Source: an uncultured bacterium | GTDB lineage: Bacteria; Vulcanimicrobiota; Xenobia; Xenobiales; Xenobiaceae | Direction: 5' to 3' | DNA length: 64,000 nucleotides | Assembly: GCA_934636825.1 (NCBI GenBank) | Contig: CAKUBG010000001.1 | Location: 256,080 to 320,079 of the forward strand | Shown here: in pieces, positions 1 to 64,000 of the stretch | Numbering within the stretch: the stretch's first letter is position 1 | Layout: each line of letters begins with the position of its first letter | Translations under genes and position numbers: made by a program | Notes under the pieces: generated by a model | The model's input: only the letters and a program-made list of their open reading frames with translations | Told to the model about the DNA's origin: nothing | The model's database searches: none

Positions 1-217
1 AGAGCAGCAAACAGGAAGGCTACAGCAAAAAGGCATAAACCTAGCCAACGTCTGCTCCCCTTGTTGCGAGCAAGGGAATTTAACATGTATTAAGTTCCTC
101 CTGAACCCCTGGGAGTAAAAATACGATGGACAAAAATGCACACAAACAGCCCATCTTATCATAGATAATAGTTCAAAACTAAAAGTTAGTAAAGCTTTTT
201 TAATTGCCCTTTAAAAC

Positions 218-256
218 ACAAAAAAAGAGGAGACAGCCAGAGAAGCCGTCTCCTCT
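218..256 (-). terminator. Rho-independent terminator downstream of paralog 1
   Basis: Stem GAGGAGAC/GTCTCCTC at 227-255 with a 13-nt loop. A7 on the + strand gives a U-run on the - strand, just past the stop at 289. Confidence 0.6.
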
Positions 257-288
257 CTTGCTCCTACTTGCGGAGCATCACTTTATAT

Positions 289-2682
289 CTATTTGTTAGG
301 CATAATGAAGCCCATAATGCAAGCAGCATTTACATTGTAGGTCTTACGGCGCACAGAGTTGCTGCTGTTGCCTTCGATGGTAGTGACGGTGCCGCTGGCA
401 GCGTCGTAGCTCTCTACGATACCGACGTGGTCGGCGCTGCTGCGGGTGTTGTCCCAGTCGAACATAATCATATCACCAGCTTTAGGAGCGTAACCATTGC
501 CACCTTGCTGCCAAGTGTTCTGTCCTTTAGACCACTCAACCAAAGTGGGAGTGTAGTTTACGTTGGAGCACTTGCTGAAGTCCATGACACCATGCTTAGC
601 TAAGATACCGGTAGCAAAAGCGGCGCACCAAGGCTGCTGCTGACAATCGAGAGCCCAGCTCTGGTTCCAGTCCTTGGTAATGGCATTGATCTGAGAAGCA
701 TTGCCACTTTCGGTCATACCAACCATAGATCCGGCCTCACTGAGGGCTCCGTCTACGCCCTTGCCGCCCTTAGTCTCGGCACCTTTCAAGTGCTCAAGCA
801 TGTAAGCGCCTACCTGGTCGTGGTAAATACTGGTCACACCCTTGTGCCAATTCTGGTCGGTAGCCCAACCGGCTTTATTTACAGCAGAAGTTTGCTCAGC
901 AATGGAAGCATCGGCAGAAGAACCACCTTTAGAGCGCAAGTTGGCGAAAGTCCTAGCGCCAACATTGATTTGATTCTCTACGCCAGAGAACTTGGAGTTT
1001 CTGGTAGCGTTATTAGGATCGGAGTCGTAAGCGCCTACGCCCATCCAACCGTTGATACCAATACCAGTCTTACCCCACTGTGTTTCTTGACCAGCGATGG
1101 AGAGCAAGACCAACGGATCTACGTTGTTTTCTTTACCGGCTTTAACGAACATAGCGCCAGTACCTTCGGGAGCATCGGAGCCCTTGGAAGCCAAGAAGCC
1201 GTCGATAGCTTTAGCGATGTCGGCGTCGGAGCACTTAGAAAGGTCGATATCGCCAGCAGCGGTAGTTCTGGTAGCGGAACCAGTGCTACCAGTTCCCTGA
1301 GTTCCGCCGGTACCACCAGTACCGCCTACGCCACCAGTGCCGCCGGTGCCACCGCCACCATTATTGACAGCTCCGGTACCGCCATTGTTGCCACCACCAT
1401 TGGAGCCGTTGCTACCATTGGCGCCATTAGAGCCATTGGCTGCACCTTGAGCTCCGGCAGCTTCATCGGAACTTCCCTGAGCGCCCTGAGCTTGAGCAGC
1501 CTCTTCAGCGGGAGCGTTTTTAGCATCGATCTCGGCTTGTACCTTGTCGATATCCTTCTGAAGGTTTTGCTTCTGAGTTTGGATATCTTCAAGCTCGCCA
1601 TTGACGCGCTCTAAGTCTTCGTTGACGCCCTGAAGCTTGTTGGTGATCTCTTCAACCTTTTCCTGATCGCCAGCAGCTTTGGCAGCAGCCAACTCTTCTA
1701 CGAGCTCTTCTTGCTGCTTCTCCAGCTCTTCTTTTTCTTTAAGCTTAGCTTCTTCTTGCTTAGTAAGCTCATCCATATCTTTCTGGAGGTCTTCCATCTC
1801 CTCTTCGGGAGTGGGCTCTAACTCTTCGATCTCTTTATTGATCTTGTCGAGCTTGTCATTTACTTCAGAAAGTTCATCATTGATACCATCGAGCTTGTTG
1901 GTGAGCTCTTTAACTTTGGCCTGGTCGCCAGCAGCTTGAGCTTTTTCGAGCTCTTCGATAGTCTCGTCGCGCTGTTTCTCGAGCTCTTCTTGCTTCTTAG
2001 TCTGAGCTTCCTTCTCTTCGTTGAGCTTCTCGAGCTTCTTTTCCTTAACTTCTTCTTTCTTCTTCTCGACTTCTTCTTTTACCTTAGCTTTGTCGGCATC
2101 GGAAACTTCTTCACCGTCTTCGCCTCTGAGGTTGTCGACCATTTCTTCGAGATCATCGGAAAGACCATCCATACCGATCTTGTCAGCCAGTTTAGAAGCA
2201 CCTTCTAATCCATCGGCAACCTTGTCTTTAACATGATCAACAATCTTATCTTTGACGCCATTAACAAAATCGCCAAACTTTTCAAGAGGATTTTTTTCTT
2301 CAGTTTTGCCGCCAAATTTACCGCCTCCACCGCCGAAACCATTTATACTGTTACTGCTGCCGCTAAACTTCTCTCCTTTAACAGAGAAGCTACCGCTCTC
2401 GTCATCTAAAGAAGCAACTTTTACTCCTCTACCAGCTTTAGCGGCTTCGCTATCACTAACGCTAATCTTATCTTGCTCTTGAGCTTTTTGGGCTTCTTGA
2501 GCCTTGCGAGCTTCTTCAGCCTGCTTGGCTTGTTGAGCTTCTTGAGCCTTACGAGCTTCTTCAGCTTTGCGAGCCTCTTCCTGGCGGCGACGAGCTTCTT
2601 CGGCCTCGCGACGGCGGCGAGCCTCTTCGGCTTGCTGTTGTCTGATAGCGGCAGAATTATCGTAGCTGCTATTGATACTCAT
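289..2682 (-). CDS. Giant coiled-coil peptidoglycan hydrolase, paralog 1 (glucosaminidase-like + C-terminal CHAP domain)
   Basis: Strong GGAGG RBS before the internal ATG (MSINSS...), so the upstream 17 codons of the tracked ORF are probably not translated. ARKAEE-type charged repeats, Gly-rich segments, and a repeated 'ELEKAQAAGDQ.KV.ELTNKL.G.N.EL' coiled-coil module. C-terminus carries 'LLSIAGQETQWG' (glucosaminidase/FlgJ-like), then 'WCAAFATGILAKHG...DHVGIV...EGNS' (CHAP Cys/His). No signal peptide. Confidence 0.75.
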   Translation of the reverse strand: MSINSSYDNSAAIRQQQAEEARRRREAEEARRRQEEARKAEEARKAQEAQQAKQAEEARKAQEAQKAQEQDKISVSDSEAAKAGRGVKVASLDDESGSFSVKGEKFSGSSNSINGFGGGGGKFGGKTEEKNPLEKFGDFVNGVKDKIVDHVKDKVADGLEGASKLADKIGMDGLSDDLEEMVDNLRGEDGEEVSDADKAKVKEEVEKKKEEVKEKKLEKLNEEKEAQTKKQEELEKQRDETIEELEKAQAAGDQAKVKELTNKLDGINDELSEVNDKLDKINKEIEELEPTPEEEMEDLQKDMDELTKQEEAKLKEKEELEKQQEELVEELAAAKAAGDQEKVEEITNKLQGVNEDLERVNGELEDIQTQKQNLQKDIDKVQAEIDAKNAPAEEAAQAQGAQGSSDEAAGAQGAANGSNGANGSNGSNGGGNNGGTGAVNNGGGGTGGTGGVGGTGGTGGTQGTGSTGSATRTTAAGDIDLSKCSDADIAKAIDGFLASKGSDAPEGTGAMFVKAGKENNVDPLVLLSIAGQETQWGKTGIGINGWMGVGAYDSDPNNATRNSKFSGVENQINVGARTFANLRSKGGSSADASIAEQTSAVNKAGWATDQNWHKGVTSIYHDQVGAYMLEHLKGAETKGGKGVDGALSEAGSMVGMTESGNASQINAITKDWNQSWALDCQQQPWCAAFATGILAKHGVMDFSKCSNVNYTPTLVEWSKGQNTWQQGGNGYAPKAGDMIMFDWDNTRSSADHVGIVESYDAASGTVTTIEGNSSNSVRRKTYNVNAACIMGFIMPNK

Positions 2683-2749
2683 AGTAAAATCCCTCCTACC
2701 TTTGCGAGCACAAAAAGCGCTCGACCTGTACACAGGTACTGTTGTTTAT

Positions 2750-2809
2750 ATTATCAAGCGCTTGTTTACTTTATCTAGAATTTATCTACTGATTTAACAT
2801 TTATTTAAC
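2750..2809 (-). promoter_or_regulatory. Conserved promoter module of paralog 1 (GTTAAATAAATGTTAA box, TAGATAA x2, TGATAAT)
   Basis: In the - sense: GTTAAATAAATGTTAAA (2794-2809), TAGATAA at 2782-2788 and 2771-2777, TGATAAT at 2750-2756. The same ordered elements occur upstream of paralogs 2-4. Confidence 0.5.
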
Positions 2810-2844
2810 TTTTAATTTTTTTTACTTCATCTTGAAATATTGTA

Positions 2845-2884
2845 CAAAAAAAGCCCCTCGACCAAAATCGAGAGGCTTCTCGTT
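2845..2884 (-). terminator. Rho-independent terminator downstream of paralog 2
   Basis: - sense: GCCTCTCGA-loop-TCGAGGGGC followed by U8, immediately after the stop at 2902. Confidence 0.6.
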
Positions 2885-2901
2885 AGTTAGCTATATATTT
2901 C

Positions 2902-5900
2902 TTACTTGTTGGGTTCAATGTAACCCATAACGCAAGCTTGGTTGCGATCGTAAGTTTTGACTCTTACGGAGTTGCTGCTGTTACCTTCAACTGTAGTAAC
3001 TACACCGGTACCGGCGTCGTAACTGACTACCAAACCGACGTGATCGGCGCCGCTACGAGTGTTGTCCCAGTCAAACATAATCATATCACCGGCCTTGGGA
3101 GCGTAATCGCCACCGCCCTGGCGCCAAGTGCCCTGACCTTTGGCCCAATTGACCAAAGTGGGAGTATAGTTGACGTTGTCGCAAGCGCTGAAGTCCATAA
3201 CGCCGTGCTTAGCCAAAATACCGGTAGCGAAAGCAGCGCACCAAGGTTGAGACTGACAATCGAGAGCCCAACTCTGGTTCCAATCCTTGGTAATGGCATT
3301 GATCTGAGAAGCGTTGCCACTTTCGGTCATACCTTCCATGGAAAGAGCCTCATCGAGAGCACCTTCGATACCCTTACTACCCTTAAGTTCGGCGCCTTTT
3401 AAGTTTTCCAACATGTAAGCACCAACCTGATCGTGATATATCTTGGTAACGCCTTCATGCCACTTCTGGTCGGTAGCCCAACCGGCTTTGTTTACGGCCG
3501 AAGCCTGATCGGCAATAGAAGCATCGGAAGAAGAACCACCTTTTTCACGTAAGTTGTGGAAAGTTCTAGCACCAACATTGATCTGGTTCTCTACACCGGA
3601 AAACTTAGGATTACGGGTTGAGTTGTTGGGATCGGAGTCATAAGCGCCTACGCCCATCCAACCGTTGATACCTACGCTACCGGAAGCGGTACCCCAACGG
3701 GTTTCTTGACCGGCAATGGAAAGCAGAACCAGAGGATCTACATCATTTTCTTTACCGGCTTTAACAAAGAGAGCACCAGTGCCAGCAGGAGCGGGAGAAC
3801 CTTTTTCAGCTAAGAAACCGTCGATAGCCTTAGCAACATCTTCGTCGGAGCACTTGGAAATATCGATATCACCAGCCGCGCTGCTTCTCTTAACAGAAGA
3901 TCCGGAGCTGACGCTACCAGCGCCGCCGGAACCACCAACGCCACTGACGCCGCCGCCTCCGCCACCATAGTTGCCACCGCCGCCGGAACCGGAACCACCG
4001 TTATTGGCAGCAGCTTGCTGAGCGGCCAGCTGTTGACCAAGCTGGTTTAATTGTTTTTGCAAATCTTCATTGCTAATACCGACAGCTTTTTCAAAATCGC
4101 TCAAATTGTCATTGGACTGAGCAGCGCTTTCAGCAGCTTTAGATTCATCAACTTTAGCTTCGTCAGCTTTGGCTTTGTCGGCAGCAGCAATTTCTTCATC
4201 GCTCATCACTTTGCCGTCGGCGCCAATACGTTTGCCTTCTTCATTGACGAGGTTGCCCTTATTGTCAATCAGCTGGCCATCGCCATTTACCAACTTGCCA
4301 TCTTCATTGAGAGTGCTGCCTTCAGGAAGTTTCTTGCCATCTTCACTGTAAAGAGTGCCGTTCTTGTCCACGAAAACGCCGTCAGGAAGCTTCTCAGGAT
4401 CAACTTTAGCGCTGTCGGTAGCACTATCTTTGGTACCTTCAGTACCGGCGGCTTTAGCATCTTCACCCTGACCGGCGGCATTTTTAGCATCGTCGGCAGT
4501 ATCTTTGGCGCTATCGGCGGCAGCCTTATCGGAAGCGTTGGCGGCTTCAACAGTGCTTACGCCGTCTTGAGCTTTTTCGGCCTTGCCGTCAATTTGACCA
4601 GCAGTATTTTCGGCTTTGGACACCTTCTGATCGGCGCTATTAACTTGACCGGCGGCATCTTCGGCCTTGGTATCAGCTTCAGAAGCAGCAGTTTCGGCTT
4701 GTTCAGCTTTGGTAGCGTCATCGGTAGCTTTAGTTTCGGCTTGTTCAGAAGCGTTGGCTGCTTCAGTAGCGGCAGTTTCAGCTTGTTCGGACTTGCCTTC
4801 AGCGGCGCTGAGCTGGCTTTCCAACTCAGAGGCTTTGCTTTCGGCAGCGTCGGCGGCACTGTGAGCGGCGTCAGCTTTGGCCTGAGCGGAATCTAAAGCG
4901 GACTGAGCTGAAGCAATAGCTTCTTCATCGGGCACTTGCTCGGTGCTTCCGTCTTCGTTTTCGACAGTCTTGGTAGCAGACTTGGCAGCTTCCAAAGCGG
5001 ACTGAGCCTGAGCAACTTCAGAATCGGCCTGAGTAGCTTCAGCAGCTTTATTAGTAGCTTCGGTACGAGCTTCGGTAGCTTGAGACTTAAGCTGTTCCAT
5101 TTCAGCTTTGGCTTTGTCGGCCTTGGACTTGGAGTCTTGAGCTTCAGAAGCAGCTTTGGTTGCATCGCTCTGAGAAGTTTGAGCGGCGGAATTGGCTTCG
5201 GTAGCGGCATTGCCGGCCTCGCTAGCGGCTTGCTGCGCAGCTTGAGATTGCTCGTTGGCAGAAGTAGCTTTGGCTTGAGCTTGTTCTACGTTGGAAGCGG
5301 CATTCTGCTGAGCGGACTGAGCGCTATTTACTTTGTCTTGCTGAGCAGCAGCTTTGGCAGCATTTTCTTGCTCAAGCTGGTTGCGAGTAGAATCAATATT
5401 GTCACTTAAATTGGAAATGCGATTTTGCAAAGAGTTCATATCGTCTTGAGAAGAACTCAATTGCTGATTGACTTGATTCAGCTCTTGGCTCAGTTGCTCT
5501 ACTTTTTCCTGGTCGCCATCAGCTTGAGCTTCGGCTAAATCTTCTACTAACTGGGCTTGCTTTTGCTCTAAAGCTTCGCGCTCTTGGGCTTTCTTCTCTT
5601 GCTCTTTCTTGAGCTCTTCCATCTCGGCTTCTAAAGTGCCCAAAGTTTCGGCGGTATTGGCTTCTTTGCCCTCTTGCTCGCCTTCATTGATCACTTTTTC
5701 TAATTCGCTCTGAGCCGCTTCCAAATCGGTATTGGCTTCATCTACGTCGGCGTTGGCTGCAGCGGCAGTTTTAGCTTGTTCGGCTGCTTCAGTTTGAGTT
5801 TTGGCTTGAGTAGCGGCAGTTTCGGCAGCAGTTGCATCTTTCGCTTTGGCATCTTCGTTGGCTACAGCAGCTTTAGCGTCAGCATTTTCGCCTTCTTCTG

Positions 5901-6189
5901 AAGACTTGACAGCTTTATCGCCAGCTTCTTCAGTTTTTTCACCAGCTTTGGTGGCTTCAGCGGCAGCAGCTTCAGCACTTTCCGCACCTTCAGCGGCAGC
6001 AGCTTCGTCGTCTAAAGAAGCGACATTGAGAGAGCCGAAAGCGTTAATGGCTTCAGAACCAGACAAAGAGATAGAGTCATCGGCCGCAAAACCGAACGCA
6101 TTATTGCTAGACGCAGCAGCAGAAGTGCTGGGCATATTGGTGGAAATACCGGATATTCCTAAAAAGCTTGAAATCTTATCTAACGACAT
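2902..6189 (-). CDS. Giant coiled-coil peptidoglycan hydrolase, paralog 2 (1095 aa; glucosaminidase-like + CHAP)
   Basis: Conserved N-terminal module 'MSLDKISSFLGISGISTNMPS...SLDDE', an Ala/Glu/Gln-rich coiled-coil of about 700 aa, then a GGSGSGGGGNYGGGGGG linker. C-terminus carries 'FVKAGKENDVDPLVLLSIAGQETRWG' and the CHAP motif 'WCAAFATGILAKHG...DHVGLVVSYD...EGNSSNSV'. RBS GGAGAG before the ATG. Confidence 0.8.
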   Translation of the reverse strand: MSLDKISSFLGISGISTNMPSTSAAASSNNAFGFAADDSISLSGSEAINAFGSLNVASLDDEAAAAEGAESAEAAAAEATKAGEKTEEAGDKAVKSSEEGENADAKAAVANEDAKAKDATAAETAATQAKTQTEAAEQAKTAAAANADVDEANTDLEAAQSELEKVINEGEQEGKEANTAETLGTLEAEMEELKKEQEKKAQEREALEQKQAQLVEDLAEAQADGDQEKVEQLSQELNQVNQQLSSSQDDMNSLQNRISNLSDNIDSTRNQLEQENAAKAAAQQDKVNSAQSAQQNAASNVEQAQAKATSANEQSQAAQQAASEAGNAATEANSAAQTSQSDATKAASEAQDSKSKADKAKAEMEQLKSQATEARTEATNKAAEATQADSEVAQAQSALEAAKSATKTVENEDGSTEQVPDEEAIASAQSALDSAQAKADAAHSAADAAESKASELESQLSAAEGKSEQAETAATEAANASEQAETKATDDATKAEQAETAASEADTKAEDAAGQVNSADQKVSKAENTAGQIDGKAEKAQDGVSTVEAANASDKAAADSAKDTADDAKNAAGQGEDAKAAGTEGTKDSATDSAKVDPEKLPDGVFVDKNGTLYSEDGKKLPEGSTLNEDGKLVNGDGQLIDNKGNLVNEEGKRIGADGKVMSDEEIAAADKAKADEAKVDESKAAESAAQSNDNLSDFEKAVGISNEDLQKQLNQLGQQLAAQQAAANNGGSGSGGGGNYGGGGGGVSGVGGSGGAGSVSSGSSVKRSSAAGDIDISKCSDEDVAKAIDGFLAEKGSPAPAGTGALFVKAGKENDVDPLVLLSIAGQETRWGTASGSVGINGWMGVGAYDSDPNNSTRNPKFSGVENQINVGARTFHNLREKGGSSSDASIADQASAVNKAGWATDQKWHEGVTKIYHDQVGAYMLENLKGAELKGSKGIEGALDEALSMEGMTESGNASQINAITKDWNQSWALDCQSQPWCAAFATGILAKHGVMDFSACDNVNYTPTLVNWAKGQGTWRQGGGDYAPKAGDMIMFDWDNTRSGADHVGLVVSYDAGTGVVTTVEGNSSNSVRVKTYDRNQACVMGYIEPNK

Positions 6190-6207
6190 TCAGTAATCTC
6201 TCCTAAT
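4893..6207. repeat. Direct repeat copy A (100% identical to 8416-9730); 5' half of paralog 2 plus 18 nt of leader
   Basis: Three six-frame ORFs have identical translations in both copies at a constant offset of 3523 (4893-5210 and 8416-8733; 4936-5409 and 8459-8932; 5846-6196 and 9369-9719). Identity decays to about 90% between 4450 and 4890. Sequence diverges 18 nt upstream of the ATG. Confidence 0.85.
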
Positions 6208-6265
6208 TCCTCATAAACGAAAAGAGGCGGCACACTGCTGCGCCTTTTCCACTCGTATTCTCTTC

Positions 6266-6329
6266 ATTATCAATTATGACCAAAAATTTATCTACAATTT
6301 AAAAACTGTTTTAACATTTATTTAACATT
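6266..6329 (-). promoter_or_regulatory. Conserved promoter module of paralog 2
   Basis: - sense: GTTAAATAAATGTTAAA (6311-6329), TAGATAA (6288-6294), 15 nt, TGATAAT (6266-6272). The leader has the hairpin AGGCG-N11-CGCCU followed by a U-run. Confidence 0.5.
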
Positions 6330-6375
6330 AAAAATGATTTAACTATTTTTTACTATTTTGTCATGCTGAATTGAG

Positions 6376-6430
6376 CAAAAAAAACTCTCCCCCTTTGGCA
6401 AGTCTTTTACTCGACCAACGGGGAGAGCTC
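6376..6430 (-). terminator. Probable terminator downstream of paralog 3
   Basis: CTCTCCCC (6386-6393) pairs with GGGGAGAG (6420-6427). A8 on the + strand gives a U-run on the - strand. The 26-nt loop is long for a terminator. Confidence 0.45.
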
Positions 6431-6502
6431 TCGCGCTGTATAGGTAGTCCGACTCAAAAATCTAATTTTCGTGAATCAGACTCACCACATCTATGTATAT
6501 TG

Positions 6503-9500
6503 TTAGTCACCGATAGAAGTGTAACCTAATACGCAAGCGTCATTGCGATTGTAGGTTTTTACTCTTACAGAATTGCTGCTATTGCCCTCAACCGTGGTAA
6601 TAGTACCGCTGTCAGAGTCGTATTTTACTACCAGACCAACGTGATTGGGGCTGGTACGGGAGCCATCCCAATCAAAGAAGATCATATCGCCCTTCTTAGG
6701 TGAATAATCACTGCTGGCATGATTCCAAGTGCCTTCACTCTGTGACCAATCCACCAAATAGTTGGTAGAATTGACGTTTTGGCAGCCAGAGAAATCTTCC
6801 ACACCATTTTTAGCCAAGATGCCGCTAGCAAAAGCAGCACACCAAGGCCATTCTTGACAATCGAGAGCCCAACTCTGGTTCCAATCCTTGGTAATGGCAT
6901 TGATCTGAGCAGTATTGCCACTTGCGGTCATGCCTTCCATAGAGAGAGCCTCGTCAATAGCGGCATCAATGCCTTTGTTGCCACTGGAGGAAGAAGTGCC
7001 GGAAGCAGCAGAGGCAGCCTTTATTTCCTCCATCTTAGCTTGTACATAAGGGGCAACTTGATTTTGGTAAATGCTAGTTACGCCATTATGCCAATTTTGG
7101 TCACTGGCCCATCCGGCTTTGTTGACAGCAGAAGTCTGAGCGGCAATAGAGTCGGAAGAAGAGGATCCACCCTTTTCACGCAAATTGTGGAAGGTTCTGG
7201 CACCGACGTTGATCTGTTTTTCCACACCAGAGAACTTAGGATTGCGAGTTGAGTTGTTGGGGTCGGAGTCGTAAGCACCTACGCCCATCCAGCCATCGAT
7301 ACCAACGCTACCAGCAGCGGTACCCCAACGGGTTTCCTGACCAGCGATAGATAATAAAATAAGCGGATCGACATCATTTTCTTTACCAGCCTTGACAAAC
7401 AGAGCGCCAGTACCTTCAGGAGCGGGAGAGCCTTTTTCAGCTAAGAAGCAATCAATTGCTTTAGCCATAGCTTGCTCATTTTCGTCGGTAAGCTCTACTT
7501 TGCTAATCGAGCCAGCTTTGCTAGCTGAAGAGGTGGAACCAGTGCTGCCAGTACCGCCTACGCTACCGGAGCCACCTACACCGCCTCCGCCGCCGTAGTT
7601 GCCGCCACCGCCGGAACCAGAGCCGGAACCACCATTATTGCCAGCAGCTTGCTGAGCAGCACCTTGGTTGGCAATCTGTTGGCCGAGTTGTTCAATTTGC
7701 TTTTGCAAATCTTCATTGCTGATACCGGTAGCTTTTTCAAAGCCGCTCTTCTCTTCAGCAGCTTGACCAGCGCCTTCTTTGGCTTCATCAGTCTTAGCTT
7801 CATCGGCTTTGGCTTTGTCGGCTTTAGCAATATCTTCATCGCTCATCACTTTGCCATTTTCGTCGACACGCTTACCTTCAGCATTGACCTGATTGCCCTC
7901 AGCGTCAATCATTTTGCCATTCTTGTCTATCATAACGCCATCGGCCAGCTTGTCGGTATCGACTTTAGCTTCGCCTTTAGCGTCTTCACCTTGACCGGCG
8001 GCATTTTTAGCATCGTCGGCGGTATCTTTGGCACTATCGGCGGCAGCCTTATCAGAAGCGTTGGCGGCTTCAACAGTGCTCACGCCGTCTTGAGCTTTTT
8101 CAGCTTTGTCGTCAATTTGACCGGCAGTATTTTCGGCTTTGGACACCTTCTGATCGGCGCTATTAACTTGACCAGCAGCATCTTCAGCTTTGGTATCGGC
8201 TTCGGAAGCGGCTGTTTCGGCCTGCTCGGCTTTGGTAGCGTCATCGGTAGCTTTAGTTTCGGCTTGTTCAGAAGCGTTGGCTGCTTCAGTAGCGGCAGTT
8301 TCGGCTTGTTCGGATTTACCTTCGGCGGCGCTGAGCTGGCTTTCCAACTCAGAGGCTTTGCTTTCGGCAGCGTCGGCAGCGCTGTGAGCGGCGTCAGCTT
8401 TGGCCTGGGCGGAATCTAAAGCGGACTGAGCTGAAGCAATAGCTTCTTCATCGGGCACTTGCTCGGTGCTTCCGTCTTCGTTTTCGACAGTCTTGGTAGC
8501 AGACTTGGCAGCTTCCAAAGCGGACTGAGCCTGAGCAACTTCAGAATCGGCCTGAGTAGCTTCAGCAGCTTTATTAGTAGCTTCGGTACGAGCTTCGGTA
8601 GCTTGAGACTTAAGCTGTTCCATTTCAGCTTTGGCTTTGTCGGCCTTGGACTTGGAGTCTTGAGCTTCAGAAGCAGCTTTGGTTGCATCGCTCTGAGAAG
8701 TTTGAGCGGCGGAATTGGCTTCGGTAGCGGCATTGCCGGCCTCGCTAGCGGCTTGCTGCGCAGCTTGAGATTGCTCGTTGGCAGAAGTAGCTTTGGCTTG
8801 AGCTTGTTCTACGTTGGAAGCGGCATTCTGCTGAGCGGACTGAGCGCTATTTACTTTGTCTTGCTGAGCAGCAGCTTTGGCAGCATTTTCTTGCTCAAGC
8901 TGGTTGCGAGTAGAATCAATATTGTCACTTAAATTGGAAATGCGATTTTGCAAAGAGTTCATATCGTCTTGAGAAGAACTCAATTGCTGATTGACTTGAT
9001 TCAGCTCTTGGCTCAGTTGCTCTACTTTTTCCTGGTCGCCATCAGCTTGAGCTTCGGCTAAATCTTCTACTAACTGGGCTTGCTTTTGCTCTAAAGCTTC
9101 GCGCTCTTGGGCTTTCTTCTCTTGCTCTTTCTTGAGCTCTTCCATCTCGGCTTCTAAAGTGCCCAAAGTTTCGGCGGTATTGGCTTCTTTGCCCTCTTGC
9201 TCGCCTTCATTGATCACTTTTTCTAATTCGCTCTGAGCCGCTTCCAAATCGGTATTGGCTTCATCTACGTCGGCGTTGGCTGCAGCGGCAGTTTTAGCTT
9301 GTTCGGCTGCTTCAGTTTGAGTTTTGGCTTGAGTAGCGGCAGTTTCGGCAGCAGTTGCATCTTTCGCTTTGGCATCTTCGTTGGCTACAGCAGCTTTAGC
9401 GTCAGCATTTTCGCCTTCTTCTGAAGACTTGACAGCTTTATCGCCAGCTTCTTCAGTTTTTTCACCAGCTTTGGTGGCTTCAGCGGCAGCAGCTTCAGCA

Positions 9501-9712
9501 CTTTCCGCACCTTCAGCGGCAGCAGCTTCGTCGTCTAAAGAAGCGACATTGAGAGAGCCGAAAGCGTTAATGGCTTCAGAACCAGACAAAGAGATAGAGT
9601 CATCGGCCGCAAAACCGAACGCATTATTGCTAGACGCAGCAGCAGAAGTGCTGGGCATATTGGTGGAAATACCGGATATTCCTAAAAAGCTTGAAATCTT
9701 ATCTAACGACAT
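6503..9712 (-). CDS. Giant coiled-coil peptidoglycan hydrolase, paralog 3 (1069 aa; glucosaminidase-like + CHAP)
   Basis: The N-terminal ~430 aa are identical to paralog 2. The C-terminal hydrolase region is about 70% identical: 'LILLSIAGQETRWG', CHAP 'WCAAFASGILAKNG...NHVGLVVKYD'. Confidence 0.8.
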   Translation of the reverse strand: MSLDKISSFLGISGISTNMPSTSAAASSNNAFGFAADDSISLSGSEAINAFGSLNVASLDDEAAAAEGAESAEAAAAEATKAGEKTEEAGDKAVKSSEEGENADAKAAVANEDAKAKDATAAETAATQAKTQTEAAEQAKTAAAANADVDEANTDLEAAQSELEKVINEGEQEGKEANTAETLGTLEAEMEELKKEQEKKAQEREALEQKQAQLVEDLAEAQADGDQEKVEQLSQELNQVNQQLSSSQDDMNSLQNRISNLSDNIDSTRNQLEQENAAKAAAQQDKVNSAQSAQQNAASNVEQAQAKATSANEQSQAAQQAASEAGNAATEANSAAQTSQSDATKAASEAQDSKSKADKAKAEMEQLKSQATEARTEATNKAAEATQADSEVAQAQSALEAAKSATKTVENEDGSTEQVPDEEAIASAQSALDSAQAKADAAHSAADAAESKASELESQLSAAEGKSEQAETAATEAANASEQAETKATDDATKAEQAETAASEADTKAEDAAGQVNSADQKVSKAENTAGQIDDKAEKAQDGVSTVEAANASDKAAADSAKDTADDAKNAAGQGEDAKGEAKVDTDKLADGVMIDKNGKMIDAEGNQVNAEGKRVDENGKVMSDEDIAKADKAKADEAKTDEAKEGAGQAAEEKSGFEKATGISNEDLQKQIEQLGQQIANQGAAQQAAGNNGGSGSGSGGGGNYGGGGGVGGSGSVGGTGSTGSTSSASKAGSISKVELTDENEQAMAKAIDCFLAEKGSPAPEGTGALFVKAGKENDVDPLILLSIAGQETRWGTAAGSVGIDGWMGVGAYDSDPNNSTRNPKFSGVEKQINVGARTFHNLREKGGSSSSDSIAAQTSAVNKAGWASDQNWHNGVTSIYQNQVAPYVQAKMEEIKAASAASGTSSSSGNKGIDAAIDEALSMEGMTASGNTAQINAITKDWNQSWALDCQEWPWCAAFASGILAKNGVEDFSGCQNVNSTNYLVDWSQSEGTWNHASSDYSPKKGDMIFFDWDGSRTSPNHVGLVVKYDSDSGTITTVEGNSSNSVRVKTYNRNDACVLGYTSIGD

Positions 9713-9730
9713 TCAGTAATCTCTCCTAAC
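8416..9730. repeat. Direct repeat copy B (100% identical to 4893-6207)
   Basis: See copy A. Confidence 0.85.
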
Positions 9731-9797
9731 CTTTCAAAGCAAAAAAAGATGACTGACGCACTGCGCTAAGCGACCTTTTTCCGCCTTTATTATTTCT

Positions 9798-9859
9798 TTT
9801 ATCAACCATTATTTCCGCTTAATCTAGTGTAAAAGTCACGTTAACATTTATTTAACATT
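9798..9859 (-). promoter_or_regulatory. Conserved promoter module of paralog 3
   Basis: - sense: GTTAAATAAATGTTAAC (9841-9859), TAGATTA (9820-9826), 15 nt, TGATAAA (9798-9804). Leader hairpin followed by U7. Confidence 0.5.
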
Positions 9860-9865
9860 GTATAT

Positions 9866-9905
9866 AAAAAAAATAAGCAGCCTTCCAAGCATGGAGGCTG
9901 CTTAT
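9866..9905 (-). terminator. Rho-independent terminator downstream of paralog 4
   Basis: AAGCAGCC(t)TCCA pairs with TGGAGGCTGCTT. A9 on the + strand gives a U-run on the - strand after the stop at 9942. Confidence 0.6.
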
Positions 9906-9941
9906 AAAGTGTTTATTAAATATCAGAGCTGCAGTTGTACT

Positions 9942-12794
9942 CTATTTGTTAGGAGAAATGTAACCCATTACACAAGCTTGGTTACGATCATAAGTTTTTA
10001 CTCTGACAGCTCCGGGAGAGCCGCTGTTACCTTCAACCGTAGTGACAACTCCAGTTGAGTTATCGTAACTAACTACAATACCTACATGATCAGCACCAGA
10101 TCGAGTGTTGTCCCAGTCGAACATAATCATATCACCGGACTGAGGTTCATAATCGCCTCCAGCTTGGCTCCAAGTGCCTTCGCCCTTAGACCACTCCACC
10201 AAAGTGGGAGTATAGTTCACATTGGAGCAATTGCTAAAGTCCATGACGCCATTTTTAGCCAAGATACCGGTAGCGAAGGCGGCGCACCAAGGTTGAGACT
10301 GGCAGTCTAAAGCCCAACTCTGGTTACAATCTTTGGTAATAGCGTTAATTTCGGCAGCATTAGAGTTCTCGGTCATGCCTTCCATAGACAAAGCTTCATT
10401 AAGAGCAGCATCTATGCCCTCACCGCCCTTGGTAGAAGCACCTTCCAAATGCTCGAGCATATAAGAGCTGACCTGGTTTTGATAGATGCTAGTAACGCCG
10501 TTATGCCAGTTTTGATCAGTAGCCCAACCGGCTTCATTAACGGCAGCGGTTTGATCAGCTACTGAAGCATCGGCAGAGGATCCACCCTTTTCACGTAAGT
10601 TGGCAAAAGTTTTGGCTCCAACTTGTATCTGATTTTTTACACCAGCAAACGTAGAATTGGTAGTAGCATTAGTGGGGTTGGAATCGTAGGCGCCTACGCC
10701 CATCCAACCGTTGATGCCGATACCGGTTTTGCCCCATTGCGTCTCTTGACCGGCAATAGAAAGCAAGATCAAAGGATCGACATTATATTCTTTACCAGCT
10801 TCAACGAAGAGTTTGCCCGTGCCTTCGGGGGCTTCGGAGCCTTGCTCACTCAAGAAGCCATCAATAGCGCTAGCTATATCTTCATCTGAACAATTAGACA
10901 GATCTAAATCTCCGGCGGCACTGCTTCTCTTCACTGACGATCCTGAGCTTACACTACCGGAACTTCCTGAACTACCTACGCTCCCGCTGCTACCAACGCC
11001 GCCGTAACTGCCGCTACCTCCGGAGCTTCCCGTGCTACCGCTGCCAGAAGACTGATTAGCCGCTTGAGCTGCGGCCAGTTGCTCACCCAAAGCTTCAATT
11101 TGCTTTTGTAAGTCTTCGTTAGTTATGCCGACAGCTTCTTCAAAGCCATTGGTCTCTTCAGCTTCATTGGCTTTACCGTCAACTTCAGAAGCCGTCTCTT
11201 CAGTTTGTTCAGCATTTTCCGTAGCGCTGTCAGCTTGGCCAGCAGCTTCTTCGGCTTTACTATCGGCTTCAGAAGCAGCAGTTTCAGCATTTTCAGCTTG
11301 AGCAGCGTCTTCGTCGGCTTGATTTTGAGCTTGTTCGGAATTGTCAGCATCTTGAGTAGCTTCAGCTTCAGCATTTTCGGAAGTACCCTCGGCAGCACTG
11401 ACCATATCTTCTAATTGAGAAGCCTTATCTTCAGCTTCGTCGGCAGCTGTGTGGGCAGCTTCAGCTTTAGCTTGAGCAGATTCCAAAGCGGATTGAGCCG
11501 AAGCTATAGCTTCATCATCTTGCACTTCGGTAGTATTGCCATCTTCGTCTTCAACAGTCTTGGTGGCAGATTGAGCCTCTTCTAAAGCAGATTGAGCTTC
11601 AGATACTTCAGAATCGGCCTGATCGGCTTCTTCGGCTTTACTATTAGCTTCGGTACGAGCTTGCTCAGCGGCTGCTTTCAGTTCCTCTAAAGTGCTCTTG
11701 GCTTCTTCGGCTTTAGACTGAGATTGCTGAGCTTGATCAGCAGCTTGGGTAGCTTCACTCTGAGAAGCTTGAGCAGCCGAACTGGCTTCAGTAGCAGTTT
11801 CACCAGCTTGGCTGGCTTGTTGTTGGGCGCTCTGAGAATTGGCATTGGCAGTTTCAGCTTTAGCCTGAGCCTGCTCTAAATTGGAAGAAGCATTTTGCTG
11901 AGCACTCTGAGCAGCCTCAACTTTATCTTGCTGATTCTGAGCTTTGGTAGCATTTTCTTGTTCAAGCTGGTTCTTAGTAGAATCTATAGTGTCGCTCAAA
12001 CGAGAAATATCATTTTGCATTGAGCTTAAAGAATCTTGAGTGTTGCTTAAATCTTGATTTACTTGATTCAGTTCTTGGCTGAGCTGCTCAACTTTTTCCT
12101 GATCTCCATCAGCCTGAGCTTCAGCCAGCTCTTCTACCAACTGAGCCTGTTTTTGCTCCAAAGCCTCACGCTCTTGAATTTTCTCTTCTTGCTCTTTTTT
12201 GAGCTCTTCCATTTCGGCTTCTAAACTGCTTAAAGTTTCAGCCGTAGTCTCTTCTTTGCCCTCACGATCGCCTTCAGCAATCACATTCTCCAACTCACGC
12301 TGGGCAGCGTCTAAATCAGTATCGGCTTCGTCAACCTCAGAATTGGCTTCAGTAGCCGCAGCAGCCTGTTCGGAAGCCTCAGTTTGAGCCGTAGTTTGAG
12401 AAGCTGCCGCTTCCGCAGCTTCAGCATTTTTACTATCAGCCTCTTCTACAGCTTCTTCAGAAGCTATTTGATTATTTTCATTCTCTTCGAGAGCATTGGT
12501 CTCCTCATTGGCAGCAGTTTCAGACGCTTCTTCACTGTCTTGAGTTTGTTCGGTGGTTTGAGCTTCTTCTGAAGCTTGAGCTTCACCATCAGTCTCTTCA
12601 GAAGCTTTATCTTCATCTAAAGAAGCCACACTGAGATTACCAAAAGAGCTCAATACTTCCGAACCGGACAGAGATATAGAATCTTCGGTAGTTAAACTAA
12701 AGCCCGAAGCAGAAGAACTCGTTCCGGAAAGAGAAGGCATATTGCCGGAAATACCAGAGATACCCAAAAAGCTGGAAATTTGATCTAAAGCCAT
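9942..12794 (-). CDS. Giant coiled-coil peptidoglycan hydrolase, paralog 4 (950 aa; glucosaminidase-like + CHAP)
   Basis: N-terminus 'MALDQISSFLGISGISGNMPS' is a diverged form of the paralog 2/3 module. Acidic Glu/Gln-rich coiled-coil. 'FVEAGKEYNVDPLILLSIAGQETQWG', CHAP 'WCAAFATGILAKNG...DHVGIVVSYD'. Confidence 0.8.
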   Translation of the reverse strand: MALDQISSFLGISGISGNMPSLSGTSSSASGFSLTTEDSISLSGSEVLSSFGNLSVASLDEDKASEETDGEAQASEEAQTTEQTQDSEEASETAANEETNALEENENNQIASEEAVEEADSKNAEAAEAAASQTTAQTEASEQAAAATEANSEVDEADTDLDAAQRELENVIAEGDREGKEETTAETLSSLEAEMEELKKEQEEKIQEREALEQKQAQLVEELAEAQADGDQEKVEQLSQELNQVNQDLSNTQDSLSSMQNDISRLSDTIDSTKNQLEQENATKAQNQQDKVEAAQSAQQNASSNLEQAQAKAETANANSQSAQQQASQAGETATEASSAAQASQSEATQAADQAQQSQSKAEEAKSTLEELKAAAEQARTEANSKAEEADQADSEVSEAQSALEEAQSATKTVEDEDGNTTEVQDDEAIASAQSALESAQAKAEAAHTAADEAEDKASQLEDMVSAAEGTSENAEAEATQDADNSEQAQNQADEDAAQAENAETAASEADSKAEEAAGQADSATENAEQTEETASEVDGKANEAEETNGFEEAVGITNEDLQKQIEALGEQLAAAQAANQSSGSGSTGSSGGSGSYGGVGSSGSVGSSGSSGSVSSGSSVKRSSAAGDLDLSNCSDEDIASAIDGFLSEQGSEAPEGTGKLFVEAGKEYNVDPLILLSIAGQETQWGKTGIGINGWMGVGAYDSNPTNATTNSTFAGVKNQIQVGAKTFANLREKGGSSADASVADQTAAVNEAGWATDQNWHNGVTSIYQNQVSSYMLEHLEGASTKGGEGIDAALNEALSMEGMTENSNAAEINAITKDCNQSWALDCQSQPWCAAFATGILAKNGVMDFSNCSNVNYTPTLVEWSKGEGTWSQAGGDYEPQSGDMIMFDWDNTRSGADHVGIVVSYDNSTGVVTTVEGNSGSPGAVRVKTYDRNQACVMGYISPNK

Positions 12795-12847
12795 AAGTTT
12801 CTCCTCAATTTTTAGGTCATACTTTCTTAATATACGACCTATACTTA

Positions 12848-12882
12848 CTGATAATTATCAGAGAAAACATCGGCATTATCTA
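12848..12882 (-). promoter_or_regulatory. Conserved promoter module of paralog 4, including the perfect palindrome CTGATAATTATCAG
   Basis: - sense: TAGATAA (12876-12882), 15 nt, TGATAAT (12854-12860). TGATAAT lies inside the 14-bp perfect palindrome at 12848-12861. The GTTAAATAAATGTTAA box is absent here. Confidence 0.45.
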
Positions 12883-13004
12883 GTAAAAAAAAGCTCGTAA
12901 AATTCGGCTTTTATTATAATTAAATATAAGAAAAATAAATAAGCAAAAAATGATAATAAATTAAAGGAAAGCTAAGGGAAGAGGAATTAGGACTAACAGC
13001 TTAT

Positions 13005-13712
13005 TTGCGTAAAAAAACGCTAATGGCAGGATTGACTTGGCCAGGAGCAAACTTGGCGGCCATGTTAGAAATTTGGTTGGTTCGCCACGGCAGTACCGAT
13101 TGGAATAAAGTCAGACGCTGGCAAGGTCATAGCGACGTTCCCCTTAACGAATTGGGAAAGAGTCAAGCCAGAGCCTTGGCGAACAATTTAAAAGATGTCC
13201 CCTTTACTCAGGTTTGGAGCTCAGATTTGCACCGCTGCATAGAGACAGCCCGCTTGGCCCTTCCTAATTTAGATCCTCAGGAGATACGTTTAGATCGGCG
13301 TTTGCGCGAGATTCCTATGGGTATCGTAGAAGGACGCACTTGGGATGAACTTACCAAAGAAGAGCAAGATAAAGTAACCGCTTGGTGGAAAGATCCTTAC
13401 AAAACTTACTTTCCGGGAGCCACCGAAACTTTGCAAGACGTAGCCGACCGAGCTGAAGCTTGGAGACGCGATTTACCCAAAGACGGACGCGTGATAGCTT
13501 TCAGCCACGGCGGAATTATCCGAACCATACTTTGGGGAATCGTCGGCCCCCCCAAGGGACAGTACCAATGGTCTATGGAGTTGGGAAATACCGGAGTAGT
13601 TCGCTTGCGCTATCACGAAGATTTCCCTTGCTTGCTGTCATTTAACGATATGTCGCATATCAAAGACGCTTGGGCTTTACCACCGGCTCAAAACGTACCC
13701 GGTTCTCCCTAA
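13005..13712 (+). CDS. Histidine phosphatase family protein (phosphoglycerate-mutase-like)
   Basis: 'LVRHGSTDWN' is the RHG catalytic motif. The true start may be the internal Met at 'MLEIWLVRHG'. Confidence 0.65.
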   Translation: MRKKTLMAGLTWPGANLAAMLEIWLVRHGSTDWNKVRRWQGHSDVPLNELGKSQARALANNLKDVPFTQVWSSDLHRCIETARLALPNLDPQEIRLDRRLREIPMGIVEGRTWDELTKEEQDKVTAWWKDPYKTYFPGATETLQDVADRAEAWRRDLPKDGRVIAFSHGGIIRTILWGIVGPPKGQYQWSMELGNTGVVRLRYHEDFPCLLSFNDMSHIKDAWALPPAQNVPGSP

Positions 13713-13749
13713 CAGCCCACTAAAGAAAGGAACGGCCTACTTAAATAAA

Positions 13750-14484
13750 ATGAACAAATTCTTTACCAAAAGCCTCATTGTTTCCTTAGCTCTAATTGGT
13801 TGTGCTTGCTGGCCCGCTTCAGCTTTAGCCGAAGAACCAACCCCAACGAAACCTAACACCAGCATTGAGCAAAATCTTTTGGCTGCCAAACCGGAGACCA
13901 CTTCCAAATACAGACACCTCAAGCCATTTTATGACAACGCTCCTGCTCTTACAGAAGTTGTAAAAGTACGCTTCAAAACCAGTGCAGGCAATATTGAGAT
14001 GGAAATTTATCCTCAAGCTGCTCCTAATGCCGCCAAGCGTTTTGTAGAGTTGGTCAAAGCCGGTTATTACGACAATACTCCCATCTTCCGTGTAGTAAAG
14101 AATCCTCGTCCCTTTGTAGCCCAATTCGGCATCAACTGGCGAGATGGCCAGCGTCAATGGAACGAAAAAAGATTCAATGATGATCCAAGTCTCTTCCACT
14201 TGGAAGCCGGAACTTTAGCTTTTGCCAAAGCCGGCCCCAACACCAACTCCACTCAAGTATTTATAAATTACGCCAATAACGATTTCTTGCGTGGACAAAC
14301 TTTTTCGACTTTCGGCATTATTACCAAAGGTTTGGAAATTGCCAATAATTTTAAGCAAGTAGGCGATCCCAATATGGGCTTAAATCAGGGCATGCTTTCC
14401 ACCAATGGAGACGCTTATTTAAAGCAACTTCCTGCTAATCAGCAACCTACCATGATTATCAAAGCCGAAGTTATTAAAGACTAG
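13750..14484 (+). CDS. Cyclophilin-type peptidyl-prolyl cis-trans isomerase, secreted
   Basis: N-terminal signal peptide (..SALAEEP). 'FKTSAGNIEMEIYPQAAPNAAKRFVELVKAGYYD...FRVVKN...FVAQFG' is a cyclophilin fold signature. Confidence 0.75.
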   Translation: MNKFFTKSLIVSLALIGCACWPASALAEEPTPTKPNTSIEQNLLAAKPETTSKYRHLKPFYDNAPALTEVVKVRFKTSAGNIEMEIYPQAAPNAAKRFVELVKAGYYDNTPIFRVVKNPRPFVAQFGINWRDGQRQWNEKRFNDDPSLFHLEAGTLAFAKAGPNTNSTQVFINYANNDFLRGQTFSTFGIITKGLEIANNFKQVGDPNMGLNQGMLSTNGDAYLKQLPANQQPTMIIKAEVIKD

Positions 14485-14538
14485 ATTTCAACTGGAGGGC
14501 TAAGCACTTTTTATGTGGCCCTTTTTTAGGAGAAAAAA

Positions 14539-15279
14539 ATGAATAAATACGCCATATCTGCGCTAGCTACCGTTGTATTGCTGGCCAGCGTGCAATTTGG
14601 TTGCACTAAGCAAGAGACGACTTCAGAAAATCAGTCAGATGTTCAAACTCAGAGCAATACGACTGAGTCTCAACAACAAGAAAAGGAGAGCCCTATGTCA
14701 GCTCAATATCGTTCCCTCACCCCCTTCGGTTCCAATGCTCCGGCTATTACCGAATATACCTTAGTTCGCTTCGAAACTACCGACGGCGACGTGGATATGG
14801 AAATTTATCCTCAAGCTGCTCCCAATGCCGCTAAGCGTTTTGTAGAATTGGTTGAACTTGGATATTATAACGACACCCCTATTTTCCGCGTAGTCAAGAA
14901 CCCCCAGCCTTTCGTAGCCCAATTCGGTATCAACTGGCGCAAAGGTATGATCGATTGGAGAGACAAGAATTTCAACGATGATCCCAGTCTTTTCCACTTA
15001 GATCGCGGCACCTTGGCCTTTGCCAAAGCCGGTCCCAATACCAACTCCACTCAAGTTTTCATCAACTATGGCAACAACGATTTCCTCCAGTCCCAGAATT
15101 TCACCACTTTTGGTAAAGTTGTCAAAGGCATTGAAGTAGCTGATCAGTTTAAGTCCGTAGGCAGCCCCGACATGGGACTCGATCAGGGTATGCTTTGGTA
15201 CAATGGCGAAGCTTATTTGAAAAGCTTACCTGCCAACCAGCAGCCTACTATGATCAAAAAAGCTTACGTAGTTAAATAG
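14539..15279 (+). CDS. Cyclophilin-type peptidyl-prolyl isomerase, tandem paralog
   Basis: About 65% identical to the upstream gene across the cyclophilin domain. Signal peptide present. Confidence 0.75.
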   Translation: MNKYAISALATVVLLASVQFGCTKQETTSENQSDVQTQSNTTESQQQEKESPMSAQYRSLTPFGSNAPAITEYTLVRFETTDGDVDMEIYPQAAPNAAKRFVELVELGYYNDTPIFRVVKNPQPFVAQFGINWRKGMIDWRDKNFNDDPSLFHLDRGTLAFAKAGPNTNSTQVFINYGNNDFLQSQNFTTFGKVVKGIEVADQFKSVGSPDMGLDQGMLWYNGEAYLKSLPANQQPTMIKKAYVVK

Positions 15280-15302
15280 TTATAACGCATTATTGCTACA
15301 AA

Positions 15303-15360
15303 AAAGCCATTTTCTCTAAGTCTGTTCTGCAAAAGTCAGATGACGAGAAAATGGCTTTTT
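15303..15360. terminator. Bidirectional terminator between convergent genes
   Basis: 13-bp stem AAGCCATTTTCTC/GAGAAAATGGCTT, with A6 upstream and T5 downstream. Confidence 0.6.
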
Positions 15361-15391
15361 GGGTACTGAGCGATCAATAAAAGACGATGTT

Positions 15392-16513
15392 CTACTGAGC
15401 GGCTCTCACATAACCGGCCTTTTCTAAATTGCGCCGCAATAAATCAGCAAATCGTGAAGGAAATTCTGCACTGGAGCAAACTTGCATTCCCGAACCGGCA
15501 GCTCTGTGATATCCGGCTTCACCACTTAAAAATACCAAGAAACAATTATCTTGTTCAAAGCCAAAATGGGCCGAAAAAGTATCGTAAGCAGAAATGCTGT
15601 CAATATAATTATCTCCGGACTTGCATTCCAGCCAATAATATTGATTGGCACAACTTACCAAAATATCTCTTTCGCGAGGAGTTCCTTGGCACATAAGTTT
15701 GGCATTGCGAATAATTTCAAACTCATTTTCGTCCAAGTTGAATTCACGACGTACATTCTTTATTACCGCTGCCGTCTTTTGAGCCACATAACGCTCAAAC
15801 CAAAAACCGCTAAAGAAATTGTGAGCAATGCCTATCGTAGAAGCTCGCGCCTGAACTTTGAAGTCAGGGTAGCCTAAATAGCGATATTCATCTAAAAAGG
15901 CAATTTCATAAAGTGCGCGACAGAGCTTGTCAATTACTTTCGCCGACGAAGCCGAGCAAGAGGCAAAATCCAAAGAGAAATTAAAACCGGTACGCAAGTT
16001 AGCTTTTATAGCCAACAACAGAGGACAAATATCCGAGTAGCGGTTTCCCATATAAAGAGCGATTTCTTCCAATCTGTCGTCAAGAGACTCAGGCACCAGC
16101 GGAGAAAATACATCACAAATCGTTATGCCTCTAGTTTCCAAAAACTCAGACAAGCAAGGATAACGCTTGGCGAAATCTTCTTTAACGTGGCTGCTGGGCA
16201 ACTCAAAAATAAGCTCTTCAGCTTCATCTCCAGATAAAGGAAGTTCTCCAGTAGTATCACCATTATCGGGCTTAACAAGCTTGTTTTCTGGCTCTTGTTC
16301 CGGTTCTTCTGTATCTGTGTGTTCAATCACAGATACAGTTTTTGAGGGAAGCGGTTGTTGAACGATTTGCTGCCCCAACTCTTGGCTTGTCTTTATCAAA
16401 TCGGCCGCAGCAGATAAATTATCCCCGGAGAGAACGGCGCCTCGCTCTATGGCAGCAGCGATACGCTCCAAAGCACCGGCTATTCGCTCTAAAGCATTTC
16501 CAATCTTATCCAT
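15392..16513 (-). CDS. Hypothetical protein (N-terminal ALERIA repeats; C-terminal D..ExK-like motif)
   Basis: ORF only. 'DILVSCANQYYWLECK' resembles a PD-(D/E)xK signature, but that is not conclusive. Confidence 0.4.
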   Translation of the reverse strand: MDKIGNALERIAGALERIAAAIERGAVLSGDNLSAAADLIKTSQELGQQIVQQPLPSKTVSVIEHTDTEEPEQEPENKLVKPDNGDTTGELPLSGDEAEELIFELPSSHVKEDFAKRYPCLSEFLETRGITICDVFSPLVPESLDDRLEEIALYMGNRYSDICPLLLAIKANLRTGFNFSLDFASCSASSAKVIDKLCRALYEIAFLDEYRYLGYPDFKVQARASTIGIAHNFFSGFWFERYVAQKTAAVIKNVRREFNLDENEFEIIRNAKLMCQGTPRERDILVSCANQYYWLECKSGDNYIDSISAYDTFSAHFGFEQDNCFLVFLSGEAGYHRAAGSGMQVCSSAEFPSRFADLLRRNLEKAGYVRAAQ

Positions 16514-16566
16514 AAGTTTTCATCTTTCTTTGGCTGTACGAACTTATAACTTAATAGGCGCTTTGC

Positions 16567-19500
16567 TCAGCGACGCTTTCCTTTGGTTCTGGCAGCTATT
16601 CTCTTAAGATATTTGGCCTTTTTCTCTAAAGAAGCACTATTATCTTTAACTTCTTCAACACTCTCGACCTCGACGATTTCACTGCCAACAACAATTTGCG
16701 GATCTTCATTTTTTGCTTCTGAAGCTTGCATCTTTTCTGCCCTGACAGTTTGCCAAGTATCGGCAGAAGCAACACAGAATGGAATAGCATGAGCTGTGGC
16801 ATAAGACTCGGCAGCAGAACCCTGAGGAGCGTAAATAGTAAGCTTCTGAGAGACATCAAAGAGTTTTTCTTCCAAATGGGTTAAACTCTCGGGAATAAAA
16901 ATGCTTTCTAAGTTGCGACAACCGAAGAAAGCTTTACTACCTACCTCTTTGAGGCCTTCGGGAAGCTCTAAGCTTTGTAAAGAACGACAATCAGCAAAAA
17001 CAGCTTCTCCAAGCTTTATTAAATTCGCAGGCAATTTCACATTGCGAAGATGAATGCAAGCACAAAAAACTCGATTGCCTAATTCTTTGACACTATCAGG
17101 AAGGCTAATTTCAGTAAGTCGCTCACAACTGCGCCAGGCACCGTCTTTGATAGTCTGTAAACCATTTGCGGCCATATTAACAATGCGTAAGCGACTGCAA
17201 CTCCTGAAAGCATCTAAACCAATGGTCTTCAAAGACGGCCCTAAGTTTATCTCCTCGACAATATCGTTGCCCTTCATGAAATTGTCACTGAGAGCTTCAA
17301 CAAAGCGCCCTTTCAATTCGTTGGGGACGTCAACTTTGGATACAGACAAACCAGGCACTTTAGCCAAAACGATTCCTTCGCTGGCAGTCTCAGAAGCTGC
17401 ACTTGGAGTAGAAACTTTTTTCAGCATTTCCAATTTTTGAGGACTCAATAAGTCCGATACCGGGGCACTTAAAGAAGTGTGCTGCTGGACTTTAACTCTG
17501 TTGTCTTCTTTAAGGTGAGCAGCCTGAACATCTTTCTTTTCGGTTGGGTTGGAAAGCGAATGACTTTCTTCACTATTACTCGCTCTTATTCCGCTTAGCG
17601 CCAGAGCCCCCTTATAGTAACGCTCCAATTCCAAATTGATTTTAGTTGTCAGCGAAGGAGAACTGTGATTCAACGCTCCAACAGCGGCAACAACCGATAA
17701 TTTAGAAGGAACTTCTATAGAAGAATTGCGATCTGAAGCGGACAATTGAGAAAGAATATGCGTAGGCCGTTTTTCACTTAAAGCCAATGGACCCTCAGCA
17801 AGCTTTGTTTTGAGCGAAGTTACAGCAACCGCAGATTGCTTTGCAACGGCATCAGTTGCGTTGGCGCCTGGAGAGAGTACCTCTGCAATTTTCTGTGTAG
17901 GAAGCTCTTGTTCATCGCTTACAAGAGTTTTTTCAGCAATCTTTTTATGTAAACGACAAGCTTTATTTTGCTCTTTTATACCAAACTGATGGAACCAGCC
18001 TATTTTTTCCATACGGTCCAGAACATCGCAAGCGGCCCTCAGAATGTCTTCAGGCTTAATTTCTTTGGGCTGTTCATTGTTAGCGTCAGTAGTGTCTTTG
18101 ACAAGAATATCTTTAATAGGCGATATGTCTTCTATAGAAGAGAACATGCGCGAAGAATTAAGTATTCTTTTGGCACTGGAAGAGGTAACTCTGTACCAAG
18201 CTTTTATATAACCGGCTAAGTCAACCAGCTCATAAGCCCCTTGGAGAATAGAGAATACTTTGGCTTGGGATAAACCGGCACAATTGTCCGGATTTAAAAT
18301 ACTACGTTCAGAAGCTATTACTTTATCAGCTTCTGACTTAATTAAGCGCACCACAGGCCTGGGGATACTATGTCCAGCTTTGACACTAAAGGCTTGAGTG
18401 CATCTGGAAAGACTGTCGGAAACTCCCAAACCGCAAAGCATGTAGTCTCCACCTTTGGTGATCAGTTCATTGGCTACGCAACCGTCTTCAAAATTAATCA
18501 ACTCATACTTTATGCCAAATTGCATAGCGTATTCATGGGCGGCCGAGTCTTTTTGGCAAACAATAATAATTTGCTCTGTATCTTTAGCCTTTTCCTCAGT
18601 TTCAGAAGCGCCGTCCAAAGTACAACCACTGCCAAAAATAGGGCTGAATTTACACATTTCCGGGCCGAATTGTTTTACAGAAGGAGGTATAACTACGCGA
18701 CGTAGAGACTGGCAGCCGAAAAATACTCCCACGCCAAGCGAACGCGTGCCGGAAGGGATAACGATATTGACTAAGCTTGAGCAATAAGCAAAGACATAAT
18801 CTCCCAGCGAAACCAAATAAGAAGGCAAATGTATACTCTCTATACCGGAACACCCTAAAAAGGCCCAATTATCTATAAATTGCAAGGAATCGGGGAAGTC
18901 TAAACTTTTTAAAGAATTGCAGCCCCAGAAAGCACTTTTGTCGATAAAACTTAAACGACTGGACCAGCGCACTTTTTGCAATAAATTGCACCCCCAAAAA
19001 GCGGCTTTGCCTATAGAAACCAAATTGTCGGAGCAATCGAGAAAAACTACATTGCGGTTGCAAAACGCTCTGTTGCCTATATGATTTATGCCTTCTAAAT
19101 GAACAGCAACTGGAACATTGGAACGAGCGTCGGCTTTTTTCTCAAAAGCTTTGTGACGAATAACAATCCAATCGCCCTTTGAAGTAATGGCTTTATAAGA
19201 AGAAGGATTTACCCTCAAACCGAACACTTGACGACGGACAGTTTTATTGCCGGGTATTACAACTTCTGCTTCTTCCTCTTCAGGAGTAAGATCTTCGTCG
19301 GAAGTATCTTCGGAGGTGTCATTATCTTCAAGTTCCTCATCTTCTTCGACACCATCTTCTTTTATTTCGTGAAGCAAAGGATCATAAAACTTTATGCGAT
19401 GCAAACGAGCATAATTTTCAGCGCTGCTACTTGGCGTACCATAAATGACCAGCTCGTCGGCTTCGCTGCTAAAGATAGTCCCTTCTTTGCCAAACACAAT

Positions 19501-21096
19501 TAAGGAAGCAGGCAAATCGACCCGACGTAAAGCGTTACATCCTTTAAAAGCTTCAGAGCCAAGCCGACGTAATTCTTGGCCACAGTTTACTTCCAAGAGT
19601 CCGGAGCAATTCAGAAAAGCCCGCTCACGAATAATTTGCAACTTTTCAGGCAATTCAAGCTTAGTCAAAGAACGACAATTGGCAAAAGCACAAACTCCTA
19701 TTTCCGGAGTATCACTGTGGAAGCGAACAGAGGTAAGCTGAGCACAATCAGAGCAAAACCCCTCGGGAATGGCAATAGGAACAGAAGAAAGATCTATTTC
19801 ATTCAGCTTACGGCAGTTTTCGAAACAACGTTCGCCCAAAGATACAACTTCTCCGGGAATTTCCACAGCATACAAATCGCTGCACCCTTTAAAGCAAGCT
19901 TTGTAAATTTCGCGTAAGCAAAAAGGTAAATAAACCTCGTGCAATCCGCTGCAACCGCTAAATACTTCTTGCTCTAAAACGGATAATTTGCAACGGCTTA
20001 AATCAATTTTTTTCAAATTGACACAATCGCAAAAAGCTCGCACTCCCATGGCGGAGAGAGAAGCGGGAAAAGAAAATTCTTCCAGAGCGGAACATCCACT
20101 AAAAGCACCGCAGCCGACTTCTTGCAAACCAGAACTCAATTTTACGGAACGCAATTTAGAACAATTGCTAAAGATACCGCCTTCCAGAGTAACAAGATTT
20201 TCCGGCAACTCGGCTGTTTCTAAAGAAGAACATTCTGCGAAGGCAAATTCGGCCACCGATTTAAGTTCTGAAGATATATCTACCGATTTTAAGCGAGTGC
20301 AACCACGAAAAGCGGAATAGCCAATTTTTGCCAAAGAAGTGGGCAAGTTGAGAGTATCTATCCCTGTGCAAGCTCGGAAAGCTTCTTCTTTTATATCTTG
20401 CAAAGCCTCCGGCCATTTTATTTCGCGCAAACTTTCGCACTCAAAAAAGCACAGCGGTGGAATTTCTGTCAGAGCAGAGCCTGAAGCGAAAATGGCTTTT
20501 TTGAGCAAAGTGCATTCGCTGAAGGCCGATTTGCCCAATCGTTCCAAGGCAGCTCCAAAAGATATGCTTTTTAAAGAAACGCAACCTTTAAAAGCTTCAT
20601 CACCAATACTTTTCAAAGTGCTTGGCAAAATTACGCTACCAAGACTGCTACAATTAAGAAAAGCCCCCTTGCCTATGGTGACAATGCCTTCCGGTATAAC
20701 TACTTTGGCCAAGTCGGCAAAATCGGCAAAAGCTCCCTCGGCCACAGAAGTGACTCTTACGCCCGAAGGAGAAACAGTCGGCAGCTCTATGCTGCGCTGT
20801 TTTTTAGTTCCTTTCCATTTTATTAAAATGCTCTCATCATAAGCATCAAACTCGAAGTTGTCCGGTAAATTGGAACCGTTATTTAAATGAGGGGTCTTTT
20901 CTTTTGTATTTTCATTTTGTTTATGATTGTTTTTTTCTTGTTTTTTATCATTTTCTACAGAGGAAGCTTCTTTTTCTGCTCTTATCATCGCATCATTAAA
21001 TGTTTTTACTAACGAATAAGGGCCAGGAAAGCCCCTCCTAGCTGAACCACGACAGCGGTTCATATATAACCAGCCTTTGTTCTTGAAAAAATCCAC
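16567..21096 (-). CDS. BspA-type leucine-rich-repeat giant protein (1509 aa)
   Basis: Many ~23-aa repeats of the form 'L..I...AF..C..L..I.LP..L..IG..AF'. Acidic linker. No clear signal peptide. Confidence 0.6.
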   Translation of the reverse strand: MDFFKNKGWLYMNRCRGSARRGFPGPYSLVKTFNDAMIRAEKEASSVENDKKQEKNNHKQNENTKEKTPHLNNGSNLPDNFEFDAYDESILIKWKGTKKQRSIELPTVSPSGVRVTSVAEGAFADFADLAKVVIPEGIVTIGKGAFLNCSSLGSVILPSTLKSIGDEAFKGCVSLKSISFGAALERLGKSAFSECTLLKKAIFASGSALTEIPPLCFFECESLREIKWPEALQDIKEEAFRACTGIDTLNLPTSLAKIGYSAFRGCTRLKSVDISSELKSVAEFAFAECSSLETAELPENLVTLEGGIFSNCSKLRSVKLSSGLQEVGCGAFSGCSALEEFSFPASLSAMGVRAFCDCVNLKKIDLSRCKLSVLEQEVFSGCSGLHEVYLPFCLREIYKACFKGCSDLYAVEIPGEVVSLGERCFENCRKLNEIDLSSVPIAIPEGFCSDCAQLTSVRFHSDTPEIGVCAFANCRSLTKLELPEKLQIIRERAFLNCSGLLEVNCGQELRRLGSEAFKGCNALRRVDLPASLIVFGKEGTIFSSEADELVIYGTPSSSAENYARLHRIKFYDPLLHEIKEDGVEEDEELEDNDTSEDTSDEDLTPEEEEAEVVIPGNKTVRRQVFGLRVNPSSYKAITSKGDWIVIRHKAFEKKADARSNVPVAVHLEGINHIGNRAFCNRNVVFLDCSDNLVSIGKAAFWGCNLLQKVRWSSRLSFIDKSAFWGCNSLKSLDFPDSLQFIDNWAFLGCSGIESIHLPSYLVSLGDYVFAYCSSLVNIVIPSGTRSLGVGVFFGCQSLRRVVIPPSVKQFGPEMCKFSPIFGSGCTLDGASETEEKAKDTEQIIIVCQKDSAAHEYAMQFGIKYELINFEDGCVANELITKGGDYMLCGLGVSDSLSRCTQAFSVKAGHSIPRPVVRLIKSEADKVIASERSILNPDNCAGLSQAKVFSILQGAYELVDLAGYIKAWYRVTSSSAKRILNSSRMFSSIEDISPIKDILVKDTTDANNEQPKEIKPEDILRAACDVLDRMEKIGWFHQFGIKEQNKACRLHKKIAEKTLVSDEQELPTQKIAEVLSPGANATDAVAKQSAVAVTSLKTKLAEGPLALSEKRPTHILSQLSASDRNSSIEVPSKLSVVAAVGALNHSSPSLTTKINLELERYYKGALALSGIRASNSEESHSLSNPTEKKDVQAAHLKEDNRVKVQQHTSLSAPVSDLLSPQKLEMLKKVSTPSAASETASEGIVLAKVPGLSVSKVDVPNELKGRFVEALSDNFMKGNDIVEEINLGPSLKTIGLDAFRSCSRLRIVNMAANGLQTIKDGAWRSCERLTEISLPDSVKELGNRVFCACIHLRNVKLPANLIKLGEAVFADCRSLQSLELPEGLKEVGSKAFFGCRNLESIFIPESLTHLEEKLFDVSQKLTIYAPQGSAAESYATAHAIPFCVASADTWQTVRAEKMQASEAKNEDPQIVVGSEIVEVESVEEVKDNSASLEKKAKYLKRIAARTKGKRR

Positions 21097-21213
21097 GTCT
21101 ATACCCTTCCTTGCTGTATAAAGTTATAACTTTTTGTTGTAAAATTCTCGATTTCAGGCAGAAGCGCCTTTTCTTTCTGTATTTTAGAATACAGCTCGGA
21201 AGAAATATTTAGC

Positions 21214-24200
21214 TTAGAATTCCCAAAAACCTTGGAACCAAGGACGCACTTCTCCGTCTTGATCAAAGCCTAGACGGAAGAGCATATTATTCTTAAAGCG
21301 CCATTCTATGCCATACACACTTTCGTCTTGGCCTGTTTGAGTATTCAAACTACGCGTCAAGGTAAACAAGAAGCGATCTTTTGAATCAATCGATTTAGCT
21401 ATTTTGAAAGAATAACCGTGCGGAGAGGTTATATCTACCGAGAAGTCGGACAAAAACAGCATACGACTGATTTCTTGAGTCAGAGGTGAAGAAATAATCT
21501 TCGAAAGCATAGAAATACCAGACGTACTCAGATTTAAATCAGTACTTACAGCCTGACTTCCGGTAGTATTTCCGGGAGCGTGAACCATTTGAGCTCCGGA
21601 ATTAGAAGGAGTATATTTGGCGAACCCCCCTAAAGCCAATAGATTTTGAATTTCCTTCTCAGCCAAAGGAGGATTGGAAACAAATTCCACTTTGATGTTC
21701 GGGTAAGCGCCGCTCACAAAAGCCGTAACTTCGTAGTCGTCTACTTGGGCATCGGCTGTCACGTCTCGCAATTCAGGCATTTGACTATGATTAAAGACAG
21801 CTTTACCGCTACGTACTTTAAATTTTAAATCATATAAAGGAATAGCCAAAAGGCCGCGAGACAAGTCTACTTCGCCATCGATAACCGGTTTGCCAGTAGC
21901 TTTATCGGGCACAACGGCCAACTCTCCAGCAGCTCTAATACGGCACCCCAAGGCATGCATCCACACATCTTCACCTATATTGACATCAATGCGATAGTCA
22001 ACTGGGAGTTTACTCCAATCAAAACTAACTCCGGAAGTGCTAGTTAGCGTACTGACATCAACACTGACATCACCTCTGGGTACAGAGATCTTGCCGGAAA
22101 GGTAGTACATTTTGGGAATGGGTATTACCTGAGCTTTTGAGGTTGCAGAATATATACCAAACTTAGGACGAGCTGCAGCTCTAGTGCGCAAACTCTCTTT
22201 CCATGAAGCCAACTCCTGACCGCTCACTTCAGCTTTGCTCAAATGCAAATCCACATCGGCTCTGCCTTCAAAGAGACTGCCCCAGCGCAAAGGAAGTTGC
22301 TCACCACTCAAAGACAGATCCACATCCATAGGAGTAAAGCCATCCATATCAGCTCGTCCCTGCACTACAAAAGGCTTGTCTCCGAGCATGCCAGTAAATT
22401 TGCGCAACTCAAAGCGATTAAAGCGAGCATCACTAAAATCAAGAGGCTCAAATTTTCCCTTTTCTGCGCTCTGTTTTTCTTTCGAGTCAGTATTTTTAGG
22501 CTCTATTTCAGAATTTTGCACTTGACCATTTTCTTGAGCTTTTCGGCTAAGATGCTCGGCTAAAACGGCTCCGAAGCCATGCTCTGCTATATAATTGTGT
22601 TTTTTCTGTTCGATATATTTGTTTTTTAATTCAGAATCGAGAATTTCGCTAAAATTGGCTTCAATATTCAAACTGGAAATAGTACCGGCCTTTTTATGGT
22701 TAACTTGACCGTCAATAACTTTCAATTCACCAATTATTTCCGGACGCATCAAAGTGCCGCCGATGTGCAAATTGCCTAACATATTGCCGGCACTGTCGGC
22801 AACATCACTAACAACACTTGAAAGCAAACCTAAATCTTTATCTTTAAGATCGGCATCAATATCAATATCACCATCTAAAGACACGCTGGTTCCTTCCCAG
22901 AAAGGCACCAAAGATCCGTTGTTTTTGGGTCTCACTCTAGTAACTTCATAAGGCAGAGTACCGGAAATACTGAAGACACGATCATTTTTCTTTTCCTTAC
23001 CGAAGTAAATTTTAATACCGTCGGTATAATCTTCAGACTGGCTCAGTTCTTGCAAGCCTTGGCTGACGATATTTTTTATTCGCTCATTCCTGAAAGTATT
23101 TTCGGAAGTGCCAAGTTTTACTTGGTAAACTTTGCTTTGTGGATCGCGACGACCGCTAACAGCACCGGTAATAGAAGCCAAGTCTAAGTTGCCAGCTTTG
23201 CCATTAGTAACATTAAATAACATGTTAAAAACGGGTGAATAGATAGGGCCGGAAGCGTTCAATACAAAATTTTCTACGAAACCGCTATTCAAACTGGGGA
23301 AAAGGAAAGATCCCAACTCAGAAATGGGCACTTGACTTATGTTTAAATGAAGCTCATTGGCATCTATAGAAGCAGTAGTTTTATTGTTGGAGTCAGCTTT
23401 ATTTTTGCTCTCAGAAGATACGCCGGTTGACGAACGCCAAGGTAAACGAGTAAGAGCCAGATTGGCACTGCCGCTGACACTGCCAGAAGCAGCTTCTTCG
23501 TCGTCTTTACCTTCCGGGCCAAAAGTATGTCTTTCAGGTACAAATTCAAAAGGCTCTATAATAAAACGGCCGGCCTTTTCTTCTCTACTGTAGCCACCTT
23601 TTAGATTCTGTTTAAGAGTAAGTCCACGCCATAAAACGCGATGGGGCTGTTTTTTTTCAGTTTCCTCTTGCTTTTCTCCGCTCTTCTCAATATTTTCTGT
23701 TTCGTCAACGGTGACACTGCCAAAGGCTAATTGCGAAATGTTAAAGTTGTAGCACAAAGAACCAGCCGGAGCTTCAACCAAATGGCCTCGGTACCACTGG
23801 CCTTTTAATCCCAACTCTCCGCTAAAACTAAAGCGACGCTGACTCATGGGCAAACCCAAAGCAGCTCTGGCCATATTGCCTTGGAAGTTCTGCAAACTGA
23901 AAGTTAATGGCTGTTTATCATTTCCAAAATCAGGACCATCAGGACCTAAGAACCAATTTCCTCCTTCGGAACCTAAGGACGGAGAAAAATTGAAATCGCC
24001 AGATATAGCAAACGATACAGGATCTTTGTCTAAACGAGCGCCAATGATATTTCCTTCATTGTCCAAAGCCGGATGAGGACGGAATCCTTTTTGATTTTCA
24101 TCTTCAGGCTCCGTCAAGCGATCAGCTACTTCCTTAGGAAGTAAAGCTTTCTCAAAAAATCTGTATGCGCTAAATTTAACAGCTTCAGAGGGGATGTTTA

Positions 24201-27200
24201 CATAAATGCGCCCGTCTCTATAGTCGGCCGTTACGCCCAATCCCTTGGCCGTATACAACTGGCCATTTTCTCCACTCTTAACTGTGCCCATTCTAAAATC
24301 AGGGAAGTAAAGACTTACGGGAACTGATCCCCAAGTAACGTCCTTACCCTCCATGGCAAAAATCGCTTGTACTGCTTTAAAAGACGGATCATCAGATTCA
24401 ACGCATAAAGCTAAATCGACATTGCCATGTAAATCCGAAAGAGCGGGATCGAAGTAGGAGAGAGAATCTAAAGCGATATCTTTGGCATAAAGTTTGCTCT
24501 CCAAACGGCCTGAAGAACTGCGCCAGCCGAATCCTTGGACAAGAAAGTTGCCAGAAAGCAAGTTCAAATCCGAAAAAATCAACTTGTTGCTGTCCCTACT
24601 GACTTTAGCGGAAAGTCTATCAATAGGAATCAAACTATTGGCTAAGAGCAAATTACCATCATGGAAATACATGGAACCTTCCATAGACAAGGTATCCAAA
24701 AGACCACGCTTGGCGTCAAAAGAGACATCAAGTTCATCGGTACCTAACCAACCGCTAAGCCTTTGCCTTTGTCCCTCCAAACTTGGCAACAAAGCCATAA
24801 CGTGGTTACTATTCCAATCATTAGCTTTAATATTTAGGGTTACTTGGCCATCATTGATGCGTCCTTTAGCTTGCAATAAACCTGAAGGCACAGCCTCAGA
24901 ATCATAATTTGCCAAATGGCCGTCAGCTTGGAAAAGACGCTCGTCTCTAGGTGAAGACGACACTAAAAGGCGCTCAAAATTAATCGCTCCCATAGCAGCT
25001 TTGCCTTTAGCTTTAGGATCAAAAGCTACTTCCGAAGATAAAGAAGCCGCTCCAGAGAAAACGCGACTATTATCGGCACTACCCGCAGTAAACCAAGGAA
25101 TATAGGCCCAAGTGCCGGGTAAAATTTTCGGCACTCCGTGTTCGGAACCGATCTTAGCATAAAGCTTAGCTTGGCCGCCGGTAATATTGGCCTTATCTAA
25201 CAAATCGGCTGCCTGAGCCAGCCAGTTTTGTTCGTGTAACCAAGCGATATCTATATCTGTAGCTTCGGCTGCTAGCTGGTAACTGAGAGGAGTACCCAAC
25301 ATAATGTCGCCTTCTATTTTTACCAGACCTATTTTAGGCAACCAGGAATAAAGCAAGCCATTTTGTTGCAATGGGCGAGCCATATCCGGCCCCAAGAAGG
25401 CATAGGCGCTTCCCTCCAAGTGAGGAATAGCTTCCCAACCGGAACGGGGCCAATAATTCCATGCCAAAAGGTTGTCATGCAAACTCAGACAACCGTTTTT
25501 TAAAGCTCCGCTACCGGCCAGCCATAAAGTGTGCTGATCGACAAATTTGACCGGCGAACCGCTTATAGCTGTAAAGTAGCTAAAGGCCAAATCTTTAGGC
25601 TGCCCCCAAGCTCCGAAACGGCCAGTCAAACGCCCCTCTAGCGCCAAATCTTGAGTGAGGCGGCGGCCATCTAAAGCTAAATCTCTGGCCCAGCCGACAA
25701 AGCCAAGTCCTTGTTGGCCCACGAAGCCTTGCGCAGCAGCGGCATAAGTACTGGGATCTTCGAAGGGACTGAACCCGGGAGCTACAGTGTAAGCCAAACC
25801 CAATCTTTGCATAACTGCCTGAGAGTCGGCTTCGTTGGCTTTAATTGATAAATTTAAATCATCAATTTTTTCTGCAGCCACACCAGCCGAAGAAGCCAAA
25901 AGCGTGTTGTTTTGCTTGGCCAACGGCGCAAGCGCAGGCACAGGTGTAGGCTCCGGACTAATTTCCACACCCACTTGAGATGAATTGGCACAGGAAGCAC
26001 TATTTTCAACAGCAATATTTTCCGTAGCCTCAGTAGCTGCCACAGCCGTTGTGTTGGCCGCCACCTCTTGTAGTGAAGCTTGGGGGCCAGTTTGTCCTTC
26101 GACGTAAAGGCTAATCCAATTGTTACGATCGGCTCCGTTGGCAAACCAGCTAGCTCCCATATCCCCTACCCCATTAAGCTTCAAAGGAATATCATATTTG
26201 ACAATATCAGCGAAAGGAGCAATATTTACATCTCGGGCCAGCATGCTTACACTGGAAGTGCCACCTTTTAAACCGATCCAACCGCTGGCAAAAATATTGC
26301 CTCCAGCCGCCTGTCCAGTCATTTGGGGGAGATAAACATTTAAGCGATCTAAGCCAATTGCCCCATGCAAATTGTTTATTTGTAAGGAGCCTAAATTTAA
26401 ATTGGTAGATTGACTGTAAGCACAAACGCTTAAACTGTTTAAATCGGTGGGTACGCCCATAACCTGAGCGCTACCGCTGACGGTTCCGTTAACTGAGCCT
26501 ATGGAGGGCACATTTATGGAGGGCAAAGACAAATTGTCAGTTTGCACAGAAGCGTACAAATAAGGGTGTTTGTAATTATAGCTGGCATAAGGCACACTGG
26601 CTTGGCCTAAATTCGTATAAGCTCTGACATTATTTAGACTTACGGTATCTCCCAACATCATAAATTGAGCCGAAGCCGATTCTAACATGGAAGCAGCACC
26701 GGAGAAGCCGCCTACTCCGGAACCCTCACCGTAAACAAATGGTGCGTCGGCAGTACCGACCATAGATACTTTAAACTGATCGATATGGCCACCAACTGGA
26801 CTAATACCTTGCAAAGAAAGTCCTTGACCGTCGAGATTAAAAACCAATTGAGGCTTAGCTCCTTCAAAAAGGGCATAACCGTGACCTTGAATATTCCCGC
26901 TAGCGGCCTGAGCTTTTAAATTTTCGATAGTGAGAAGCTTGTCTTTCCAGCTTATATCTATGTTAAGCTGACGTATCTCTTGATCGGCGTAAGCCAATTT
27001 TGCCGATTTTATACTACCCTTGGCTTCGGGATTGCGCAAAGCTCCGTCTACATTTAATTCAGTGCTAATCTTGCCGCTTATTGGAAATTTTAATCCCAAA
27101 GCTTTGCTCAATCTACGCAATTGCAATTCGGGGACGGTAGCGTCTAATTTAACTCGTCCTTGCCAATCTTTTATTTGGCCTGAAGGGCTCCAAATATAAA

Positions 27201-28218
27201 CTTTTCCACCGGCAGAAAGTAAAGCATCGGCAAATTGAGCCTTCAAATTTTTTATAGAAGCCAAACCGGAAATGAGATCGGCCTCCAAAACAATATTGTC
27301 GATAGGTTCTTGGCAATGCGTAACCATAAGAGAGCCGTGGTTTAGTTTTACGTAGCCTCCATAGTTGAGCTTTTCTAAAGTTTTATTCCAAGTTGAAGCC
27401 TTACAATTGACCCAAAGTTTGCTATTAAGCTGTGCTCCCAGCAAGCGAATAGTTTGAGGTAAGTGATAATATTCGCTCCAACGTGCCAAATCAATATTAG
27501 TTAAATTGAGAGCAGCATCGAAATCTGGAGCCATGTCCAGACGGATTTTACCTGCCAATTCGACTTTGCCATTTTCCGGTGCCCAAGAATTGGCTTTTTG
27601 AAGAGGCACAAAGCTGAGAATGAACTCTGCTTTATGAGTAGGTCGAGCAATAATACGAAGATTTAATTTATCTAATTGAGCGCAAAAATCACCTCGGCTC
27701 CAATCTCGGAAAAAAGCCGAGCCGTTGTCTAAACTGACAGTTCCTTCATAGCGACAAAAATATTGCTCCCAAGGCCAACGCTCCTTGTCTTTTTTTGGCT
27801 TAGTTGACTTTAGCTGAGCAAAATTAAAATAGCCGTTTTTATCTATTTCCGGGGCTAAACTTAAATTGTGCAAACGTAAGTCGCCCAAAACAGCCATGTA
27901 ATCCAAACGTCCTAAGCCTCTAAGCCAATGGAAATCAAGTTCTGCTCTTTCCAAATCGGCTAGAGACTCTCCATCGTCAGATTTTAAAGAAACCCCCTCC
28001 AAAACTAAAGACTTTCTACTAAATTCGGCTCTTTTCAGTTTGACTTGCCCGGTAAAACTATCATTAAGGATACTAAGACCATATTGAGCCAAAGAATCAG
28101 TCGATTGAGAAAGACACAAATAAAAAAAGACTGCCAGACATAGCAAAAAAGCGGCTAAAGCAGCCGCAACCACGCCCCCGACTTTTAATATATGGCTTGT
28201 TAGAGAAAGCTTAGTCAA
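21214..28218 (-). CDS. tamB: TamB/AsmA-like translocation and assembly module protein (2334 aa)
   Basis: N-terminal signal anchor, a huge beta-rich body, and a DUF490-like C-terminus ending '...RLGFDQDGEVRPWFQGFWEF'. Confidence 0.55.
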   Translation of the reverse strand: MTKLSLTSHILKVGGVVAAALAAFLLCLAVFFYLCLSQSTDSLAQYGLSILNDSFTGQVKLKRAEFSRKSLVLEGVSLKSDDGESLADLERAELDFHWLRGLGRLDYMAVLGDLRLHNLSLAPEIDKNGYFNFAQLKSTKPKKDKERWPWEQYFCRYEGTVSLDNGSAFFRDWSRGDFCAQLDKLNLRIIARPTHKAEFILSFVPLQKANSWAPENGKVELAGKIRLDMAPDFDAALNLTNIDLARWSEYYHLPQTIRLLGAQLNSKLWVNCKASTWNKTLEKLNYGGYVKLNHGSLMVTHCQEPIDNIVLEADLISGLASIKNLKAQFADALLSAGGKVYIWSPSGQIKDWQGRVKLDATVPELQLRRLSKALGLKFPISGKISTELNVDGALRNPEAKGSIKSAKLAYADQEIRQLNIDISWKDKLLTIENLKAQAASGNIQGHGYALFEGAKPQLVFNLDGQGLSLQGISPVGGHIDQFKVSMVGTADAPFVYGEGSGVGGFSGAASMLESASAQFMMLGDTVSLNNVRAYTNLGQASVPYASYNYKHPYLYASVQTDNLSLPSINVPSIGSVNGTVSGSAQVMGVPTDLNSLSVCAYSQSTNLNLGSLQINNLHGAIGLDRLNVYLPQMTGQAAGGNIFASGWIGLKGGTSSVSMLARDVNIAPFADIVKYDIPLKLNGVGDMGASWFANGADRNNWISLYVEGQTGPQASLQEVAANTTAVAATEATENIAVENSASCANSSQVGVEISPEPTPVPALAPLAKQNNTLLASSAGVAAEKIDDLNLSIKANEADSQAVMQRLGLAYTVAPGFSPFEDPSTYAAAAQGFVGQQGLGFVGWARDLALDGRRLTQDLALEGRLTGRFGAWGQPKDLAFSYFTAISGSPVKFVDQHTLWLAGSGALKNGCLSLHDNLLAWNYWPRSGWEAIPHLEGSAYAFLGPDMARPLQQNGLLYSWLPKIGLVKIEGDIMLGTPLSYQLAAEATDIDIAWLHEQNWLAQAADLLDKANITGGQAKLYAKIGSEHGVPKILPGTWAYIPWFTAGSADNSRVFSGAASLSSEVAFDPKAKGKAAMGAINFERLLVSSSPRDERLFQADGHLANYDSEAVPSGLLQAKGRINDGQVTLNIKANDWNSNHVMALLPSLEGQRQRLSGWLGTDELDVSFDAKRGLLDTLSMEGSMYFHDGNLLLANSLIPIDRLSAKVSRDSNKLIFSDLNLLSGNFLVQGFGWRSSSGRLESKLYAKDIALDSLSYFDPALSDLHGNVDLALCVESDDPSFKAVQAIFAMEGKDVTWGSVPVSLYFPDFRMGTVKSGENGQLYTAKGLGVTADYRDGRIYVNIPSEAVKFSAYRFFEKALLPKEVADRLTEPEDENQKGFRPHPALDNEGNIIGARLDKDPVSFAISGDFNFSPSLGSEGGNWFLGPDGPDFGNDKQPLTFSLQNFQGNMARAALGLPMSQRRFSFSGELGLKGQWYRGHLVEAPAGSLCYNFNISQLAFGSVTVDETENIEKSGEKQEETEKKQPHRVLWRGLTLKQNLKGGYSREEKAGRFIIEPFEFVPERHTFGPEGKDDEEAASGSVSGSANLALTRLPWRSSTGVSSESKNKADSNNKTTASIDANELHLNISQVPISELGSFLFPSLNSGFVENFVLNASGPIYSPVFNMLFNVTNGKAGNLDLASITGAVSGRRDPQSKVYQVKLGTSENTFRNERIKNIVSQGLQELSQSEDYTDGIKIYFGKEKKNDRVFSISGTLPYEVTRVRPKNNGSLVPFWEGTSVSLDGDIDIDADLKDKDLGLLSSVVSDVADSAGNMLGNLHIGGTLMRPEIIGELKVIDGQVNHKKAGTISSLNIEANFSEILDSELKNKYIEQKKHNYIAEHGFGAVLAEHLSRKAQENGQVQNSEIEPKNTDSKEKQSAEKGKFEPLDFSDARFNRFELRKFTGMLGDKPFVVQGRADMDGFTPMDVDLSLSGEQLPLRWGSLFEGRADVDLHLSKAEVSGQELASWKESLRTRAAARPKFGIYSATSKAQVIPIPKMYYLSGKISVPRGDVSVDVSTLTSTSGVSFDWSKLPVDYRIDVNIGEDVWMHALGCRIRAAGELAVVPDKATGKPVIDGEVDLSRGLLAIPLYDLKFKVRSGKAVFNHSQMPELRDVTADAQVDDYEVTAFVSGAYPNIKVEFVSNPPLAEKEIQNLLALGGFAKYTPSNSGAQMVHAPGNTTGSQAVSTDLNLSTSGISMLSKIISSPLTQEISRMLFLSDFSVDITSPHGYSFKIAKSIDSKDRFLFTLTRSLNTQTGQDESVYGIEWRFKNNMLFRLGFDQDGEVRPWFQGFWEF

Positions 28219-28221
28219 GGT

Positions 28222-29208
28222 TTATCCCCCGGTTTTGACTTTTTCTATTTGTGCCACTTCGACCGAACTGCATCCTAAAACAGAACAATATTGAGGATTA
28301 TCAGCTACTTTTACCGGAATGGAAAAATAATCTTGCAAGAATTTATCTATTCCAGCAGTTTGCGTTCCACCGCCCACTAAAAGAATACCGCTGTCAACCA
28401 AATCGGCAGAGAGCTCACAGGGAGTCTCCAACATAACATCTTGGATAGCCCTGACTATATCATTTAAGGGGCGAGCTAAGCAAGAATTGATAACAGAAGA
28501 AGAAACCAAACGCTCGCAAGGCAAACCGCTTACCAAATCAAAGCCGTTAATTTTCATTTCCTTGGGAACTTCCAAAGGTATAGCCGAAGCGAGGCTCTTC
28601 TTTAACGTCTCTACCACACTTTCGGAGACAGAAACATTGTATTGACGACGTAAAACTCGAGCTATTTCCGCTGAGAAATCGCCACTTCCCACATTGGCTG
28701 TAGCCGAAACGATAATTTCATTGGCACTTAGTACCGAGACTTCAGTCTTGCCATCACCAATATCGACAAGCAAAATACCACCGGGCAAGTCCATATCAGC
28801 ACCAGCTCCTAACGCGGCAGCCAAAGGAGAAGGAACAAAATTGCAAGAGACAGCTCCTAAACAATCAAAAAGCTGCTGCCAACAAATTTTATCCACACTG
28901 CCAACCGAAGCAGGCAAAGTTACGCGAGCTTTTATACGACGCGCTTTGGAAAGTTTGCGCAAATGAAAGCGTAATAAAGCTTCGGCTAAGGAGAAATCAC
29001 GTATGCGACCGCGCTTGATGGGATAGACGCTAGACAAAGCCGCAAGAGGTTTGTCTGCTAAGTCCAAAGCAGCGCGGCCAACCGCTTTTATATGACCAGA
29101 GTTGCAATCTACAGCAACTAAAGAAGGCTCGTCGACAATAACTTTGCCGTCAATACTTAAGCGTAAATTAGCGCTGCCAAAATCCAAATTAACGTGCAAA
29201 AAAAACAA
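28222..29208 (-). CDS. MreB/Mbl-like actin-family ATPase
   Basis: 'DFGSANLR' and 'LLVDIGDGKTEVSV' (phosphate-binding motifs), and 'ILLVGGGTQTAGIDKFL...PVKVADNPQYCSVLG' (MreB C-terminal signature). Ends 3 nt before the tamB-like start. Confidence 0.6.
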   Translation of the reverse strand: MFFLHVNLDFGSANLRLSIDGKVIVDEPSLVAVDCNSGHIKAVGRAALDLADKPLAALSSVYPIKRGRIRDFSLAEALLRFHLRKLSKARRIKARVTLPASVGSVDKICWQQLFDCLGAVSCNFVPSPLAAALGAGADMDLPGGILLVDIGDGKTEVSVLSANEIIVSATANVGSGDFSAEIARVLRRQYNVSVSESVVETLKKSLASAIPLEVPKEMKINGFDLVSGLPCERLVSSSVINSCLARPLNDIVRAIQDVMLETPCELSADLVDSGILLVGGGTQTAGIDKFLQDYFSIPVKVADNPQYCSVLGCSSVEVAQIEKVKTGG

Positions 29209-29300
29209 AGCCGACGAGCCCCTGCGATATAAAAAGCTAAATTAAAAGAAGAGAATTAGACGAACGTACCCCAAATGCCATCATATAAAAAGTGCTGGCT

Positions 29301-30590
29301 TTACGATACTTGCGGTACTTGCGGCAATGGTCCTTCAACTCTTTCTATTTGAGCTCCCAAAGCGGTAAGCTTTTGTTCGAGATGCTGATAACCGCGATCA
29401 ATATATTTGACACCGCGTATAATAGTCTCACCTTCGGCCGCTAAACCGGCCAAAACCAAAGCGCCACCGGCTCTAATATCTGGAGCATCCACGGGAGCAC
29501 CAACCAATTTTTCCACACCGCGAATACGTACATGTTTGCCAGAAGCCAGTAGATCAGCACCTAAACGCACTAATTCCATAACATACATAAAGCGACTGTC
29601 AAAAATAGTTTCAGATAAAGCACTCACGCCTTTAGCTAAAGTAAGAGCAGCTACTATTTGCGGATGCAAATCGGTAGGGAAACCTGGATAAGGAGCGGTG
29701 GCTATTTCCAAAGGCAAAATAGGACGACGTCCTTTTACACGCACGAAATGATCGCCAACAATAACTTCCTGGCCGGCTTTTTCCAATTGAGCCAAGAGAG
29801 CGCCACTATATTCGGCGTCAAACTTCTCTATCGTAACATCGCCGCCGGTAATAACAGCACCTAAAAGATAGGTACAACCTTCGATACGATCGGCAATAAT
29901 AGAATGTTTGGCACCGTGCAACTTCTTAACGCCTTCAATTTGTAAAGTCTGAGTACCAATGCCACTAATTTTGGCTCCCATTTTGATAAGAAATTCAGCC
30001 AAGTCGGAAATTTCCGGTTCTCTGGCGCAACCTTCCAAAATGGTAGTACCTTCAGCCATAGTGGCGGCCATCATGGCATTTTTGGTAGCTCCGACACTGA
30101 CAGATTGGAAGAGGATATGAGCTCCTTTCAATCCTTTGGCCTTAGCTTTAACAAATCCACCTTCAACGGTTACTTCAGCGCCTAATTTTTTAAAGGCTTC
30201 AATATGGAAGTTGACAGGACGAGGGCCCAAGCGGCATCCGCCGGGCATACTGACTTCACCTTCTCCGCAACGAGCCAACAAGGGCCCCATTACATCGAAA
30301 GAAGCGTTCATCTTGCGCACCAACTCTTCAGGAGCACGAGTAGTTTTCAAATGTGAAGAGTCAAGATACATACGACCGAGAGCAGCATCGAAATCTACTT
30401 TTACGCCAATTTCACGCAAAATATCGGCCATAACCCTAACATCAGAGATATTGGGAACTCGCTCTAACTCAACTACACCTTGGGCTAAGATAGAAGCTGC
30501 CATAATTGGCAAACAAGCATTCTTAGCTCCGCTGGCCTCCAAAGATCCGACTAAGGGCCTTCCTCCCTTAATAACCAGTCTGCTGGCCAT
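29301..30590 (-). CDS. murA: UDP-N-acetylglucosamine 1-carboxyvinyltransferase
   Basis: 'MASRLVIKGG.PL.G....GAKNA.LPI' and a full-length EPT fold. Starts 3 nt after the atpC stop. Confidence 0.85.
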   Translation of the reverse strand: MASRLVIKGGRPLVGSLEASGAKNACLPIMAASILAQGVVELERVPNISDVRVMADILREIGVKVDFDAALGRMYLDSSHLKTTRAPEELVRKMNASFDVMGPLLARCGEGEVSMPGGCRLGPRPVNFHIEAFKKLGAEVTVEGGFVKAKAKGLKGAHILFQSVSVGATKNAMMAATMAEGTTILEGCAREPEISDLAEFLIKMGAKISGIGTQTLQIEGVKKLHGAKHSIIADRIEGCTYLLGAVITGGDVTIEKFDAEYSGALLAQLEKAGQEVIVGDHFVRVKGRRPILPLEIATAPYPGFPTDLHPQIVAALTLAKGVSALSETIFDSRFMYVMELVRLGADLLASGKHVRIRGVEKLVGAPVDAPDIRAGGALVLAGLAAEGETIIRGVKYIDRGYQHLEQKLTALGAQIERVEGPLPQVPQVS

Positions 30591-30593
30591 AAT

Positions 30594-30965
30594 TTAAACA
30601 CTCGCTTTCAACTTAACTTTGGCCGCATAAAGCAACTCAGCTTCATATCTCTCGTCCAGATCGGCAGGCTTTTCATCCATGCTCAGATCGTCAGGCAAGT
30701 CTTCTTCTCTCCAAACTCTGTCCACTAAAACGCTGACATTATTGTCTTGAACTTGTACGAAGCCACCAGTCGCCGCCAACATTTGCTCATTACCATCTGT
30801 TTTAAAGACGATAAGACCTGGTTGAAGGAGAGCCAAAAGGGGCGCGTGATTAGCCAAAATACACATTTGCCCCTTAACGCCAGCCAAAGAAACTTGGCTA
30901 ACTTCTCCGCTAAAAATACGACTGCTCGGGGTGACAATTTCTAAATGGAATAACAAATCGCTCAT
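30594..30965 (-). CDS. atpC: F1 ATP synthase epsilon subunit
   Basis: Length, position and 'LEIVTP...FSGEV' match epsilon. Confidence 0.8.
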   Translation of the reverse strand: MSDLLFHLEIVTPSSRIFSGEVSQVSLAGVKGQMCILANHAPLLALLQPGLIVFKTDGNEQMLAATGGFVQVQDNNVSVLVDRVWREEDLPDDLSMDEKPADLDERYEAELLYAAKVKLKASV

Positions 30966-30988
30966 AATGGCCTCCCGCCAAAAAGATC

Positions 30989-32452
<1,464 letters not shown>

Positions 32453-32498
32453 CTACAAAGGCGGCCTTCAGCCACCGCGATGCTGCCTAAAAAGCCTA

Positions 32499-33416
32499 CT
32501 AATTGTTAAGCGCTTCAGCACCGCTAGAGATCTCAATAATCTCGGTAGTAATATTATTCTGACGTACACGGTAATACTTCAAGGTGAGCTCTGAAGCCAA
32601 CTTATCGGCATTTTCCGTAGCGTTAGTCATAGCCCTCAAGCGTGAACCGAATTCGGAAGTTTTAGATTCAAAAAGCATTTGAGAAACGATTGCCCGCAAA
32701 TACATGGGGACGACTTTCTCTAGAGCCGAATGGCAATCAGGTTCGAAAGTATAATCGGCGAAACTAGAATTTCGCTTAGTTTCAGTTTTGCTCGAATCAG
32801 CTTTCTTGCCAGAGCCTTTTTTTTCATTGCCCTTTTCTTGAGAGTTGAGAGCGGCCATAGGCAGAAGGAGTTGTTTGGTGGGCTCACACACCAAAGTGCT
32901 TACCGCCTTAGTATAGACTCCCCAAACCTCATCTACTTCGCCATCTAAAAACCACTTAGTTATCATATCTGATAACTCGGCAGCCAAGTCAAAACCGGCT
33001 TCCCACTTCAAATAAGTTTTATTTGGCTCGTAGCCGCCTCTGACCACACCGCGAGCTGCTTTGCCACCTAAGCAAATAAGCTTAGTCGGGCGAAAGGGAA
33101 GCTCGCCGAGCGTCTTGAGCGCAATTTTATTCAGGCTGGAATTATAGCCGCCGCACAGACCATTATCAGCACCGACAACTATTACACCTATATTTTTAAC
33201 TTCACGACTCTCTAACAAAGGATGCTTAGAATCTTGAATTTGCTGCGAAAGCTCACCAATGACCTCTCGCAACTTATCGGCGTAAGGACGGCCCTCGATA
33301 GCCTGAGATTCGACTTTGCGAATCTGCGAACTGGCCACCATCTTCATGGCATTGGTAATTTGACCGATGCTTTTGACGGAGCGAATACGCTGTTTTAATT
33401 CTCTGTCGCTAGCCAT
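32499..33416 (-). CDS. atpG: F1 ATP synthase gamma subunit
   Basis: 'IRSVKSIGQITNAMKMVASS' N-terminal gamma helix. Confidence 0.85.
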   Translation of the reverse strand: MASDRELKQRIRSVKSIGQITNAMKMVASSQIRKVESQAIEGRPYADKLREVIGELSQQIQDSKHPLLESREVKNIGVIVVGADNGLCGGYNSSLNKIALKTLGELPFRPTKLICLGGKAARGVVRGGYEPNKTYLKWEAGFDLAAELSDMITKWFLDGEVDEVWGVYTKAVSTLVCEPTKQLLLPMAALNSQEKGNEKKGSGKKADSSKTETKRNSSFADYTFEPDCHSALEKVVPMYLRAIVSQMLFESKTSEFGSRLRAMTNATENADKLASELTLKYYRVRQNNITTEIIEISSGAEALNN

Positions 33417-33444
33417 GATTCTCCTTGAAAAAAGTTAACTGCGA

Positions 33445-34977
33445 CTACTTAGCCGAAGGTGTGAATCCTTGTTTGAACTCTTTGATGGCTTCAACAAGCT
33501 TATCGGAAGTAGCATCTTCCAGCTTGCCGGTTTCTTTAATAGCGCCCAAAATATCTTTATGGGACGCTTTCATAAACTTCAAAAATTCACTTTCGAAGCG
33601 AGAGACATCAACTAATTCAATATCATCAAGGTATCCCTTAGTTACGGCAAAGATGATTGCCACTTGTAACTCCGCACTCATAGGCACATACTGCCTCTGA
33701 TTGAGAACGGCTGTAACCCTGTCACCTCGAGCCAATTGAGCGCGGCTGACAGCATCAAGTTCGTCGGCACTAAGCTTCGCGTAGGCAGCCAAAGCATGAT
33801 ACTGAGCTAAGTCCATACGCAGAGGGCCGGCTACTTGCTTAACGGCTTTCATTTGAGCAGCGCCACCTACACGAGATACCGAAAGACCCACATCTACAGC
33901 CGGACGAGTACCGGAATAGAACAAATCGGAGTTAAGATAAATCTGACCGTCGGTAATGGAAATTACGTTTGTAGGAATATAAGCAGAAACGTCACCCAAC
34001 TGAGTTTCGATAATAGGCAAAGCAGTCATAGAACCGCCACCCAATTCATCGGATAATTTAGCAGCTCTCTCTAAAAGACGAGAGTGCAAATAGAAGACGT
34101 CGCCGGGATAAGCTTCACGCCCCGGAGGACGACGCAAAAGCAAAGATATTTCGCGGTATGCCTTAGCATGTTTAGAAAGATCATCATAGATGATCAGTAC
34201 ATGCTTGCCGTTATACATCATGTGCTCACCGATAGCGCAACCAGTATAAGGAGCCAAATAAAGCAATGAAGGGGATTCGTTGGCATTAGCCACTACCACA
34301 GCGCACTTATGCATAACGCCTTCGCGCTTTAAAGTTTCCACCAAAGTAGCCACAGAGTTGGCTTTTTGGCCGATAGCTACGTAAATGCAGTAAATATCGG
34401 AATCTTTTTGGTTGATCATAGCGTCGACAGCGATAGCGGTTTTACCTAACTGACGGTCACCAATAATCAATTCGCGTTGTCCACGGCCTACTGGCACCAA
34501 AGCGTCGATAGCTTTTAATCCGGTTTGCATGGGCTCGCCTACAGAGCGGCGCTCAATTACGGTAGGAGCGGTAAACTCGATAGTGCGTTTCTCGGTAGAG
34601 GCGATGGGCCCCAAACCGTCGATAGGCTGTCCTAAGGCGTTTACCACACGACCGAACATGCATTCACCAACTGGAACCTCAGCAATACGATCGGTACGCT
34701 CTACGCGGTCGCCTTCACGGATTTCATCGTCAGGCCCCATGACGATACAGCCGATGCAATCCTCTTCGAGGTTCATGATCATACCGTAAAGACCGTTCGG
34801 GAAGCGCAACAACTCACCGGCGCGGGCATCTTTAAGGCCATATACTGTAGCGATATTGTCGCCTACTTGGATAACAGTTCCGTATGAAGTTTCTTCTACT
34901 TCAGGATTGTATCCGTCTATCTGCTGGCGCAGAATTTCAGATATTTCGTCTGAACGAATTGCCATATTTTCCTCCAA
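33445..34977 (-). CDS. atpA: F1 ATP synthase alpha subunit
   Basis: 'GDRQLGKTA' P-loop; 510 aa. Confidence 0.95.
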
Positions 34978-34998
34978 AGAGTTGTGAAAAGCGGAACC

Positions 34999-35544
34999 TT
35001 AGGAACGCTTAGGGGCCATAAGGTTATGAATGTTGCCGAGATGGCGCTTTATGCTGCCGTCATAGAGACATCCGCCGTATTTCACGACCAAACCGCCGAT
35101 AAGCTCAGGGCGAACAACTGTTTGCATCTTAATCTTTTTGCCTGTAATTTTGTTAAGGTGAGTTTCAATGAAGATGCAAAGCTGCATATCCAGCTCGGAA
35201 GCAGACTCAACAGTCACTTCAACTATGCCATTCTCTTCGCAGAATTGCCTTTTAAAACACTCGATAATGTCGTTAAGGCAAGCTTCGCGCCCCTTATCTA
35301 TAAGCACGAATAAGAAATTGAAAGCGCGGACGGAAATTTTATCAGCAAAAACAGCCTGTATAATTTTTTTCTTTATGGGACGAGCTACAGCCGGAGAAAC
35401 CAGACACTGATTCAGTTGAGCGTGTTCAGACAGCTCTTTTTGAATAATGCGCAGCTCTTTAAGCTGCTCTCTTTGCTGCTTCTTGGCACTGGCAGAAGCG
35501 TAAAGGGCAGCGGCGTAGCGTTTGGCCAATGATTCATCAAGCAT
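34999..35544 (-). CDS. atpH: ATP synthase delta (OSCP) subunit
   Basis: 'YAAALYASA' OSCP N-terminus; size and position. Confidence 0.75.
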   Translation of the reverse strand: MLDESLAKRYAAALYASASAKKQQREQLKELRIIQKELSEHAQLNQCLVSPAVARPIKKKIIQAVFADKISVRAFNFLFVLIDKGREACLNDIIECFKRQFCEENGIVEVTVESASELDMQLCIFIETHLNKITGKKIKMQTVVRPELIGGLVVKYGGCLYDGSIKRHLGNIHNLMAPKRS

Positions 35545-36022
35545 GCTCAGCCCTCATCTTTGTCAAGAAATTTTCAATTATGTTCTGAGAGACAGACTCG
35601 TCTAAAGAAGCGCGAATAATCGATTCGGCACGTTCTGTAATTTTGTCGGCCATATGCGACTGGAGCTCGTCTTGTACTTTAGAGCGCAAAGAGGAAGCCT
35701 CATCGTGAGCACTCGACAAAACGGCAGCAGCCTCTTCTTCGGCATGCTCTTGACCTTCGCTGATTATTTGCTCGGCATCAAGCTTAGCTTTAGCTTCAAT
35801 TTCTTCCAACTCAACAGGAAGATTTTGCAACTTAGCATTCCATTCGGCAGCCTGTTTTTGAGCCTGGCATAAAATATCTTCAGCTTCAGATATACGATCT
35901 TGAGCTGATTTGGCGCGATCTTTGGCTACTTGGGCCAAAGTATCGTAAAGTACAAATTTTAAGCCGTAAAGGAGGATGCAAAAGCTCAAAAGACCGGCAA
36001 AGAAATCAAATGAGTTGGTCAT
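35537..36022 (-). CDS. atpF: ATP synthase Fo subunit b
   Basis: Single N-terminal TM helix plus a charged helical tail. Overlaps delta by 8 nt. Confidence 0.7.
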   Translation of the reverse strand: MTNSFDFFAGLLSFCILLYGLKFVLYDTLAQVAKDRAKSAQDRISEAEDILCQAQKQAAEWNAKLQNLPVELEEIEAKAKLDAEQIISEGQEHAEEEAAAVLSSAHDEASSLRSKVQDELQSHMADKITERAESIIRASLDESVSQNIIENFLTKMRAEHA

Positions 36023-36519
36023 TTCACGCTCTCCTTTACAAATTTTTCGACACGCTCGCGCTCGCGACCGCTAGTAAGACCAGAAAGTATGCGCCAAGCA
36101 GCTTCCGAAGCTAACTTGGACACAACCGAATCGAGCTCAGCTTCGACGCGGCAACGCTCTTCTTTAACCGAAGTTTTAGCTTCTTCGATAATAGTCTCGG
36201 ATTCAGCTTTAGCTTTGGTCAAGCGTTCCTGACGAAGATTTTCAGCTTCTTTCTGGGCTGCTTGTACTTGCTCAAGAGCTTTTTTTCTGGCCAGACGGAC
36301 TTTTTCTTCATATTCAGTCTTAGCCTTGATCGTCGTTTCATTCAATTCCTGAGCCCGGCTTACCTTATCAGCAGTTTGCACTTTACGCTCGCGACGAGCT
36401 GCCAACATAGGTTTGTAAAGAATCTGACTCATCAACAGATGGAAAACGTAGAAAAGGAACACCTGAACAACTATCATTAGCGGCTCAGAGCCCATATTCT
36501 TCAACAAGGCGAGGATTAT
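36019..36519 (-). CDS. atpF2: ATP synthase Fo subunit b'
   Basis: A second b-like protein, as in cyanobacterial-type operons. AGGAGG lies 7 nt before the ATG of 'MDIILALL'; the tracked GTG start at 36531 overlaps that RBS. Confidence 0.65.
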   Translation of the reverse strand: MILALLKNMGSEPLMIVVQVFLFYVFHLLMSQILYKPMLAARRERKVQTADKVSRAQELNETTIKAKTEYEEKVRLARKKALEQVQAAQKEAENLRQERLTKAKAESETIIEEAKTSVKEERCRVEAELDSVVSKLASEAAWRILSGLTSGRERERVEKFVKESVK

Positions 36520-36540
36520 GTCCATCGACACCTCCTAAGT

Positions 36541-36705
36541 GAACGCACTCCCGCCTATATAGAGGTGGGGGCTTCCTGCTTCTGCGAAAACGGCGCTGCA
36601 GCTCAAAAGAGCTGCAGCGACTTACGCTCTCTCCACAGGCGTAGATTCCCGTGCGACCCACGGTATTTTCCCGAAATAGGTTCGTCACGCCCGCCTCTAT
36701 CTTCA
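36541..36705 (-). repeat. Conserved ~170-nt structured element, copy A (in the atpE-atpF' spacer)
   Basis: Shares with copy B the cores GTGAACG(C/T)ACTCCCG and TTCCCGTGCGACCCACGGTAT(T/C)TTCC(C/T)GAA. The hairpins show compensatory changes between the copies. Its end abuts the atpF' RBS. Confidence 0.55.
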
Positions 36706-36858
36706 ATGCCCCAAAGCATAGAAGATTTTCAGCGAGATTAGGCTAAAAAGTTTCGAATTGATTGACAGTTTCCAGCATCAAATAAGAATGGAACTTTTTG
36801 CTTTCGCAATGGCGACAATCTATTCAAAAATTCTCACCTTCAAAGGGAACAAAAAAGC

Positions 36859-37224
36859 TTACTTGTTGATAAGCAACAAAGCGATAACCAAAGCATAAAT
36901 GCTTAAGGATTCGATGAAGGCCAAGCTCAAAAGGCACAAGCTCTGAATTTTACCGGAAGCTTCAGGGTTACGAGCTACACCTTCTACGGCCTTGGCGGCA
37001 GCATTGGCCTGACCAAAGCTACCAGCTACAGCGGCTAAGCCCAAAACGAGAGCAGCTGATAAAGCGTAGATAGCGCTGGTGCTCAAGAAATAGGATTCAT
37101 TGCCAGTAGCAGCGGCCGCAGCAGCGGTCTCAGCAGCTTCCTGAGCCAAAGCGGGCATAGAGCAGAAAACTCCCATGGCAAGCATAGATAAAATGCCAAA
37201 CAATTTTCCAACTTTAGAGTACAT
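36859..37224 (-). CDS. atpE: ATP synthase Fo subunit c with a ~35-aa signal-peptide-like N-terminal extension
   Basis: GGAGGT RBS 5 nt before the ATG. C-terminal 80 aa: '[19 protein letters not shown]...[16 protein letters not shown]', a hairpin with the ion-binding Glu. Confidence 0.85.
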
Positions 37225-37427
37225 TTTTTACCTCCGAAACAACTTAGAGACAATTTCCTAAATTTCTTCGCACACTTTAACCAGTGCCAGCAAAGCCACA
37301 ACTGGCAGTCCAAAGAATACGATCGCCAACATTTTTCGCAAAAAACGGTGGCGTCCTCTATTGTACCGCTGTTTGAAGAACAGTATAAGTGCGAGCTGCC
37401 TCTAAAAGCTTACCTTTTTATAGACTC

Positions 37428-38444
37428 CTAATGTTCGTCAGCTACTAAGTGGCTGATATAAGACAAAGTCAAGATACAAAATACAAAAGCCTGGATAAAA
37501 CCAGCCAAAGCGCCGATACAAGTAACGAAAAGGGAAACACCCCACATAGTGAAGCTCAAAATTGCGCCTTTAAACTTCACAGCCATACTGGCATCAGCGG
37601 CAAAAATAGAGCGGAAAAACTCTCCACCGACTCCGAGCAAATTGCTCTTAACTTCATGTTCTCCGTGGATATTTCCATAAAGACGGAAAGAGAGCGACAG
37701 CAAACGAGCAACTTCTTCAATGATATTTAAGCCGCAAAAGAGTACAGCCAAAGCGGGAACCAACACATAGCGCATTACTCCGCTAAACTGCTTCCATAAT
37801 TCCGGCACAGGCCCTAAATAGTGTTGCAACCAAACAAAAAAGCCCACAAACAATCCGCGTCCCTCTTCAAAATGAGGAGTAGCGGCCTTTTCTTTGGAAT
37901 CACTATCAGATGCCAAAGCAGACTTCTTTTGAGCAATCTTTTCGGCTTCAAGACGTTCTTGAAGAGGATCACCACAAATTTTTTGCTTCAGACCGTAATA
38001 GGTGAAAGCTATACAGGAGACGATAGCTAAAGCCAAAGTCGTATTGTAAGAGGCGGTGGGAGCCTCAAAAATAAGATGGGAGTGCCCTTCTTCTCCGCCA
38101 AAAAGCACGGCAGGCACAGGCAAAAGGCCGGACCAGTTGCACAAAAGAACGAATAAAAATATGGACATGGCAAAAGGAGCATAACGCTCACCGCGCTCTC
38201 CCATGAAAGAAGAGGCCATATCGTTAACAAATTCGTAGACGTGCTCAAATACAGCTCCCATACCTGTGGAAACAACACCAAGCTGCCGACGTCCTATAAC
38301 AGCTAAAATCAGAGCCGCAACTATTACTAAAATTGTAGAAGCGATTAAAATCTGGTTGCCAAGACTGGCAAATCCAGCAGCCTCAATGGGCGCTGAGGCT
38401 AAAAAAGCGCTCGCTGCAACTCCCCCCAAACAACTCCAGCCCAT
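37428..38444 (-). CDS. atpB: ATP synthase Fo subunit a
   Basis: 'LSLSFRLYGNIHGEH' carries the conserved Arg; multi-TM; 338 aa with an N-terminal extension. Confidence 0.85.
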   Translation of the reverse strand: MGWSCLGGVAASAFLASAPIEAAGFASLGNQILIASTILVIVAALILAVIGRRQLGVVSTGMGAVFEHVYEFVNDMASSFMGERGERYAPFAMSIFLFVLLCNWSGLLPVPAVLFGGEEGHSHLIFEAPTASYNTTLALAIVSCIAFTYYGLKQKICGDPLQERLEAEKIAQKKSALASDSDSKEKAATPHFEEGRGLFVGFFVWLQHYLGPVPELWKQFSGVMRYVLVPALAVLFCGLNIIEEVARLLSLSFRLYGNIHGEHEVKSNLLGVGGEFFRSIFAADASMAVKFKGAILSFTMWGVSLFVTCIGALAGFIQAFVFCILTLSYISHLVADEH

Positions 38445-38491
38445 AATTATTTTTCCTCCTTAGCCCGCCGCGATCCGGTTTGCTTCTGCCT

Positions 38492-38806
38492 TTAAATGAA
38501 AAGGACCACAAAGATAAGCCCAATCGAAACAGCAGTCACGATGCCCAAGCATACGGGCAATACGGGAAATGAAAGGAGCTTAAAGGCTCCATACACGCCT
38601 CCTATAACAACCAGCCAAGGTAAAAAGAACTGTGTTTTGAGGAATGCGCCGTCCATCTTCCCCCAGGAATTATTTAATTCCTTGTCAATCAAAGATTGAA
38701 AAAACTTATTTGACCACCAATACCAAGCTATCCAGTGCAAAATACCGATTACAGAGCCGCCAAGGAAAGCTTTTATATTAAGTGCAGATAAAGTATCCAT
38801 TATCAC
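38492..38806 (-). CDS. atpI: AtpI-like small membrane protein
   Basis: 104 aa, 3-4 TM helices, located immediately upstream of atpB. Confidence 0.45.
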   Translation of the reverse strand: MIMDTLSALNIKAFLGGSVIGILHWIAWYWWSNKFFQSLIDKELNNSWGKMDGAFLKTQFFLPWLVVIGGVYGAFKLLSFPVLPVCLGIVTAVSIGLIFVVLFI

Positions 38807-39666
38807 TTCTGGCCTTTGCTGCCGTCAGCAGGCGATGCTTTAGAGTCACTATTCTCGACTGTTGCCACCGACTGAGTAGCTTGAGTTTTGTCCTTGGCAA
38901 GCGGAACTACCGGCAAAGCTCCCTTAAGGAAGGGCTTCAATACTAACGCTCCTGAGTATAGTCCTAATATAACTCCAAAAATAATAAATGGGTAAGTCAA
39001 CCAAGCTAAACCACTATATTCAACAGCTCGCTGTCCCAACCACCAAAAAGCTAGAATAACAGCGGCCACAGTAAAACCGAAAGAAAAGACTATCCCCAAA
39101 GACTGAGCCATAAGGTTTTTCTCTTTGGGGCGCTCTTGGTAAGCTTTTATACGCTCACGCAAGGCTTCCGGAGAATCAGGCTCCGGACCAGCCACTTCGT
39201 CATTTTGCTTCTGTACAAGCGAAACAGCCTGTATTTCGGCTTTTTTCTCTGGAGCTGCAGCAAAGGTACTCACTTCATATTCATTTTTAGAAGTGCGACG
39301 AGCAGCAATCTCGGAAGCTCCGGAAGCCATCAGATCAAGTTGGGATCTTAAAGACTCTCCAAGTTGTTTATTTTGGATACCGGATAAACTTATGCTGTTC
39401 GGAGCCTTTGTTTCTGTAGTTGCCGCTTGATTGTTTTTAGGCTCTGCTGCTGTCAGCGACTCTGTGGAGCTAAGAGAGCTCGACAATAAAGATTCGCTTT
39501 TATGCTCAGTTTTTTTCAAAGCACTTTGAACCAAACGAGCCAATTCTTCTCGGTCAACTTCAGAATCGAGAGAATCGGCCAAAGAAGGGCCAGAGAAAAT
39601 AGCCTCCAGCTCTTCGACTGACAGTTCTTGATCGTTTAAGCGATTCTTATTTTCATCCATGGCCAC
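38803..39666 (-). CDS. AtpZ-like two-TM protein with a ~190-aa acidic/Ser-rich N-terminal extension
   Basis: C-terminal 'GIVFSFGFTVAAVILAFWWLGQ...GVILGLYSGALVL' resembles the AtpZ/ATPase_gene1 family. It is the first gene of the atp operon. Confidence 0.35.
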   Translation of the reverse strand: MAMDENKNRLNDQELSVEELEAIFSGPSLADSLDSEVDREELARLVQSALKKTEHKSESLLSSSLSSTESLTAAEPKNNQAATTETKAPNSISLSGIQNKQLGESLRSQLDLMASGASEIAARRTSKNEYEVSTFAAAPEKKAEIQAVSLVQKQNDEVAGPEPDSPEALRERIKAYQERPKEKNLMAQSLGIVFSFGFTVAAVILAFWWLGQRAVEYSGLAWLTYPFIIFGVILGLYSGALVLKPFLKGALPVVPLAKDKTQATQSVATVENSDSKASPADGSKGQK

Positions 39667-39678
39667 TATTTTAGCTTT

Positions 39679-40872
39679 TTATTTAGCAGCAAACGGTTCC
39701 GGAGCAGCGAACTCGTTGGGATAGAACTTATGCAAAATAGCTTCAGCAATGCGTTTAGAAGCCAAACCATCACCATAGGGGCTAGAAGTTTTGGCCATGC
39801 GCTCGTGCACATCGTCGTGTTCCAAAATGTCAGAAGCTAAAGCAAAAACTTTATCTTCATCACAACCAGCCAAAACGGCATTCCCCGATTCGATACCTTC
39901 CGGACGCTCGGTAGTTTCTCTCAATACAACTACAGGCACACCTAAGGAAGGAGCTTCTTCTTGAATGCCTCCAGAATCGGTCATAATTAAGTATGCCGAA
40001 CGCATTAAACGCAATAAATTTGTATAGGGCATAGGTTCTAAAAGGTGGACTCTAGGCAAACCTTGTAAAGCAGGGCAAACAACTTCACGCACTTTAGGAT
40101 TGGGGTGAACACTGAAAACTAACTCAATATCATCGAATTTTTCAGTTAAACGACGTAAGGCGCGGCAAATCTGGGCCATAGGCTGCCCCAAGTTTTCTCT
40201 TCTGTGAGTTTCGACTAAGACCATACGTCTACCAGAATTGGCTACAAAGTCCAAAGGATCGACTTTAGCCGCACTCACTTCCTCTTTGCAGGAAGCCACG
40301 GATTTCAAATCGGTGGGCACTCCCTCCGGCAAACCGGCAACAATAAGTTTAAGGGCGTCGGCTACAGTATTTCCAGTAATATAAGTATCCTTAAAAACCA
40401 AACCCTCTTGAGCTAAGTTATTGTAAGCCCACTTTGTGGGAGGAAATTGCATTTCAGCTAAACGAGAAAGCAAACGCCTATTCATTTCCTCAGGGAAGGG
40501 ATCATAAATTTTATCTGTACGCAAGCCAGCTTCAATGTGGCCAACGGGAATTTTCTGATAAAAAGCAGCCAAACCAGCTACAAAAGCGGTAGAAGTGTCG
40601 CCTTGCACTAAAACAATATCGGGGCGTTTCTCAAGTAAAACTGGCTCTAAACCTTGCAAAACACGTACGGTAATGCCAGTCAGAGTCTGATTGGCCTTCA
40701 TAGTATTTAAATCTACATCAGGTTCAATGTGGAAAAGATCCAAAACTTGATCCAAAATTTCTCGGTGCTGAGCGGTAACTACGGTAGTAACCTTAAACTT
40801 GGGATTAGCTTTAAGCTCTAAAACTACCGGAGCCATCTTGATAGCTTCCGGGCGAGTGCCGAAAACAACCAT
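39679..40872 (-). CDS. wecB: UDP-N-acetylglucosamine 2-epimerase (non-hydrolysing)
   Basis: 'VVFGTRPEAIKMAPV', 'HIEAGLRT', 'DSGGIQEEAPSLGVPVVVLR'. Start taken at the internal Met (MVVFGTRPE), which avoids the 43-nt overlap. Confidence 0.85.
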   Translation of the reverse strand: MVVFGTRPEAIKMAPVVLELKANPKFKVTTVVTAQHREILDQVLDLFHIEPDVDLNTMKANQTLTGITVRVLQGLEPVLLEKRPDIVLVQGDTSTAFVAGLAAFYQKIPVGHIEAGLRTDKIYDPFPEEMNRRLLSRLAEMQFPPTKWAYNNLAQEGLVFKDTYITGNTVADALKLIVAGLPEGVPTDLKSVASCKEEVSAAKVDPLDFVANSGRRMVLVETHRRENLGQPMAQICRALRRLTEKFDDIELVFSVHPNPKVREVVCPALQGLPRVHLLEPMPYTNLLRLMRSAYLIMTDSGGIQEEAPSLGVPVVVLRETTERPEGIESGNAVLAGCDEDKVFALASDILEHDDVHERMAKTSSPYGDGLASKRIAEAILHKFYPNEFAAPEPFAAK

Positions 40873-40898
40873 AACGTGAATTAAATTTTGCACTTTAA

Positions 40899-41882
40899 TT
40901 ACTCTCCTCTGCAAGTCAAATAGAACAAGGCCAAACCACAAAGTCCAAAGGCCGTGTTAATGGCATAGATAATCAAAACAACTTGACGCTGATTTAAACC
41001 GAGACTCAACAAACGATGATGCAAATGGCCTTTATCAGCTTGGAAAATAGGCTTATGAGCCAGCAAACGACGTAAAATTGCAAAAGTAGTATCGAAAATA
41101 GGCACAGCCATTAAGAATATAGGCAACAAGAAAGCAAAAGTAGCAGTGCTCTTAAGTAAACCGATTATAGACCAGCCTGCAAACATAAGGCCGAAGAACA
41201 AGCTACCTGTGTCCCCCATGAAGATTTGCGCCGGGTTGAAATTATAACGCAAAAATCCCAAAGAGCAGCCAGCTAAACAAGCCATAACCAGAGCAATTAC
41301 GAACTGTCCCTTAAGCAAGCTGACGACAAAAAATACGGAAGCGACCGTTAAAGAAACGCCGGCCAAAAGACCGTCTAATCCGTCAATTAAATTCAATGCA
41401 TTAGTGATACCGGCTATCCAAAAAAGCGTAACCAAGATACTTTGCCAAGTGCTTAAAAAGATAACTCCATACCAGGGCACGGTAATATAGTCGATTTTGA
41501 TACCGAAATAAAACATTACTAAACCGGTAACAAGTTGCAAAGCTAATTTGACTTTTGCAGGCATGCCATAGCGATCGTCAACCATACCTACAACTAAGAT
41601 AATTAAACCGCCCAGAGTCATACCGGTAAGCTGTGAAATTATGGCCGGAGTAACTGCTTCTCTAAATGATTGGGATAAACAAATAACACTGGCTGTAGCT
41701 AAAAAATAGCCACCGGCAACACCTAAACCGCCCCATAAAGGGATGGGCTGATGGTGCACCTTACGAGCATTGGGTTTATCCAGGGCGCCACAATAAACGG
41801 CTAAACGCTTTACCAGAGGCACCAAAAGCAAAGTATAAATAAACCCTAGCAAAAAAACTGCCAATTGGGCACGGACGGACAT
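40899..41882 (-). CDS. Glycosyltransferase family 4 (WecA/TagO-like UDP-GlcNAc:undecaprenyl-P GlcNAc-1-P transferase)
   Basis: 10-11 TM helices; 'NALNLIDGLDGLLAG' and 'MGDTGSLFFG' are MraY/WecA motifs. Confidence 0.75.
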   Translation of the reverse strand: MSVRAQLAVFLLGFIYTLLLVPLVKRLAVYCGALDKPNARKVHHQPIPLWGGLGVAGGYFLATASVICLSQSFREAVTPAIISQLTGMTLGGLIILVVGMVDDRYGMPAKVKLALQLVTGLVMFYFGIKIDYITVPWYGVIFLSTWQSILVTLFWIAGITNALNLIDGLDGLLAGVSLTVASVFFVVSLLKGQFVIALVMACLAGCSLGFLRYNFNPAQIFMGDTGSLFFGLMFAGWSIIGLLKSTATFAFLLPIFLMAVPIFDTTFAILRRLLAHKPIFQADKGHLHHRLLSLGLNQRQVVLIIYAINTAFGLCGLALFYLTCRGE

Positions 41883-42041
41883 CTTTCAGGCTCCTAATTC
41901 AGACAAAAAGTCAAACAGTCCAAAATGGTCGTTCTGCGCATATACGACGAATGTTAATTTCTGCCTTTGCAACGCAAAAAATAATCGGCGCGGAGAAGTG
42001 TAGCTTATCACGCGCCGATTGATAAAGGCATCATGCTGAGA

Positions 42042-43236
42042 TTACATTAAACTTATGCCCCAGCCTCCACCTTTACTGTCTTCATAATCTTTAACAAAGC
42101 GCTTTATTAGAGCATCTATTTTTTGCTCCCAACCGGGATTGAGCGGGTTGACGCTGTCGAGTAAAACAGGAGATAAAATACCTTGTTTTTCGTAAAATTG
42201 CACACACATTTCGTCTAAATTTTTTACTACTCGAAGAGAAAATGGAGTAGAACAAGCCAGAGTAAACTCAAAAAAATCTAAATTTTGTGGCAAATACGAA
42301 GTATGACATTCGTTAGCATATTTTTGAATAAGATCATTGAGATAGAAATACAATCTATCACGTAATTTAACTACAGCATTTTCAAATTGTTCAGCTTGTC
42401 CATTTTCCGGCAAACTGACAAAAACTCCAGGCAAGCTCTTTAAATCGTTATACATAGCTTCAGCACTAGCATAGCGATCTTCCGGCCAAGTACCCAGAGA
42501 GTTCCAGATAATTTGTTGCAAATCTTCAGGAACTTTAACACCAAAGTCTTCAAAAGCTGGGAAGTCCCAATCTTTGGGTTTGCGACCGGTAAGCAATTCA
42601 TGCATTGTCGCTCCTAAAGCATAAAGATCGCTGCTGGGCTCAGGCTGTCCTTGCTGTTGCTCAGCAGGAGCGTAACCAGGAGTGCCAATCCAATAGCCAT
42701 CTGCGGGGTTGGTTACTCTGGAGATACCAAAGTCAATCAGCATTAAACGCTGATCGCGACTGCGTACTAAAAGGTTGGAAGGTTTTATATCGCGGTGAGT
42801 AATAGCAGGATTGCGACTGTGCAAATACTTTAAAGCATCTAAAGTTTGTAAAGCCCAACCAACCACAGATTGTACTGGTAAGCCAGGGTTGCCTTCTTCT
42901 TTGAGAATAGTAGCCAAGTCTTTGCCTTCTATGTATTCCATAGCAAAGAAGAAAGAATTGTCGCAAATAAAAGAGCTGTAAATTTTGGGAATGCCAGGAT
43001 GGTTTAAAGTTTGCATGACTTGCACTTCGGAAAGGAAGCGATCTATTGCCGCCTGACGTTCGGCAGAGCGAGCTGAAGAATCGAGCATTTGCTTTAAAGC
43101 GCAAAGCCGATCGTTGACCATACGATCTTTAACTTCATAGACAGCGCCCATACCGCCTGCCTTGATCGGCTTCACAACATAGAAACGACCGTCCAGTAAA
43201 GTGCCGGGTTCTAAAGTAAAATCACCTGTATGCATT
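42042..43236 (-). CDS. Hanks-type Ser/Thr protein kinase with a unique C-terminal domain
   Basis: 'VYEVKD...LCALK', 'HRDIKPSNLLV', 'DFGIS', 'GTPGYAPAE'. The ATG (MHTGDF) is preferred over the tracked TTG at 43323. Confidence 0.8.
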
Positions 43237-43338
43237 GCTTTGGATATTAACCGCCCTTTGCTGCTCGCGCCAATATACTCATCTCTTACCCATAATGGCA
43301 CGAGACAAACACATCGGATATACAAACCTTATTTTGGT

Positions 43339-43520
43339 GAACGTACTCCCGTCTACAGAGACGGAAGCTTCCTGATCACGCGCAAGCTATCTTGTACTTT
43401 GCCAAAAAGGCAACAACTTGCGCTTTATTCACAGGCCTAAATTTCCGTGCGACCCACGGTATCTTCCTGAAGTAACTTCGCCACTTCCACCTTTATCCCC
43501 CACCTGTGAAGCGGGGGACT
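43339..43520 (-). repeat. Conserved ~170-nt structured element, copy B (kinase 5' region, downstream of mce)
   Basis: See copy A. Identical 18-mer CCGTGCGACCCACGGTAT. Flanked by 'ccttatttt' and 'aaataagg'. Confidence 0.55.
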
Positions 43521-43535
43521 TAAGGCGAAATAAGG

Positions 43536-45017
43536 TTAGAAGCGTTTACCGGCACCTATAACCGGAGCACTGTTATGTTTATCAGTAACATCACGTACAC
43601 CGCCGTAAATATACCAGTCGGCAGGCAAAACAACTTTGCCCAAAACGTCAACTTTTATATCACGCGGATCATATACATCCAACGACGTTTCCAAACGCTT
43701 ATCAAAGAACCAAGCATCGGCGCCCACACCAACTTTGGAGCGTACAATACCACCGCGCAGCCGCCAATTATCCCAGGCTTTGCCAGCTTGCAAATTGAGC
43801 AAATTCTCATTACCTATGGAATCGAGACCGACTCTGAAAGTAAGCGGCCCACCGTAAGGGAAGAGCCAAGCATTGGCGTTGGTAGAAAGTTGGCCATTGC
43901 TCATGTTGAGCTCTTCAGCTACATCACCTTGGAAGAGAGGACGATCTCCTTTGCTTAAGCCAGCGGGGAATTTATCAACGGCACCCTCCACCTTTTGAGT
44001 TACGCGCTTAACCGATCCAGAAGCTTCGCGGACGTTGTGTACAGTTTCGCGCAAATCTTCTTGAACTTGAGGATCGCCGGTTACTGTGCGAATATCTCCA
44101 GCAATTCCGGCCACTTCTTCACTGACTTTGCGGATATTAGCTGCAATAGCCAAAATATCGCCGCGCATTTGCGGATCGTCGGCAACATTTTCTAACGCTG
44201 AAGCGGTATTTTTCAAGCTGGAAGACATCTGACGCAAGTTCATAACAATAGCATTCAAGTTGGAAGCATTGCCCTGAACCAAATTATTTACTGTAGAAGT
44301 GGTATTTCTAACATTGTTGCCTATTTCAGCAGCATCGGAACGAAGCTGGGCTACGGTAGCAGAAGCGTTATCTATCACGTTTTCCATCGTACCGGCAATA
44401 TTAGCCATGCGCACACGCAATTCGCTCATTAACTGACGAGCGTCACCGCTGGCATCTTTTAAATTGGTAGAAATATCTCTGATATTGTTAACGGTAACTT
44501 TTACGTCTTTCTTAAAGGTGTCGTCACCGACTATTTCATTTAAAGCAGCGATGGAGCCGCGCAATTCTTCCATCAGTTGACTGCCCTCTTGAGCCAATTG
44601 TTCAAGAGAAATAGGAGTAGTTCCGATAACTACTTCATCAGCCGCAATAGGCTCAACTCCTTCAGGCACGGCGCCAGGCTTAATATCTAACCACTTATCA
44701 CCCAAAATGTTGGAAGCTATAGTGTAGACAAAATAATCGGAGCTAAAAAGTTTGGCTCCATCGCGAGTAACTACGATAGTTACATCAACGCGATTTTGAG
44801 AGTTAAGCTCGATATCAGAAACGTAGCCGATGCGTACACCGGAAAGATGTACCGACGAGCGGACTTGCAAGCCTTGAACATCATCAAACATGACGTGATA
44901 TTTTTCACCCACATCAGGCCCGACTTTACCAATTTGCAAGAAGACAAGGCCAAGCAGAATAAAGGCCACTACTGTCATCATGCCTACTCTTGCCGCAGGA
45001 CTAAGCCCCATTTTCAC
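43536..45017 (-). CDS. MCE/MlaD-family substrate-binding protein (493 aa)
   Basis: N-terminal TM, an MCE domain ('GLQVRSSVHLSGVRIGYV...VDVTIVV') and a long helical C-terminus. Confidence 0.75.
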   Translation of the reverse strand: MKMGLSPAARVGMMTVVAFILLGLVFLQIGKVGPDVGEKYHVMFDDVQGLQVRSSVHLSGVRIGYVSDIELNSQNRVDVTIVVTRDGAKLFSSDYFVYTIASNILGDKWLDIKPGAVPEGVEPIAADEVVIGTTPISLEQLAQEGSQLMEELRGSIAALNEIVGDDTFKKDVKVTVNNIRDISTNLKDASGDARQLMSELRVRMANIAGTMENVIDNASATVAQLRSDAAEIGNNVRNTTSTVNNLVQGNASNLNAIVMNLRQMSSSLKNTASALENVADDPQMRGDILAIAANIRKVSEEVAGIAGDIRTVTGDPQVQEDLRETVHNVREASGSVKRVTQKVEGAVDKFPAGLSKGDRPLFQGDVAEELNMSNGQLSTNANAWLFPYGGPLTFRVGLDSIGNENLLNLQAGKAWDNWRLRGGIVRSKVGVGADAWFFDKRLETSLDVYDPRDIKVDVLGKVVLPADWYIYGGVRDVTDKHNSAPVIGAGKRF

Positions 45018-45053
45018 CCTCCATCGTTCTAGTTAAACGAAATAGTTCCATTA

Positions 45054-45905
45054 TTACTGTACCCTAATAGGCCCTTGTACACGGCCTTCACGGAATTGAA
45101 CAACAAAGGGATCGTTAGTAGATTGGAACTCTTCTGGAGTACCCATCCAAATAAACTCACCTTTATTGAGCATAGCTATCTGATGAGCGACCATTAAAGC
45201 GCCACGGATATCGTGAGTAACCACCACCGAAGTAGCTTTTAAACGGCGTTGCAAATCGCAAATAAGTTCATTGATAACCATCGATAAAATTGGATCCAAC
45301 CCGGTAGTAGGCTCATCATACAAAATGACATCCGGATCGGTAGCAATAGTTCTGGCTAGACTGGCTCTCTTTTGCATACCTCCAGAAAGTTGATTTGGAT
45401 AAAGATGAGCCATTCCCTGAAGATCGACAATAGCCAACTTTTCGGCCACAATGCGTTGAATTTCTTGTTCGGAAAGACGTGTATGTTCGCGCAAACCAAA
45501 AGCCACATTTTCACCGATACTAAGTGAATCAAATAGAGCGGGCATTTGGAAAACCATACCTATGCGCTTGCGAAGCTTATCAAATTCTTTAGGTTCGAGT
45601 TTTAAAACATTCTGACCGTCTATGTATATTTCACCTTCATCAGGTTTTTGCAAACCGACTAGGCAGCGCAAAGTTGTACTTTTACCTACACCTGACAATC
45701 CCATAATGGCCAAAGTATGGCCTCGCGGCACATCAAAGCTGACATTGCGTAAAATAGCCCGACCACCAAAAGAAACGGAAACATTGCGCACAGAAATGGC
45801 CGGATCAGACATAGGACGACGCGGCCCCAGAACGCTATTCTCCATAGCAGGCTCGTTGGCAGTAGCCTGACTTTTTCCCGTACTGTTTTTTGCTAGATCT
45901 ACCAT
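45054..45905 (-). CDS. ABC transporter ATP-binding protein, MlaF-like
   Basis: Walker A 'GLSGVGKST', 'LSGGMQKR', Walker B 'ILYDEPTTGLD'. Confidence 0.85.
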   Translation of the reverse strand: MVDLAKNSTGKSQATANEPAMENSVLGPRRPMSDPAISVRNVSVSFGGRAILRNVSFDVPRGHTLAIMGLSGVGKSTTLRCLVGLQKPDEGEIYIDGQNVLKLEPKEFDKLRKRIGMVFQMPALFDSLSIGENVAFGLREHTRLSEQEIQRIVAEKLAIVDLQGMAHLYPNQLSGGMQKRASLARTIATDPDVILYDEPTTGLDPILSMVINELICDLQRRLKATSVVVTHDIRGALMVAHQIAMLNKGEFIWMGTPEEFQSTNDPFVVQFREGRVQGPIRVQ

Positions 45906-45930
45906 ACTAATTTTTCTTTCCCGATAATTG

Positions 45931-46767
45931 TTAGCTCACAGGGAAGAGCCACAACGACATAAGGTAGTTGCTTATGAAAATAAATATAGTGGCATAAACC
46001 ACACTAGAAGTAGTAGAAGCGCCTACTCCCGCTGCCCCTCGGCCGGTATTAAGCCCTTGATAACAAGCAATCAGCGCTACCTCAAATCCAAAAACTACGC
46101 CTTTAAGTAAGCCATAACTCACGTCGGAAAGAACCAGAAGGCGTTGAATGGAGTCCCAAAACACTTCGTAAGGGATATTAGCCGATTGATAAGCAATTAC
46201 AGCCCCACCCAAAGTTCCAAAAGTTAAAGAGAAAAGTGTAAGGATAGGCATCATAGTCACTAAAGCGATAAGCCTAGGCACAACTAAATAGCGAATAGGA
46301 CTGACAGCCATACACTTTAAAGCGGAAATTTGCTCGGTAACTTTCATAGTGCCTATCTCAGCCGCAATAGCCGAACCGGCCCGACCGGCCACAACCACAG
46401 CGGTGAGCATGGGAGCAAGCTCACGAGCCATAGCAATAGCTACACCGCCGCCAACTACGCTGACAACTCCGTATTGCACAGCGATATGAGCTAATTGCAA
46501 AGAGATAACCATACCGGCTGAAGTAGTAGTTAAAATTACAATAACTAAGGAATCTACTCCCAGGAAAGCCATCTGCTGCACAGCAAGTCCAAACCTAACA
46601 GCTCCCTTGGCTATGCCGGACAAGCATTCCATCAGCAGCATAAATAAGGCCCCGAGATAATCTAAAACTCCCAGAACCGTTCTGCCAATGTACTCAAAAA
46701 ATAATACCATCGTCACTTTCCCAATTGACGCAGTCGGGCGCCGTAGGTGACAAGAACAACGCAACAC
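45931..46767 (-). CDS. ABC transporter permease, MlaE-like
   Basis: 278 aa with 5-6 TM helices, adjacent to mlaF/mce. Confidence 0.75.
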   Translation of the reverse strand: MLRCSCHLRRPTASIGKVTMVLFFEYIGRTVLGVLDYLGALFMLLMECLSGIAKGAVRFGLAVQQMAFLGVDSLVIVILTTTSAGMVISLQLAHIAVQYGVVSVVGGGVAIAMARELAPMLTAVVVAGRAGSAIAAEIGTMKVTEQISALKCMAVSPIRYLVVPRLIALVTMMPILTLFSLTFGTLGGAVIAYQSANIPYEVFWDSIQRLLVLSDVSYGLLKGVVFGFEVALIACYQGLNTGRGAAGVGASTTSSVVYATIFIFISNYLMSLWLFPVS

Positions 46768-46953
46768 CCGCCTAATTTCAAACGCCTTCCTGTTTCACAG
46801 CCTAAGGCCTTCTCCCTGCCGAATTTTTGGCCATAGACCGTTTTTGAGAAATAGAAGAATAAGATACTGTCACTCACGATAAAAAAAAGGGCCAATGCGT
46901 AGAAACGAACACACTGACCCTCTTATGAAATTTTTTCTGACAATCGTTACTTT

Positions 46954-48018
46954 TTACTTAGCCGGACAGAGCAAATCTAACCCTTTAAGTTGCTCTGGAG
47001 TAAGCTTCTCTGGCAATTTCACCATAAGGCGAGCCAAAATATTACCGGCTTCTCCTCTAGGGTTGGGTAATCCCAAACCGGTCATACGTAACGTCTTGCC
47101 ATTGGGAGTATTGGGAGCCACTTTTATAGATATAGACTTACCATTAGGCAACTTCAAGTCGGCACTCCCTCCCAAAAAAGCCTCTCTAAGCGACACCCAC
47201 AAATCGCAACGCAAATCGCGTCCCTCTACCTTATAAGTAGAATCCGGAGCTATGCTGATCTTAAACATAATGTCGCCGCAAATACCACCGCTGTTCTCAC
47301 CACGCACTCTCACTTTAGAGCCGTTGGTTACGCCGGCAGGTACTTTCACGTCTAACGTGTGCGTCGCATTTACTTTACCGGTACCTCCACACATAGTACA
47401 TGGAGCGCCGTTAAAAACTCCGCTTCCGGAACATGAAGCGCACGCAGCCGGCTTGGAGATAGTTACAGACTTGGTTGTACCATTATAAGCTTCAGCTAAA
47501 CTGATAGTAAGCTCAGTTTCCAGAGGCTTGCTCGCCGCTGAGCTGCGACGAGAGCCACCACCGAAGCCACCAAACCCGGCACTACTGCTACTGCGACGGG
47601 AGCCTCCGGAAGTGCCCATATTGTTGAAGAGCATTTCAAAGAACGGAGAATAACCCGAGCCGCCAAAAGAGGAACTAAAGTGAGCGCCGCCTCCCTGACT
47701 GCCCTGGGAAAATTGAGAGAATATATCTGAGAAATCGAAACCGCCTTGTTGGTAGCCACCAGCTCCATAAGGAGGCGTCTTACCATCTTTGACATATTTC
47801 CATTGAGCACCGAACTGATCGTATTTAGAACGCTTATCAGGGTCGCCCAATACTTCGTAAGCTTCATTTACATCACGATATTTTAGCTCGGCATTTTTAT
47901 CACCATGGTTCAAATCTGGATGATATTTTTTGGTAAGCTTACGGTAAGCTGATTTTATGTCTTTTTGACTGGCAGAACGATCTACGCCTAAAATTTCATA
48001 ATAATCTTTATAATCCAT
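46954..48018 (-). CDS. dnaJ: Chaperone DnaJ
   Basis: J domain 'DYYEILGV...KYHPD', G/F region, and CxxCxGxG zinc fingers. Confidence 0.9.
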
Positions 48019-48080
48019 AGCTTTAACCCCTCAATCTAAGGATGCGGAAAAGCTGTATCCACTATAAAAAAGTTCACCCA

Positions 48081-48695
48081 CTACTTAGTGTTGCGAGCTA
48101 CGCAAACCATGCTGGGACGCAAAACTCTATCGCCTATTTTGTAGCCTTTTTTAAACTCGTTTGATACCGTTTCATCGGGAAGTTCATCTGATTCTTCCAT
48201 CATAACAGCTTCATGACAGGCCGGATCGAAAGCTTTACCTTTAGCCTCAATAGGAACAACAGCATAGCTCTCCATCATCTTGACGGCATCTTTAAGAACT
48301 AACTCTACGCCCTGGCAAAGAGACTCAACCGTACCGCCTTTGCGGGAAGCCTCGATAGCCATCTCCAAATGATCGATAATAGGCAAAAGCTTGCGGAAGA
48401 TGTCCTCTTTGGCACTGTCAACGCGGCGTTCGAAGTTGGCATCCATACGCTTGCGATAATTTTCAGTATCTGCAGTAACACGCTTAAGTTGCTCTTGTAA
48501 GCGATTTATCTCTTGATCTTTGGCTTCCAAAAGCTCTTGAGTGCTATGCTCTTGGTTTAATTCTTCATTTTTGGGTTGCTCGGCCTTCTCTTCAGCCTTA
48601 GCGGAAGCTCCCTCAACCTCTGCTTTGCTATCTTGCTCAGCAGCGTTGTGATTGTGTTTATGCTCTTTAGAAGACATGATACAGCTCTCCCACAC
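48081..48695 (-). CDS. grpE: Nucleotide exchange factor GrpE
   Basis: 'LRLQAEFENYRKR'-like 'RVTADTENYRKR'; size. Confidence 0.85.
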   Translation of the reverse strand: MWESCIMSSKEHKHNHNAAEQDSKAEVEGASAKAEEKAEQPKNEELNQEHSTQELLEAKDQEINRLQEQLKRVTADTENYRKRMDANFERRVDSAKEDIFRKLLPIIDHLEMAIEASRKGGTVESLCQGVELVLKDAVKMMESYAVVPIEAKGKAFDPACHEAVMMEESDELPDETVSNEFKKGYKIGDRVLRPSMVCVARNTK

Positions 48696-48893
48696 TATAA
48701 TCTTATGTAAATCTTAATCCCCCGCCTATCAATTTACCTTTTTAAAATGTTTAGTTCAAGTGAAAAAGAGAAACATATCTTCAATTCTAACGTAAATCAT
48801 ATGGTGAGGAAACGCAGAGCAATTAAAAGTCAAAATGAATAAAAAAAAGAAGCTGTCACAAAATTTGCGGCAGCTTCTTTTCAAGGAAAATGT

Positions 48894-49946
48894 CTAGAAC
48901 TTCAAAGTAGCTCTCTCAGTAAGGATATCTTCCAAAACTAAAGTTACCTTACTATCGGCTAAACAGCGGCCAGAAGCATCATATTTGGAGAAATAGATAT
49001 TGCCTTCAGTTTCTTGTCCTGGAGTTAAAGTTCTGTCTAAGATTTGATCATAACGCTCAGCTTTTAACCTGTTGCCTTGTCCATCCAGCAAATAGGCATG
49101 CCAATGGAAAGGCTCAACTTGTACGTTAGCTTTACCTGTATTTTTCATTTTGATATGAAAAACCAAAAATTTGTCGGCGCCGCGCTGAGAATAAAGACCG
49201 TTGCGCATAGCAAGACGCTGCTCCATGCTAGTGCGTCCTTCTTTGAAAGCGATCATATCAGAATAAGCGTCTAAAAGATTGTCGCTCCACCAAGTGACCT
49301 CCACATCGAGGCTGCAATACTTACTCTGATTTTTCATGGTAGCGTTGTAAGCTACTTCGCCGGGAATAGTCGTAGCAGCATTTTGCCAGATAATGCCTCC
49401 GCCATGAGAAGTAGTAAAGCCGCTAAACATATTGTAAGCCATCATGGGGTTTATTGAAGTTCTTCTTTGCTTATTCATACCGCCGGAGAAGTTGGCTTTT
49501 TTAGTGGAAGAAGATAAGGTTTTCTTATAGCGACCTTCTGTACTTTCAGCAGTTTCTTCTTTGACTCGACGAGTAGTTTTGAAACGGGGATCGAGCTGGT
49601 TCTTGGGGATATTGCTCTCTATATTTTTAGCAGTCTCTTTCTTTTCTTTGGGAGCAGCAGCAAAAGGTTTGGTAGTAATTTTATCACCAACCGATACTCC
49701 GCTTCCGGAAACTACCCTAACCGTGGTTGTATAATTATCAACTAAAACGGCCTCTACTTCAGCTTTGGGAGAGCCATTTCTATATATATACCAGCGAGTT
49801 CCCGGGGTGACATTGTCGGCGATACCGCGATTAACGGTAATTTCACCGCTTTGAGCCACATTGACAACCATGCCCTCTAAGTCGGCAAGCACAGGGAGGG
49901 CCAAGGCAAAAAATAACAAAATTATAAAACCTGTGAAGCGGTTCAT
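48894..49946 (-). CDS. Secreted hypothetical protein (DUF4352-like C-terminal region?)
   Basis: Signal peptide 'MNRFTGFIILLFFALALPVLA'. The C-terminal beta-rich region is only weakly family-like. Confidence 0.45.
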   Translation of the reverse strand: MNRFTGFIILLFFALALPVLADLEGMVVNVAQSGEITVNRGIADNVTPGTRWYIYRNGSPKAEVEAVLVDNYTTTVRVVSGSGVSVGDKITTKPFAAAPKEKKETAKNIESNIPKNQLDPRFKTTRRVKEETAESTEGRYKKTLSSSTKKANFSGGMNKQRRTSINPMMAYNMFSGFTTSHGGGIIWQNAATTIPGEVAYNATMKNQSKYCSLDVEVTWWSDNLLDAYSDMIAFKEGRTSMEQRLAMRNGLYSQRGADKFLVFHIKMKNTGKANVQVEPFHWHAYLLDGQGNRLKAERYDQILDRTLTPGQETEGNIYFSKYDASGRCLADSKVTLVLEDILTERATLKF

Positions 49947-50082
49947 AAATTTTTCTCCCTTGCAGGAACAGCAAAAGGGCAAGCCGTTCGCTCCCTGCTC
50001 AATATTAGATTGAAATGATTTCGTTGAGATACTTCAATCTTGCTAAGTTAAAGTTAGACATACTAATTGTGTTTCAAAAAAT

Positions 50083-50844
50083 GTGGAAACAGCAAAAAAG
50101 CACCTCTTCGCGATTGTACAACAAGAAAAGGAATGTTTCAAACTAACGCCCAATAAGTGCACAATAACAAGCAGTGAAATAGTGCGCGGTCACACCGAGT
50201 CTAAGCTGCGAACGGAGTCTTTTTTAATAACAATGAGTAATCAAGAATCAATAGGAGAAGTGACAAATATTATGTCTGATCCCAAAACGGTTGGACTAAG
50301 CAACACGGCAACTCCGATAGCCAGAGTGCGCAAGAGCAGCCGCCACCTTCAGGACAGCAAAGCAGATGCTAAATTGGTTATGGTCGTTTTAGCTTGTCTG
50401 TTCGTTGCTTTTATGGTTTTCGTTCGCTATTCCATCGTTTCACGCGCCGGCGCGGTGGGCAACGAGGCCAATCAATCTTCAGACGGTCTTTACTACACCA
50501 TGAAAATATCTGACCGTGAAAAAGATGGCATATATTTGACTATGTCCATTACCAACACTACCGGCTTACCCAAAACATTGGATTTTTCCAAAGATTCTAA
50601 AGTAGACTTTGTAGTACAACAGCAAGTAAACGTATTTTTTGATAAAGTACCTATTGAAATTTGGCGTTATTCCAAGGCCAATAAAAATTTCAGTAATCAA
50701 AAGGTATTGACTATTCTGCCCAATGAGGAGCGCGTCTTCTCTGTAAAGTGGGATCAAACCGACAATAGCGGCGAAAAAGTAAATGGAGGTCGCTATATAG
50801 TAACCGGTGAGATCGTTACCGGCGAAAAGAATTCCGAAGTCTAA
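50083..50844 (+). CDS. Membrane-anchored BsuPI-like (intracellular proteinase inhibitor) domain protein
   Basis: TM 'LVMVVLACLFVAFMVFV'. C-terminal 'TLDFSKDSKVDFVV...IWRYS...LPNEER.FSVKWDQTDNSGEKVNGGRYIVTGEI' follows the BsuPI pattern (TFSSGQ.YDF...WRWS...L.PGE...W...GEY). Confidence 0.45.
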   Translation: METAKKHLFAIVQQEKECFKLTPNKCTITSSEIVRGHTESKLRTESFLITMSNQESIGEVTNIMSDPKTVGLSNTATPIARVRKSSRHLQDSKADAKLVMVVLACLFVAFMVFVRYSIVSRAGAVGNEANQSSDGLYYTMKISDREKDGIYLTMSITNTTGLPKTLDFSKDSKVDFVVQQQVNVFFDKVPIEIWRYSKANKNFSNQKVLTILPNEERVFSVKWDQTDNSGEKVNGGRYIVTGEIVTGEKNSEV

Positions 50845-51037
50845 AAGCACAAATTATCGGAGCTATAGCGATTATATTAAGCGCTTGAAATTCTTGCGAT
50901 TTCGAGCGCTTTTTTATTTAGCGAAAAGGTATGTTTAGGACAAATAAGCAAAGAGCTCAACCTAGGTTATATGCTGCTCGCGGCAGGAAGTAAAACAAAA
51001 AGAAGGAACTCAGGCGCAGAGTTTGTAGAATTGGAGT

Positions 51038-51420
51038 TTGACGTGAGACGGGCAGCTGCGGGAGTTTTTATAGAGCTCCTGAGGAAAGTCCGGGCTCCCT
51101 AGGGCAGGGTGCTGGATAACGTCCAGTAGGGGCAACCTTCAGGAAAGTGCCACAGAAATGTTAGACCGCCTGACTTTCGGTAGAAAATTCAGGTAAGGGT
51201 GCAACGGCGGGGTAAGAGCCCACCGGCAGTGCGGAGACGTGCTGGCCAGGTAAACCCCACTTGGAGCAAGATCAGCAGAAGGAGCGTCTTAAGCGCCCGG
51301 CGGCCCGTCGGATCCCTTCTCAAAAGATCGCTAGAGGAACATGGCAACATGTTTCACAGATAAATGGCTGCCATTTGCTTTATGAGCAAATACAGAACCC
51401 GGCTTATAGTCTCACGTCCT
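51038..51420 (+). ncRNA. rnpB: RNase P RNA, bacterial type A
   Basis: P4 halves GAGGAAAGUCCGGGCUCC and ACAGAACCCGGCUUA. 'GGUAAACCCCACUUGGAGCAA'. P1 pairs GACGUGAGAC (51040-51049) with GUCUCACGUC (51409-51418). Confidence 0.9.
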
Positions 51421-51548
51421 TCTCCTTCATAATTCTAACCTAACGTATATACATAGCGCTGCGCCATTGAAGCGGTAAACTCTGGTCAGGCGGGTTTTTC
51501 TTCTGTGCTGATGGTCGCAGACCTCAAATTAAGGAGACAACTCTAATA

Positions 51549-53096
51549 ATGCGAGTAACGGAAAAATTACTTTTAGGTATCGCCTGTTCGGCGCTGTGCT
51601 TAACCATGGCCGGCTGTTCTGATGACGACAACTGGTCCCCCACCGATAATTTAACAAAAAGATATGAGTTGGGCACAGTCACAGCCTCTGATAGTGCTAC
51701 TTTGCTTGTCAGCAATGGCCAAAGTGAAAAAGGGTTTACCGACGATATTTATATCACTAGTTCTGCTCGTCCGGGCACAGCTTCTTCCACCGAAGCCAAG
51801 CTTGAAGCCGAAGAAGGTGCCGATCCTCACGGTTTAACCCATAAGCTCATTAAAGAAGCCAACGAGCTTTTAAAAGCTAAGGCTACCGAAGTCAAAGTCT
51901 TGGGAAAAGAGTCTTTCACTCCCAATACCATCTATACCAATACTGCCAAAGATGAAGATGTCGAAATCAACGCCGATTTCAATTTCAGCGGCACCACTAC
52001 AAAAGCTACCTTCCGTAAGATACTTGCTAACGACGAGACAAAATCCGTTTTAGTTTTCGCCGAAGTCGATCCGGAAACCGACGAAGCTTGCATTGACGAA
52101 GACAAAGCTTTAGCTATAGACAAGATTTTTGGCGAAGCTAACAGCTACGATGACGAAGGCAAAGCTATTGGCGAACGCGTTCGCAGCGTCTTTGGACAAG
52201 AATGGCGCAAAGACGGCGGTCGCGATGGCGAAGAAAAAGTCATCATTATGATGTGCAGCAGCATGAAAAAAAATCTTTACGGTTACTTTGATCCTAAAGA
52301 TGCTTTTTCCAAAAAGGACTCTCAGTACAGCAATGAGGGTGAGATCCTTTATCTGAACAACAATTGCACCGACGCCGACTTGTATTCCACTATTGCTCAC
52401 GAGTTCCAGCATATGTGCGACTTCAACCAGAAAGTATGCTTGGACGGCGAGTTCTCTGGCGAATACGAAGATACGACTATCAACGAAGGTAAGTCTACTT
52501 TAGCGGAAGATTTCTGCGGTTTCAGAATGAGAACTGAAGACGAAGAGACTGAAGCTCCCAGCAACTCTTATCTTTTCAACACAACCAGCGCTTATCTCGC
52601 CAATCCTGGTAAAGTATCTTTGTTGTCTTTCAATAACGCTTTAGGAGAGTATGGTCAAGCCTATCTCTTAATGAGATATATCACCGATCGCTATGGCAAT
52701 GATACCATTAAAGAGATTGCCACTTCTCCTAATGTCAGCTTTGACAATATTGAAGACGTAACCGGCACAACTTTCAGTCAGCTTTATTACGACTTCGGTA
52801 TGACCAATATGCTGAGCAACAGAGACAACACCTCTGCTATTTACAACTACAAGAGCATTGATTTAACTAAAAACTACTTGCACGATACTGATGAAGCCAG
52901 TCCTTTGGGCAGAGCTGTTCCCACTGTAATCACTTCTAAGAGTAATCAGTACAAGATCAAATCTATGTCCAACAACTACTACAGTATCAACTACTCTGCT
53001 CCTGAAGATGACGTCATTGTAGGTTTGGTAACTCCCACTACCAGCAAGTACAGCTTGTCCTTCTTCAGAAACGGTTTACTTACAAAGATCTTTTAA
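51549..53096 (+). CDS. Lipoprotein with an HExxH zinc-metallopeptidase motif (515 aa)
   Basis: Lipobox-like 'LTMAGC'; 'TIAHEFQHMCDF' (HExxH). Confidence 0.5.
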   Translation: MRVTEKLLLGIACSALCLTMAGCSDDDNWSPTDNLTKRYELGTVTASDSATLLVSNGQSEKGFTDDIYITSSARPGTASSTEAKLEAEEGADPHGLTHKLIKEANELLKAKATEVKVLGKESFTPNTIYTNTAKDEDVEINADFNFSGTTTKATFRKILANDETKSVLVFAEVDPETDEACIDEDKALAIDKIFGEANSYDDEGKAIGERVRSVFGQEWRKDGGRDGEEKVIIMMCSSMKKNLYGYFDPKDAFSKKDSQYSNEGEILYLNNNCTDADLYSTIAHEFQHMCDFNQKVCLDGEFSGEYEDTTINEGKSTLAEDFCGFRMRTEDEETEAPSNSYLFNTTSAYLANPGKVSLLSFNNALGEYGQAYLLMRYITDRYGNDTIKEIATSPNVSFDNIEDVTGTTFSQLYYDFGMTNMLSNRDNTSAIYNYKSIDLTKNYLHDTDEASPLGRAVPTVITSKSNQYKIKSMSNNYYSINYSAPEDDVIVGLVTPTTSKYSLSFFRNGLLTKIF

Positions 53097-53118
53097 GCAG
53101 ATTCTGACTGACATATAA

Positions 53119-53166
53119 AAAGAAGCTCGCTTCCTGATCATGGGGGCGAGCTTCTTTATTTATTTT
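53119..53166 (+). terminator. Rho-independent terminator
   Basis: GAAGCTCGC (53122-53130) pairs with GCGAGCTTC (53146-53154), followed by a T-rich run. Confidence 0.65.
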
Positions 53167-53261
53167 ACGTTGTCAACTAGCGTCAGACAATCAGTCCATG
53201 TCCGACACAATGTCAGTAAAAATGTCTGACTTGTCTTACTGACATAATGTCACAAAAAGAA

Positions 53262-54434
53262 CTAAACTTGCGGAGCTGCGGGTAAATCAGTTGCAACCTG
53301 ACCTGAAGTCAGAAAATACTGTATATCCGCAGCTAAATAATCGGCTATATCAGGACCGCTGACTCTCATAGAGACAACTAAATTGTCACTAGCAAAGACA
53401 ACACAATCTTGACTGTCAGTCTTACGTGTCAGTATTTCTTCCAAATTGTCCAAAATAAAGCTTCTGGTGTAATAAGCCAGTCCCCAAAGTTCTTTGTGAA
53501 TATTAATTCTTTGCTCGCTAATTTCTATAACGCTCTTGTAGCCAAATTCGACAATACAAAGCACAATTATTAGAACGGCTGCCCCAATAAAGAATGACCA
53601 ATCACCAGTCGTCATAGATTCACTAAAAAACGAAACGTAATGGTTTTTGATTTTCCAAAAAGGAGTGATTCCCACAGCAATTACAATAAAAATCAGCCAA
53701 ATAAGTTCTGTAGGAATACCCGAAGCCATAAGTCCCCAGCTATAGCGCCTTCCCAAGCCAAAATTAACATCTTCAACTTTTATGGGGCAGCCTTCAGGGC
53801 GTCTAGGATGAGGAGAAGCTAAAATAGGATATTTTTTCACACGCAAGCAGTAAGGCAAGTCGACATCAGTATAAGGTATGGTAACTGAACGAACTGCGTC
53901 AAACACTACCAATAAATCGCAGCGCATTGATTTTGCCAAAAATTCAGCTAAGGCTTTACTCTCTTGCAAGCGTCCCACTCTAAGATCGAGCAAAAATTGG
54001 CAACGCCCGTCCATGAGAGTTATTTCCCAACTATCCAGAGCTATTTTTCCATTATTTACCTCAGAAACACTAAGTCTTATTTTCGGAGCTTCTCCGTAGG
54101 TGTAAGTTATTTCTTGAGCTAACAAACCATCCTTAATAGAAATGCTGCCTCCCTTGCCATTATTAAAAACTTTAACTTGCTTGTGAGAAAAGAAAATGGC
54201 AAAAATACCGACAGCAACTATAAGTAAAGAAAAAATCAAACCCGGAAATAAATTAGGCTTACCTATTCGCAACACCAGAGCGCTGAACATATAATAAAGC
54301 GGAACGCCGCCTATTAAGCCGGTAAAAATCAAAAAGGCTCCAATATTATAGCCGGAAGTACTGTTTATAATAAAAACATCGGCTTGTGAGTCGACAGTCT
54401 TCGCTATAGTTCTATAAGTTTTTCTCTCTGACAC
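53262..54434 (-). CDS. Hypothetical polytopic membrane protein
   Basis: ORF with multiple hydrophobic helices; no recognisable motif. Confidence 0.4.
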   Translation of the reverse strand: MSERKTYRTIAKTVDSQADVFIINSTSGYNIGAFLIFTGLIGGVPLYYMFSALVLRIGKPNLFPGLIFSLLIVAVGIFAIFFSHKQVKVFNNGKGGSISIKDGLLAQEITYTYGEAPKIRLSVSEVNNGKIALDSWEITLMDGRCQFLLDLRVGRLQESKALAEFLAKSMRCDLLVVFDAVRSVTIPYTDVDLPYCLRVKKYPILASPHPRRPEGCPIKVEDVNFGLGRRYSWGLMASGIPTELIWLIFIVIAVGITPFWKIKNHYVSFFSESMTTGDWSFFIGAAVLIIVLCIVEFGYKSVIEISEQRINIHKELWGLAYYTRSFILDNLEEILTRKTDSQDCVVFASDNLVVSMRVSGPDIADYLAADIQYFLTSGQVATDLPAAPQV

Positions 54435-54650
54435 AACGCTGCTCCTAACTGCAGAAACGTCTAAGCGGTGAAAAAATCATGTGTTCTTTGGCAGAACTCC
54501 AAAAGTTAAGGAACTATTAAATTAAAACCTTCTCAATTTTTTAAAAGATACAACATTGCTTCAGCTGCAACAACCACTTGGCGCTGCCGCTTGCTTCAGT
54601 CCTAATAAAGGCAGGACAGAATTTACACTTAGCAGAAAAGGAGGGCCATT

Positions 54651-55685
54651 ATGGCGTTATCTATTGGCATTACCGGTCTGTCTCAATCCGGTAAATCAAC
54701 TTTATTCAAATCACTCACTTGTCTATCCGAGTCCGACGTTTCGGGACGTAAGCAACCTTTAGCCAGGGCAGCTGTACCAGACGAAAGGTTGCAGAGGCTG
54801 TCTGACATTTTCAAGCCGAAGAAAACTACTCCGGCTACAGTAGACTTTTTGGATATGCCCGGCGGCGGAAGTTCCGGATTAGGTTCCCAGGCAGTAGCGG
54901 AAATTCGTACCTCCACCTTGTTACTGGAAGTAGTGCGGTGCTTCAACCATCCTTATTTGGAAGGCGTAGATCCTTTGGCAGATGTCGACTCTTTCGAGAC
55001 AGAACTTCTCTTAGCCGACCTTAAAGTAGTTGAAGGCAAACTGGAGCGAGCCAAAAAACTCGATCCCAAAGAGCGTGCCTTGTTGGAATCTTTGGCTAAA
55101 CCCTTAAACGACGGTGATATTTCTGCTGTGCCTCAGTTTGACGAAGAAGAGAAAAAGATTCTCTCCGGCTTAGGTTTACTTTGCATCAAACCTCGTATTG
55201 TCGTTGCCAACATCTCCGAAAATGATATAGAAGACGGCGGCCCCCACTATAAAGCCCTTAAAGAGCTTTGCGATAAACAAGGAACCCCTTGTTTAGCCAT
55301 ATGCGCCGAGATCGAAGCTCAACTGGCCGATCTTTCTGCAGATGAGCGCGTTGAGTTTATGGCCGATTTGGGCATAAACGAAAGTGGCTTGGACAGATTG
55401 ATAAGTATTTGCTACAAGAAACTCGGTTTACAAACTTTCTTTACTGCTGGCGAAGACGAATGTCGTGCCTGGACTACTAAAGTAGGTGCCAAAGCTCCAG
55501 AAGCAGCCGGAGAGATTCATAGCGATTTACAAAGAGGCTTTATCAGAGCCGAAGTTATCGACTATCCCACCTTTATTGAATGCGGCTCGCTTAATGTAGC
55601 CAAAGAAAAAGGCTTACTGCGAGTAGAAGGCAAAGACTACGTCGTAAAAGATGGCGATATTTTGAATATTCGTTTCAATGTTTAG
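54651..55685 (+). CDS. ychF: YchF/Obg-family ribosome-binding ATPase (divergent)
   Basis: 'GITGLSQSGKSTLFKSLT' P-loop. C-terminal TGS-like 'GFIRAEVIDYPTF'. Confidence 0.65.
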   Translation: MALSIGITGLSQSGKSTLFKSLTCLSESDVSGRKQPLARAAVPDERLQRLSDIFKPKKTTPATVDFLDMPGGGSSGLGSQAVAEIRTSTLLLEVVRCFNHPYLEGVDPLADVDSFETELLLADLKVVEGKLERAKKLDPKERALLESLAKPLNDGDISAVPQFDEEEKKILSGLGLLCIKPRIVVANISENDIEDGGPHYKALKELCDKQGTPCLAICAEIEAQLADLSADERVEFMADLGINESGLDRLISICYKKLGLQTFFTAGEDECRAWTTKVGAKAPEAAGEIHSDLQRGFIRAEVIDYPTFIECGSLNVAKEKGLLRVEGKDYVVKDGDILNIRFNV

Positions 55686-55866
55686 TTTTTGTTCCCGATA
55701 ACAAGCACAACCACAACTTTTTATTGTAAGGTTTTTAAGCTTTAAGGCTACATTTACGAAAAGAGCAGTCTATGCAGACTGCTCTTTTCGTATACCTTGA
55801 AGTGAATCCACAACCAGGCTTTTACGCCAGGAAATTTCAGCTAAATTGCTAACCTAGAACAAATTT

Positions 55867-58047
55867 TTGCAAAAAAATAAAACGTTAGGATCCGTTATTA
55901 TGAGTATGCCCTATGACATTCGTCCTGGAGAAAGGTACCCTTTAGGAGCAACCTGGACAGGCGAAGGCGTCAATTTTGCCGTTTATTCAGAGAATGCCAC
56001 TATGGTTGTTTTGTGCCTTTTCGACAAAGATGGCAACGAACTCAAACCTAATATCCATATGAACCAAGGAGAAGGTGTTTGGCATTGTTTCTTGCCTCAA
56101 GCCAAACCTGGACTTCGCTATGGATATAGGGCTCACGGCTCTTTCGATCCTAATCACGGTTTATATTTTAATCCCGATAAACTTCTCTTAGATCCCTATG
56201 CCAAAGCTGTCAGCGGCCAACTTATCAATTGTGATGCCCTTTACGGATACGAAAAATATTCTCAAAGCAAGCAAAATTCTTTGCGTAAGACTAACTTGCT
56301 CAGCCGCGACGTACGCAATAGCGCTCCTTATATGCTCAAAGGTATAGTAGTAGATGACAAAGCCTTTGACTGGGAAGGGGATCAGCCTTTACGCAGACCT
56401 CTAAATGAAACCATCATTTATGAAGTTCATGTAAAAGGGTTCACTAAGCTTAAAACTTCACTTCCTGAAAACATACGTGGAACTTATGCCGGCTTAGCTC
56501 ATCCGGAATCTATAAAATACCTTCAAGATCTGGGCATTACAGCTGTAGAACTATTACCTATCCATTTATCTGCCAGCGAAGGACGCTTGGACGGAATGGG
56601 ATTAAGTAATTATTGGGGATACAATAGCCTGGGCTTTTTCTGTCCAGATCCGCGTTACAGCTCCGATCCTGACGCCGTAACCGAATTTAAGTCTATGGTA
56701 AAAGCTTTGCATAAAGCCGGCATTGAAGTTATCCTAGATGTGGTTTACAACCATACAGCCGAGCAAGGCAACGACGGCCCTCAGCTCTCTATGCGCGGTT
56801 TGGATAACCCTACTTATTATCGTCTGGAACCTACTTGCCAGCACAACTATTGCAATTTTAGCGGTTGCGGCAATAGTTTGGATACTAGAAATCCCCGCAC
56901 CCTTCAATTAGTGGCCGATAGTTTGCGTTATTGGGTGCAAGAAATGCACGTTGACGGTTTCCGTTTTGATTTGGCTACAACTTTAGCTCGCACAGCTTCC
57001 GGCAACAATTACCGCACCCACTCCAGTTTTCTGGGAGTCTTAGCTCAAGATCCCGTTTTAAATCGCACTAAACTTATTGCCGAACCTTGGGATTGCGGCC
57101 CAGATGGTTATCAAGTAGGCAAATTCCCTAAAGGCTGGAGCGAATGGAACGGCGACTGGCGCGATACGGTGCGTCGTTTTTGGAAAGGAGACGGAGGTCT
57201 TTTAGGCAAAATGGCCTCCAAATTGAGCGGATCTAGCGATTTATATTGGAACAGAAGTCCTTTAGCCAGCGTAAACTTTGTAACAGCTCATGACGGTTTT
57301 ACTTTGCATGATTTAGTTACTTACCAACAAAAGCGCAATCAAGCCAACGGTGAAGGCAATCGAGACGGTACCAACGACAATTACAACTGGAATTGCGGCT
57401 ACGAGGGGCCTACTACCAATGAAGGCGTCATGAATTTGCGCTGGCGCCAAATGCGCAACTTTATTTTGACCATTTTGCTCAGCCAAGGCATCCCTATGCT
57501 CTTAGGTGGTGACGAAATTGCTCGTACCCAAAATGGAAACAATAACGCTTATTGCCAAGATAACGAAATATCCTATTACAACTGGAACATAAGTCCAAAA
57601 CAACAGCAGCTTTTCAATTTTACTAAGTCTGTAATTAAATTGCGTCAAAAACATCCCTCTTTTAGACGTTCTACCTTCTTCCGCGGCCAAACTGAAAGCG
57701 GCGCCAAAGATGTGGTTTGGCTCAATTTAAACGGCAAGGAAATGCATGGCTCTGACTGGGATCAGCAAAGCTGCGGCGCTTTCGGTATGTATATCGACGG
57801 CGATTGGCTCGATGATTTGGACGAAAAATGTAATAAATTGAAAGATAGCTCTTTCTTATTACTTTTCAATAATGACATGTGTCCTCGAGAGTTTATTTTG
57901 CCTCAACCTAAACCATGGGCCCAATGGCAAGTAGTGATAAATACTTACAGTGATCCCAGTGTATACAAAGTAAATAAGTATTGTACTTTACCTCCCCATT
58001 CAGCCGCTGTCCTTGAGGAATGCCCCAGAACAGGCAATTTAGCATAA
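55867..58047 (+). CDS. glgX: Glycogen debranching enzyme (isoamylase, GH13)
   Basis: 'YPLGATW...GVNFAVYS', 'GFRFDLA', 'EPWD', 'NHD'-region motifs. Possible alternative start at 55900 (MSMPYD). Confidence 0.85.
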   Translation: MQKNKTLGSVIMSMPYDIRPGERYPLGATWTGEGVNFAVYSENATMVVLCLFDKDGNELKPNIHMNQGEGVWHCFLPQAKPGLRYGYRAHGSFDPNHGLYFNPDKLLLDPYAKAVSGQLINCDALYGYEKYSQSKQNSLRKTNLLSRDVRNSAPYMLKGIVVDDKAFDWEGDQPLRRPLNETIIYEVHVKGFTKLKTSLPENIRGTYAGLAHPESIKYLQDLGITAVELLPIHLSASEGRLDGMGLSNYWGYNSLGFFCPDPRYSSDPDAVTEFKSMVKALHKAGIEVILDVVYNHTAEQGNDGPQLSMRGLDNPTYYRLEPTCQHNYCNFSGCGNSLDTRNPRTLQLVADSLRYWVQEMHVDGFRFDLATTLARTASGNNYRTHSSFLGVLAQDPVLNRTKLIAEPWDCGPDGYQVGKFPKGWSEWNGDWRDTVRRFWKGDGGLLGKMASKLSGSSDLYWNRSPLASVNFVTAHDGFTLHDLVTYQQKRNQANGEGNRDGTNDNYNWNCGYEGPTTNEGVMNLRWRQMRNFILTILLSQGIPMLLGGDEIARTQNGNNNAYCQDNEISYYNWNISPKQQQLFNFTKSVIKLRQKHPSFRRSTFFRGQTESGAKDVVWLNLNGKEMHGSDWDQQSCGAFGMYIDGDWLDDLDEKCNKLKDSSFLLLFNNDMCPREFILPQPKPWAQWQVVINTYSDPSVYKVNKYCTLPPHSAAVLEECPRTGNLA

Positions 58048-58084
58048 AAAAAATAAGACTGATAAGTCTAAAATATCGGAAAAA

Positions 58085-58129
58085 AACGTAGTTTCAATGT
58101 CTTAAAAAGACAAAACTACGTTTTTTTTA
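58085..58129 (+). terminator. Rho-independent terminator of glgX
   Basis: 10-bp stem AACGTAGTTT/AAACTACGTT followed by T8. Confidence 0.75.
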
Positions 58130-58214
58130 TCGATGTGATCTCTTGCCCACAACAGGAAGGCTGCGATGTGATTATTCCTCTACCTTTAGTGCAATAAGTT
58201 AGGCAATCCAGTAG

Positions 58215-58252
58215 CAAAAATCTCCGGCAGCAATTATTGCCGGAGATTTTTC
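58215..58252. terminator. Second bidirectional terminator-like hairpin
   Basis: 10-bp stem ATCTCCGGCA/TGCCGGAGAT, flanked by A5 and T5. Confidence 0.55.
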
Positions 58253-58608
58253 TTATTTTAGCAACAAATATATATAAAAAAATGCGTAAGCTAAAAATAA
58301 ACAGAGCACTTGCTAAAGCACAATAATCCGACTCTATCCCCTACCCCAACATATTTGGATTATAAGTTCAAAATTTTTGCCATAATGTTAGACTACCTAT
58401 ATATAAAAAATTTAGATAAACATAACAACTAGTAGTGAATAACTCACAGACAGACTTTATAACCACCAGCTAAATATTAAACCAGCAAGCCTTCGGTATG
58501 TCATAAATGTGGATATATAGCAGCCACATAAAATAAAGAAAATACTATATATTGTATATATATAAACAATAAAACTAATTAAAGTTAACTAATTAAATTT
58601 AGTTCAAT

Positions 58609-58624
58609 TGTTTCACGTGAAACA
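58609..58624. promoter_or_regulatory. parS: parS centromere site (perfect 16-bp palindrome TGTTTCACGTGAAACA)
   Basis: Exact match to the ParB-binding parS consensus; parB lies 2.6 kb away. Confidence 0.85.
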
Positions 58625-58640
58625 TACCCCATATATTTTA

Positions 58641-58656
58641 TGTTTCACGTGAAACA
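58641..58656. promoter_or_regulatory. parS: parS centromere site, second copy
   Basis: Identical 16-mer, 32 bp from the first. Confidence 0.85.
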
Positions 58657-58767
58657 TAAATATAAAAATGAGTATTATAGGCAACTTTTCTACACATTTA
58701 ACATTGTGTGTAAATCTTAAAATAATAAACTAATCAGTGTTGTAACTACTATTTATAAACAATAATA

Positions 58768-58803
58768 AAAAAAGAGCTCCGTTCATAACAAACAGAGCTC
58801 CTA
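58768..58803 (-). terminator. Terminator downstream of the DUF362 gene
   Basis: GAGCTC arms. A7 on the + strand gives a U-run on the - strand. Confidence 0.5.
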
Positions 58804-58827
58804 GCCCAAAAGATATATGTCTAAACT

Positions 58828-59952
58828 TTAGTTGACTTTAATCAACTCATAATCCATAGAGCCTATGCCAATTTTTTGAGCATGCTCGACACAACTGCGC
58901 CAATTGGTTACTGGAGCTGTTTTATAAAAGTGATCGCCACCTTCAACTTTGCTTTCAGCCAAAACGCTTCCCGGAATAGGTTGCTGTTTATTGACCATAT
59001 CTGCGCAAGCTACATCTATAGCCACAGGGTCAGCAGAGGCAAACATACCTACATTAGGAACAATAGGTAAAGGATTGTCAGCGTGACAGTCACAAGTGGG
59101 AGTAATATCTACTGCCAAAGAAATATGGAAGTGAGGTCGTTTATCAATAACCGCTTTGCTATATTCAGCAATCTTGCGATTCATAATATCACTGGAATCG
59201 TAGCCATTAGCTTCAATAGCGTCGCGAGGGCAAATAGCCAAACAGCGACCGCAACCGACACACTTGTCATGGTCAATAAACATAACTTTGCCTTTGAGGG
59301 TCGGAGCATTGTGAGCACAAATTTTCTGACAGCGACGGCACCCAACACATAAACTCTCATTTACAGTAGGTTTGCCGGCACAATGCATATCCATTTTGCC
59401 AGCTCTGGAGCCTGAGCCCATGCCGATATTTTTCAGGGCGCCACCGAAACCAGCCATTTCATGTCCCTTAAAGTGGCTTAAGGAAATAAAAACGTCGGCA
59501 TCCATAATAGCGCGGCCAATTTTAGCCTTTTTAATATATTCTCCGCCTTCTACCGGAACTTCAACTTCATCATTACCTTTGAGACCATCGGCTATAATAT
59601 TATGTACTCCGGTAGTAATAACGCTATATCCGTTAAAATTGGCCGTATCCAAATGATCGAGTGCATTTTTGCGTCCACCAACATATAAAGTGTTGCAATC
59701 AGTCAAAAAAGGACGTCCGCCCAATTCTTTAATATAATCACATAAAACTCTGGCATAGTTGGGACGCAGAGCCGCTAAATTTCCGAACTCACCAAAGTGA
59801 GTTTTTATAGCTACAAAATGATCTTTTAAAGGAAGATCTTTTAAGCCTGATTTCTCTAAAAGGTGACGGAATTTTACCAATAAAGGTCTTTCCATACTGA
59901 CAGACATGTCAGTAAAATAAACTTTAGATTTAGCCACAGTAACAATCCTCAC
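58828..59952 (-). CDS. DUF362-domain protein with a 4Fe-4S dicluster ferredoxin motif
   Basis: 'KVYFTDM' N-terminus; 'CVGCRRCQKIC' and 'CVGCGRCLAICP'. Confidence 0.7.
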   Translation of the reverse strand: MRIVTVAKSKVYFTDMSVSMERPLLVKFRHLLEKSGLKDLPLKDHFVAIKTHFGEFGNLAALRPNYARVLCDYIKELGGRPFLTDCNTLYVGGRKNALDHLDTANFNGYSVITTGVHNIIADGLKGNDEVEVPVEGGEYIKKAKIGRAIMDADVFISLSHFKGHEMAGFGGALKNIGMGSGSRAGKMDMHCAGKPTVNESLCVGCRRCQKICAHNAPTLKGKVMFIDHDKCVGCGRCLAICPRDAIEANGYDSSDIMNRKIAEYSKAVIDKRPHFHISLAVDITPTCDCHADNPLPIVPNVGMFASADPVAIDVACADMVNKQQPIPGSVLAESKVEGGDHFYKTAPVTNWRSCVEHAQKIGIGSMDYELIKVN

Positions 59953-60466
59953 TAAAGTGTAATTTTTATAGAAGTGAATCCACCTATTTAATACAATTTG
60001 GTAAAAGATAATTCTTTCCCTTGATAAGATTGTCCATATTTTGCCAATCGGAGCAAAAAAAGTTCTATTTATTCACAATATTCACAAGTTTTACACAGGC
60101 AGTGCATATATATTTTTATATTTATCTGAGTAGTGCACTTTTCCACAACTTTATACACATTTTTAGGTAATTATCTGTAGAAAATTTACCATACAAAAAT
60201 TTTTTAGTTAAAAATAGCACAGTATAATTAGAATGTTTTTAGACTTATAAACGCTATAATAAGTATATATATAGAAAATTTATGGATATTTTATGTTATT
60301 TGTCAATATTTAGGATTGTGCACTTTAAAAATAGCCAAAGTTTATTACATTATTTTTGTAAGTTATCAACAATGTTAACAGTTTTTCCACAATACATTGC
60401 ACTATTTTTGACAAAAAAAAGCACAGCCATTAACTTTGGCTGTGCTTACTGTGGAAAAAGTTGTCT
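59953..60466. promoter_or_regulatory. AT-rich region with DnaA-box-like 9-mers (candidate oriC)
   Basis: TTTTCCACA at 60139-60147 and 60384-60392; TGTGGAAAA (reverse complement) at 60451-60459; TTATTCACA at 60069-60077. Flanked by rsmG/parB, with parS 1.3 kb away. Confidence 0.45.
60412..60448 (-). terminator. Rho-independent terminator of rsmG
   Basis: 10-bp stem AAGCACAGCC/GGCTGTGCTT. A8 on the + strand gives a U-run on the - strand. Confidence 0.7.
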
Positions 60467-61189
60467 TTAAAGTGGACTATGTTGAGGGATTCCCACTCGT
60501 CTGGGATAAGATTTTGGCGTAGGCTTAATTTTTCTTATAACACATATATGGCGCTCACGTCCGTAAAGTGTATAAGAAAATACTTCATCAACTTTGGCAT
60601 GAAGCTTATCTAAAGCGTTAGCCGATTGCTCAATCTCTTCTTGAAATTTAACGCCTTTATAAGCTAAAAGACAACCATTCACTTTTAAAAGCGGAACGGC
60701 CAATTCAATCAAAGAAGGCAAGGCGGAAAGAGCTTTAGCAGTAACAAAATCAAGTTTACCACGCCAGTTATCACTGTGAGCAACATCTTCTATGCGCATA
60801 GGCAGAGCGTGAGCTTTGGCCTGAATGCCTAAATTAAGGATCTGTTCTTCAATCCAGGCTGACTTTCTGTTCTGAGACTCAACCATAATGAAAAATGATT
60901 CAGGACGTACTATAGCTAAAGGTATACCAGGCACACCAGCGCCGGAACCGATATCAGCAATACGCTGTTCTTCGCCTATATAAGGCATAGCTCCTAAGGA
61001 ATCAACTATCAGCTCCCTAACTATATCTTCAGGACTTGTTAAAGCCGTAAGTCCCCTCTCGCTGCCATGCTCAAGCAAATTTTGTGCGAATTCGGCTAAG
61101 CGATCAAGCTCCTCTTCAGTAGCTTTTATTAAGGGATTATCTATAGACTGTATGCCCTGTCGGATAAGCTCTTTCATTAAAATCTCCAT
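60467..61189 (-). CDS. rsmG: 16S rRNA (guanine527-N7)-methyltransferase
   Basis: 'DIGSGAGVPGIPLAI' SAM motif and GidB-like N-terminus. Confidence 0.85.
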   Translation of the reverse strand: MEILMKELIRQGIQSIDNPLIKATEEELDRLAEFAQNLLEHGSERGLTALTSPEDIVRELIVDSLGAMPYIGEEQRIADIGSGAGVPGIPLAIVRPESFFIMVESQNRKSAWIEEQILNLGIQAKAHALPMRIEDVAHSDNWRGKLDFVTAKALSALPSLIELAVPLLKVNGCLLAYKGVKFQEEIEQSANALDKLHAKVDEVFSYTLYGRERHICVIRKIKPTPKSYPRRVGIPQHSPL

Positions 61190-61249
61190 AAATCCAACTA
61201 ACTGTGGCTAACTACGGCTGCAGGAAGCCCCCAAAGACCAAATTGCGAT

Positions 61250-62164
61250 CTAAGATTTCATCAGGTAAATAAAGCATTCGACAATTCTTTCCAGTTCTTC
61301 CTGATTTTTAAAGTGAAATTCCAATTTGCCTTTACCATCAGAACGGGAATTTAAACGTATGTCAGCGCCAAAGCTATAGCGAAGTTTCTCTAAAAGATCT
61401 CTCCATTCAGGAGAAAGAGGCTCTTTGACGGTGACAGTTTTCTTGTCAGAATGACTTTCTGCCGACTCTCCAGCGTCATTGCCAAGCCCTTTGAGCGTAT
61501 TTACATACTCTTCAGTTTTGCGTACCGAAAGCTGCTCAGCTTTAGCATGTTCCCACGCTTCTATCTGGCGAACTTCGTCTTCAAGTGACAAAATAGCCCT
61601 GGCATGGCCGCTGGAAAGTATATTATTTTGCAAATCTTCCTTTATGGGAGTCGGCAAACTTAAAAGACGCAAAGAATTAGTAATATAAGGACGGCTTTTG
61701 CCAATGCGCTCAGCTAATTTATAATGAGAGAACTTAAATTCTCCAATCAAAAAAGAAAGTGCCTGAGCCTCTTCAATGGGATTTAAGTCCTGGCGTTGCA
61801 AATTTTCAACTAAAGCCAGCTCCAACATATCTTTATTAGTTAAATTGCGTACTATAGCCGGAATAGTTTTACGACCAATCATTTTGGCCGCCCTAAATCT
61901 GCGTTCACCTACAACAAGGCGATATCCCTCAGGCAACTTGGTAACAATGACAGGCTGAATAATACCATTAGCCTTTATAGAATCAGCTAACTCTTGCAAA
62001 GCGGATTCTTCAAAAACACGCCTTGGTTGCAGCGGATTTTGCAAAATATCGTCTATAGAAATTTCCTTAACTTCTAAATCCAAATCATTTTGCGAAGAAG
62101 AATCGACTTCTGCCTGGCGTTCAGCAGTCAATTTTGCGGAAGTAGAATTGTCCAAACCAATCAA
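61250..62164 (-). CDS. parB: Chromosome partitioning protein ParB/Spo0J
   Basis: 'GERRFRAAKMIG' ParB box; 'IQPVIV'; HTH region. Confidence 0.85.
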   Translation of the reverse strand: MIGLDNSTSAKLTAERQAEVDSSSQNDLDLEVKEISIDDILQNPLQPRRVFEESALQELADSIKANGIIQPVIVTKLPEGYRLVVGERRFRAAKMIGRKTIPAIVRNLTNKDMLELALVENLQRQDLNPIEEAQALSFLIGEFKFSHYKLAERIGKSRPYITNSLRLLSLPTPIKEDLQNNILSSGHARAILSLEDEVRQIEAWEHAKAEQLSVRKTEEYVNTLKGLGNDAGESAESHSDKKTVTVKEPLSPEWRDLLEKLRYSFGADIRLNSRSDGKGKLEFHFKNQEELERIVECFIYLMKS

Positions 62165-62618
62165 GGACCTTTCGTCTGCTAAAAACTGAACTAACCACGA
62201 CTTAAAAGTCGTAAGTTTCCCGATAAAAAAGTCTATTAAGACACAACATTACCAGGCTATCCCCGCAGTTCTTGCGGTTCCAAAATTCCTCTTGCATTCT
62301 TCCCTCTGTTTTTATTACCTGCCCAAGCTAAAAGAGTGAATAGATGAATGCATCCAAAGCTTATACCTATTGCCAGAGCTTCTAATTACGCATTTAAACT
62401 ATATTAATTATTACATTTTTATATACAAAATTAATTATATTCACTCGATAATTGGCTATAACCAGTATTAAATCAAAAAAATAGACAATTCTAAATAACT
62501 ACATAATAGTAAAATACAATGTCTAATTTTAATAAAAACTAACTTAGTGAAAGTAAATCCAATAACAGTTAGTTCTAACTTGCCTACTTATCGTATTTTT
62601 TTAACCTTATCAAGCCTA

Positions 62619-62906
62619 TTTGACATGACTGACACAATGTCAGACATGCATATAATATTACTGACAAGAAAAATAAAATAGCTAGTGTACATTATATTGT
62701 ATATTATTAAAAATAATAAACTATATATATTATTATCATTATAATGTCAGATATATTGTCAGTAATAATATGTATTCATACTGACATTTCATCGGACATT
62801 ACTGACTATAAAATTTTACATTACAGACACATTACTGACTAAAGATAAAAAATGTCAGTACCATGTCTGTAATGCTCCTCCCCTACCCTACACAATGTCT
62901 GACATT
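62619..62906. repeat. Dense array of CTGACA/TGTCAG-core motifs (~13 copies, both orientations)
   Basis: Examples: CATGACTGACACAATGTCAGACATG (near-palindrome), ACATTACTGACTA x2, TGTCAGatatatTGTCAG. It lies in the parB/lipoprotein divergent region. Confidence 0.7.
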
Positions 62907-63021
62907 ATAAATGATATTGCTTAAATCCAAAGCAAACCACAAAAGCCCATTTGAAAGGGATCTAATCAAAGGCTCATGAAAGTTTGGGTTCGTTAAATTT
63001 TATTCGAGGTTAGAAACTTTC

Positions 63022-63888
63022 ATGTCCTTAAAAAGAACTTTTTTCTTGTCAGCGACAGCCCTCTTGTGTCTGTCTTTAAACGCTTGCGGCCCCAACAATA
63101 TGTCTGACACAAAAACTCCTCAAAACGAAACTTCACCGATAGCTCAAAGCACTCCTGAGCAAGCTCCGGCTGAAAAGGCAAAAGTGGATGAAAAATTATC
63201 TAAAGCTATAGCCCATCAACCCAATGCTGACAAAAAAGAATTGACAAAGTCAGGTTATTACCGACATCAAGGTCAGAAAATTACTGAAGGTGTCAGTAAT
63301 GGTGACGAATGGCAATATATTGTCATGAATGATGACGCTTATAGAACTTTTGTCAATAATAATCCCAGCTGGTTCTCCCAAGACTTTAACTCTAAAGCTT
63401 GGGGAATTAGGCAAGCTCCCATGGGAAATATCATAAAAACGAGCAATTCTGAACTCGATCCTGCTACTCAAATCAGTTGGAATGACAATAGCAACAACTT
63501 GCTTTTGCGTCGTGTCTTCAATGTCAATGACCCGACCCTTTACAAAAACACGACCATGAATGTTTTTTATAACAATGACATGGATGTATATGTCAACAAT
63601 ATATTGGTCTATTCCGACAAAGGCAAAACTAAAAAAGCTACTGACACTTATACATCTGTCAAATTTGACAAAGCTCCTATTATTGTTAAGGGTGACAATA
63701 TAATTTCTATTCACCTTAGAGGTACTGACAAAAATAAAGAATTTGACATGTCACTTACAAAAGCTGAGCCCCAAAAAGTTCAACCTGGCCCACCTAGCAA
63801 AGATGACAAAAATTCAAAAGATCAAAAGGCCCAAGTAAACACAAAGTCTAAAGAGACAACTCCTGACAAGAGTGCAACTAAGAAATAG
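63022..63888 (+). CDS. Putative D/K/T-rich lipoprotein
   Basis: Signal plus 'LSLNAC' lipobox-like. No recognisable domain. The ORF contains an unusual density of TGACA. Confidence 0.5.
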   Translation: MSLKRTFFLSATALLCLSLNACGPNNMSDTKTPQNETSPIAQSTPEQAPAEKAKVDEKLSKAIAHQPNADKKELTKSGYYRHQGQKITEGVSNGDEWQYIVMNDDAYRTFVNNNPSWFSQDFNSKAWGIRQAPMGNIIKTSNSELDPATQISWNDNSNNLLLRRVFNVNDPTLYKNTTMNVFYNNDMDVYVNNILVYSDKGKTKKATDTYTSVKFDKAPIIVKGDNIISIHLRGTDKNKEFDMSLTKAEPQKVQPGPPSKDDKNSKDQKAQVNTKSKETTPDKSATKK

Positions 63889-63907
63889 TCATTGTTGTTA
63901 CTGACAT

Positions 63908-63978
63908 AAAAAATCCGGCCTTATTGATATGCATTCAAAATTATGAGTACATATCAGGGCCGGATTTTTTATTTAACA
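63908..63978 (+). terminator. Two-tier hairpin terminator
   Basis: Outer stem ATCCGGCC/GGCCGGAT and inner stem TGATATG/CATATCA, followed by T6. Confidence 0.55.
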
Positions 63979-64000
63979 TTATACTGACACATACGCTGTC

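Follow-up and report, generated by a model that had tools for sequence, protein, structure and literature searches.

The array and its genomic setting

On the minus strand of the window, by which we mean the whole stretch of 64,000 nucleotides analysed here from an uncultured gut bacterium (Xenobiaceae, Vulcanimicrobiota/Eremiobacterota), four monocistronic paralogs lie between positions 289 and 12794. Open reading frame calls placed all four on this one strand (289-2733, 2902-6189, 6503-9712 and 9942-12794), as the original prediction had it, and the real start of the first is the ATG at position 2682, where an AGGAGG Shine-Dalgarno sequence is found and with which public gene calls agree. 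The genes are P1 (type C; 289..2682, 797 aa), P2 (type B; 2902..6189, 1095 aa), P3 (type B'; 6503..9712, 1069 aa) and P4 (type A; 9942..12794, 950 aa). A stretch of 1321 nt in the 5' part of P2 (4886..6206, minus strand) matches the 5' part of P3 (8409-9729) base for base, which indicates a recent gene conversion or duplication. No immunity-like ORF lies between the four genes, in agreement with what had been noticed earlier, the longest intergenic ORF having 52 codons' worth of product (52 aa) and being on the opposite strand.

The array is flanked on one side by housekeeping genes (histidine phosphatase, cyclophilins, TamB, MreB and ATP synthase) and on the other by genes for a Big_2 lipoprotein and RND efflux. 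No phage genes were found around it, and the setting is not that of a prophage, a possibility that had been raised against the first interpretation of these genes. Flagellar, ftsEX and two-component genes were all absent from the 64-kb window, and ftsEX was absent from the flanks as well. Since TamB and MlaDE are both encoded in the window, the host is a diderm.

Two catalytic domains in each protein

Examination of the C-terminal ~330 amino acids, which share 66-80% identity across the four paralogs and are most divergent in P3, gave support to the dual peptidoglycan-hydrolase C-terminus that had been proposed. A GH73 domain (nt 760-1245 in P1, 3373-3864 in P2, 6974-7495 in P3 and 10419-10904 in P4, all on the minus strand) is followed by a CHAP domain (292-759, 2905-3372, 6506-6973 and 9945-10418, respectively). 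The Pfam Glucosaminidase profile (PF01832; cut-off 30.2 bits) scored above its gathering threshold in P1 (33.0 bits) and P4 (32.6 bits); P2 and P3 did not appear in the hmmscan list for this profile, but over the domain they share 66-80% identity with P1 and P4. The CHAP profile (PF05257) exceeded its gathering score in P2, P3 and P4. The catalytic residues are intact, the GH73 Glu (GQET.WG) and the WATD motif being invariant in the four paralogs, as are the CHAP Cys (PWCAAF), the His (HVG) and EGNS. The AF2 model of the C-terminus (pLDDT 90) has LytB, AtlE and FlgJ among its fold matches for the GH73 part and LytE, CwlO and LysK-CHAP for the papain-like part. The first domain shows the hallmarks of GH73, namely the catalytic Glu in E-[ST]-x-[WF]-G, a YATD-like motif and an alpha fold like that of lysozyme; the second agrees with the CHAP/NlpC-P60 papain-like enzymes in profile, in fold and in its Cys-His-polar catalytic residues. 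We conclude from sequence and models that all four genes are predicted to encode bifunctional peptidoglycan hydrolases, in which the GH73 N-acetylglucosaminidase would cut the glycan strand and the CHAP/NlpC-P60 cysteine peptidase would cut the stem peptide or cross-link.

The pairing of these two domains had been called atypical, a view that did not hold. The S. aureus protein ScaH/Aly (SAOUHSC_02979, PDB 5t1q) aligns with the C-terminal model over both domains (356 columns, at a sequence identity of 13-15%), and PlyCA of PlyC and the staphylococcal phage tail lysins likewise combine a glycosidase with CHAP, on one polypeptide as here. ScaH differs in being Sec-exported, in coming from a monoderm and in having no giant coiled coil.

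Leader, coiled coil and the lack of an export signal

The N-terminal module described as common to P2, P3 and P4 (leaders at nt 6004-6189, 9527-9712 and 12609-12794, minus strand) is genuine and is kept in their orthologs. The claim that P1 begins differently was correct as to the Arg/Glu (ER/K-type) composition of its N-terminus, but P1 still shares the submotif D-x-[IV]-S-V-S-x-SEA...VASLDDE. The order of parts in P1 is an ER/K-type Arg/Glu helix, the VASLDDE motif, two 'A..GD.EKV' helical hairpins, a Gly-rich linker, GH73 and CHAP. In the other three the leader is followed by a coiled-coil or central region (nt 3868-6003 in P2, 7499-9526 in P3 and 10908-12608 in P4). The AF2 model of P4 predicts disorder for residues 1-123 and helices at 92-178, 183-229, 232-409 and 427-539, with a beta-hairpin tip at 411-425; the last three helices have pLDDT of 85-96 and Ala at the a/d positions. 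A long coil is therefore present as had been proposed, but the model makes it an intramolecular antiparallel Ala-zipper hairpin of ~26 nm and not a canonical Leu-zipper, joined to the catalytic module by a Gly-rich linker. Foldseek with the full-length model returned only generic long-helix matches, a weak one to Cg1735/RipC among them; CwlO, PcsB, LytB and Cg1735/RipC are among the structural neighbours.

The absence of a Sec or Tat signal was borne out. No hydrophobic segment was found in any of the four proteins, the 19-residue Kyte-Doolittle mean staying below 1.0 throughout, and there is no basic n-region, while lipoproteins encoded nearby carry canonical signals. What stands ahead of the coil is instead a conserved, disordered leader of 60-120 aa. 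The lack of the usual export signal is the sole unusual trait of these enzymes.

Several readings of the leader were examined. A FlgM-like reading (MSI[DN]..., D-x-V-x-L-S-x-x-A) was rejected, since Pfam found no FlgM domain in the leaders and hhalign against Salmonella FlgM gave a probability of 0.6%. Searched for at a threshold as loose as E <= 10, Rod-binding (PF10135) had no match in the four leaders or in those of 17 relatives, and the Met/Gln-rich helix of the small relatives, considered as a candidate Rod-binding domain, was rejected at the same threshold. When 5.8e9 proteins were searched with a profile and 1.84e9 representatives were scanned in full with HMMER, the N-terminal module did not turn up on any other cargo; the only matches were fragments of the same proteins and one protein with the same architecture (P0084). 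By eye a class-wide leader motif can be discerned, D-x-phi-x-phi-S-x-E followed by phi-x-V-A-S-L-D, for which hhalign was not significant (probability 0.1%).

Apparently separate transcription units and WalR-type repeats

A promoter-like motif, TAGAT-N16/17-TGATAA, occurs four times in the 64 kb (0.14 copies expected), each time upstream of one of the four genes: at 2751..2777 for P1 (N16) and, with N17, at 6267..6294 for P2, 9799..9826 for P3 and 12855..12882 for P4, all on the minus strand. It is confined to the upstream regions of these genes and of their orthologs. Behind each gene, on the same strand, lies an intrinsic terminator: a 16-bp stem with a T-run after P1 (213..259), a stem-loop with a T-run after P2 (2845..2881) and after P4 (9866..9903), and a terminator-like hairpin with T8 after P3 (6376..6430). 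The earlier claim that every gene has its own promoter and terminator is in line with these four motifs and four hairpins, and the genes appear to be transcribed as separate units, each from a private promoter. The spacing of TAGA-N17/18-TGATAA would also fit sigma-28; the conserved C of GCCGATAA is missing and the motif is absent from the flagellar loci.

Further upstream, direct repeats of the WalR type were found on the minus strand. P2 (6311..6327) and P3 (9841..9857) have the exact repeat TGTTAA-ATAAA-TGTTAA, placed in P2 16 nt upstream of the -35-like hexamer, and P1 has the WalR/PhoP-type repeat AGTTAA-N5-TGTTAA with one mismatch (2794..2810). The box is absent upstream of P4, where a conserved GAAAGCCGAATTTTA element stands in its place upstream of a promoter-like motif that itself sits inside the palindrome TGATAATTATCA. 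Read on the other strand the box is TTAACA-N5-TTAACA, which we take to be the PhoP-type site of B. subtilis. The exact form TGTWAH-N5-TGTWAH has two occurrences in the 64 kb, those upstream of P2 and P3. Of 54 genes of the family, 11 have an exact match in the 250 nt ahead of them, compared with 2 of 413 other ORFs (Fisher p 1e-9), a value that overstates independence because some of the 11 box-bearing genes are mutual orthologs. TGTWAH-N5-TGTWAH is the consensus of WalR, the regulons of which are centred on peptidoglycan hydrolases including pcsB (PMC9210968). The boxes are matches to a consensus and other regulators of the OmpR/PhoB family fit them too; the four transcription units would be read, each from its private promoter, under a putative OmpR/PhoB-family regulator with WalR-like specificity.

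Conservation of the array and its family

Synteny of the array extends over at least eight MAGs from gut and rumen Xenobiaceae. The order A, B (one or two copies), C is kept in loci L008-L014, with related arrays in L015-L018, so that the fourfold copy number, first called atypical, is no local oddity: three orthologous types (A, B and C), with B duplicated, make up an array that is conserved. Values of dN/dS ranged overall between 0.02 and 0.12 at dS ~1, being 0.02-0.03 for the catalytic part in types A and C, 0.06-0.12 in type B and 0.05-0.11 for the coil. The locus belongs to the conserved core of Xenobiaceae from gut and rumen, is vertically inherited and is under strong purifying selection.

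Across the class there is a family of leaderless proteins with either GH73 or CHAP alone, and the four genes form an enlarged branch of it in which the two are fused. Elsewhere in the class the relatives are stand-alone genes in housekeeping neighbourhoods, and no immunity, secretion or conserved neighbour genes were found beside them; in one locus (L035) a separate CHAP-only gene adjoins a GH73-only gene.

A possible link to flagellar genes

In three other lineages (L031, L046 and L047) small members of the family lie 3-6 kb upstream of flgF-flgG-flgJ-fliA, where flgJ encodes the rod-binding part only. The array itself is not in a flagellar gene cluster, being flanked by housekeeping genes; only these small paralogs of other lineages are near flgFG. 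The same flagellar cluster (FlgF, FlgG, FliA and FlgJ) was found on human-gut contigs with a tetranucleotide correlation of r = 0.95 to the window, contigs that are tied to the window's genome by composition and sample series and not by physical linkage. On these composition-matched contigs the FliA/WhiG sigma factor scores above its NCBIfam cut-off, and the match of the 102-aa FlgJ to the FlgJ model, which has 294 positions, is limited to positions 18-92; the separate Rod-binding protein of the lineage has 96-102 aa.

Two-domain FlgJ of beta- and gamma-proteobacteria lacks a signal and uses the flagellar type III apparatus for its export. The paralogs are built along similar lines, signal-less and with disorder in the N-terminal half and GH73 at the C-terminus, and FlgJ GH73 structures are fold neighbours. 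They depart from FlgJ in that no Rod-binding domain is detectable, in lying outside any flagellar operon, in having three times its size and in the presence of CHAP and a coiled coil.

Proposed role and export route of the four proteins

Taking these results together, we propose, at a probability of about 0.5, that the four proteins are autolysins of the PcsB/CwlO/RipC kind with an added GH73, exported without Sec and possibly through the flagellar type III apparatus. PcsB of S. pneumoniae, CwlO of B. subtilis and RipC/Cg1735 of Corynebacterium and Mycobacterium are coiled-coil hydrolases controlled by FtsEX, and the four paralogs share with them a coiled coil N-terminal to CHAP or NlpC/P60. 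They differ from them in having no cleavable Sec signal, in the extra GH73, the much longer Ala-zipper coil and the disordered leader, and in their diderm, non-Firmicute host. To our knowledge all characterised enzymes of the PcsB/CwlO/RipC type carry signal peptides, which counts against the proposal. The build would be that of PcsB, CwlO and RipC, a coiled-coil stalk with a papain-like hydrolase, to which a LytB-like GH73 has been added; LytB itself, the GH73 cell-separation glucosaminidase of S. pneumoniae, has a signal peptide and choline-binding repeats and no CHAP, unlike the paralogs.

In the mechanism that we have in mind both catalytic domains would hang on the Gly-rich tether from the coil, and their work would be remodelling of the sacculus or separation of daughter cells. 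Canonical signals are in use elsewhere in this organism, and since the four proteins lack both a Sec and a Tat signal, they would have to cross the inner membrane independently of Sec, guided by the N-terminal leader. For such a route we regard the flagellar type III export apparatus, which Salmonella FlgJ uses, as the best candidate, given that flagellar rod genes, FliA and a FlgJ shortened to the rod-binding domain are present in the lineage.

The main rival holds that the proteins are secreted antibacterial or predatory lysins that digest the exposed walls of Gram-positive gut neighbours, which we consider possible though unlikely. They would be released when part of the population lyses, or would leave through the flagellar export channel once this is complete or by some other route that bypasses Sec, and the coil would be a spacer or a receptor-binding stalk. 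The proteins are leaderless, very acidic and elongated, and the disordered Ser-rich N-terminus is of a kind common in type III substrates; GH73 and CHAP typify phage tail lysins and enzymes that attack Gram-positive walls, and tandem amplification, strong Shine-Dalgarno sequences and separate promoters would suit such a role. No immunity ORF is present and the producer would need none, because in a diderm, as V. alpinum of the same phylum also is, the outer membrane shields its own peptidoglycan. A predatory lifestyle has been proposed for the sister family Eudoremicrobiaceae (PMC9259500), which we count in favour. There is however no sign of an arms race, the locus having core-genome synteny, three stable ortholog types and very low dN/dS; the family also occurs as small single genes across the class in housekeeping contexts, and a WalR-type operator is typical of autolysin regulons. 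We favour remodelling over a lytic effector set on the grounds of this purifying selection, the synteny, the class-wide distribution and the operator, while leaderless proteins with no immunity genes in a diderm would still suit effectors.

A broader view, which we hold to be speculative and rather doubtful, takes in the whole class. Peptidoglycan hydrolases would be exported Sec-independently throughout the Xenobia by means of a disordered leader, most likely through the flagellar type III apparatus, with a hydrolase that has been split off FlgJ, and the four giants would share this pathway with the small proteins that have only GH73 or only CHAP; the gut lineage would have made of them a battery of ~100-kDa stalked lysins, possibly released, that lyse Gram-positive neighbours, with the outer membrane as the sole 'immunity'.

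It is improbable that the four are dedicated flagellar hydrolases, that is, the missing muramidase partner of a rod-binding-only FlgJ, exported by type III solely to open the peptidoglycan for the rod. The lineage's FlgJ without GH73, the small relatives near flgFG-flgJ-fliA and the signal-less layout mirroring two-domain FlgJ would agree with this, but four proteins of 85-115 kDa with an extra CHAP and a 26-nm stalk far exceed what penetration by a rod needs. The distance of the array from flagellar genes, the missing Rod-binding domain and a promoter motif foreign to flagellar loci also tell against it, and a small paralog would be the more natural partner of FlgJ.

Bacteriocins like colicin Ia or pesticin, with a disordered translocation domain, a helical-hairpin receptor stalk, a C-terminal wall-degrading killing domain (a muramidase in pesticin) and signal-less release, have a layout into which the disordered N-terminus, the ~26 nm antiparallel coil and the C-terminal lytic module fit, and the D-x-I-S-L-S motif resembles a beta-strand docking box. 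Colicin Ia appeared among the Foldseek matches, but not significantly (E 0.09, prob 0.33), no immunity or lysis gene accompanies the array, and the family is class-wide and the locus chromosomal, syntenic and strongly conserved across genera under purifying selection, not strain-variable, so we find this reading very improbable. Still harder to credit are type VI or contractile-injection effectors of the Tae/Tge kind: a leaderless amidase and glycosidase are the two classic wall-targeting classes, and a sub-threshold TIGR02594 match was obtained, but neither the window nor the 10-kb flanks of 30+ related loci contain immunity, VgrG, PAAR, Hcp or adaptor genes, and the size and the 26-nm stalk are unfit for cargo of the Hcp lumen. 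Prophage remnants (tape-measure or tail-associated lysin genes) are effectively refuted, for although PHROG endolysin families match P1 and the GH73 domain is 32-33% identical to Bacillus phage tail lysins, the genes sit among housekeeping genes in a synteny kept across genera, no phage record covers >= 80% of the catalytic module (identity reaches at most 33%, with 50% coverage) and IMG/VR gave one weak partial match.

Implications

The well-studied housekeeping autolysins that we know of all reach the wall via Sec or Tat. In this case wall hydrolases uniformly lack signals throughout a bacterial class, and in the gut lineage they take the form of 100-kDa stalked bifunctional enzymes under strong purifying selection, which would point either to an export route not yet recognised or to a flagellar export gate that is used more broadly. 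Control of autolysins of the WalR-like kind would reach beyond the Firmicutes into a diderm phylum. For a human-gut and rumen lineage that has no cultured member, the four proteins are candidate surface or secreted enzymes, abundant and conserved, and candidate lytic enzymes with two cleavage specificities.

Catalytic modules and stalk architecture

Four open reading frames, P1 (289-2733), P2 (2902-6189), P3 (6503-9712) and P4 (9942-12794), lie in tandem at 289-12794, all on one strand as the original prediction had it, namely the minus strand; the start of P1 is the ATG at 2682 (797 aa), with AGGAGG 8 nt upstream, and public gene calls agree. The proposed pairing of glucosaminidase and CHAP domains was borne out by profile searches, in which P1 and P4 exceeded the gathering score of Pfam Glucosaminidase, and P2-P4 that of CHAP. 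The C-terminal ~330 residues share 66-80% identity across all four paralogs, with the GH73 Glu (GQET.WG), the WATD motif, the CHAP Cys (PWCAAF), the His and EGNS invariant. Judged from sequence, P1-P4 are genuine cell-wall hydrolases, bifunctional and well conserved. P2 and P3 share a run of 1321 nt that is identical base for base (4886-6206 and 8409-9729), which indicates homogenisation by gene conversion. Public assemblies are broken within the array (contig L001 ends there, L002 and L003 begin there), and copy number in metagenome-assembled genomes (MAGs) may therefore be under-called.

The Ala/Glu/Gln coiled coil that had been proposed stood as a long helical region but took another form in the full-length AF2 model of P4, where residues 1-123 are predicted to be disordered and helices follow at 92-178, 183-229, 232-409 and 427-539 (pLDDT 85-96), with a turn at a conserved 'A..GD' motif and, at 411-425, a tip formed by a beta-hairpin. 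At the a/d heptad positions Ala or a hydrophobic residue accounts for 75-100%, with large hydrophobic residues making up only 0-25% over most of the coil, a pattern on which the stalk is modelled as an intramolecular antiparallel Ala-zipper hairpin. With 178 aa, the longest helix of the stalk spans ~26 nm, and the leader (the N-terminal stretch ahead of the coil) and the catalytic module are placed at the same end. The N-terminus of P1 is indeed an ER/K-type Arg/Glu helix, followed over the protein by two GD hairpins, but it is not wholly unlike the others, since it retains the ...SVSDSEA...VKVASLDDE submotif of the P2-P4 leader. The gut-lineage leader was found on no other protein in collections of 5.8e9 and 1.84e9 proteins. 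The type B proteins (P2, P3) carry in their coil short [DN]G.[LV][VI][DN]..G repeats such as DGKLVNGDGQLIDNKGNLVNEEGKRIGADGKVM, with no Pfam match (about 4090-4272, minus strand, P2 residues about 640-700, and less extended in P3). Binding of the wall or of a ligand is a possible role for this insert.

Genomic context and conservation

The array is surrounded by chromosomal housekeeping genes. On the P1 side its neighbours encode a Big_2 lipoprotein and an RND pump. Directly beside the array on the other side are two tandem cyclophilin-type PPIases (13750-15279, plus strand), one with a lipobox and the other with a signal-like N-terminus, and a 373-aa protein without Pfam match (15392-16513, minus), all kept in place in L001 and L008. 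A BspA-type leucine-rich-repeat protein of 1509 aa (16567-21096, minus) and an adjoining TamB/DUF748 protein of 2334 aa (21214-28218, minus) are unusually large for envelope proteins. The window further holds genes for a histidine phosphatase, MreB, an EPSP-synthase-family enzyme, MlaDE and DnaJ/GrpE, an F-type ATP synthase operon (30989-38444, minus) that includes a pair of b-type subunits (161 and 170 aa) and is preceded by an atpI-like gene, class A bacterial RNase P RNA (51040-51422, plus; 281 bits), gidB (60467-61189) and parB (61250-62164). The last two lie where GC drops from about 44% to 34-38% (58000-64000), which may put the array as little as about 50 kb away from the region of the replication origin. 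Phage collections yielded distant, single-domain relatives only, which together with these surroundings rules out the prophage setting that would have refuted the original prediction.

Relatives of the catalytic module occur almost only in Eremiobacterota/Vulcanimicrobiota/Xenobia MAGs. The closest genomes are the human-gut MAG HGM23016 (99% identity), UBP9_UBA4705, Hadza gut MAGs, Ca. Bruticola (Xenobiaceae) and goat-rumen MAGs. The gene order A (P4), B (one or two copies), C (P1) recurs in loci L009-L014; on this comparison the array is a conserved locus and no local outburst. Between species with dS of about 1, where synonymous sites are near saturation, dN/dS was 0.02-0.03 (types A and C) and 0.06-0.12 (type B) in the catalytic module, 0.05-0.11 in the coil and 0.08-0.34 in the leader and acidic spacer. 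More distant MAGs encode related giants of up to 1988 aa (L022:72-6038; MAISGISSF... leader, GH73+CHAP), and relatives of 250-450 aa built on the same plan are found class-wide, with a Pro/Gly/Asn/Ser-rich leader, a short helical hairpin (often with the 'GD' motif) or Met/Gln-rich helix, a Gly-rich linker, and C-terminally GH73 alone, CHAP alone, GH73+M23 or GH73 with an NlpC-like domain. The two activities fused in the gut lineage are separate neighbours in L035 (356-2514), as adjacent, divergently transcribed leaderless genes for CHAP (344 aa) and GH73 (312 aa).

Predicted promoters and a WalR-type box

That each gene has its own promoter and terminator agrees with the predicted signals: AGGAG and TAGAT-N16/17-TGATAA precede, and a stem-loop with T-run follows, each of P1-P4. 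The promoter motif occurs exactly four times in 64 kb, only in these positions (expected 0.14), and again 5' of the orthologs in L008-L017, being almost absent elsewhere in the flanks. P2 and P3 bear TGTTAA-ATAAA-TGTTAA 16 nt 5' of a -35-like hexamer, and P1 the same repeat with one mismatch. The P2/P3 repeat fits exactly the B. subtilis WalR consensus TGTWAH-N5-TGTWAH (PMC9210968); these are its only two sites in the window. Over 705 kb of related loci, the exact box lies within 250 nt 5' of the start of 11/54 family genes, distant small members (such as one in L036) included, versus 2/413 other ORFs (Fisher p 1e-9, somewhat inflated by orthology). Peptidoglycan hydrolases, including pcsB, form the core of WalR regulons (PMC9210968); the box would also fit other OmpR/PhoB-family proteins.

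In place of the box, P4 and its orthologs have a conserved GAAAGCCGAATTTTA. They also share a perfect palindrome, TGATAATTATCA (about 12849-12912, minus), which includes a -10-like element and is loosely Fur-box-like. In the rumen Xenobia MAG RUG13580 (L020:855-10846), a tandem run of five leaderless genes specifies wall-hydrolase domains in at least four cases; three of the genes have MADEISPVS and poly-Ser N-termini with NlpC-like, GH73 and lysozyme-like repeats. The WalR/PhoP-type box (at most one mismatch, inverted) was found at three of the five, and all five have in common an element resembling the box and a -10-like one, TTGATAAT.

Export

The absence of a Sec signal was upheld for all four paralogs, in which no 19-residue window exceeds a Kyte-Doolittle mean of 1.0, no N-terminus has a basic n-region, and net charge is about -47 to -138. 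The adjacent lipoproteins (the two cyclophilins and the Big_2 protein) bear canonical signals, which shows that the organism uses Sec normally. Signal peptides are lacking from all the family relatives inspected, one of which (P0013) carries a transmembrane segment at its N-terminus.

In L031, L046 and L047 a small leaderless GH73 gene lies 3-6 kb 5' of a flagellar cluster ordered FliK-like, flgF, flgG, a Rod-binding-only FlgJ of 96-98 aa, and a FliA-like sigma. Such clusters (L046:10607-15074, L047:4073-8538, and L048-L055, e.g. L049:7289-12199) encode a FliK-like protein, a 100-aa FlhB-like protein, FlgF, FlgG, FlgJ (96-102 aa), a FliA/WhiG sigma and a TPR protein. A FlgG with 70% identity to that of L031 occurs on many human-gut contigs from the sample series of the window's own contigs (MERR22-1, Hadza, ERZ272873xx); these contigs encode FlgF, FlgG and a FliA/WhiG sigma (196 bits; cut-off 189.6), and their tetranucleotide correlation with the window (r 0.94-0.95) equals that of a known same-genome piece. 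Of the 294-position FlgJ model, their 102-aa FlgJ covers no more than positions 18-92, and flagellar genes are also listed for the sister family Eudoremicrobiaceae (PMC9259500). On these observations, a flagellar type III export gate is very probably present in the lineage, together with a FlgJ without muramidase, and such a gate would be the best available explanation for the exit of the signal-less GH73 family. Neither a Rod-binding nor an FlgM domain is present in the leaders, and the flagellar loci lack the array promoter motif.

Function of the family

T6SS effectors, bacteriocins and prophage genes are rejected as readings on the grounds of immunity genes, distribution and genomic context: as originally claimed, no small immunity-like ORF lies between the genes (no ORF above 52 aa in the gaps), and the relatives stand alone, flanked by neither conserved neighbours nor immunity or secretion genes. 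Membership in the PcsB/CwlO class fails, since a signal peptide belongs to that class and P1-P4 have none; FlgJ fails on the missing Rod-binding domain and on gene location away from flagellar genes. The reading we favour, with a probability of about one half, is that P1-P4 are autolysins with Sec-independent, possibly flagellar, export. The main rival, that P1-P4 are secreted lysins directed against Gram-positive bacteria, seems to us less likely. Within the coiled-coil autolysin theme P1-P4 form a variant specific to the lineage, made unusual by the class-wide, uniform absence of export signals among the relatives inspected, by their size and Ala-zipper stalk, and by an operator matching the WalR type in sequence outside the Firmicutes.

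Follow-up and report, generated by a model that had tools for sequence, protein, structure and literature searches.

Introduction

The consensus site of WalR consists of two directly repeated TGTWAH hexamers that are 5 nt apart (PMC9210968, PMC4168254), and the PhoB consensus is very similar to it (PMC4168254). Cell-wall hydrolases belong to the WalR regulon of every organism examined (PMC7299342), and the regulon of MtrA includes ripA and rpfA-E (PMC6265350). WalRK has been described as a system of the Firmicutes (PMC9210968). The present study deals with a 64-kb stretch of DNA (the window) from an uncultured gut bacterium, which carries an array of four tandem minus-strand genes coding for giant coiled-coil peptidoglycan hydrolases. 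The closest genomes belong to the Vulcanimicrobiota/Eremiobacterota, class Ca. Xenobia, and not to the Firmicutes in which a WalR site would be expected. The host lineage is probably diderm (PMC9758169), as the presence of TamB and MlaDEF in the window also suggests. In the literature nothing was found on regulation in Ca. Bruticola, Xenobia or UBP9. A preliminary description of the locus had proposed a promoter architecture common to the four paralogs, and it is followed up here.

Results

Paralog 4 (9942-12794, 950 aa, with GH73 and CHAP) is the first gene of the array. It is followed by paralog 3 (6503-9712, 1069 aa) and paralog 2 (2902-6189, 1095 aa), both coiled-coil peptidoglycan hydrolases with a CHAP domain, and by paralog 1 (289-2682, 797 aa), in which a coiled-coil N-terminal part is joined to a GH73 glucosaminidase domain and a CHAP-like C-terminus and which has PHROG endolysin matches. 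The domain scan found GH73 and/or CHAP in all four proteins, and a search for an N-terminal export signal or a FlgM-like domain gave no Pfam match, even at E <= 10. Each of the four paralogs is, judged from the sequence, its own transcription unit, because a terminator-like hairpin with a T-run follows each of them on the minus strand: at 9866-9903 after paralog 4 and upstream of the P3 box, at 6377-6430 after paralog 3 and upstream of the P2 box, at 2846-2881 after paralog 2 and just upstream of the P1 box, and at 220-259 after paralog 1, where the array ends. The order within a unit is the terminator of the preceding gene, operator, promoter, structured leader, Shine-Dalgarno sequence and ATG.

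A motif search on the gene-sense strand with TAGATWA-N15-TGATAAW gave three matches as against 0.01 expected. These are the promoter-like elements of P2 (6266-6294, TAGATAA-N15-TGATAAT, hexamers TAGATA-17-GATAAT), P3 (9798-9826, TAGATTA-N15-TGATAAA, hexamers TAGATT-17-GATAAA) and P4 (12854-12882, TAGATAA-N15-TGATAAT), all on the minus strand. The same arrangement had been attributed to every paralog; the motifs do lie where they had been placed, far above chance, but the P1 element (2750-2777, minus strand) has a spacer of 14 and not 15 nt (TAGATAA-N14-TGATAAT, hexamers TAGATA-16-GATAAT). P1 carries an additional TAGATAA at 2782-2788, 11 bp upstream of the first. From the end of TGATAAT to the ATG there are 67, 76, 85 and 59 nt in P1, P2, P3 and P4, respectively, so that P4 lies outside the range of 68-86 nt given earlier. 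When scored as a sigma-70-type promoter, TAGATA-16/17-GATAAT agrees at 9 of 12 positions in P1, P2 and P4 and P3 is weaker, and such matches by themselves are not above chance in number (14 against 10.4 expected). TGATAAT alone is likewise not enriched (13 against 8.1). An extended -10 had been suggested as well, but no TGn precedes GATAAT in P1, P2 and P4 as scored, and the TG of TGATAAT overlaps the hexamer in all four. The general proposal of a shared promoter-like architecture (TAGATA-16/17-GATAAT) is borne out, and it persists in about 10 related genomes.

The specificity of the pattern is high. Across 310 kb, comprising the window and the lineage loci, T[AT]GAT-N16/17-TGATAA occurs in 42 copies upstream of paralogs and elsewhere only twice, both times in coding sequence; within the window itself the promoter pattern precedes none of the other genes. 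Over 27 distinct upstream regions the two heptamers hardly vary, and the Bruticola orthologs have TTGATA-17-GATAAA, which is nearer to sigma-70. A reading of 29 upstream regions for a genome-wide promoter consensus gave no clear pattern. As a separate observation, TAGATAA and TGATAA vary less from genome to genome than is usual for sigma-70 hexamers, so that a dedicated sigma factor or a protein that binds GATAA may be involved.

Upstream of the promoter-like element, paralogs 1-3 carry the 17-mer GTTAAATAAATGTTAAM, with three matches on the minus strand (2793-2809, 6310-6326 and 9840-9856) as compared to 0.07 expected. Its presence in these paralogs is thus as first described, but it ends 13-15 nt, and not about 10, before the promoter-proximal TAGATAA. 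The two half-repeats noticed in it are best written as nGTWAA-N5-TGTTAM, a direct repeat whose period is 11 bp. Placed on the minus strand as such, the P1 box (2794-2810) reads AGTTAA-ATAAA-TGTTAA, with one mismatch to TGTWAH-N5-TGTWAH, and the P2 box (6311-6327) and P3 box (9841-9857) both read TGTTAA-ATAAA-TGTTAA, an exact match; the P2 box also fits the S. mutans refinement TGTWAHA-N4-TGTWAHA. The number of TGTWAH-N5-TGTWAH sites expected across the window is 0.4. In the 310 kb of window and lineage loci all 18 exact matches to this consensus are upstream of a paralog and in sense orientation.

Conservation of the box was measured over 21 distinct upstream regions, which share ancestry and amount to about 6-8 independent lineages. 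Information content reaches 2.0 bits at G2, T3, A5, A6, T12, T14, T15 and A16, and most flanking positions stay under 1 bit, the G/T at positions 2-3 and 13-14 being the best-conserved bases (1.7-2.0 bits), and the N5 spacing is invariant. Two of the distantly related loci kept the half-sites and N5 while the spacer changed, to ACTTG in L007 and to TTTTT in L008, where the second half-site is TGTTAC. The distance from the start of the box to the -35-like element downstream of it is either 31-34 or 43-44 nt, with no intermediate values, and the helical phase is therefore kept.

The comparison between paralogs was made against neutral decay after duplication, and not against random sequence. It was found that the box is identical at 16-17 of 17 positions and the two heptamers at 6-7 of 7, whereas the spacers between -35 and -10 agree at only 1-6 of 14 positions (random expectation 0.29) and the other inter-motif stretch at 3-9 of 13, which is the random level. 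About 10 related MAGs from the gut (Vulcanimicrobiota/Eremiobacterota, class Ca. Xenobia) show the same architecture, and orthologs with no more than 69-71% identity in the catalytic domains still have the motifs.

Paralog 4 had been described as lacking the 17-mer and as wired differently, and both points hold: it has a palindrome and an upstream block of its own, and both are conserved. The perfect palindrome CTGATAATTATCAG (12848-12861) contains TGATAAT, as had been recognized, and overlaps the -10; its core TGATAATTATCA (12849-12860) is kept in all P4-type orthologs. The block CCGAATTTTA (12898-12907, minus strand) lies about 23 nt upstream of TAGATAA, in the place that the second half-site of the box occupies in P1-P3. 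The palindrome is conserved in 11 loci and the distinct elements of P4 in 6 lineages. The relatives of P4 carry TAGATAC.

A hairpin followed by a U-run had been reported for the leaders of paralogs 2 and 3. Both are seen in the folds, and the leaders of P1 and P4 have hairpins as well, without a U-run. On the minus strand, the P2 stem-loop (6217-6256) has the core GGCGCA/UGUGCC followed by CCUCUUUUCGUUU and shows three compensatory pairs among four orthologs, and the P3 hairpin (9736-9788) has an A-run and a U7 run on either side. The z-scores of these two folds are only -1.1 and -1.8, and the U-run can pair in a longer stem or with the Shine-Dalgarno sequence. The P1 leader (2705-2737) forms two adjacent hairpins (z = -2.1). 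In P4 the hairpin (12814-12840, z = -3.5) keeps its position in the orthologs while its sequence covaries, and the P2 and P3 hairpins are likewise conserved in position and differ in sequence. No known RNA element in Rfam matched the leaders, either at the gathering threshold or at E <= 1.

A search for the regulator gave no candidate nearby. With a WalR sequence, tblastn gave nothing below E = 0.2 in the window and 33 related loci, and neither a response regulator nor a protein of the Fur or CRP family turned up in Pfam/NCBIfam scans of the window's larger ORFs. To the right of the window the contig contains only mnmG and a truncated ORF of 403 aa before it ends.

Discussion

The explanation favoured here, with moderate confidence, is that these genes have activator-dependent sigma-70-type promoters driven by an OmpR/PhoB-family regulator of WalR/MtrA-like specificity. 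Each gene would possess a sigma-70-type promoter in which a poor -35 (TAGATA) and a good -10 (GATAAT) are 16-17 nt apart, and in paralogs 1-3 this promoter would need an activator. The activator could be a head-to-tail dimer of a winged-helix response regulator of the OmpR/PhoB family, bound to nGTWAA-N5-TGTTAM, which would start about three helical turns upstream of the -35 and four in some relatives. Bound there, it could recruit RNA polymerase from the same helix face, and hydrolase output would then track a cell-envelope signal. Operators of the OmpR/PhoB family generally have direct half-sites with a 10-11-bp period on a fixed helical face relative to the promoter, and the box, with its 11-bp period, agrees with this. 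What the sequences show directly is the motifs with their conservation, spacing and specificity, together with the hydrolase domains; the start sites of transcription, the identity of the factor and its action as an activator and not a repressor are inferred. The dedicated DNA-binding factor predicted earlier for paralogs 1-3 is in keeping with the separate upstream box that persists in about 10 related genomes. In paralog 4 the box would have been lost or never present; the 12-bp palindrome over its -10 would most simply be the operator of a dimeric repressor, and the gene also carries the upstream block CCGAATTTTA of its own. All four mRNAs would begin with a leader hairpin, and the pyrimidine/U-run after those of P2 and P3 may serve to attenuate transcription, to make the 5' end more stable or to mask the Shine-Dalgarno sequence.

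The near-invariance of the heptamers could also reflect the specificity of a dedicated alternative sigma factor, sigma-28/SigD-like or lineage-specific, which would read TAGATAA as -35 and TGATAAT as -10; the upstream box could still be the site of a separate regulator. This is unlikely in our view, even though the restriction of the pattern to these genes agrees with it. SigD drives autolysin genes in Bacillus, the GH73 domain occurs in FlgJ and LytD-type enzymes, and TAGA-N15/16-nnTGATAA comes near in its geometry to the sigma-28 consensus TAAA-N15-GCCGATAA. Against it, TGATAAT is also found 48 nt before an unrelated divergent gene at 13005, and the Bruticola sequences are nearer to sigma-70. 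A sigma-28 (FliA/SigD) promoter in the strict sense was rejected, as the CGA core reads TGA in every copy (TGATAA, never CGATAA) and TAAA is not conserved (TAGATTA in P3, TAGATAC in the P4 relatives). In addition, the only cultured member of the phylum is without flagella (PMC9758169). It is quite unlikely that the 17-mer, instead of being the site of a specific regulator, strengthens a weak promoter as an AT-rich UP element, through the curvature of phased A-tracts or as the binding site of a nucleoid protein. The region is AT-rich, A-tracts in P2 follow one another at 11-bp intervals between the box and the -10 (TGTTAAATAAA / TGTTAAAACAG / TTTTTAAATTG / TAGATAAATTT), and the box, at roughly -69 to -53, overlaps the zone in which UP elements lie. 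However, the best-conserved bases include G residues, which neither an UP element nor a bend would hold constant, whereas the A/T-rich spacer of the box is replaceable, as in L007, and some copies of the box stand a full helical turn farther upstream.

The symmetry of the box allows another view, in which it is a CtrA-type TTAA-N7-TTAA(C) or an inverted repeat GTTAA-N7-TTAAC for a symmetric dimer and not a direct repeat. TTAA-N7-TTAA is present in all three window copies and the ends of the P3 box (GTTAA-N7-TTAAC) are palindromic, so that the window copies fit the CtrA consensus TTAA-N7-TTAAC. Nevertheless this is very doubtful, since 11 of the 21 distinct box-bearing regions have a first half-site of TGTAAA or AGTAAA, which breaks TTAA but keeps TGTWAH; on this ground the CtrA box was rejected. 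Nothing symmetric corresponds to the conserved TGT in front of the second TTAA, and CtrA is alphaproteobacterial. For paralog 4, the palindrome had been called Fur-box-like, which would place the gene under iron control by way of a Fur box at the -10. The palindrome holds both Fur heptamers, TGATAAT and ATTATCA, is kept in 11 loci and overlaps the -10 as repressor sites do. Yet the heptamers overlap in a 6-0-6 form, whereas a Fur site is a 7-1-7 inverted repeat (TGATAATnATTATCA); the best alignment to TGATAATNATTATCA reaches 12/15, which three random window sites equal (4 matches against 3.6 expected), and the 19-bp box GATAATGATAATCATTATC has no match even with 3 mismatches allowed. TGATAAT is nothing other than the -10 of all four paralogs, and iron control by Fur is highly improbable. 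The spacing better suits the CRP/FNR-type TTGAT-N4-ATCAA, to which P4 agrees at 8/10, one of 56 such matches in the window against 41.7 expected; most relatives reach 9/10, and L004 and L005 reach 10/10. An FNR-type reading of the palindrome may be taken as only a lead. It is extremely improbable that the motifs are alike only because of tandem duplication or gene conversion and have no regulatory meaning. The genes are indeed tandem paralogs, and P2 and P3 are identical in the ribosome-binding region and the 5' coding sequence, but the motifs are intact while the sequence between them has fallen to random identity, and they are retained in the diverged orthologs.

An activator of the OmpR/PhoB family acting at a sigma-70-type promoter would be an ordinary, conventional mechanism in a new lineage. 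If this is true, an uncultured phylum of the gut whose genetics is practically unknown gains a testable regulatory motif, with its critical bases and a phasing rule, and the combination of an OmpR-family regulator and peptidoglycan-hydrolase targets, known for WalR in Firmicutes and MtrA in Actinobacteria, would extend to a third, diderm branch of the Bacillati. The motif could be used to predict the remaining regulon in MAGs and to pick the cognate regulator. It can be proposed only tentatively that a WalRK/MtrAB-like circuit balances hydrolase expression outside the Firmicutes and Actinobacteria, in diderm Vulcanimicrobiota, where it would control an expanded array of giant coiled-coil hydrolases without signal peptides, with paralog 4 rewired to a palindrome-binding regulator.

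Among the known systems, the P4 palindrome shares with the Fur box the heptamer TGATAAT and its complement, though not the spacing, and with the CRP/FNR box the TGAT-N4-ATCA core, though at chance level in the window; like a repressor operator it overlaps the -10. The window copies of the box share TTAA-N7-TTAA(C) with CtrA sites, from which the TGTAAA orthologs depart. The pho boxes of PhoB/PhoP have TGTnA-type half-sites in an 11-bp direct repeat as well, and those of Bacillus PhoP resemble TTAACA-N5-TTAACA, the reverse-strand reading of the present box. Pho boxes normally replace the -35, whereas here the box lies 31-44 nt upstream of a separate -35-like element, one turn further off in some relatives, and the targets are not phosphate genes. 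MtrA of the Actinobacteria also recognizes a degenerate direct repeat of 11-bp period (core nGTnAC) and has the hydrolase genes ripA and rpfA-E in its regulon, and the present host also falls within the Bacillati; the half-sites here end in AA and not AC, and MtrA motifs are GC-richer. WalR (YycF/VicR) sites in Firmicutes (yocH, lytE, cwlO, pcsB/gbpB) have the same TGTWAH-N5-TGTWAH repeat, likewise upstream of a sigma-A-type promoter, and their targets are likewise cell-wall hydrolases, including coiled-coil enzymes with CHAP or NlpC/P60 such as CwlO. The differences are that the first half-site tolerates A at position 1, that four targets stand in tandem, one of them without the box, and that the host is a probably diderm gut bacterium of the Vulcanimicrobiota and not a Firmicute.

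The hydrolase array and its host

The four paralogs (P1-P4) lie in a tandem array on the minus strand, P1 at 289-2682, P2 at 2902-6189, P3 at 6503-9712 and P4 at 9942-12794. They encode proteins of 797-1095 aa. The N-terminal part is a long coiled coil rich in Ala, Glu and Gln, and the conserved catalytic region, about 340 aa at the C-terminus, is 71-81% identical among the paralogs. Pfam assigns this region to GH73 glucosaminidase plus CHAP and PHROGs relates it to endolysins; judged by these assignments the products are peptidoglycan hydrolases. Direct reading of the sequences revealed no N-terminal signal peptide in any of the four, upstream extension is impossible for all the open reading frames, and the conserved N-terminus MSLDKISSFLGISGIS of the four proteins has no matching Pfam family. 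A transmembrane segment is also absent from all four (289-12794, minus), despite a host that is probably diderm, since the window encodes TamB and MlaDEF and the phylum's sole cultured representative is a diderm that has no flagella (PMC9758169).

Gut MAGs carrying the labels UBP9/UBA4705, Ca. Bruticola and Ca. Eremiobacteraeota are the nearest genomes and are placed in the phylum Vulcanimicrobiota, class Ca. Xenobia. Arrays of 2-4 hydrolase genes were present in all the related MAGs and metagenome contigs found and, because each paralog type has orthologs, the array is by this comparison older than these species. At two comparison loci (L010, 9945-10267; L026, 117-1070) a P4-type promoter stands almost immediately before a hydrolase's C-terminal catalytic portion, which is likely an assembly collapse across paralogous repeats and not a real short gene. 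The TamB/DUF748 protein (2334 aa; 21214-28218, minus) and the MlaD-MlaF-MlaE cluster (43536-46767, minus) are hallmarks of outer-membrane lipid transport, here in a phylum of the kingdom Bacillati. A BspA-type leucine-rich-repeat protein of 1509 aa (16567-21096, minus) is encoded about 4 kb from the array, beyond the divergent genes. The stretch 58000-64000, for which comparison loci L034-L036 are also cited, carries the origin-proximal genes gidB and parB; GC drops there to 0.34-0.38, just past the window end come mnmG and an ORF truncated at 403 aa that may be mnmE, and the region is possibly near oriC.

Conserved elements upstream of the paralogs

The four upstream regions were read directly and coordinates were fixed from the sequence. 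In the window TAGATWA-N15-TGATAAW has three matches against 0.01 expected, every one upstream of a paralog, and the 17-mer of P1-P3, hereafter the box, has three against 0.07, which bears out the motifs of the preliminary description. Its N15 spacer fails for P1 (N14), where TAGATAA also occurs again 11 bp farther upstream. The gap between -10 and ATG, given as 68-86 nt, measures 67, 76, 85 and 59 nt in P1-P4, P4 being out of range, and between the end of the box, placed about 10 bp upstream, and the proximal TAGATAA there are in fact 13-15 nt.

Across 21 distinct regions upstream of P1-, P2- and P3-type genes, element order is constant. The first element is nGTWAH-N5-TGTWAH with 0-1 mismatch, T[AT]GAT[AT]N starts 31-34 or 43-44 nt past the box start, and N14/15, TGATAA[ATG] and a leader of 53-86 nt follow. 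The two distance classes are one helical turn apart, which keeps box and promoter on one face of the helix. Box positions G2, T3, A5, A6, T12, T14, T15 and A16 each carry 2.0 bits of information, with flanks mostly below 1 bit. Even in L007 and L008, the most divergent members, whose catalytic domains share only 69-71% identity, both half-sites and their spacing of exactly 5 nt are preserved, with differing spacers (ACTTG, TTTTT). Over 310 kb of window and lineage DNA, TGTWAH-N5-TGTWAH has 18 exact matches, every one of them in front of a paralog and in the sense orientation, and T[AT]GAT-N16/17-TGATAA occurs at 42 sites upstream of paralogs and at two elsewhere, these being one coding sequence in two loci. 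In L008, the most GC-rich relative, an MSLDKISS-type gene (11142) behind a P1-like gene lacks both the box and the TAGATAA/TGATAA pattern and may be co-transcribed or differently regulated.

Chance is the wrong null for motif likeness here; because the genes are paralogs, what has to be asked is whether duplication simply left the motifs behind. Among the paralogs the spacer between the heptamers is identical at 1-6 of 14 positions and the stretch past the -10 at 6-15 of 30, where 0.29 is expected at random for this base composition; in the same comparisons the box is identical at 16-17 of 17 positions and each heptamer at 6-7 of 7. On these alignments neutral positions have reached saturation and the motifs are kept intact between paralogs. 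The preliminary observation is real and under selection.

Paralog 4 and the leaders

The box is absent from all six P4-type lineages, the best candidates having 2-3 mismatches at scattered positions. These lineages have in common TGATAATTATCA over the -10, a leader hairpin that covaries and, about 23 nt upstream of TAGATA, the block CCGAATTTTA. The claim that P4 is wired differently therefore holds, and its palindrome CTGATAATTATCAG is present at 12848-12861. The Fur-box-like label does not: the palindrome has a 6-0-6 form, scores 12/15 against the 7-1-7 consensus, level with three random sites, and contains no match to the 19-bp Fur box. It has the TGAT-N4-ATCA core of CRP/FNR-type sites, at 8/10 (chance level) in the window and 10/10 in L004 and L005, which is only a lead. 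A further TGATAAT (12951-12957, plus) is separated by 48 nt from the start (13005, plus) of the divergent His_Phos gene, lies within a block TTATTATCAT (minus strand) partly conserved in P4-type orthologs, and is probably the -10 of that gene.

Every leader contains a stem-loop starting about 10-20 nt past the -10, and the hairpin followed by a U-run described for P2 and P3 was recovered. The P2-type stem has three compensatory pairs across four orthologs; P3-type leaders keep the position of a hairpin plus U7-8 while their sequences differ. Thermodynamic support is modest, with z-scores of -1.1 to -3.5, and no Rfam family matched the leaders. AGGAGAG, the SD sequence, has its complement in the pyrimidine run, and in one P3 fold the SD is sequestered. 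The hairpins may serve attenuation, 5' stabilisation or SD masking.

Discussion

TAGATA-16/17-GATAAT scores 9/12 against the sigma-70 consensus in P1, P2 and P4, and the Bruticola orthologs carry TTGATA-17-GATAAA. It is not an extended -10, as had been proposed, because no TGn precedes the hexamer; with the Fur box, this is the second wrong label in an interpretation that is right in outline. The heptamers are unusually invariant and their pattern is missing from the other genes in the window, which would also be compatible with a dedicated sigma factor reading both. A sigma-28-like reading fits in geometry but fails in the CGA core and the TAAA element. The sigma-70-type reading remains the most likely one, with an activator: the position of the box upstream of a weak -35 and the preserved phasing point to a role in activation. 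P2-type promoters have an additional half-site, AGTTAAA, 17 nt farther upstream than the box (6338-6344, minus), and in L006 a second pair, GTTAAA-N5-GTTAAA, lies upstream (about 4720-4745); these may be secondary regulator sites.

The box is a direct repeat with an 11-bp period, and such repeats are a hallmark of OmpR/PhoB-type winged-helix dimers. Its half-sites and spacing fit the published WalR consensus TGTWAH-N5-TGTWAH (PMC9210968, PMC4168254), and the orthologs vary exactly as it permits, with T/A at position 4 and A/C at position 6. The Actinobacterial MtrA motif is also a direct repeat of 11-bp period, with half-site nGTnAC, and the MtrA regulon takes in the hydrolases ripA and rpf (PMC6265350); cell-wall hydrolases are found in WalR regulons wherever examined (PMC7299342). 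No regulator gene for the box was found in the window, the lineage loci or the DNA past the window edge, and the host is not a Firmicute. We conclude that the box is probably the operator of an OmpR/PhoB-type regulator with WalR/MtrA-like specificity, though not necessarily WalR itself. The likeliest arrangement, an activator-dependent sigma-70-type promoter with such a response-regulator operator ahead of peptidoglycan-hydrolase genes, is a conventional mechanism, and its novelty lies in the lineage.

Follow-up and report, generated by a model that had tools for sequence, protein, structure and literature searches.

Results

Four tandem wall hydrolase genes

The window, by which we mean the whole 64-kb stretch of DNA analyzed, carries four tandem minus-strand paralogs, here called A to D, and the middle pair, B and C, bears a long direct repeat. 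The four proteins share one build, in which an N-terminus that is disordered and has no signal peptide leads into a long helical region rich in Ala, Glu, and Gln, a Gly linker, and a GH73 glucosaminidase and CHAP end. The features discussed below are as follows, all on the minus strand.

289-2733, minus strand: paralog D, an 814-aa ORF (likely start at the ATG at 2682, giving 797 aa); N-terminus different, GH73 and CHAP end shared
2902-6189, minus strand: paralog C, 1,095 aa; disordered N-terminus, long helical region, DGK-type repeat insert, Gly linker, GH73-like domain, CHAP domain
4451-4885, minus strand: older flank in C, probably converted; codons 435-579, with 28 differences from B, 27 of them synonymous (dS 0.34)
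4886-6206, minus strand: exact repeat, copy 1; paralog C codons 1-434 and two bases of 435, preceded by 17 nt of leader (RBS AGGAGA)
6207-6502, minus strand: B-C spacer; C-specific promoter-like/leader region and terminator-like hairpins, not converted
6294-6266, minus strand: predicted C promoter, TAGATA-17-GATAAT, from a promoter scan
6311-6329, minus strand: C-upstream motif AATGTTAAATAAATGTTAA, in the B-C spacer
6503-9712, minus strand: paralog B, 1,069 aa; architecture as in C; hydrolase part compared with C, dS 1.33 and dN/dS 0.13
7974-8408, minus strand: older flank in B, probably converted; partner of 4451-4885
8409-9729, minus strand: exact repeat, copy 2; the matching 1,321 bp in paralog B, again at the 5' end
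9730-9941, minus strand: A-B spacer; B-specific promoter-like/leader region, not converted
9841-9859, minus strand: B-upstream motif, counterpart of AATGTTAAATAAATGTTAA, in the A-B spacer
9942-12794, minus strand: paralog A, 950 aa; 5' module ~70% identical to that of B and C and not homogenized with it

The setting of the array is chromosomal, and a Pfam scan of the larger window ORFs places it among housekeeping genes (ATP synthase, MurA, MreB, TamB, and cyclophilins). A phage origin was considered and rejected, given these neighbors and a tblastn search of phage records in which the GH73 segment alone was matched, at 35% identity, by lysins of Bacillus, Listeria, and Staphylococcus phages. 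The closest genomes are gut MAGs related to UBP9/UBA4705 (Eremiobacterota).

The C-terminal hydrolase domains

The PF01832 (GH73) profile scores A (32.6 bits) and D (33 bits) above its cut-off of 30.2 bits and does not list B or C at E <= 0.01; homologs were sought with the C-terminal 336 aa of C as the query, and close homologs such as P0001 (95% identity to C) carry a precomputed PF01832 match. Look-ups for exact copies of the B and C proteins gave no record. The putative catalytic Glu of the motif AGQET(Q/R)WG is invariant in 4/4 paralogs and aligns with ALESNWG of LytB. A fold search with the predicted hydrolase structure retrieved AtlE, LytB, Acp, and 2zyc, a FlgJ-type hydrolase. The conserved Glu and the fold identify the domain as GH73, with a predicted activity. 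For CHAP (PF05257, cut-off 26 bits), A, B, and C score 36.6-44 bits; D is unlisted there but matches TIGR02594. None of the four proteins departs from the motifs PWCAAF, HVG, and EGN, and in the fold search the model resembles the CHAP domains of LysK, LysGH15, and phi812. Both the profile and the Cys/His catalytic residues assign this domain to CHAP. The AlphaFold model (pLDDT 84) matches 4fdy and 5t1q over ~350 columns at E about 1e-4 and, taken domain by domain, AtlE, LytB, and CHAPK. Since none of the four paralogs has lost a catalytic motif and the B/C hydrolase parts differ with a dN/dS of only 0.13, B and C both appear from their sequences to be functional genes.

The N-terminal module

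Residues 1-86 are predicted to be disordered, and the model that follows consists of helices 87-404 and 422-577 flanking a beta-hairpin (406-420); its pLDDT reaches 97, from an underlying alignment of only three sequences. A fold search with this helical model returned 0 matches at E <= 0.001, the remainder being nonspecific coiled-coil; Cg1735 (8auc) is among these weak matches at a nonsignificant E of 0.05. A Kyte-Doolittle scan for a hydrophobic segment that could act as a signal peptide or membrane anchor found none (maximum 19-residue mean 0.73-0.98). The N-terminal 66 residues were also considered as a shared secretion or anchor domain, which we reject: an exhaustive HMMER search of them against 1.84 billion representatives gave one match, a 79-aa fragment, and the domain is therefore specific to this lineage.

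An exact repeat with a graded flank

When the window is compared with itself at a constant shift of 3,523 bp, the longest exact run is 1,321 bp, with 4886-6206 identical to 8409-9729. The repeat is direct and is composed of 17 nt of leader and CDS nt 1-1304 of B and C; identity begins at -17, and the first mismatch lies at CDS nt 1305. The preliminary description had claimed base-for-base identity over 1.3 kb at this spacing, which we confirm without a single mismatch in the tract, while its 18 nt of leader and its limits of 4893-9730 are corrected to the values given here. It had also put the next ~450 bp at ~90% identity. Identity does drop there, and the revised figure is 93.6% over 435 bp (4451-4885 and 7974-8408), with 28 mismatches and 0 indels. 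All but one of these 28 differences are synonymous, and the two proteins differ at 1 position in their first 579 residues. Beyond this flank the B/C register is lost to indels, and over the last 1 kb (GH73 and CHAP) nucleotide identity is 72.6%, in line with the ~70% described before. Synonymous divergence between B and C is correspondingly graded, with dS rising from 0 through 0.34 and 0.80 to 1.33; in the exact tract, its upper bound is 0.010 over 288 synonymous sites.

We shuffled the 569 differing columns of the B/C alignment 2,000 times in a GENECONV-type permutation test. The longest identical run in the shuffled window alignments averaged 36 and never exceeded 71, compared with 1,304 observed (ln P about -244). 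Including the two comparison genomes introduced below, the observed runs are 1,304 (window), 2,092, and 1,790 nt, against permuted maxima of 71-117. A chance origin of the exact run is excluded.

Homogenization recurs in related genomes

Both B and C are resolved in three genomes only, the window and the assemblies L001 and L003. Within each of these genomes, the first 1,300 nt of B and C are 99.8-100% identical (0-3 differences), compared with 77-83% between genomes. In L001 and L003, B and C are almost identical over their first 1.8-2.1 kb, a region that is 65-89% identical between genomes. Sliding-window B/C identity is 1.00 over nt 1-1200 in the window, nt 1-2000 in L001, and nt 201-1800 in L003, where nt 1-200 are at 0.98. 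The relationship is reversed from nt 2200 on, with identities of 0.80-0.92 for same-position genes and 0.64-0.86 for B versus C. The tract measures 1.3/1.75 kb in the window, 2.1-2.3 kb in L001 (with 10 mismatches and 5 gap openings), and 1.8 kb in L003 (with 6 mismatches), and these different lengths indicate that homogenization took place separately in each lineage. L003 has a second tract at the 3' end (581 bp, 97%).

Neighbor-joining trees (200 bootstraps) were built separately for the 5' 1,300 nt and the 3' 1 kb. In the 5' tree, B and C pair by genome with 200/200 support in all three genomes, while the 3' tree groups the sequences by paralog (A 200/200, B 198/200, C 200/200, D 200/200). 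The upstream regions also follow position. The window B-upstream region is 75% and 62% identical to those of L001 and L003, compared with 57% to the window C-upstream region; C-upstream regions are 71-88% identical across genomes, the B-C spacer of the window reaching 88% and 72% with its counterparts in the other species, and B-upstream versus C-upstream identity is 52-57%. In all three genomes, B/C identity begins 17-20 nt before the ATG.

These data show the hallmarks of concerted evolution: the paralogs are closer within a genome than same-position genes are between genomes, position-specific relationships are kept outside the tract, as seen in the discordant trees, and the identical run is longer than divergence predicts.

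Discussion

Probable recurrent gene conversion between B and C

We consider it highly probable (roughly 85%) that the exact tract is the product of recurrent, lineage-independent gene conversion between B and C, resulting in mosaic concerted evolution. The proposal in the preliminary description, that recent or ongoing conversion homogenizes the N-terminal module while the enzymatic ends diverge, is supported by the within- and between-genome identities, and the comparison with related genomes that it called for reveals the same B/C homogenization in L001 and L003. The event would be a nonreciprocal homologous recombination, repeated over time, between the 5' halves of two adjacent genes in the same orientation. 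The position-specific promoters and GH73/CHAP ends show that B and C were already distinct before the sampled species split, yet in each lineage the first 1.3-2.3 kb of one would repeatedly have been overwritten by the other. In the window, the latest event probably ran from -17 to CDS nt 1304, with no change since (dS < 0.01), and an earlier one would have reached to about nt 1738, with a dS of about 0.34 accumulated since. We infer a RecA-type process acting between sister chromosomes or inside one chromosome. Conversion of this kind may sustain itself, as identity favors further exchange, and would halt once homology gives out, which on the 5' side happens in the divergent leader and on the 3' side in the indel-rich repeat/linker segment. 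Longer tracts would be removed by purifying selection on both hydrolase ends and both promoters.

Alternative explanations

The identity of the modules might itself be actively selected, if B and C need a common N-terminal coiled-coil chassis, for example, for co-assembly or for one export or activation partner. In its favor, dN/dS in the older flank is 0.009, compared with 0.03-0.08 for the same region in same-position genes of different species; by a Poisson estimate (p about 0.03-0.12), the single replacement observed compares with about 4-5 expected, a synonymous excess that is only borderline. The near-identity of the two proteins over 579 residues and the 5' limit common to three lineages point the same way, but a diverged leader that is impassable to conversion would predict such a limit just as well. 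Paralog A is not homogenized although its module is of the same type, and no partner protein was identified. We regard active selection as unlikely.

A broader version of this idea, which we think somewhat less likely still, describes the array as "one chassis, several warheads". Here, frequent conversion under selection would keep the N-terminal coiled-coil module of B and C, serving delivery or regulation, interchangeable while differently regulated promoters and diverging GH73/CHAP ends specialize, and crossing-over between the repeats would allow the 3.5-kb unit to be lost and regained. Lacking a signal peptide, the proteins would on this reading need an exit route that is as yet unrecognized. 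If it is correct, gut populations should mix three-gene and four-gene variants, and the assemblies L008 and L010 might be such variants.

A single recent event in the window lineage, either a segmental duplication or one replacement of a 5' half with no ongoing process, could account for the exact tract on the window data alone. This explanation is very unlikely, as L001 and L003 are homogenized in the same region with species-specific sequence and different 3' limits, and the window itself holds two nested age classes (dS 0 and dS 0.34). Together, the L001 and L003 tracts and the nested ages in the window call for no fewer than four events: the window lineage accounts for two, and L001 and L003 for one or more apiece.

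The least probable explanation is an assembly artifact, in which the 5' modules are merely similar, or there is a single gene, and one consensus was used twice or a segment was duplicated: the same layout occurs in three independent assemblies of three species with differing tract sequences and ends, each copy is joined to its own promoter and its own 3' end, both conserved by position in other species, and the real differences retained in the window flank (28) and in the L001 and L003 tracts make wholesale collapse unlikely. The comparison genomes are all short-read metagenome assemblies. In favor of an artifact, these assemblies clearly have difficulty here: contigs end or start inside the module in L004, L016, L013, L009, and L007, the scaffolds L002 and L006 have N gaps, and L008 and L010 have contiguous B/C fusions. 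De Bruijn-graph assemblers can merge near-identical repeats, and the 100.0% might be a slightly inflated 99+%, but repeats less than about 99% identical would not merge.

Assembly also bears on the earlier suggestion of deletion or amplification of the 3.5-kb unit through the repeat. The 1.3-kb perfect direct repeat would be a by-product of conversion, and a crossover inside it would delete 3.5 kb, leaving one gene with the promoter and 5' module of B and the 3' end of C; four other assemblies show either a gap or a single B/C fusion of this predicted composition. The suggestion is only partly supported; the fusions reflect either repeat-mediated deletion or assembly collapse, which are inseparable without reads.

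Implications

The locus is an unusually clean natural example of partial, or mosaic, concerted evolution in bacteria, in which three or more species have each homogenized the 5' module on their own and B and C stay distinct in promoter and catalytic domains. In practice, assemblies of this gut lineage from short reads break or collapse at the locus, its copy number is untrustworthy without long reads, and trees or orthology calls made from B and C depend on the segment chosen. Lastly, it points to an uncharacterized, lineage-restricted family of very large, putatively coiled-coil GH73 and CHAP wall hydrolases without a signal peptide in gut Eremiobacterota of the UBP9 class.

Comparison with known systems

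The catalytic fold pair is shared with Firmicutes autolysins and virion hydrolases that combine GH73 with CHAP (5t1q and 4fdy of S. aureus, LytB 7pj3/4q2w, the LysK CHAP domain), but sequence identity to these enzymes is only 14-20%, and the window proteins are extended N-terminally by 600-750 residues and have neither recognized wall-binding repeats nor a signal peptide. Their predicted layout, with a long helical and putatively coiled-coil N-terminal part ahead of a C-terminal cysteine-peptidase-type wall hydrolase, resembles that of the FtsEX-controlled proteins PcsB, CwlO, RipC/Cg1735, and EnvC. In contrast to these, the window proteins lack a signal peptide or membrane segment, their helical part is far longer, and they have an additional GH73 domain; the Pfam scan of the larger ORFs gave 0 matches to the FtsE/FtsX families within the 64-kb window.

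No paper on gene conversion among tandem peptidoglycan hydrolases came up in a literature search, and the closest parallels come from other gene families. Cassette-type antigenic variation (pilE/pilS, vlsE, msp2) draws on silent promoterless donors to diversify one expressed gene and does not describe this locus, as B and C are full-length with promoter-like sites, RBS, and terminators, and exchange makes them alike rather than diverse. In the Helicobacter pylori outer-membrane paralogs babA/babB and sabA/sabB, partial gene conversion between dispersed loci switches adhesin expression or specificity. These too are mosaic paralogs with an identical end and divergent functional segments, and their recombination yields chimeras, whereas B and C retain their own promoters and catalytic ends and the result is homogenization.

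Concerted evolution of bacterial paralogs by gene conversion, as in tufA/tufB and the rRNA operons, has been surveyed (PMC6053082), and rates of conversion between E. coli rRNA operons are available (PMC8022953). As in those systems, B and C are more alike within a genome than same-position genes are between species, in several lineages, with sharp-ended tracts and a presumed RecA-type recombination. They differ in being homogenized in part only, the 5' module being affected and the promoter and catalytic 3' end spared, in lying as adjacent direct repeats 3.5 kb apart, in encoding lineage-restricted wall hydrolases rather than core complex subunits, and in the short time span demonstrated (species dS about 0.6-1.2). 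The mechanism of gene conversion is already well known, and B and C are a clean but ordinary case of it.

Paralog Array and an Exact Direct Repeat

Four large ORFs, designated A to D, occupy the minus strand within the first 13 kb of the window.

9942-12794, minus strand: paralog A, 950 aa ORF, first in transcription order
6503-9712, minus strand: paralog B, 1,069 aa ORF, second
2902-6189, minus strand: paralog C, 1,095 aa ORF, third
289-2733, minus strand: paralog D, 814 aa ORF, last; likely true start at 2682

A position-by-position comparison at an offset of 3,523 reveals that 4886-6206 and 8409-9729 form a single exact run of 1,321 bp. The run covers nt 1-1304 of the CDS together with the 17 leader nt before it, among which lies the AGGAGA ribosome-binding site. 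The preliminary description had reported an identical tract between "paralogs 2 and 3", which are C and B, and its numbers are borne out to within a few bases. The 435 bp that follow align without indels at 93.6% identity, with 28 mismatches; beyond this flank the alignment requires indels, and the last 1 kb of B and C is 72.6% identical. When the differing columns are permuted, the longest identical run never exceeds 71 nt, versus the 1,304 nt observed.

Other repeats are present in the helical regions: D contains a 137-nt direct duplication (1616-1752 and 1874-2010, 72% identity), and C, B, and A contain 42-nt (14-residue) periodic units at about 4655-4782, 8178-8305, and 11245-11372. Separately, D, C, and B each have a 19-nt motif, AATGTTAAATAAATGTTAA, on the minus strand (2794-2812, 6311-6329, and 9841-9859), immediately 5′ of their promoter-like TAGATA-N17-GATAAT. 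Within the motif, half-sites of the TGTTAAAT type form a direct repeat. These three copies are the only ones in the 64 kb, where chance would give 0, and the motif is kept upstream of B and C in the related loci L001 and L003; a regulator common to these genes may bind it.

Homogenization in Related Genomes

A genome scan yielded related loci that share this gene order. L001 has A-B-C-D; in L003, B-C-D are accompanied by an A remnant; L002 carries A, a single B/C gene with an N gap, and D; and L004, at 91.7% identity to the window, stops 254 nt into B. In self-comparisons, the matching 5′ stretch of B and C extends for 2,290 bp in L001 (98.7% identity) and 1,841 bp in L003 (99.5%). In a six-sequence alignment, the within-genome B/C identity is 1.00 to nt 1200 in the window, to nt 2000 in L001, and over nt 201-1800 in L003 (0.98 over nt 1-200), and the same homogenized segment is 0.65-0.89 identical between genomes. 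From nt 2200 onward, genes at the same position are 0.80-0.92 identical versus 0.64-0.86 for B against C.

Neighbor-joining trees (200 bootstraps) give the same picture. The tree of the 5′ 1,300 nt pairs B with C by genome (200/200 in all three genomes), and that of the 3′ 1 kb resolves clades A (200/200), B (198/200), C (200/200), and D (200/200), with L003-C intermediate and grouping with the B clade because of a second near-identical tract. That tract, found in L003 only (9293-9871 and 12836-13414, 581 bp, 97%), spans the last ∼370 nt of B and C plus downstream sequence. Upstream promoter/leader regions group by position across genomes (B-upstream 62-75%, C-upstream 71-88%), B-upstream and C-upstream are only 52-57% identical within or between genomes, and B/C identity starts 17-20 nt 5′ of the ATG in all three genomes. 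It follows that B and C were already separate genes before the sampled species split and that their 5′ coding module was homogenized independently in each lineage. The identities and trees support the earlier proposal of recent or ongoing gene conversion that homogenizes the N-terminal module while the enzymatic ends diverge.

Timing, Selection, and Mechanism

Divergence between B and C in the window (all dS and dN/dS values, here and in the text, are Nei-Gojobori estimates)
Exact tract: dS 0 (upper 95% bound 0.010, 288 synonymous sites); dN/dS undefined
Flank, codons 435-579: dS 0.34; dN/dS 0.009
Repeat/linker segment: dS 0.80; dN/dS 0.33
Hydrolase part: dS 1.33; dN/dS 0.13

Scaled to the values between the window and L001 (dS 0.57-0.95, 5′ part of same-position genes) and between the window and L004 (dS 0.22-0.53, paralog A), this gradient implies at least two nested events in the window lineage, one very recent and the older of about the age of the split from the L004 species. 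In the older flank (4451-4885 and 7974-8408), 27 of the 28 differences fall at third positions and are synonymous; almost all of these are transitions. The flank dN/dS of 0.009 is below the 0.03-0.08 found for the same region between species; ∼4-5 replacements are expected and 1 is seen (Poisson p about 0.03-0.12, computed from the Nei-Gojobori values). This 27:1 synonymous excess is slightly above expectation and hints at possible selection for identical proteins.

Homogenization is nonrandom and lineage-specific: on the 5′ side it always stops at the leader, and on the 3′ side the stopping point varies within the repeat/linker region. B and C both remain intact genes, and each retains a promoter-like site and terminator-like hairpins of its own. 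Judging by how recombination generally works in bacteria, the likely process would be gene conversion of the RecA type between the direct repeats. Recombination efficiency drops steeply as divergence grows, so conversion could sustain itself, with its limits frozen where the leader (∼55% identity) and the indel-rich segment begin; longer tracts would be purged by selection on the promoters and catalytic ends.

Apparent Fusion Genes and Other Mosaics

In four related assemblies, a single B/C gene combines a promoter of B type and the shared 5′ module with a 3′ end of C type.

L008, 4775-8065
L010, 12403-15783
L002, 12403-15803, N gap 14313-14384
L006, about 2117-5583, N gap 4311-4410

L008 (∼92% identical to the window) and L010 (from the species of L002) are contiguous contigs that read A, fusion gene, D, with B-type sequence upstream of the fused gene, and this layout is the exact remnant expected from a crossover between the two repeats. 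The N gaps of L002 and L006 fall at CDS nt ∼1,900-2,200, and five contigs (L004, L016, L013, L009, and L007) start or stop within the 5′ module. Taken together, the fusions, gaps, and contig breaks show that the clade in general carries the repeat. The deletion or amplification between repeats proposed in the preliminary description is partly supported: L008 and L010 have the layout predicted for a deletion, but assembly collapse gives the same picture, and the single B/C genes are either real deletions or collapsed assemblies.

Further mosaics involve other members. In L003 (5775-6287), what remains of A is an in-frame fusion of NLEQAQAKAET (from ∼residue 305 of A) with the CHAP domain. Only 1 of 137 CHAP residues differs from window A at ∼81% nucleotide identity, so the remnant might still yield a CHAP-only protein. 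In an apparent mosaic in L014 (638-2487), a GH73 region of B/C type runs into a D-type 3′ end, and another in L012 (274-3367) has a D-like 3′ end and then a C-type upstream region and 5′ module. From these two, recombination among family members looks to extend beyond B and C; with the A remnant, they are further signs of a fluid array.

Predicted Proteins

At the C-terminus, all four paralogs have a GH73-type glucosaminidase and, after it, a CHAP domain. The Pfam cutoff for PF01832 is exceeded by A and D and that for PF05257 by A, B, and C, and TIGR02594 matches all four. The CHAP Cys/His motifs (PWCAAF, HVG, EGN) and the GH73 glutamate (AGQET-WG) are invariant; the glutamate lines up with its counterpart in pneumococcal LytB. 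The C-terminal 336 residues, modeled with AlphaFold (pLDDT 84), match 4fdy and 5t1q, both two-domain proteins of S. aureus, and the single domains of the model match AtlE, LytB, FlgJ-type GH73, and LysK-type CHAP structures.

The N-terminal 600-750 residues are rich in Ala/Glu/Ser/Gln. Residues 1-580 are modeled as 86 disordered residues and then very long helices (87-404 and 422-577) flanking a short β-hairpin, and this helical part matches generic coiled-coil proteins only. With dN/dS of 0.03-0.13 between species, the helical module evolves under purifying selection in general and is thus functional rather than junk. The conserved 66-residue N-terminus has 1 relative among 1.84 billion representative proteins; the GH73 core is common to shorter proteins of Eremiobacterota/Vulcanimicrobiota MAGs.

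No signal peptide or anchor-type hydrophobic segment was found in any of the four predicted wall hydrolases, whose first ∼86 residues are all predicted to be disordered, and signal-peptide-like N-termini are absent too from the related Eremiobacterota GH73 proteins retrieved. The architecture resembles that of the FtsEX-controlled coiled-coil hydrolases PcsB, CwlO, and RipC; the proteins are not assigned to that group, as a signal peptide is missing and no FtsEX link was found among the larger ORFs of the window.

Genomic Neighborhood and Host

The surroundings are ordinary chromosome, with a histidine phosphatase, two cyclophilins, a BspA-type LRR protein, TamB, MreB, MurA, an ATP synthase operon, MlaDEF, and DnaJ/GrpE. 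The cyclophilin-type peptidyl-prolyl isomerases are tandem plus-strand paralogs (13750-14484, 244 aa; 14539-15279, 246 aa) of ∼73-75% DNA identity, found also in L001-L004. On the minus strand, a 1,509-aa BspA-type leucine-rich-repeat protein (16567-21096) and a 2,334-aa TamB/DUF748 protein (21214-28218) adjoin MreB and MurA, an arrangement that fits a diderm envelope of the host. The nearest genomes are gut MAGs, "UBP9 UBA4705" among them; UBP9 is an anaerobic class within the diderm phylum Eremiobacterota (PMC6664022) and has been detected in human stool (PMC10881109).

Relation to Known Concerted Evolution

That paralogs evolve in concert through gene conversion is well established for prokaryotes (PMC6053082), rRNA operons being one case (PMC8022953), and B and C belong to this known class. 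They are notable for a clean three-way mosaic, in which the promoter is kept, the 5′ module is homogenized, and the catalytic end is kept, as well as for their host, an uncultured gut lineage, and for their uncharacterized protein family.

Follow-up and report, generated by a model that had tools for sequence, protein, structure and literature searches.

IS608 of Helicobacter pylori is reportedly the reference element of the IS200/IS605 family, through the work of Barabas and Ton-Hoang. The two elements that we describe here, copies A and B, resemble it in that left cleavage lies about 20 nt 5' of the left-end (LE) hairpin and the right end about 9 nt 3' of the right-end (RE) hairpin, in a right terminus that ends in TCA(C/A) and in the absence of a target duplication; they differ from it in the target motif, which is TTAC in IS608 and TTTA here. 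Other repeats, such as the REP/BIME sequences of E. coli and the Correia elements of Neisseria, are intergenic and co-transcribed and alter operon expression. Like the copies described here, they are short structured repeats that lie between the genes of an operon, in the sense orientation, and that may affect the stability or processing of the mRNA; they are unrelated in sequence and origin, and any effect of copy A on atp expression would be hypothetical.

The omega RNA (reRNA) of the ISDra2 TnpB of Deinococcus radiodurans has been described structurally (PDB 8H1J and 8EXA); its minimal scaffold comprises 116 nt, stem 3b and loops being dispensable, its pseudoknot is a GGAAU/GUUCA pairing, and in TnpB systems approximately 16 nt following the right end act as the guide (PMC10097598). 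The scaffold found in the window, by which we mean the whole 64,000-nt stretch of DNA from an uncultured bacterium that was analysed, has a largely similar arrangement: the RNA lies at the right end, terminates in GUUCA(C/A) and is followed by the guide position, its stem 2 has 5 bp and its stem 3a 7 bp, stem 3b is variable and stem 4 terminal, and a GGAAU/GUUCA pseudoknot may form. Counterparts were recognized for stems 2, 3a, 3b and 4 but not for stem 1, and the pseudoknot strands are pairable but invariant. Relative to ISDra2, the scaffold is diverged in sequence, the motif is TTTA rather than TTGAT and there is no tnpB in cis in the window.

Palindrome-associated transposable elements (PATEs) that encode omega RNAs are known from the ISGst family of Geobacillus stearothermophilus (Meers et al., PMC10055086). 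They too are protein-less, carry LE and RE hairpins, lie beside a TAM and are present more than once in a genome, and many still specify an omega RNA, which would need TnpB in trans (PMC10055086); the elements in the window differ in belonging to another IS lineage and host (gut Xenobia) and in that copy A occupies an orthologous atp site in six species. We consider it very probable, a confidence that extends to identity and origin only, that both copies are protein-less, PATE-like mini-elements of an IS200/IS605-family insertion sequence that carry an omega RNA scaffold. Two identities offered in the original prediction would then both apply: a small noncoding RNA family, the conserved part being the TnpB omega RNA scaffold, and a MITE-like repeat, the element being a protein-less mini-transposon with both ends kept.

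Location and parts of the two copies

Copy A (36539-36743, minus strand, 205 nt) is a complete mini-element in the atpE-atpF' spacer, and copy B (43337-43536, minus strand, 200 nt) is a complete mini-element between an MlaD-like gene and a Ser/Thr kinase gene; both transposon ends, with hairpins, are present in each, and coding capacity is absent. The minus strand is the RNA sense for both, on the basis of abundant G.U pairs in that sense. The long identical cores that had been claimed for the two copies are present and exact, far beyond chance: CCGTGCGACCCACGGTAT lies at 36649-36666 and 43445-43462 (0.01 chance matches expected) and GTGAACGYACTCCCG at 36539-36553 and 43337-43351 (0.06 expected), in an alignment with a mean column identity of 78%. 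Covariance model R1 has only two matches in the window, copy A at 142.8 bits and copy B at 99.8 bits, the latter match spanning 43337-43465. The limits originally proposed, 36541-36705 and 43339-43520, were right as to location but not as to extent, a left-end part of about 70 nt lying beyond them in each copy. The boundaries of copy A were set from an alignment of many copies and from an empty site in Ca. Bruticola L086, and the parts of both elements are as follows.

36744-36747, minus strand: TTTA, TAM-like target motif directly 5' of copy A (read by eye)
36670-36743, minus strand: left-end part of copy A, GCCTAATCTCGC... with a hairpin and GAAGAT..GGCGGG; full elements have a homologous LE
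36539-36669, minus strand: candidate omega RNA scaffold core of copy A, with GTTCAC at the transposon right end (model R1, 142.8 bits; structure and covariation)
36649-36663, minus strand: P1 hairpin, CCGUG-GGUCG-CACGG, identical in 51/51 sequences
36575-36639, minus strand: P2 (CCUGU/GCAGG), P3 (7 bp) and the variable P4 hairpin, corresponding to ISDra2 stems 2, 3a and 3b
36547-36572, minus strand: P5 hairpin, the counterpart of omega RNA stem 4 and of the subterminal palindrome at the right end (covariation)
36541-36544, minus strand: GUUC, 3' strand of the proposed pseudoknot, with its putative partner GAAU at 36645-36648 (by homology)
36523-36538, minus strand: flank of copy A in the guide position, UUAGGAGGUGUCGAUG, comprising the atpF' Shine-Dalgarno sequence and start codon
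43337-43465, minus strand: candidate omega RNA scaffold core of copy B, its central domain strongly diverged, with many non-canonical cells in P3 and P4
43537-43540, minus strand: TCTA, TAM variant directly 5' of copy B (read from the sequence)
43325-43336, minus strand: 3' flank of copy B, CAAAATAAGGTT, matching at 11/12 positions the reverse complement of the LE terminus (43526-43537)

The final 30 nt or so of the left-end part of copy A are homologous to the 3' end of tnpB (GACGAAC...); for comparison, the LE of the full element L026 reads ACCTGATTCTGCAAGAAGTC-hairpin-GAGATGAATTGCAGG, and copy B has a homologous LE. Each copy retains the left end and its hairpin, some 30 nt from the 3' end of tnpB and the complete right end; the right end would encode the omega RNA scaffold, omega RNA being the guide that the RNA-guided nuclease TnpB uses. 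P5 stands 8 nt from the transposon end in copy A and 9 nt from it in the family consensus, and P5 of copy A contains two mismatches, A.C and C.A.

Both copies had been placed immediately 5' of a gene start. This description fits copy A, which abuts the atpF' ribosome-binding site (GTTCAC is followed directly by TTAGGAGGTGTCGATG) and whose right end is 3 nt from the GGAGG of the Shine-Dalgarno sequence, but not copy B, whose end is separated by about 100 nt from the downstream kinase ATG at 43235. The MlaD-like gene terminates in a TAA stop codon (43536-43538) that takes in the first base of copy B, and the ccttatttt and aaataagg flanks attributed to this copy do form an inverted repeat but are not a target-site duplication. 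Given their sense orientation in host operons, both copies would be co-transcribed, and in the RNA the scaffold would be followed by a "guide" supplied by the 3' flank, which in copy A would be the atpF' ribosome-binding site and start codon; this flank, UUAGGAGGUGUCGAUG, is identical in 6/6 orthologues.

RNA structure, homologues and insertion sites

Covariation, computed on 51 homologous sequences, strongly favours the conserved RNA structure with compensatory changes that had been claimed for the element. Cells are paired at a rate of 91% in the fold, compared with 37 to 51% in slid controls, with G.U pairs frequent in the minus sense, and compensatory changes occur at 19 pairs. Pairing across the homologues amounts to 98% in P2, 90% in P3 and 83% in P4, where all 11 of the 11 pairs show compensatory change; in P5, 92% of cells are paired and 7/9 pairs show such changes. 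The hairpin differences noticed between the two copies are real and are borne out by covariation at P5, the terminal hairpin, and the CCUG/CAGG closing helix proposed earlier is P2, similarly upheld, enclosing a 55-nt variable domain in both copies. The proposed pseudoknot strands are 94.6% paired and nearly invariant, and P1 is invariant in a manner also forced by the 18-mer used for sequence collection, so that it is without covariation information; both of these putative pairings are proposed from homology. Neither copy reaches the gathering threshold of any family in Rfam release 15, RNase P being the sole above-threshold family in the window, and in permissive scans copy B had no match and copy A a single weak match to gyrA RNA (RF01740), which covered only its central hairpin (21 bits, E = 0.012, against a gathering score of 45) and was rejected as a generic hairpin.

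Homologues were gathered by a scan with an exact 18-mer, a procedure that favours conserved copies and may miss decayed lineages. It returned 83 loci. Of these, about 75 are homologous, and they come from bacteria of the gut and rumen in several phyla, including Selenomonas, Megasphaera, Mogibacterium, Anaerovoracaceae, Succinatimonas, Pectinatus, Desulfovibrionaceae and Xenobia metagenome-assembled genomes (MAGs). Many of the loci lie at contig ends. In approximately 40 loci tnpB directly precedes the element, the gene ending 10 to 40 nt before the shared core, and an IS200-type Y1 tnpA is also present in several of these. The TnpB proteins carry the Pfam domains OrfB_IS605, Cas12f1-like_TNB and HTH_OrfB_IS605 and are full-length homologues and close relatives of ISDra2 TnpB (E about 1e-78). 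Homology stops exactly at GTTCAC at every locus, with unrelated DNA beyond, and the downstream genes differ at every independent locus, a constant neighbour being seen only for the vertically inherited atp copy. Several elements can occupy one genome: four in MAG CAKTUZ01, two in HGM23016 and four in Succinatimonas hippei SFGV01, with two in this window. Full copies of the parent insertion sequence carry tnpB and often tnpA, and, from the mechanism known for the family, the mini-elements would have arisen by TnpA-mediated single-strand "peel and paste" 3' of TTTA, mobilized in trans.

Some 17 independent insertion sites, read by eye, have TTTA or a one-base variant of it 5' of the left end, and no duplication was seen. 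The original prediction took target-site duplications as the mark of a MITE; this criterion is inapplicable, since insertion of IS200/IS605 elements takes place 3' of a short motif, here TTTA, and leaves no duplication. The insertion of copy A is orthologous in L009, L013, L019, L022 and L057, which with the window makes six species. Ca. Bruticola (Xenobia) relatives lack the element at both window sites, and L086 preserves an exact empty atp site, in which ...GAGGCTTTA is joined to TTTAGGAGGTGTCGATGG; it reads TTTA followed by TTTAGGAGG and differs by one T. Copy A entered the atpE-atpF' spacer before at least six gut Xenobia species diverged, which accounts for the length of the spacer. Copy B is present in the related genome L091, whose MlaD protein is 99% identical (DNA about 94%). 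L088 and L090 lack it in the corresponding spacer, which is too diverged for an exact empty site.

Conservation and possible roles of copy A

Comparison of the orthologues suggests that the RNA core of copy A has been kept by purifying selection in five of the six species. Among five orthologues it diverges by 4 to 11% (3.6 to 10.9% with the 18-mer excluded), compared with 12 to 26% at third codon positions; again without the 18-mer, pairwise Fisher tests on pairs that are phylogenetically non-independent find it significantly slower in 9/10 pairs (P = 6e-3 to 2e-6), the closest pair, the window and L009, not being significant. In L019 the core diverges neutrally and is not conserved, with the same flanks. 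The left-end part drifts at about the synonymous rate among orthologues, and left-end part and spacer at the atp loci diverge at or above that rate. Changes among the orthologues fall mostly in stem 3b and the loops, those at paired positions keep pairing via G.U, and the conserved nucleotides are the family-wide ones, unpaired linkers included. There is no concerted evolution, since the orthologues cluster together. Copy B evolves neutrally, because the identity of its core to that of L091 (0.853) is close to the identity at third codon positions (0.82 to 0.83); it is a lineage-restricted insertion and a neutral relic.

It may be, although we put this at somewhat less than even, that copy A has taken on a cis-acting role in the atp mRNA, its compact, putatively pseudoknotted fold, which lies between atpE and the atpF' ribosome-binding site, being retained either because its unfolding would interfere with translation of atpF' or because the fold stabilizes or processes the transcript between the high-copy c subunit and the b subunits. 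Copy A lies in sense orientation within an essential operon, 3 nt from GGAGG; its RNA core appears to be under purifying selection, whereas the transposition-related left end is not; its substitutions leave the pairing of the mRNA strand intact; copy B, which stands some 100 nt before the start of its downstream gene, is not conserved; and co-transcribed structured repeats (REP and Correia elements) are generally known to alter mRNA stability elsewhere. Such a cis role is harder to reconcile with the unpaired segments, in which a generic structure should allow more change than is seen, with the relaxed L019 lineage, in which the flanks are the same, and with Ca. Bruticola, which manages without the element; moreover, folding predictions give the atpF' ribosome-binding site the same accessibility with and without it.

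That the nucleotides kept are those kept family-wide, even in unpaired linkers, with change mostly in stem 3b and loops, would suit copy A as an orphan omega RNA used by a TnpB-family protein encoded elsewhere, with 16 to 20 nt of flank as guide, an explanation that we regard as unlikely, although it carries some weight. The protein, guided in this way, would cut the vacant site (TTTA + TTAGGAGGTGTCGATG) after excision, and recombination would restore the element, as in IS605 homing. The scaffold is complete relative to the minimal 116-nt ISDra2 scaffold, the reconstructed vacant site has the TTTA motif and PATE omega RNAs with TnpB in trans have been proposed (PMC10055086), but the left end needed for excision drifts neutrally, and homing cannot select without excision. 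A TnpB partner in the host would be hypothetical: a tblastn search of the 64-kb window found no tnpB (best E = 4), neither tnpB nor tnpA was found in the window or among the fetched Xenobia loci, the exact 18-mer matched nine times in five Xenobia species-representative genomes, each time in a mini-element without genes, and, as weak evidence, none of the best 120 TnpB homologues is labelled as Xenobia.

The failure to find a partner protein would also be expected if both copies were inert relics, the conservation of copy A reflecting sampling bias, a low local mutation rate or few lineages, which we think doubtful. The neutrality of copy B, the neutral divergence of L019, the P5 mismatches in copy A and the collection of orthologues by an exact 18-mer all lend themselves to this account. 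A low local mutation rate is unlikely, however, because the adjacent left end and spacer diverge at or above the synonymous rate; the test without the 18-mer is still significant in 9/10 pairs among five genomes, and substitutions at paired positions keep pairing.

The first identity offered by the original prediction, a cis-regulatory leader or processing element of the atp and kinase genes, and with it any host-native leader, riboswitch or small RNA gene family unrelated to mobile DNA, is highly improbable and was rejected as an origin: the RNA is structured, with covariation, and both copies lie 5' of genes in the sense orientation, but Rfam contains no match, tnpB transposons of several phyla have this sequence as their 3' end (about 40 loci with tnpB), the flanking genes are unrelated and differ at every locus, and in relatives neither window site carries the element, the atp site being exactly empty.

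We found no report in the literature of a fixed atp copy with its RNA part conserved above the synonymous rate. A secondary cis role of copy A in the atp transcript is possible. The kind of element is already known; the unexpected aspect is the unusual intactness of the atp-operon copy across related gut bacteria.

Identity of the repeat

The original prediction of a repeat present twice in the window was borne out: both shared cores, CCGTGCGACCCACGGTAT and GTGAACGYACTCCCG, are exact and occur exactly twice each, against chance expectations of 0.01 and 0.06, and the two copies are 78% identical across ~200 nt. All genes around them lie on the minus strand, in the transcription order atpB, atpE, copy A, atpF', atpF, atpH, and atpA in the first group and MlaD-like gene, copy B, and Ser/Thr kinase gene in the second. 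The features discussed here are as follows.

36539-36743 (-), copy A, in the atpE-atpF' spacer; its core, the omega RNA scaffold part, is 36539-36669
36748-36858, ancestral part of the atpE-atpF' spacer
36859-37224 (-), ATP synthase c-subunit ORF, 121 aa
37225-37427, noncoding atpB-atpE spacer, ~200 nt
43337-43536 (-), copy B
51040-51422 (+), bacterial class A RNase P RNA, 281 bits

A covariance model derived from A3, an alignment of 51 distinct copies, recovered only these two copies in the window, at 142.8 (A) and 99.8 (B) bits; a third candidate upstream of an ORF (62186-62283, minus strand; 18.4 bits, E 0.003) lacks the conserved core and is probably a chance match. No Rfam 15 family covers the element, and the RNase P RNA was the sole window match to reach the gathering threshold. 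A permissive Rfam scan gave a 21-bit match of gyrA RNA to the central hairpin of copy A, which we rejected, and no match to copy B, and a literature search did not find the core sequence reported.

One genome per bacterial species was scanned for an exact 18-mer of the core, yielding 83 loci, ~75 of which are homologous along the whole core; 8 are chance matches inside unrelated coding sequence. The hosts are gut and rumen Selenomonas, Megasphaera, Mitsuokella, Pectinatus, Mogibacterium, Anaerovoracaceae, Succinatimonas, Desulfovibrionaceae, and others, and many of the homologous loci lie at contig ends, as fits a repeated mobile element. A public Logan assembly contig of the window's own species (L084 1-118) begins inside copy A, and the repeat thus breaks short-read assemblies. 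At ~40 loci the core, in the window minus sense, lies directly 3' of a gene that Pfam identifies as tnpB (OrfB_IS605, Cas12f1-like_TNB, and HTH_OrfB_IS605); it is common to two TnpB clades, with at least 72% and ~42% identity to the Megasphaera hexanoica protein (locus L026) used as the query, and several elements have, in addition, an upstream IS200-type Y1 transposase (for example, L002 7135-7590). Homology among all copies stops exactly at GTTCAC, or at GTTCAA in the second clade, and the flanks 3' of this point are unrelated between copies. A core that overlaps or just follows the tnpB stop codon and runs to the transposon end has the anatomy of an IS200/IS605 right end encoding an omega RNA.

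The TnpB of the family is a full-length relative of ISDra2 TnpB (8H1J, 8EXA; E ~1e-78), and its clusters have more than 1000 members; this omega RNA/IS605 lineage is very widespread in gut and rumen bacteria and is without Rfam coverage. A Bacillus mycoides IS605 element, with a TnpB 53% identical, has the same layout and ends in GTTCAC but scores only 7.6 bits with the family covariance model, so the reach of the model is this sublineage only. In M. hexanoica, a tnpB-only copy (L026 1380-2830) splits a HEPN-like ORF beside a nucleotidyltransferase gene, and joining its flanks restores the HEPN-like frame (...DGVDFK/KHAGVISYF..., read by eye).

Fold and strand of the RNA

Compensatory substitutions between the two copies had been taken as the signature of a conserved RNA structure, and this was supported by alignment A3, with slid partners and shuffles as controls. 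A model of five helices (P1 to P5) pairs 91.3% of the alignment cells, compared with 37-51% for slid partners; 19 pairs are changed on both sides, mostly in P4 (11/11 pairs) and P5 (7/9), and shuffles fell short on every measure. P1 is invariant in the alignment, as are a GAAU and a GUUC strand, which are pairable in 94.6% and constitute a candidate pseudoknot. The ISDra2 omega RNA has a 116-nt scaffold in which stem 2, a 7-bp stem 3a, a flexible and dispensable stem 3b, stem 4, and a GGAAU/3' GUUCA pseudoknot follow one another (PMC10097598). The family RNA presents the same order, with P2, a 7-bp P3, a variable P4, P5, and GAAU and GUUC strands able to pair; no consistent pairing corresponding to ISDra2 stem 1 was found when sought by eye.

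G.U pairs are frequent in the minus sense (44, 42, 36, 31, and 30 sequences at five pairs), and each would become an A.C mismatch if the opposite strand were read; the RNA therefore has the sense of the window minus strand, as does tnpB. The terminal hairpin of copy A is perfect on the plus strand, and single-sequence folds are ambiguous, but a plus-strand RNA is rejected by these G.U pairs and by the strand of tnpB. Within this hairpin, alignment columns 107/128 (window 36566 and 36553) hold an A.C or U.U mismatch in all Xenobia mini-elements and G-C or A-U in tnpB-linked copies, which suggests either a single founder mini-element or relaxed constraint.

Gene-less elements and their insertion sites

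No tnpB is present in the 64-kb window. Upstream of its core, each copy carries ~70 nt that match the left end of full elements. This end comprises a terminus, (A/G)CCTRATYC, an outer stem that covaries across subfamilies (CTGCAA/TTGCAG versus CCGCC/GGCGG), an internal loop GAAGTC/GATGAA, and an inner hairpin, beyond which ~30 nt originate from the tnpB 3' end. At ~17 independent insertion sites the left end is preceded by TTTA or by a variant differing in one base, and no target duplication was seen at any of them. The geometry of the ends resembles that of IS608, in which cleavage on the left falls ~20 nt 5' of the left-end hairpin and the element terminates ~9 nt 3' of the right-end hairpin. 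Both copies derive from the IS200/IS605 family and keep the omega RNA scaffold complete; they are located 3' of TTTA and in sense orientation in host operons. The original prediction, which weighed a regulatory leader, a small RNA family, and a MITE-like repeat, was partly right, in that the element is a structured RNA and is MITE-like; its origin is mobile DNA of a known type, and it is not to be catalogued as a new regulatory RNA. Protein-less derivatives of this kind, or PATE-like elements, "often encode omega RNAs" for which TnpB would have to be supplied in trans (PMC10055086).

AtpF' homologues place the host among gut Xenobia (Vulcanimicrobiota/Eremiobacterota), near Candidatus Bruticola. 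A Ca. Bruticola genome (L086) with an 86% identical AtpF' has an empty atp site: its atpE-atpF' spacer of 153 nt contains no element and reads ...GAGGCTTTA/TTTAGGAGGTGTCGATGG, with the slash at the insertion point, and filled sites read ...GGCTTTA[element]TTAGGAGGTGTCGATGG, which together fix the insertion point to within one T. The window's 333-bp spacer corresponds to an ancestral ~115 nt with a 205-nt insertion added. The ancestral part is ~115-150 nt long and indel-rich, is wholly deleted in L022 and L057, and in Ca. Bruticola is largely unrelated except close to both ends.

Copy B is present in L091 (MlaD protein 99% identical, DNA ~94%; 107.8 bits). Two relatives whose MlaD proteins are 86% and 78% identical lack it in the corresponding spacer, where divergence hides the exact empty site; no decayed copy B was detectable in L090. 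The first base of element B completes the TAA stop codon of the MlaD-like gene (43536-43538), and relatives without the element have TGA or TAG as the stop codon in that position. The 12 nt 3' of copy B (43325-43336) are the reverse complement, at 11/12 positions, of its own left-end terminus (43526-43537); a similar inverted flank of 8 nt lies 13 nt beyond the right end in L045, copy A has 5 nt only, and a target duplication was rejected as an account of the flank of copy B.

Several further observations concern these loci. In Ca. Bruticola sp. GCA_051874695.1, a 48-nt micro-element (L088 4388-4435), preceded by TTTAA, directly follows the stop codon of the kinase gene; it consists of a left-end start, CCCATCCTGCAAGAAGTC, one hairpin, and the right-end tail, GTACGTTCAC, and derives from the same IS family by extreme deletion. 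The c-subunit ORF has an N-terminal extension of ~45 aa, signal-peptide-like and then Ala-rich, which is conserved in 6/6 orthologues; the c subunit of the Ca. Bruticola genome is just 70 aa in the NCBI annotation. The atpB-atpE spacer contains blocks conserved across Xenobia genomes (alignment columns 115-256) and has no Rfam match. The metagenome-assembled genome of L009 and L045 (CAAGRW01, HGM23016) is labeled "Candidatus Riflebacteria" at NCBI, but its atp locus is 93-96% identical to the window and its protein relatives are labeled Ca. Bruticola or Ca. Xenobium (Vulcanimicrobiota); on this sequence evidence, the label looks wrong.

Conservation and possible roles of the atp copy

Six species-level genomes (the window, L009, L013, L019, L022, and L057) carry copy A at exactly the same site, with a mean pairwise identity of 0.905 for the RNA core versus 0.78-0.80 for atpE/atpF' third codon positions; the left-end part stands at 0.77 and the remaining, indel-rich spacer at 0.74. 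With the 18-mer used for sampling left out and gaps counted as differences, the cores of five genomes diverge by 3.6-10.9%, compared with 12-26% at third positions (Fisher p 6e-3 to 2e-6 in 9/10 pairs; for the window and L009, the closest pair, p is 0.16). The L019 core diverges at the neutral rate. Where paired positions differ among the five orthologues, pairing is kept, mostly by a U in place of C opposite a G when read in the minus sense. Gene conversion was rejected as the cause of this conservation: orthologues cluster together, and paralogues of one genome share only 73-83% identity, far less than orthologues do. The core of copy A, but not its left end, is thus apparently kept by purifying selection in a sample chosen by the 18-mer. 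The core of copy B has an identity of 0.853 to that of L091, with third positions at 0.82-0.83, and behaves as neutral DNA; the 100 nt between copy B and the kinase start are 95% identical to L091.

From the established mechanism of the family, both elements would have been inserted by TnpA in trans, and a transcribed RNA would consist of the scaffold and a guide equal to the 3' flank. The guide of copy A would be UUAGGAGGUGUCGAUG, the atpF' ribosome-binding site and start codon, and with a cognate TnpB the RNA would direct cutting of the vacant site, TTTA-TTAGGAGGTGTCGATG. Retention of the core and not of the left end argues against pure transposon self-maintenance. We tentatively suggest, as a possibility that we hold at somewhat below even, that the atp copy is a domesticated orphan omega RNA that has lost tnpB and mobility and whose scaffold is kept by purifying selection across several gut Xenobia, acting either as RNA partner to a TnpB-family protein whose gene lies elsewhere or as a co-opted structural element that controls ATP synthase subunit expression within the operon. 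No Xenobia-labeled TnpB is among the 120 closest homologues listed. The predicted pairing of the atpF' ribosome-binding site is ~80% whether the element is present or, as in the empty-site control, absent, and thermodynamic folding thus does not discriminate between roles. In order of likelihood, we would put a cis role in the atp transcript first, use in trans by a TnpB-family protein slightly below it, and an absence of function third, as a serious reading.

Mobile DNA of a known type provides one explanation for two oddities, an unannotated structured repeat and a 333-bp spacer within an atp operon, and an omega RNA/IS605 lineage outside Rfam now has a covariance model and a structure. If purifying selection on copy A holds, this copy would exemplify in nature a transposon guide-RNA scaffold that has been kept although its nuclease is gone, which would bear on the domestication of TnpB-type RNAs; the wider interest lies in this apparent selection on an orphan guide-RNA scaffold in an essential operon.
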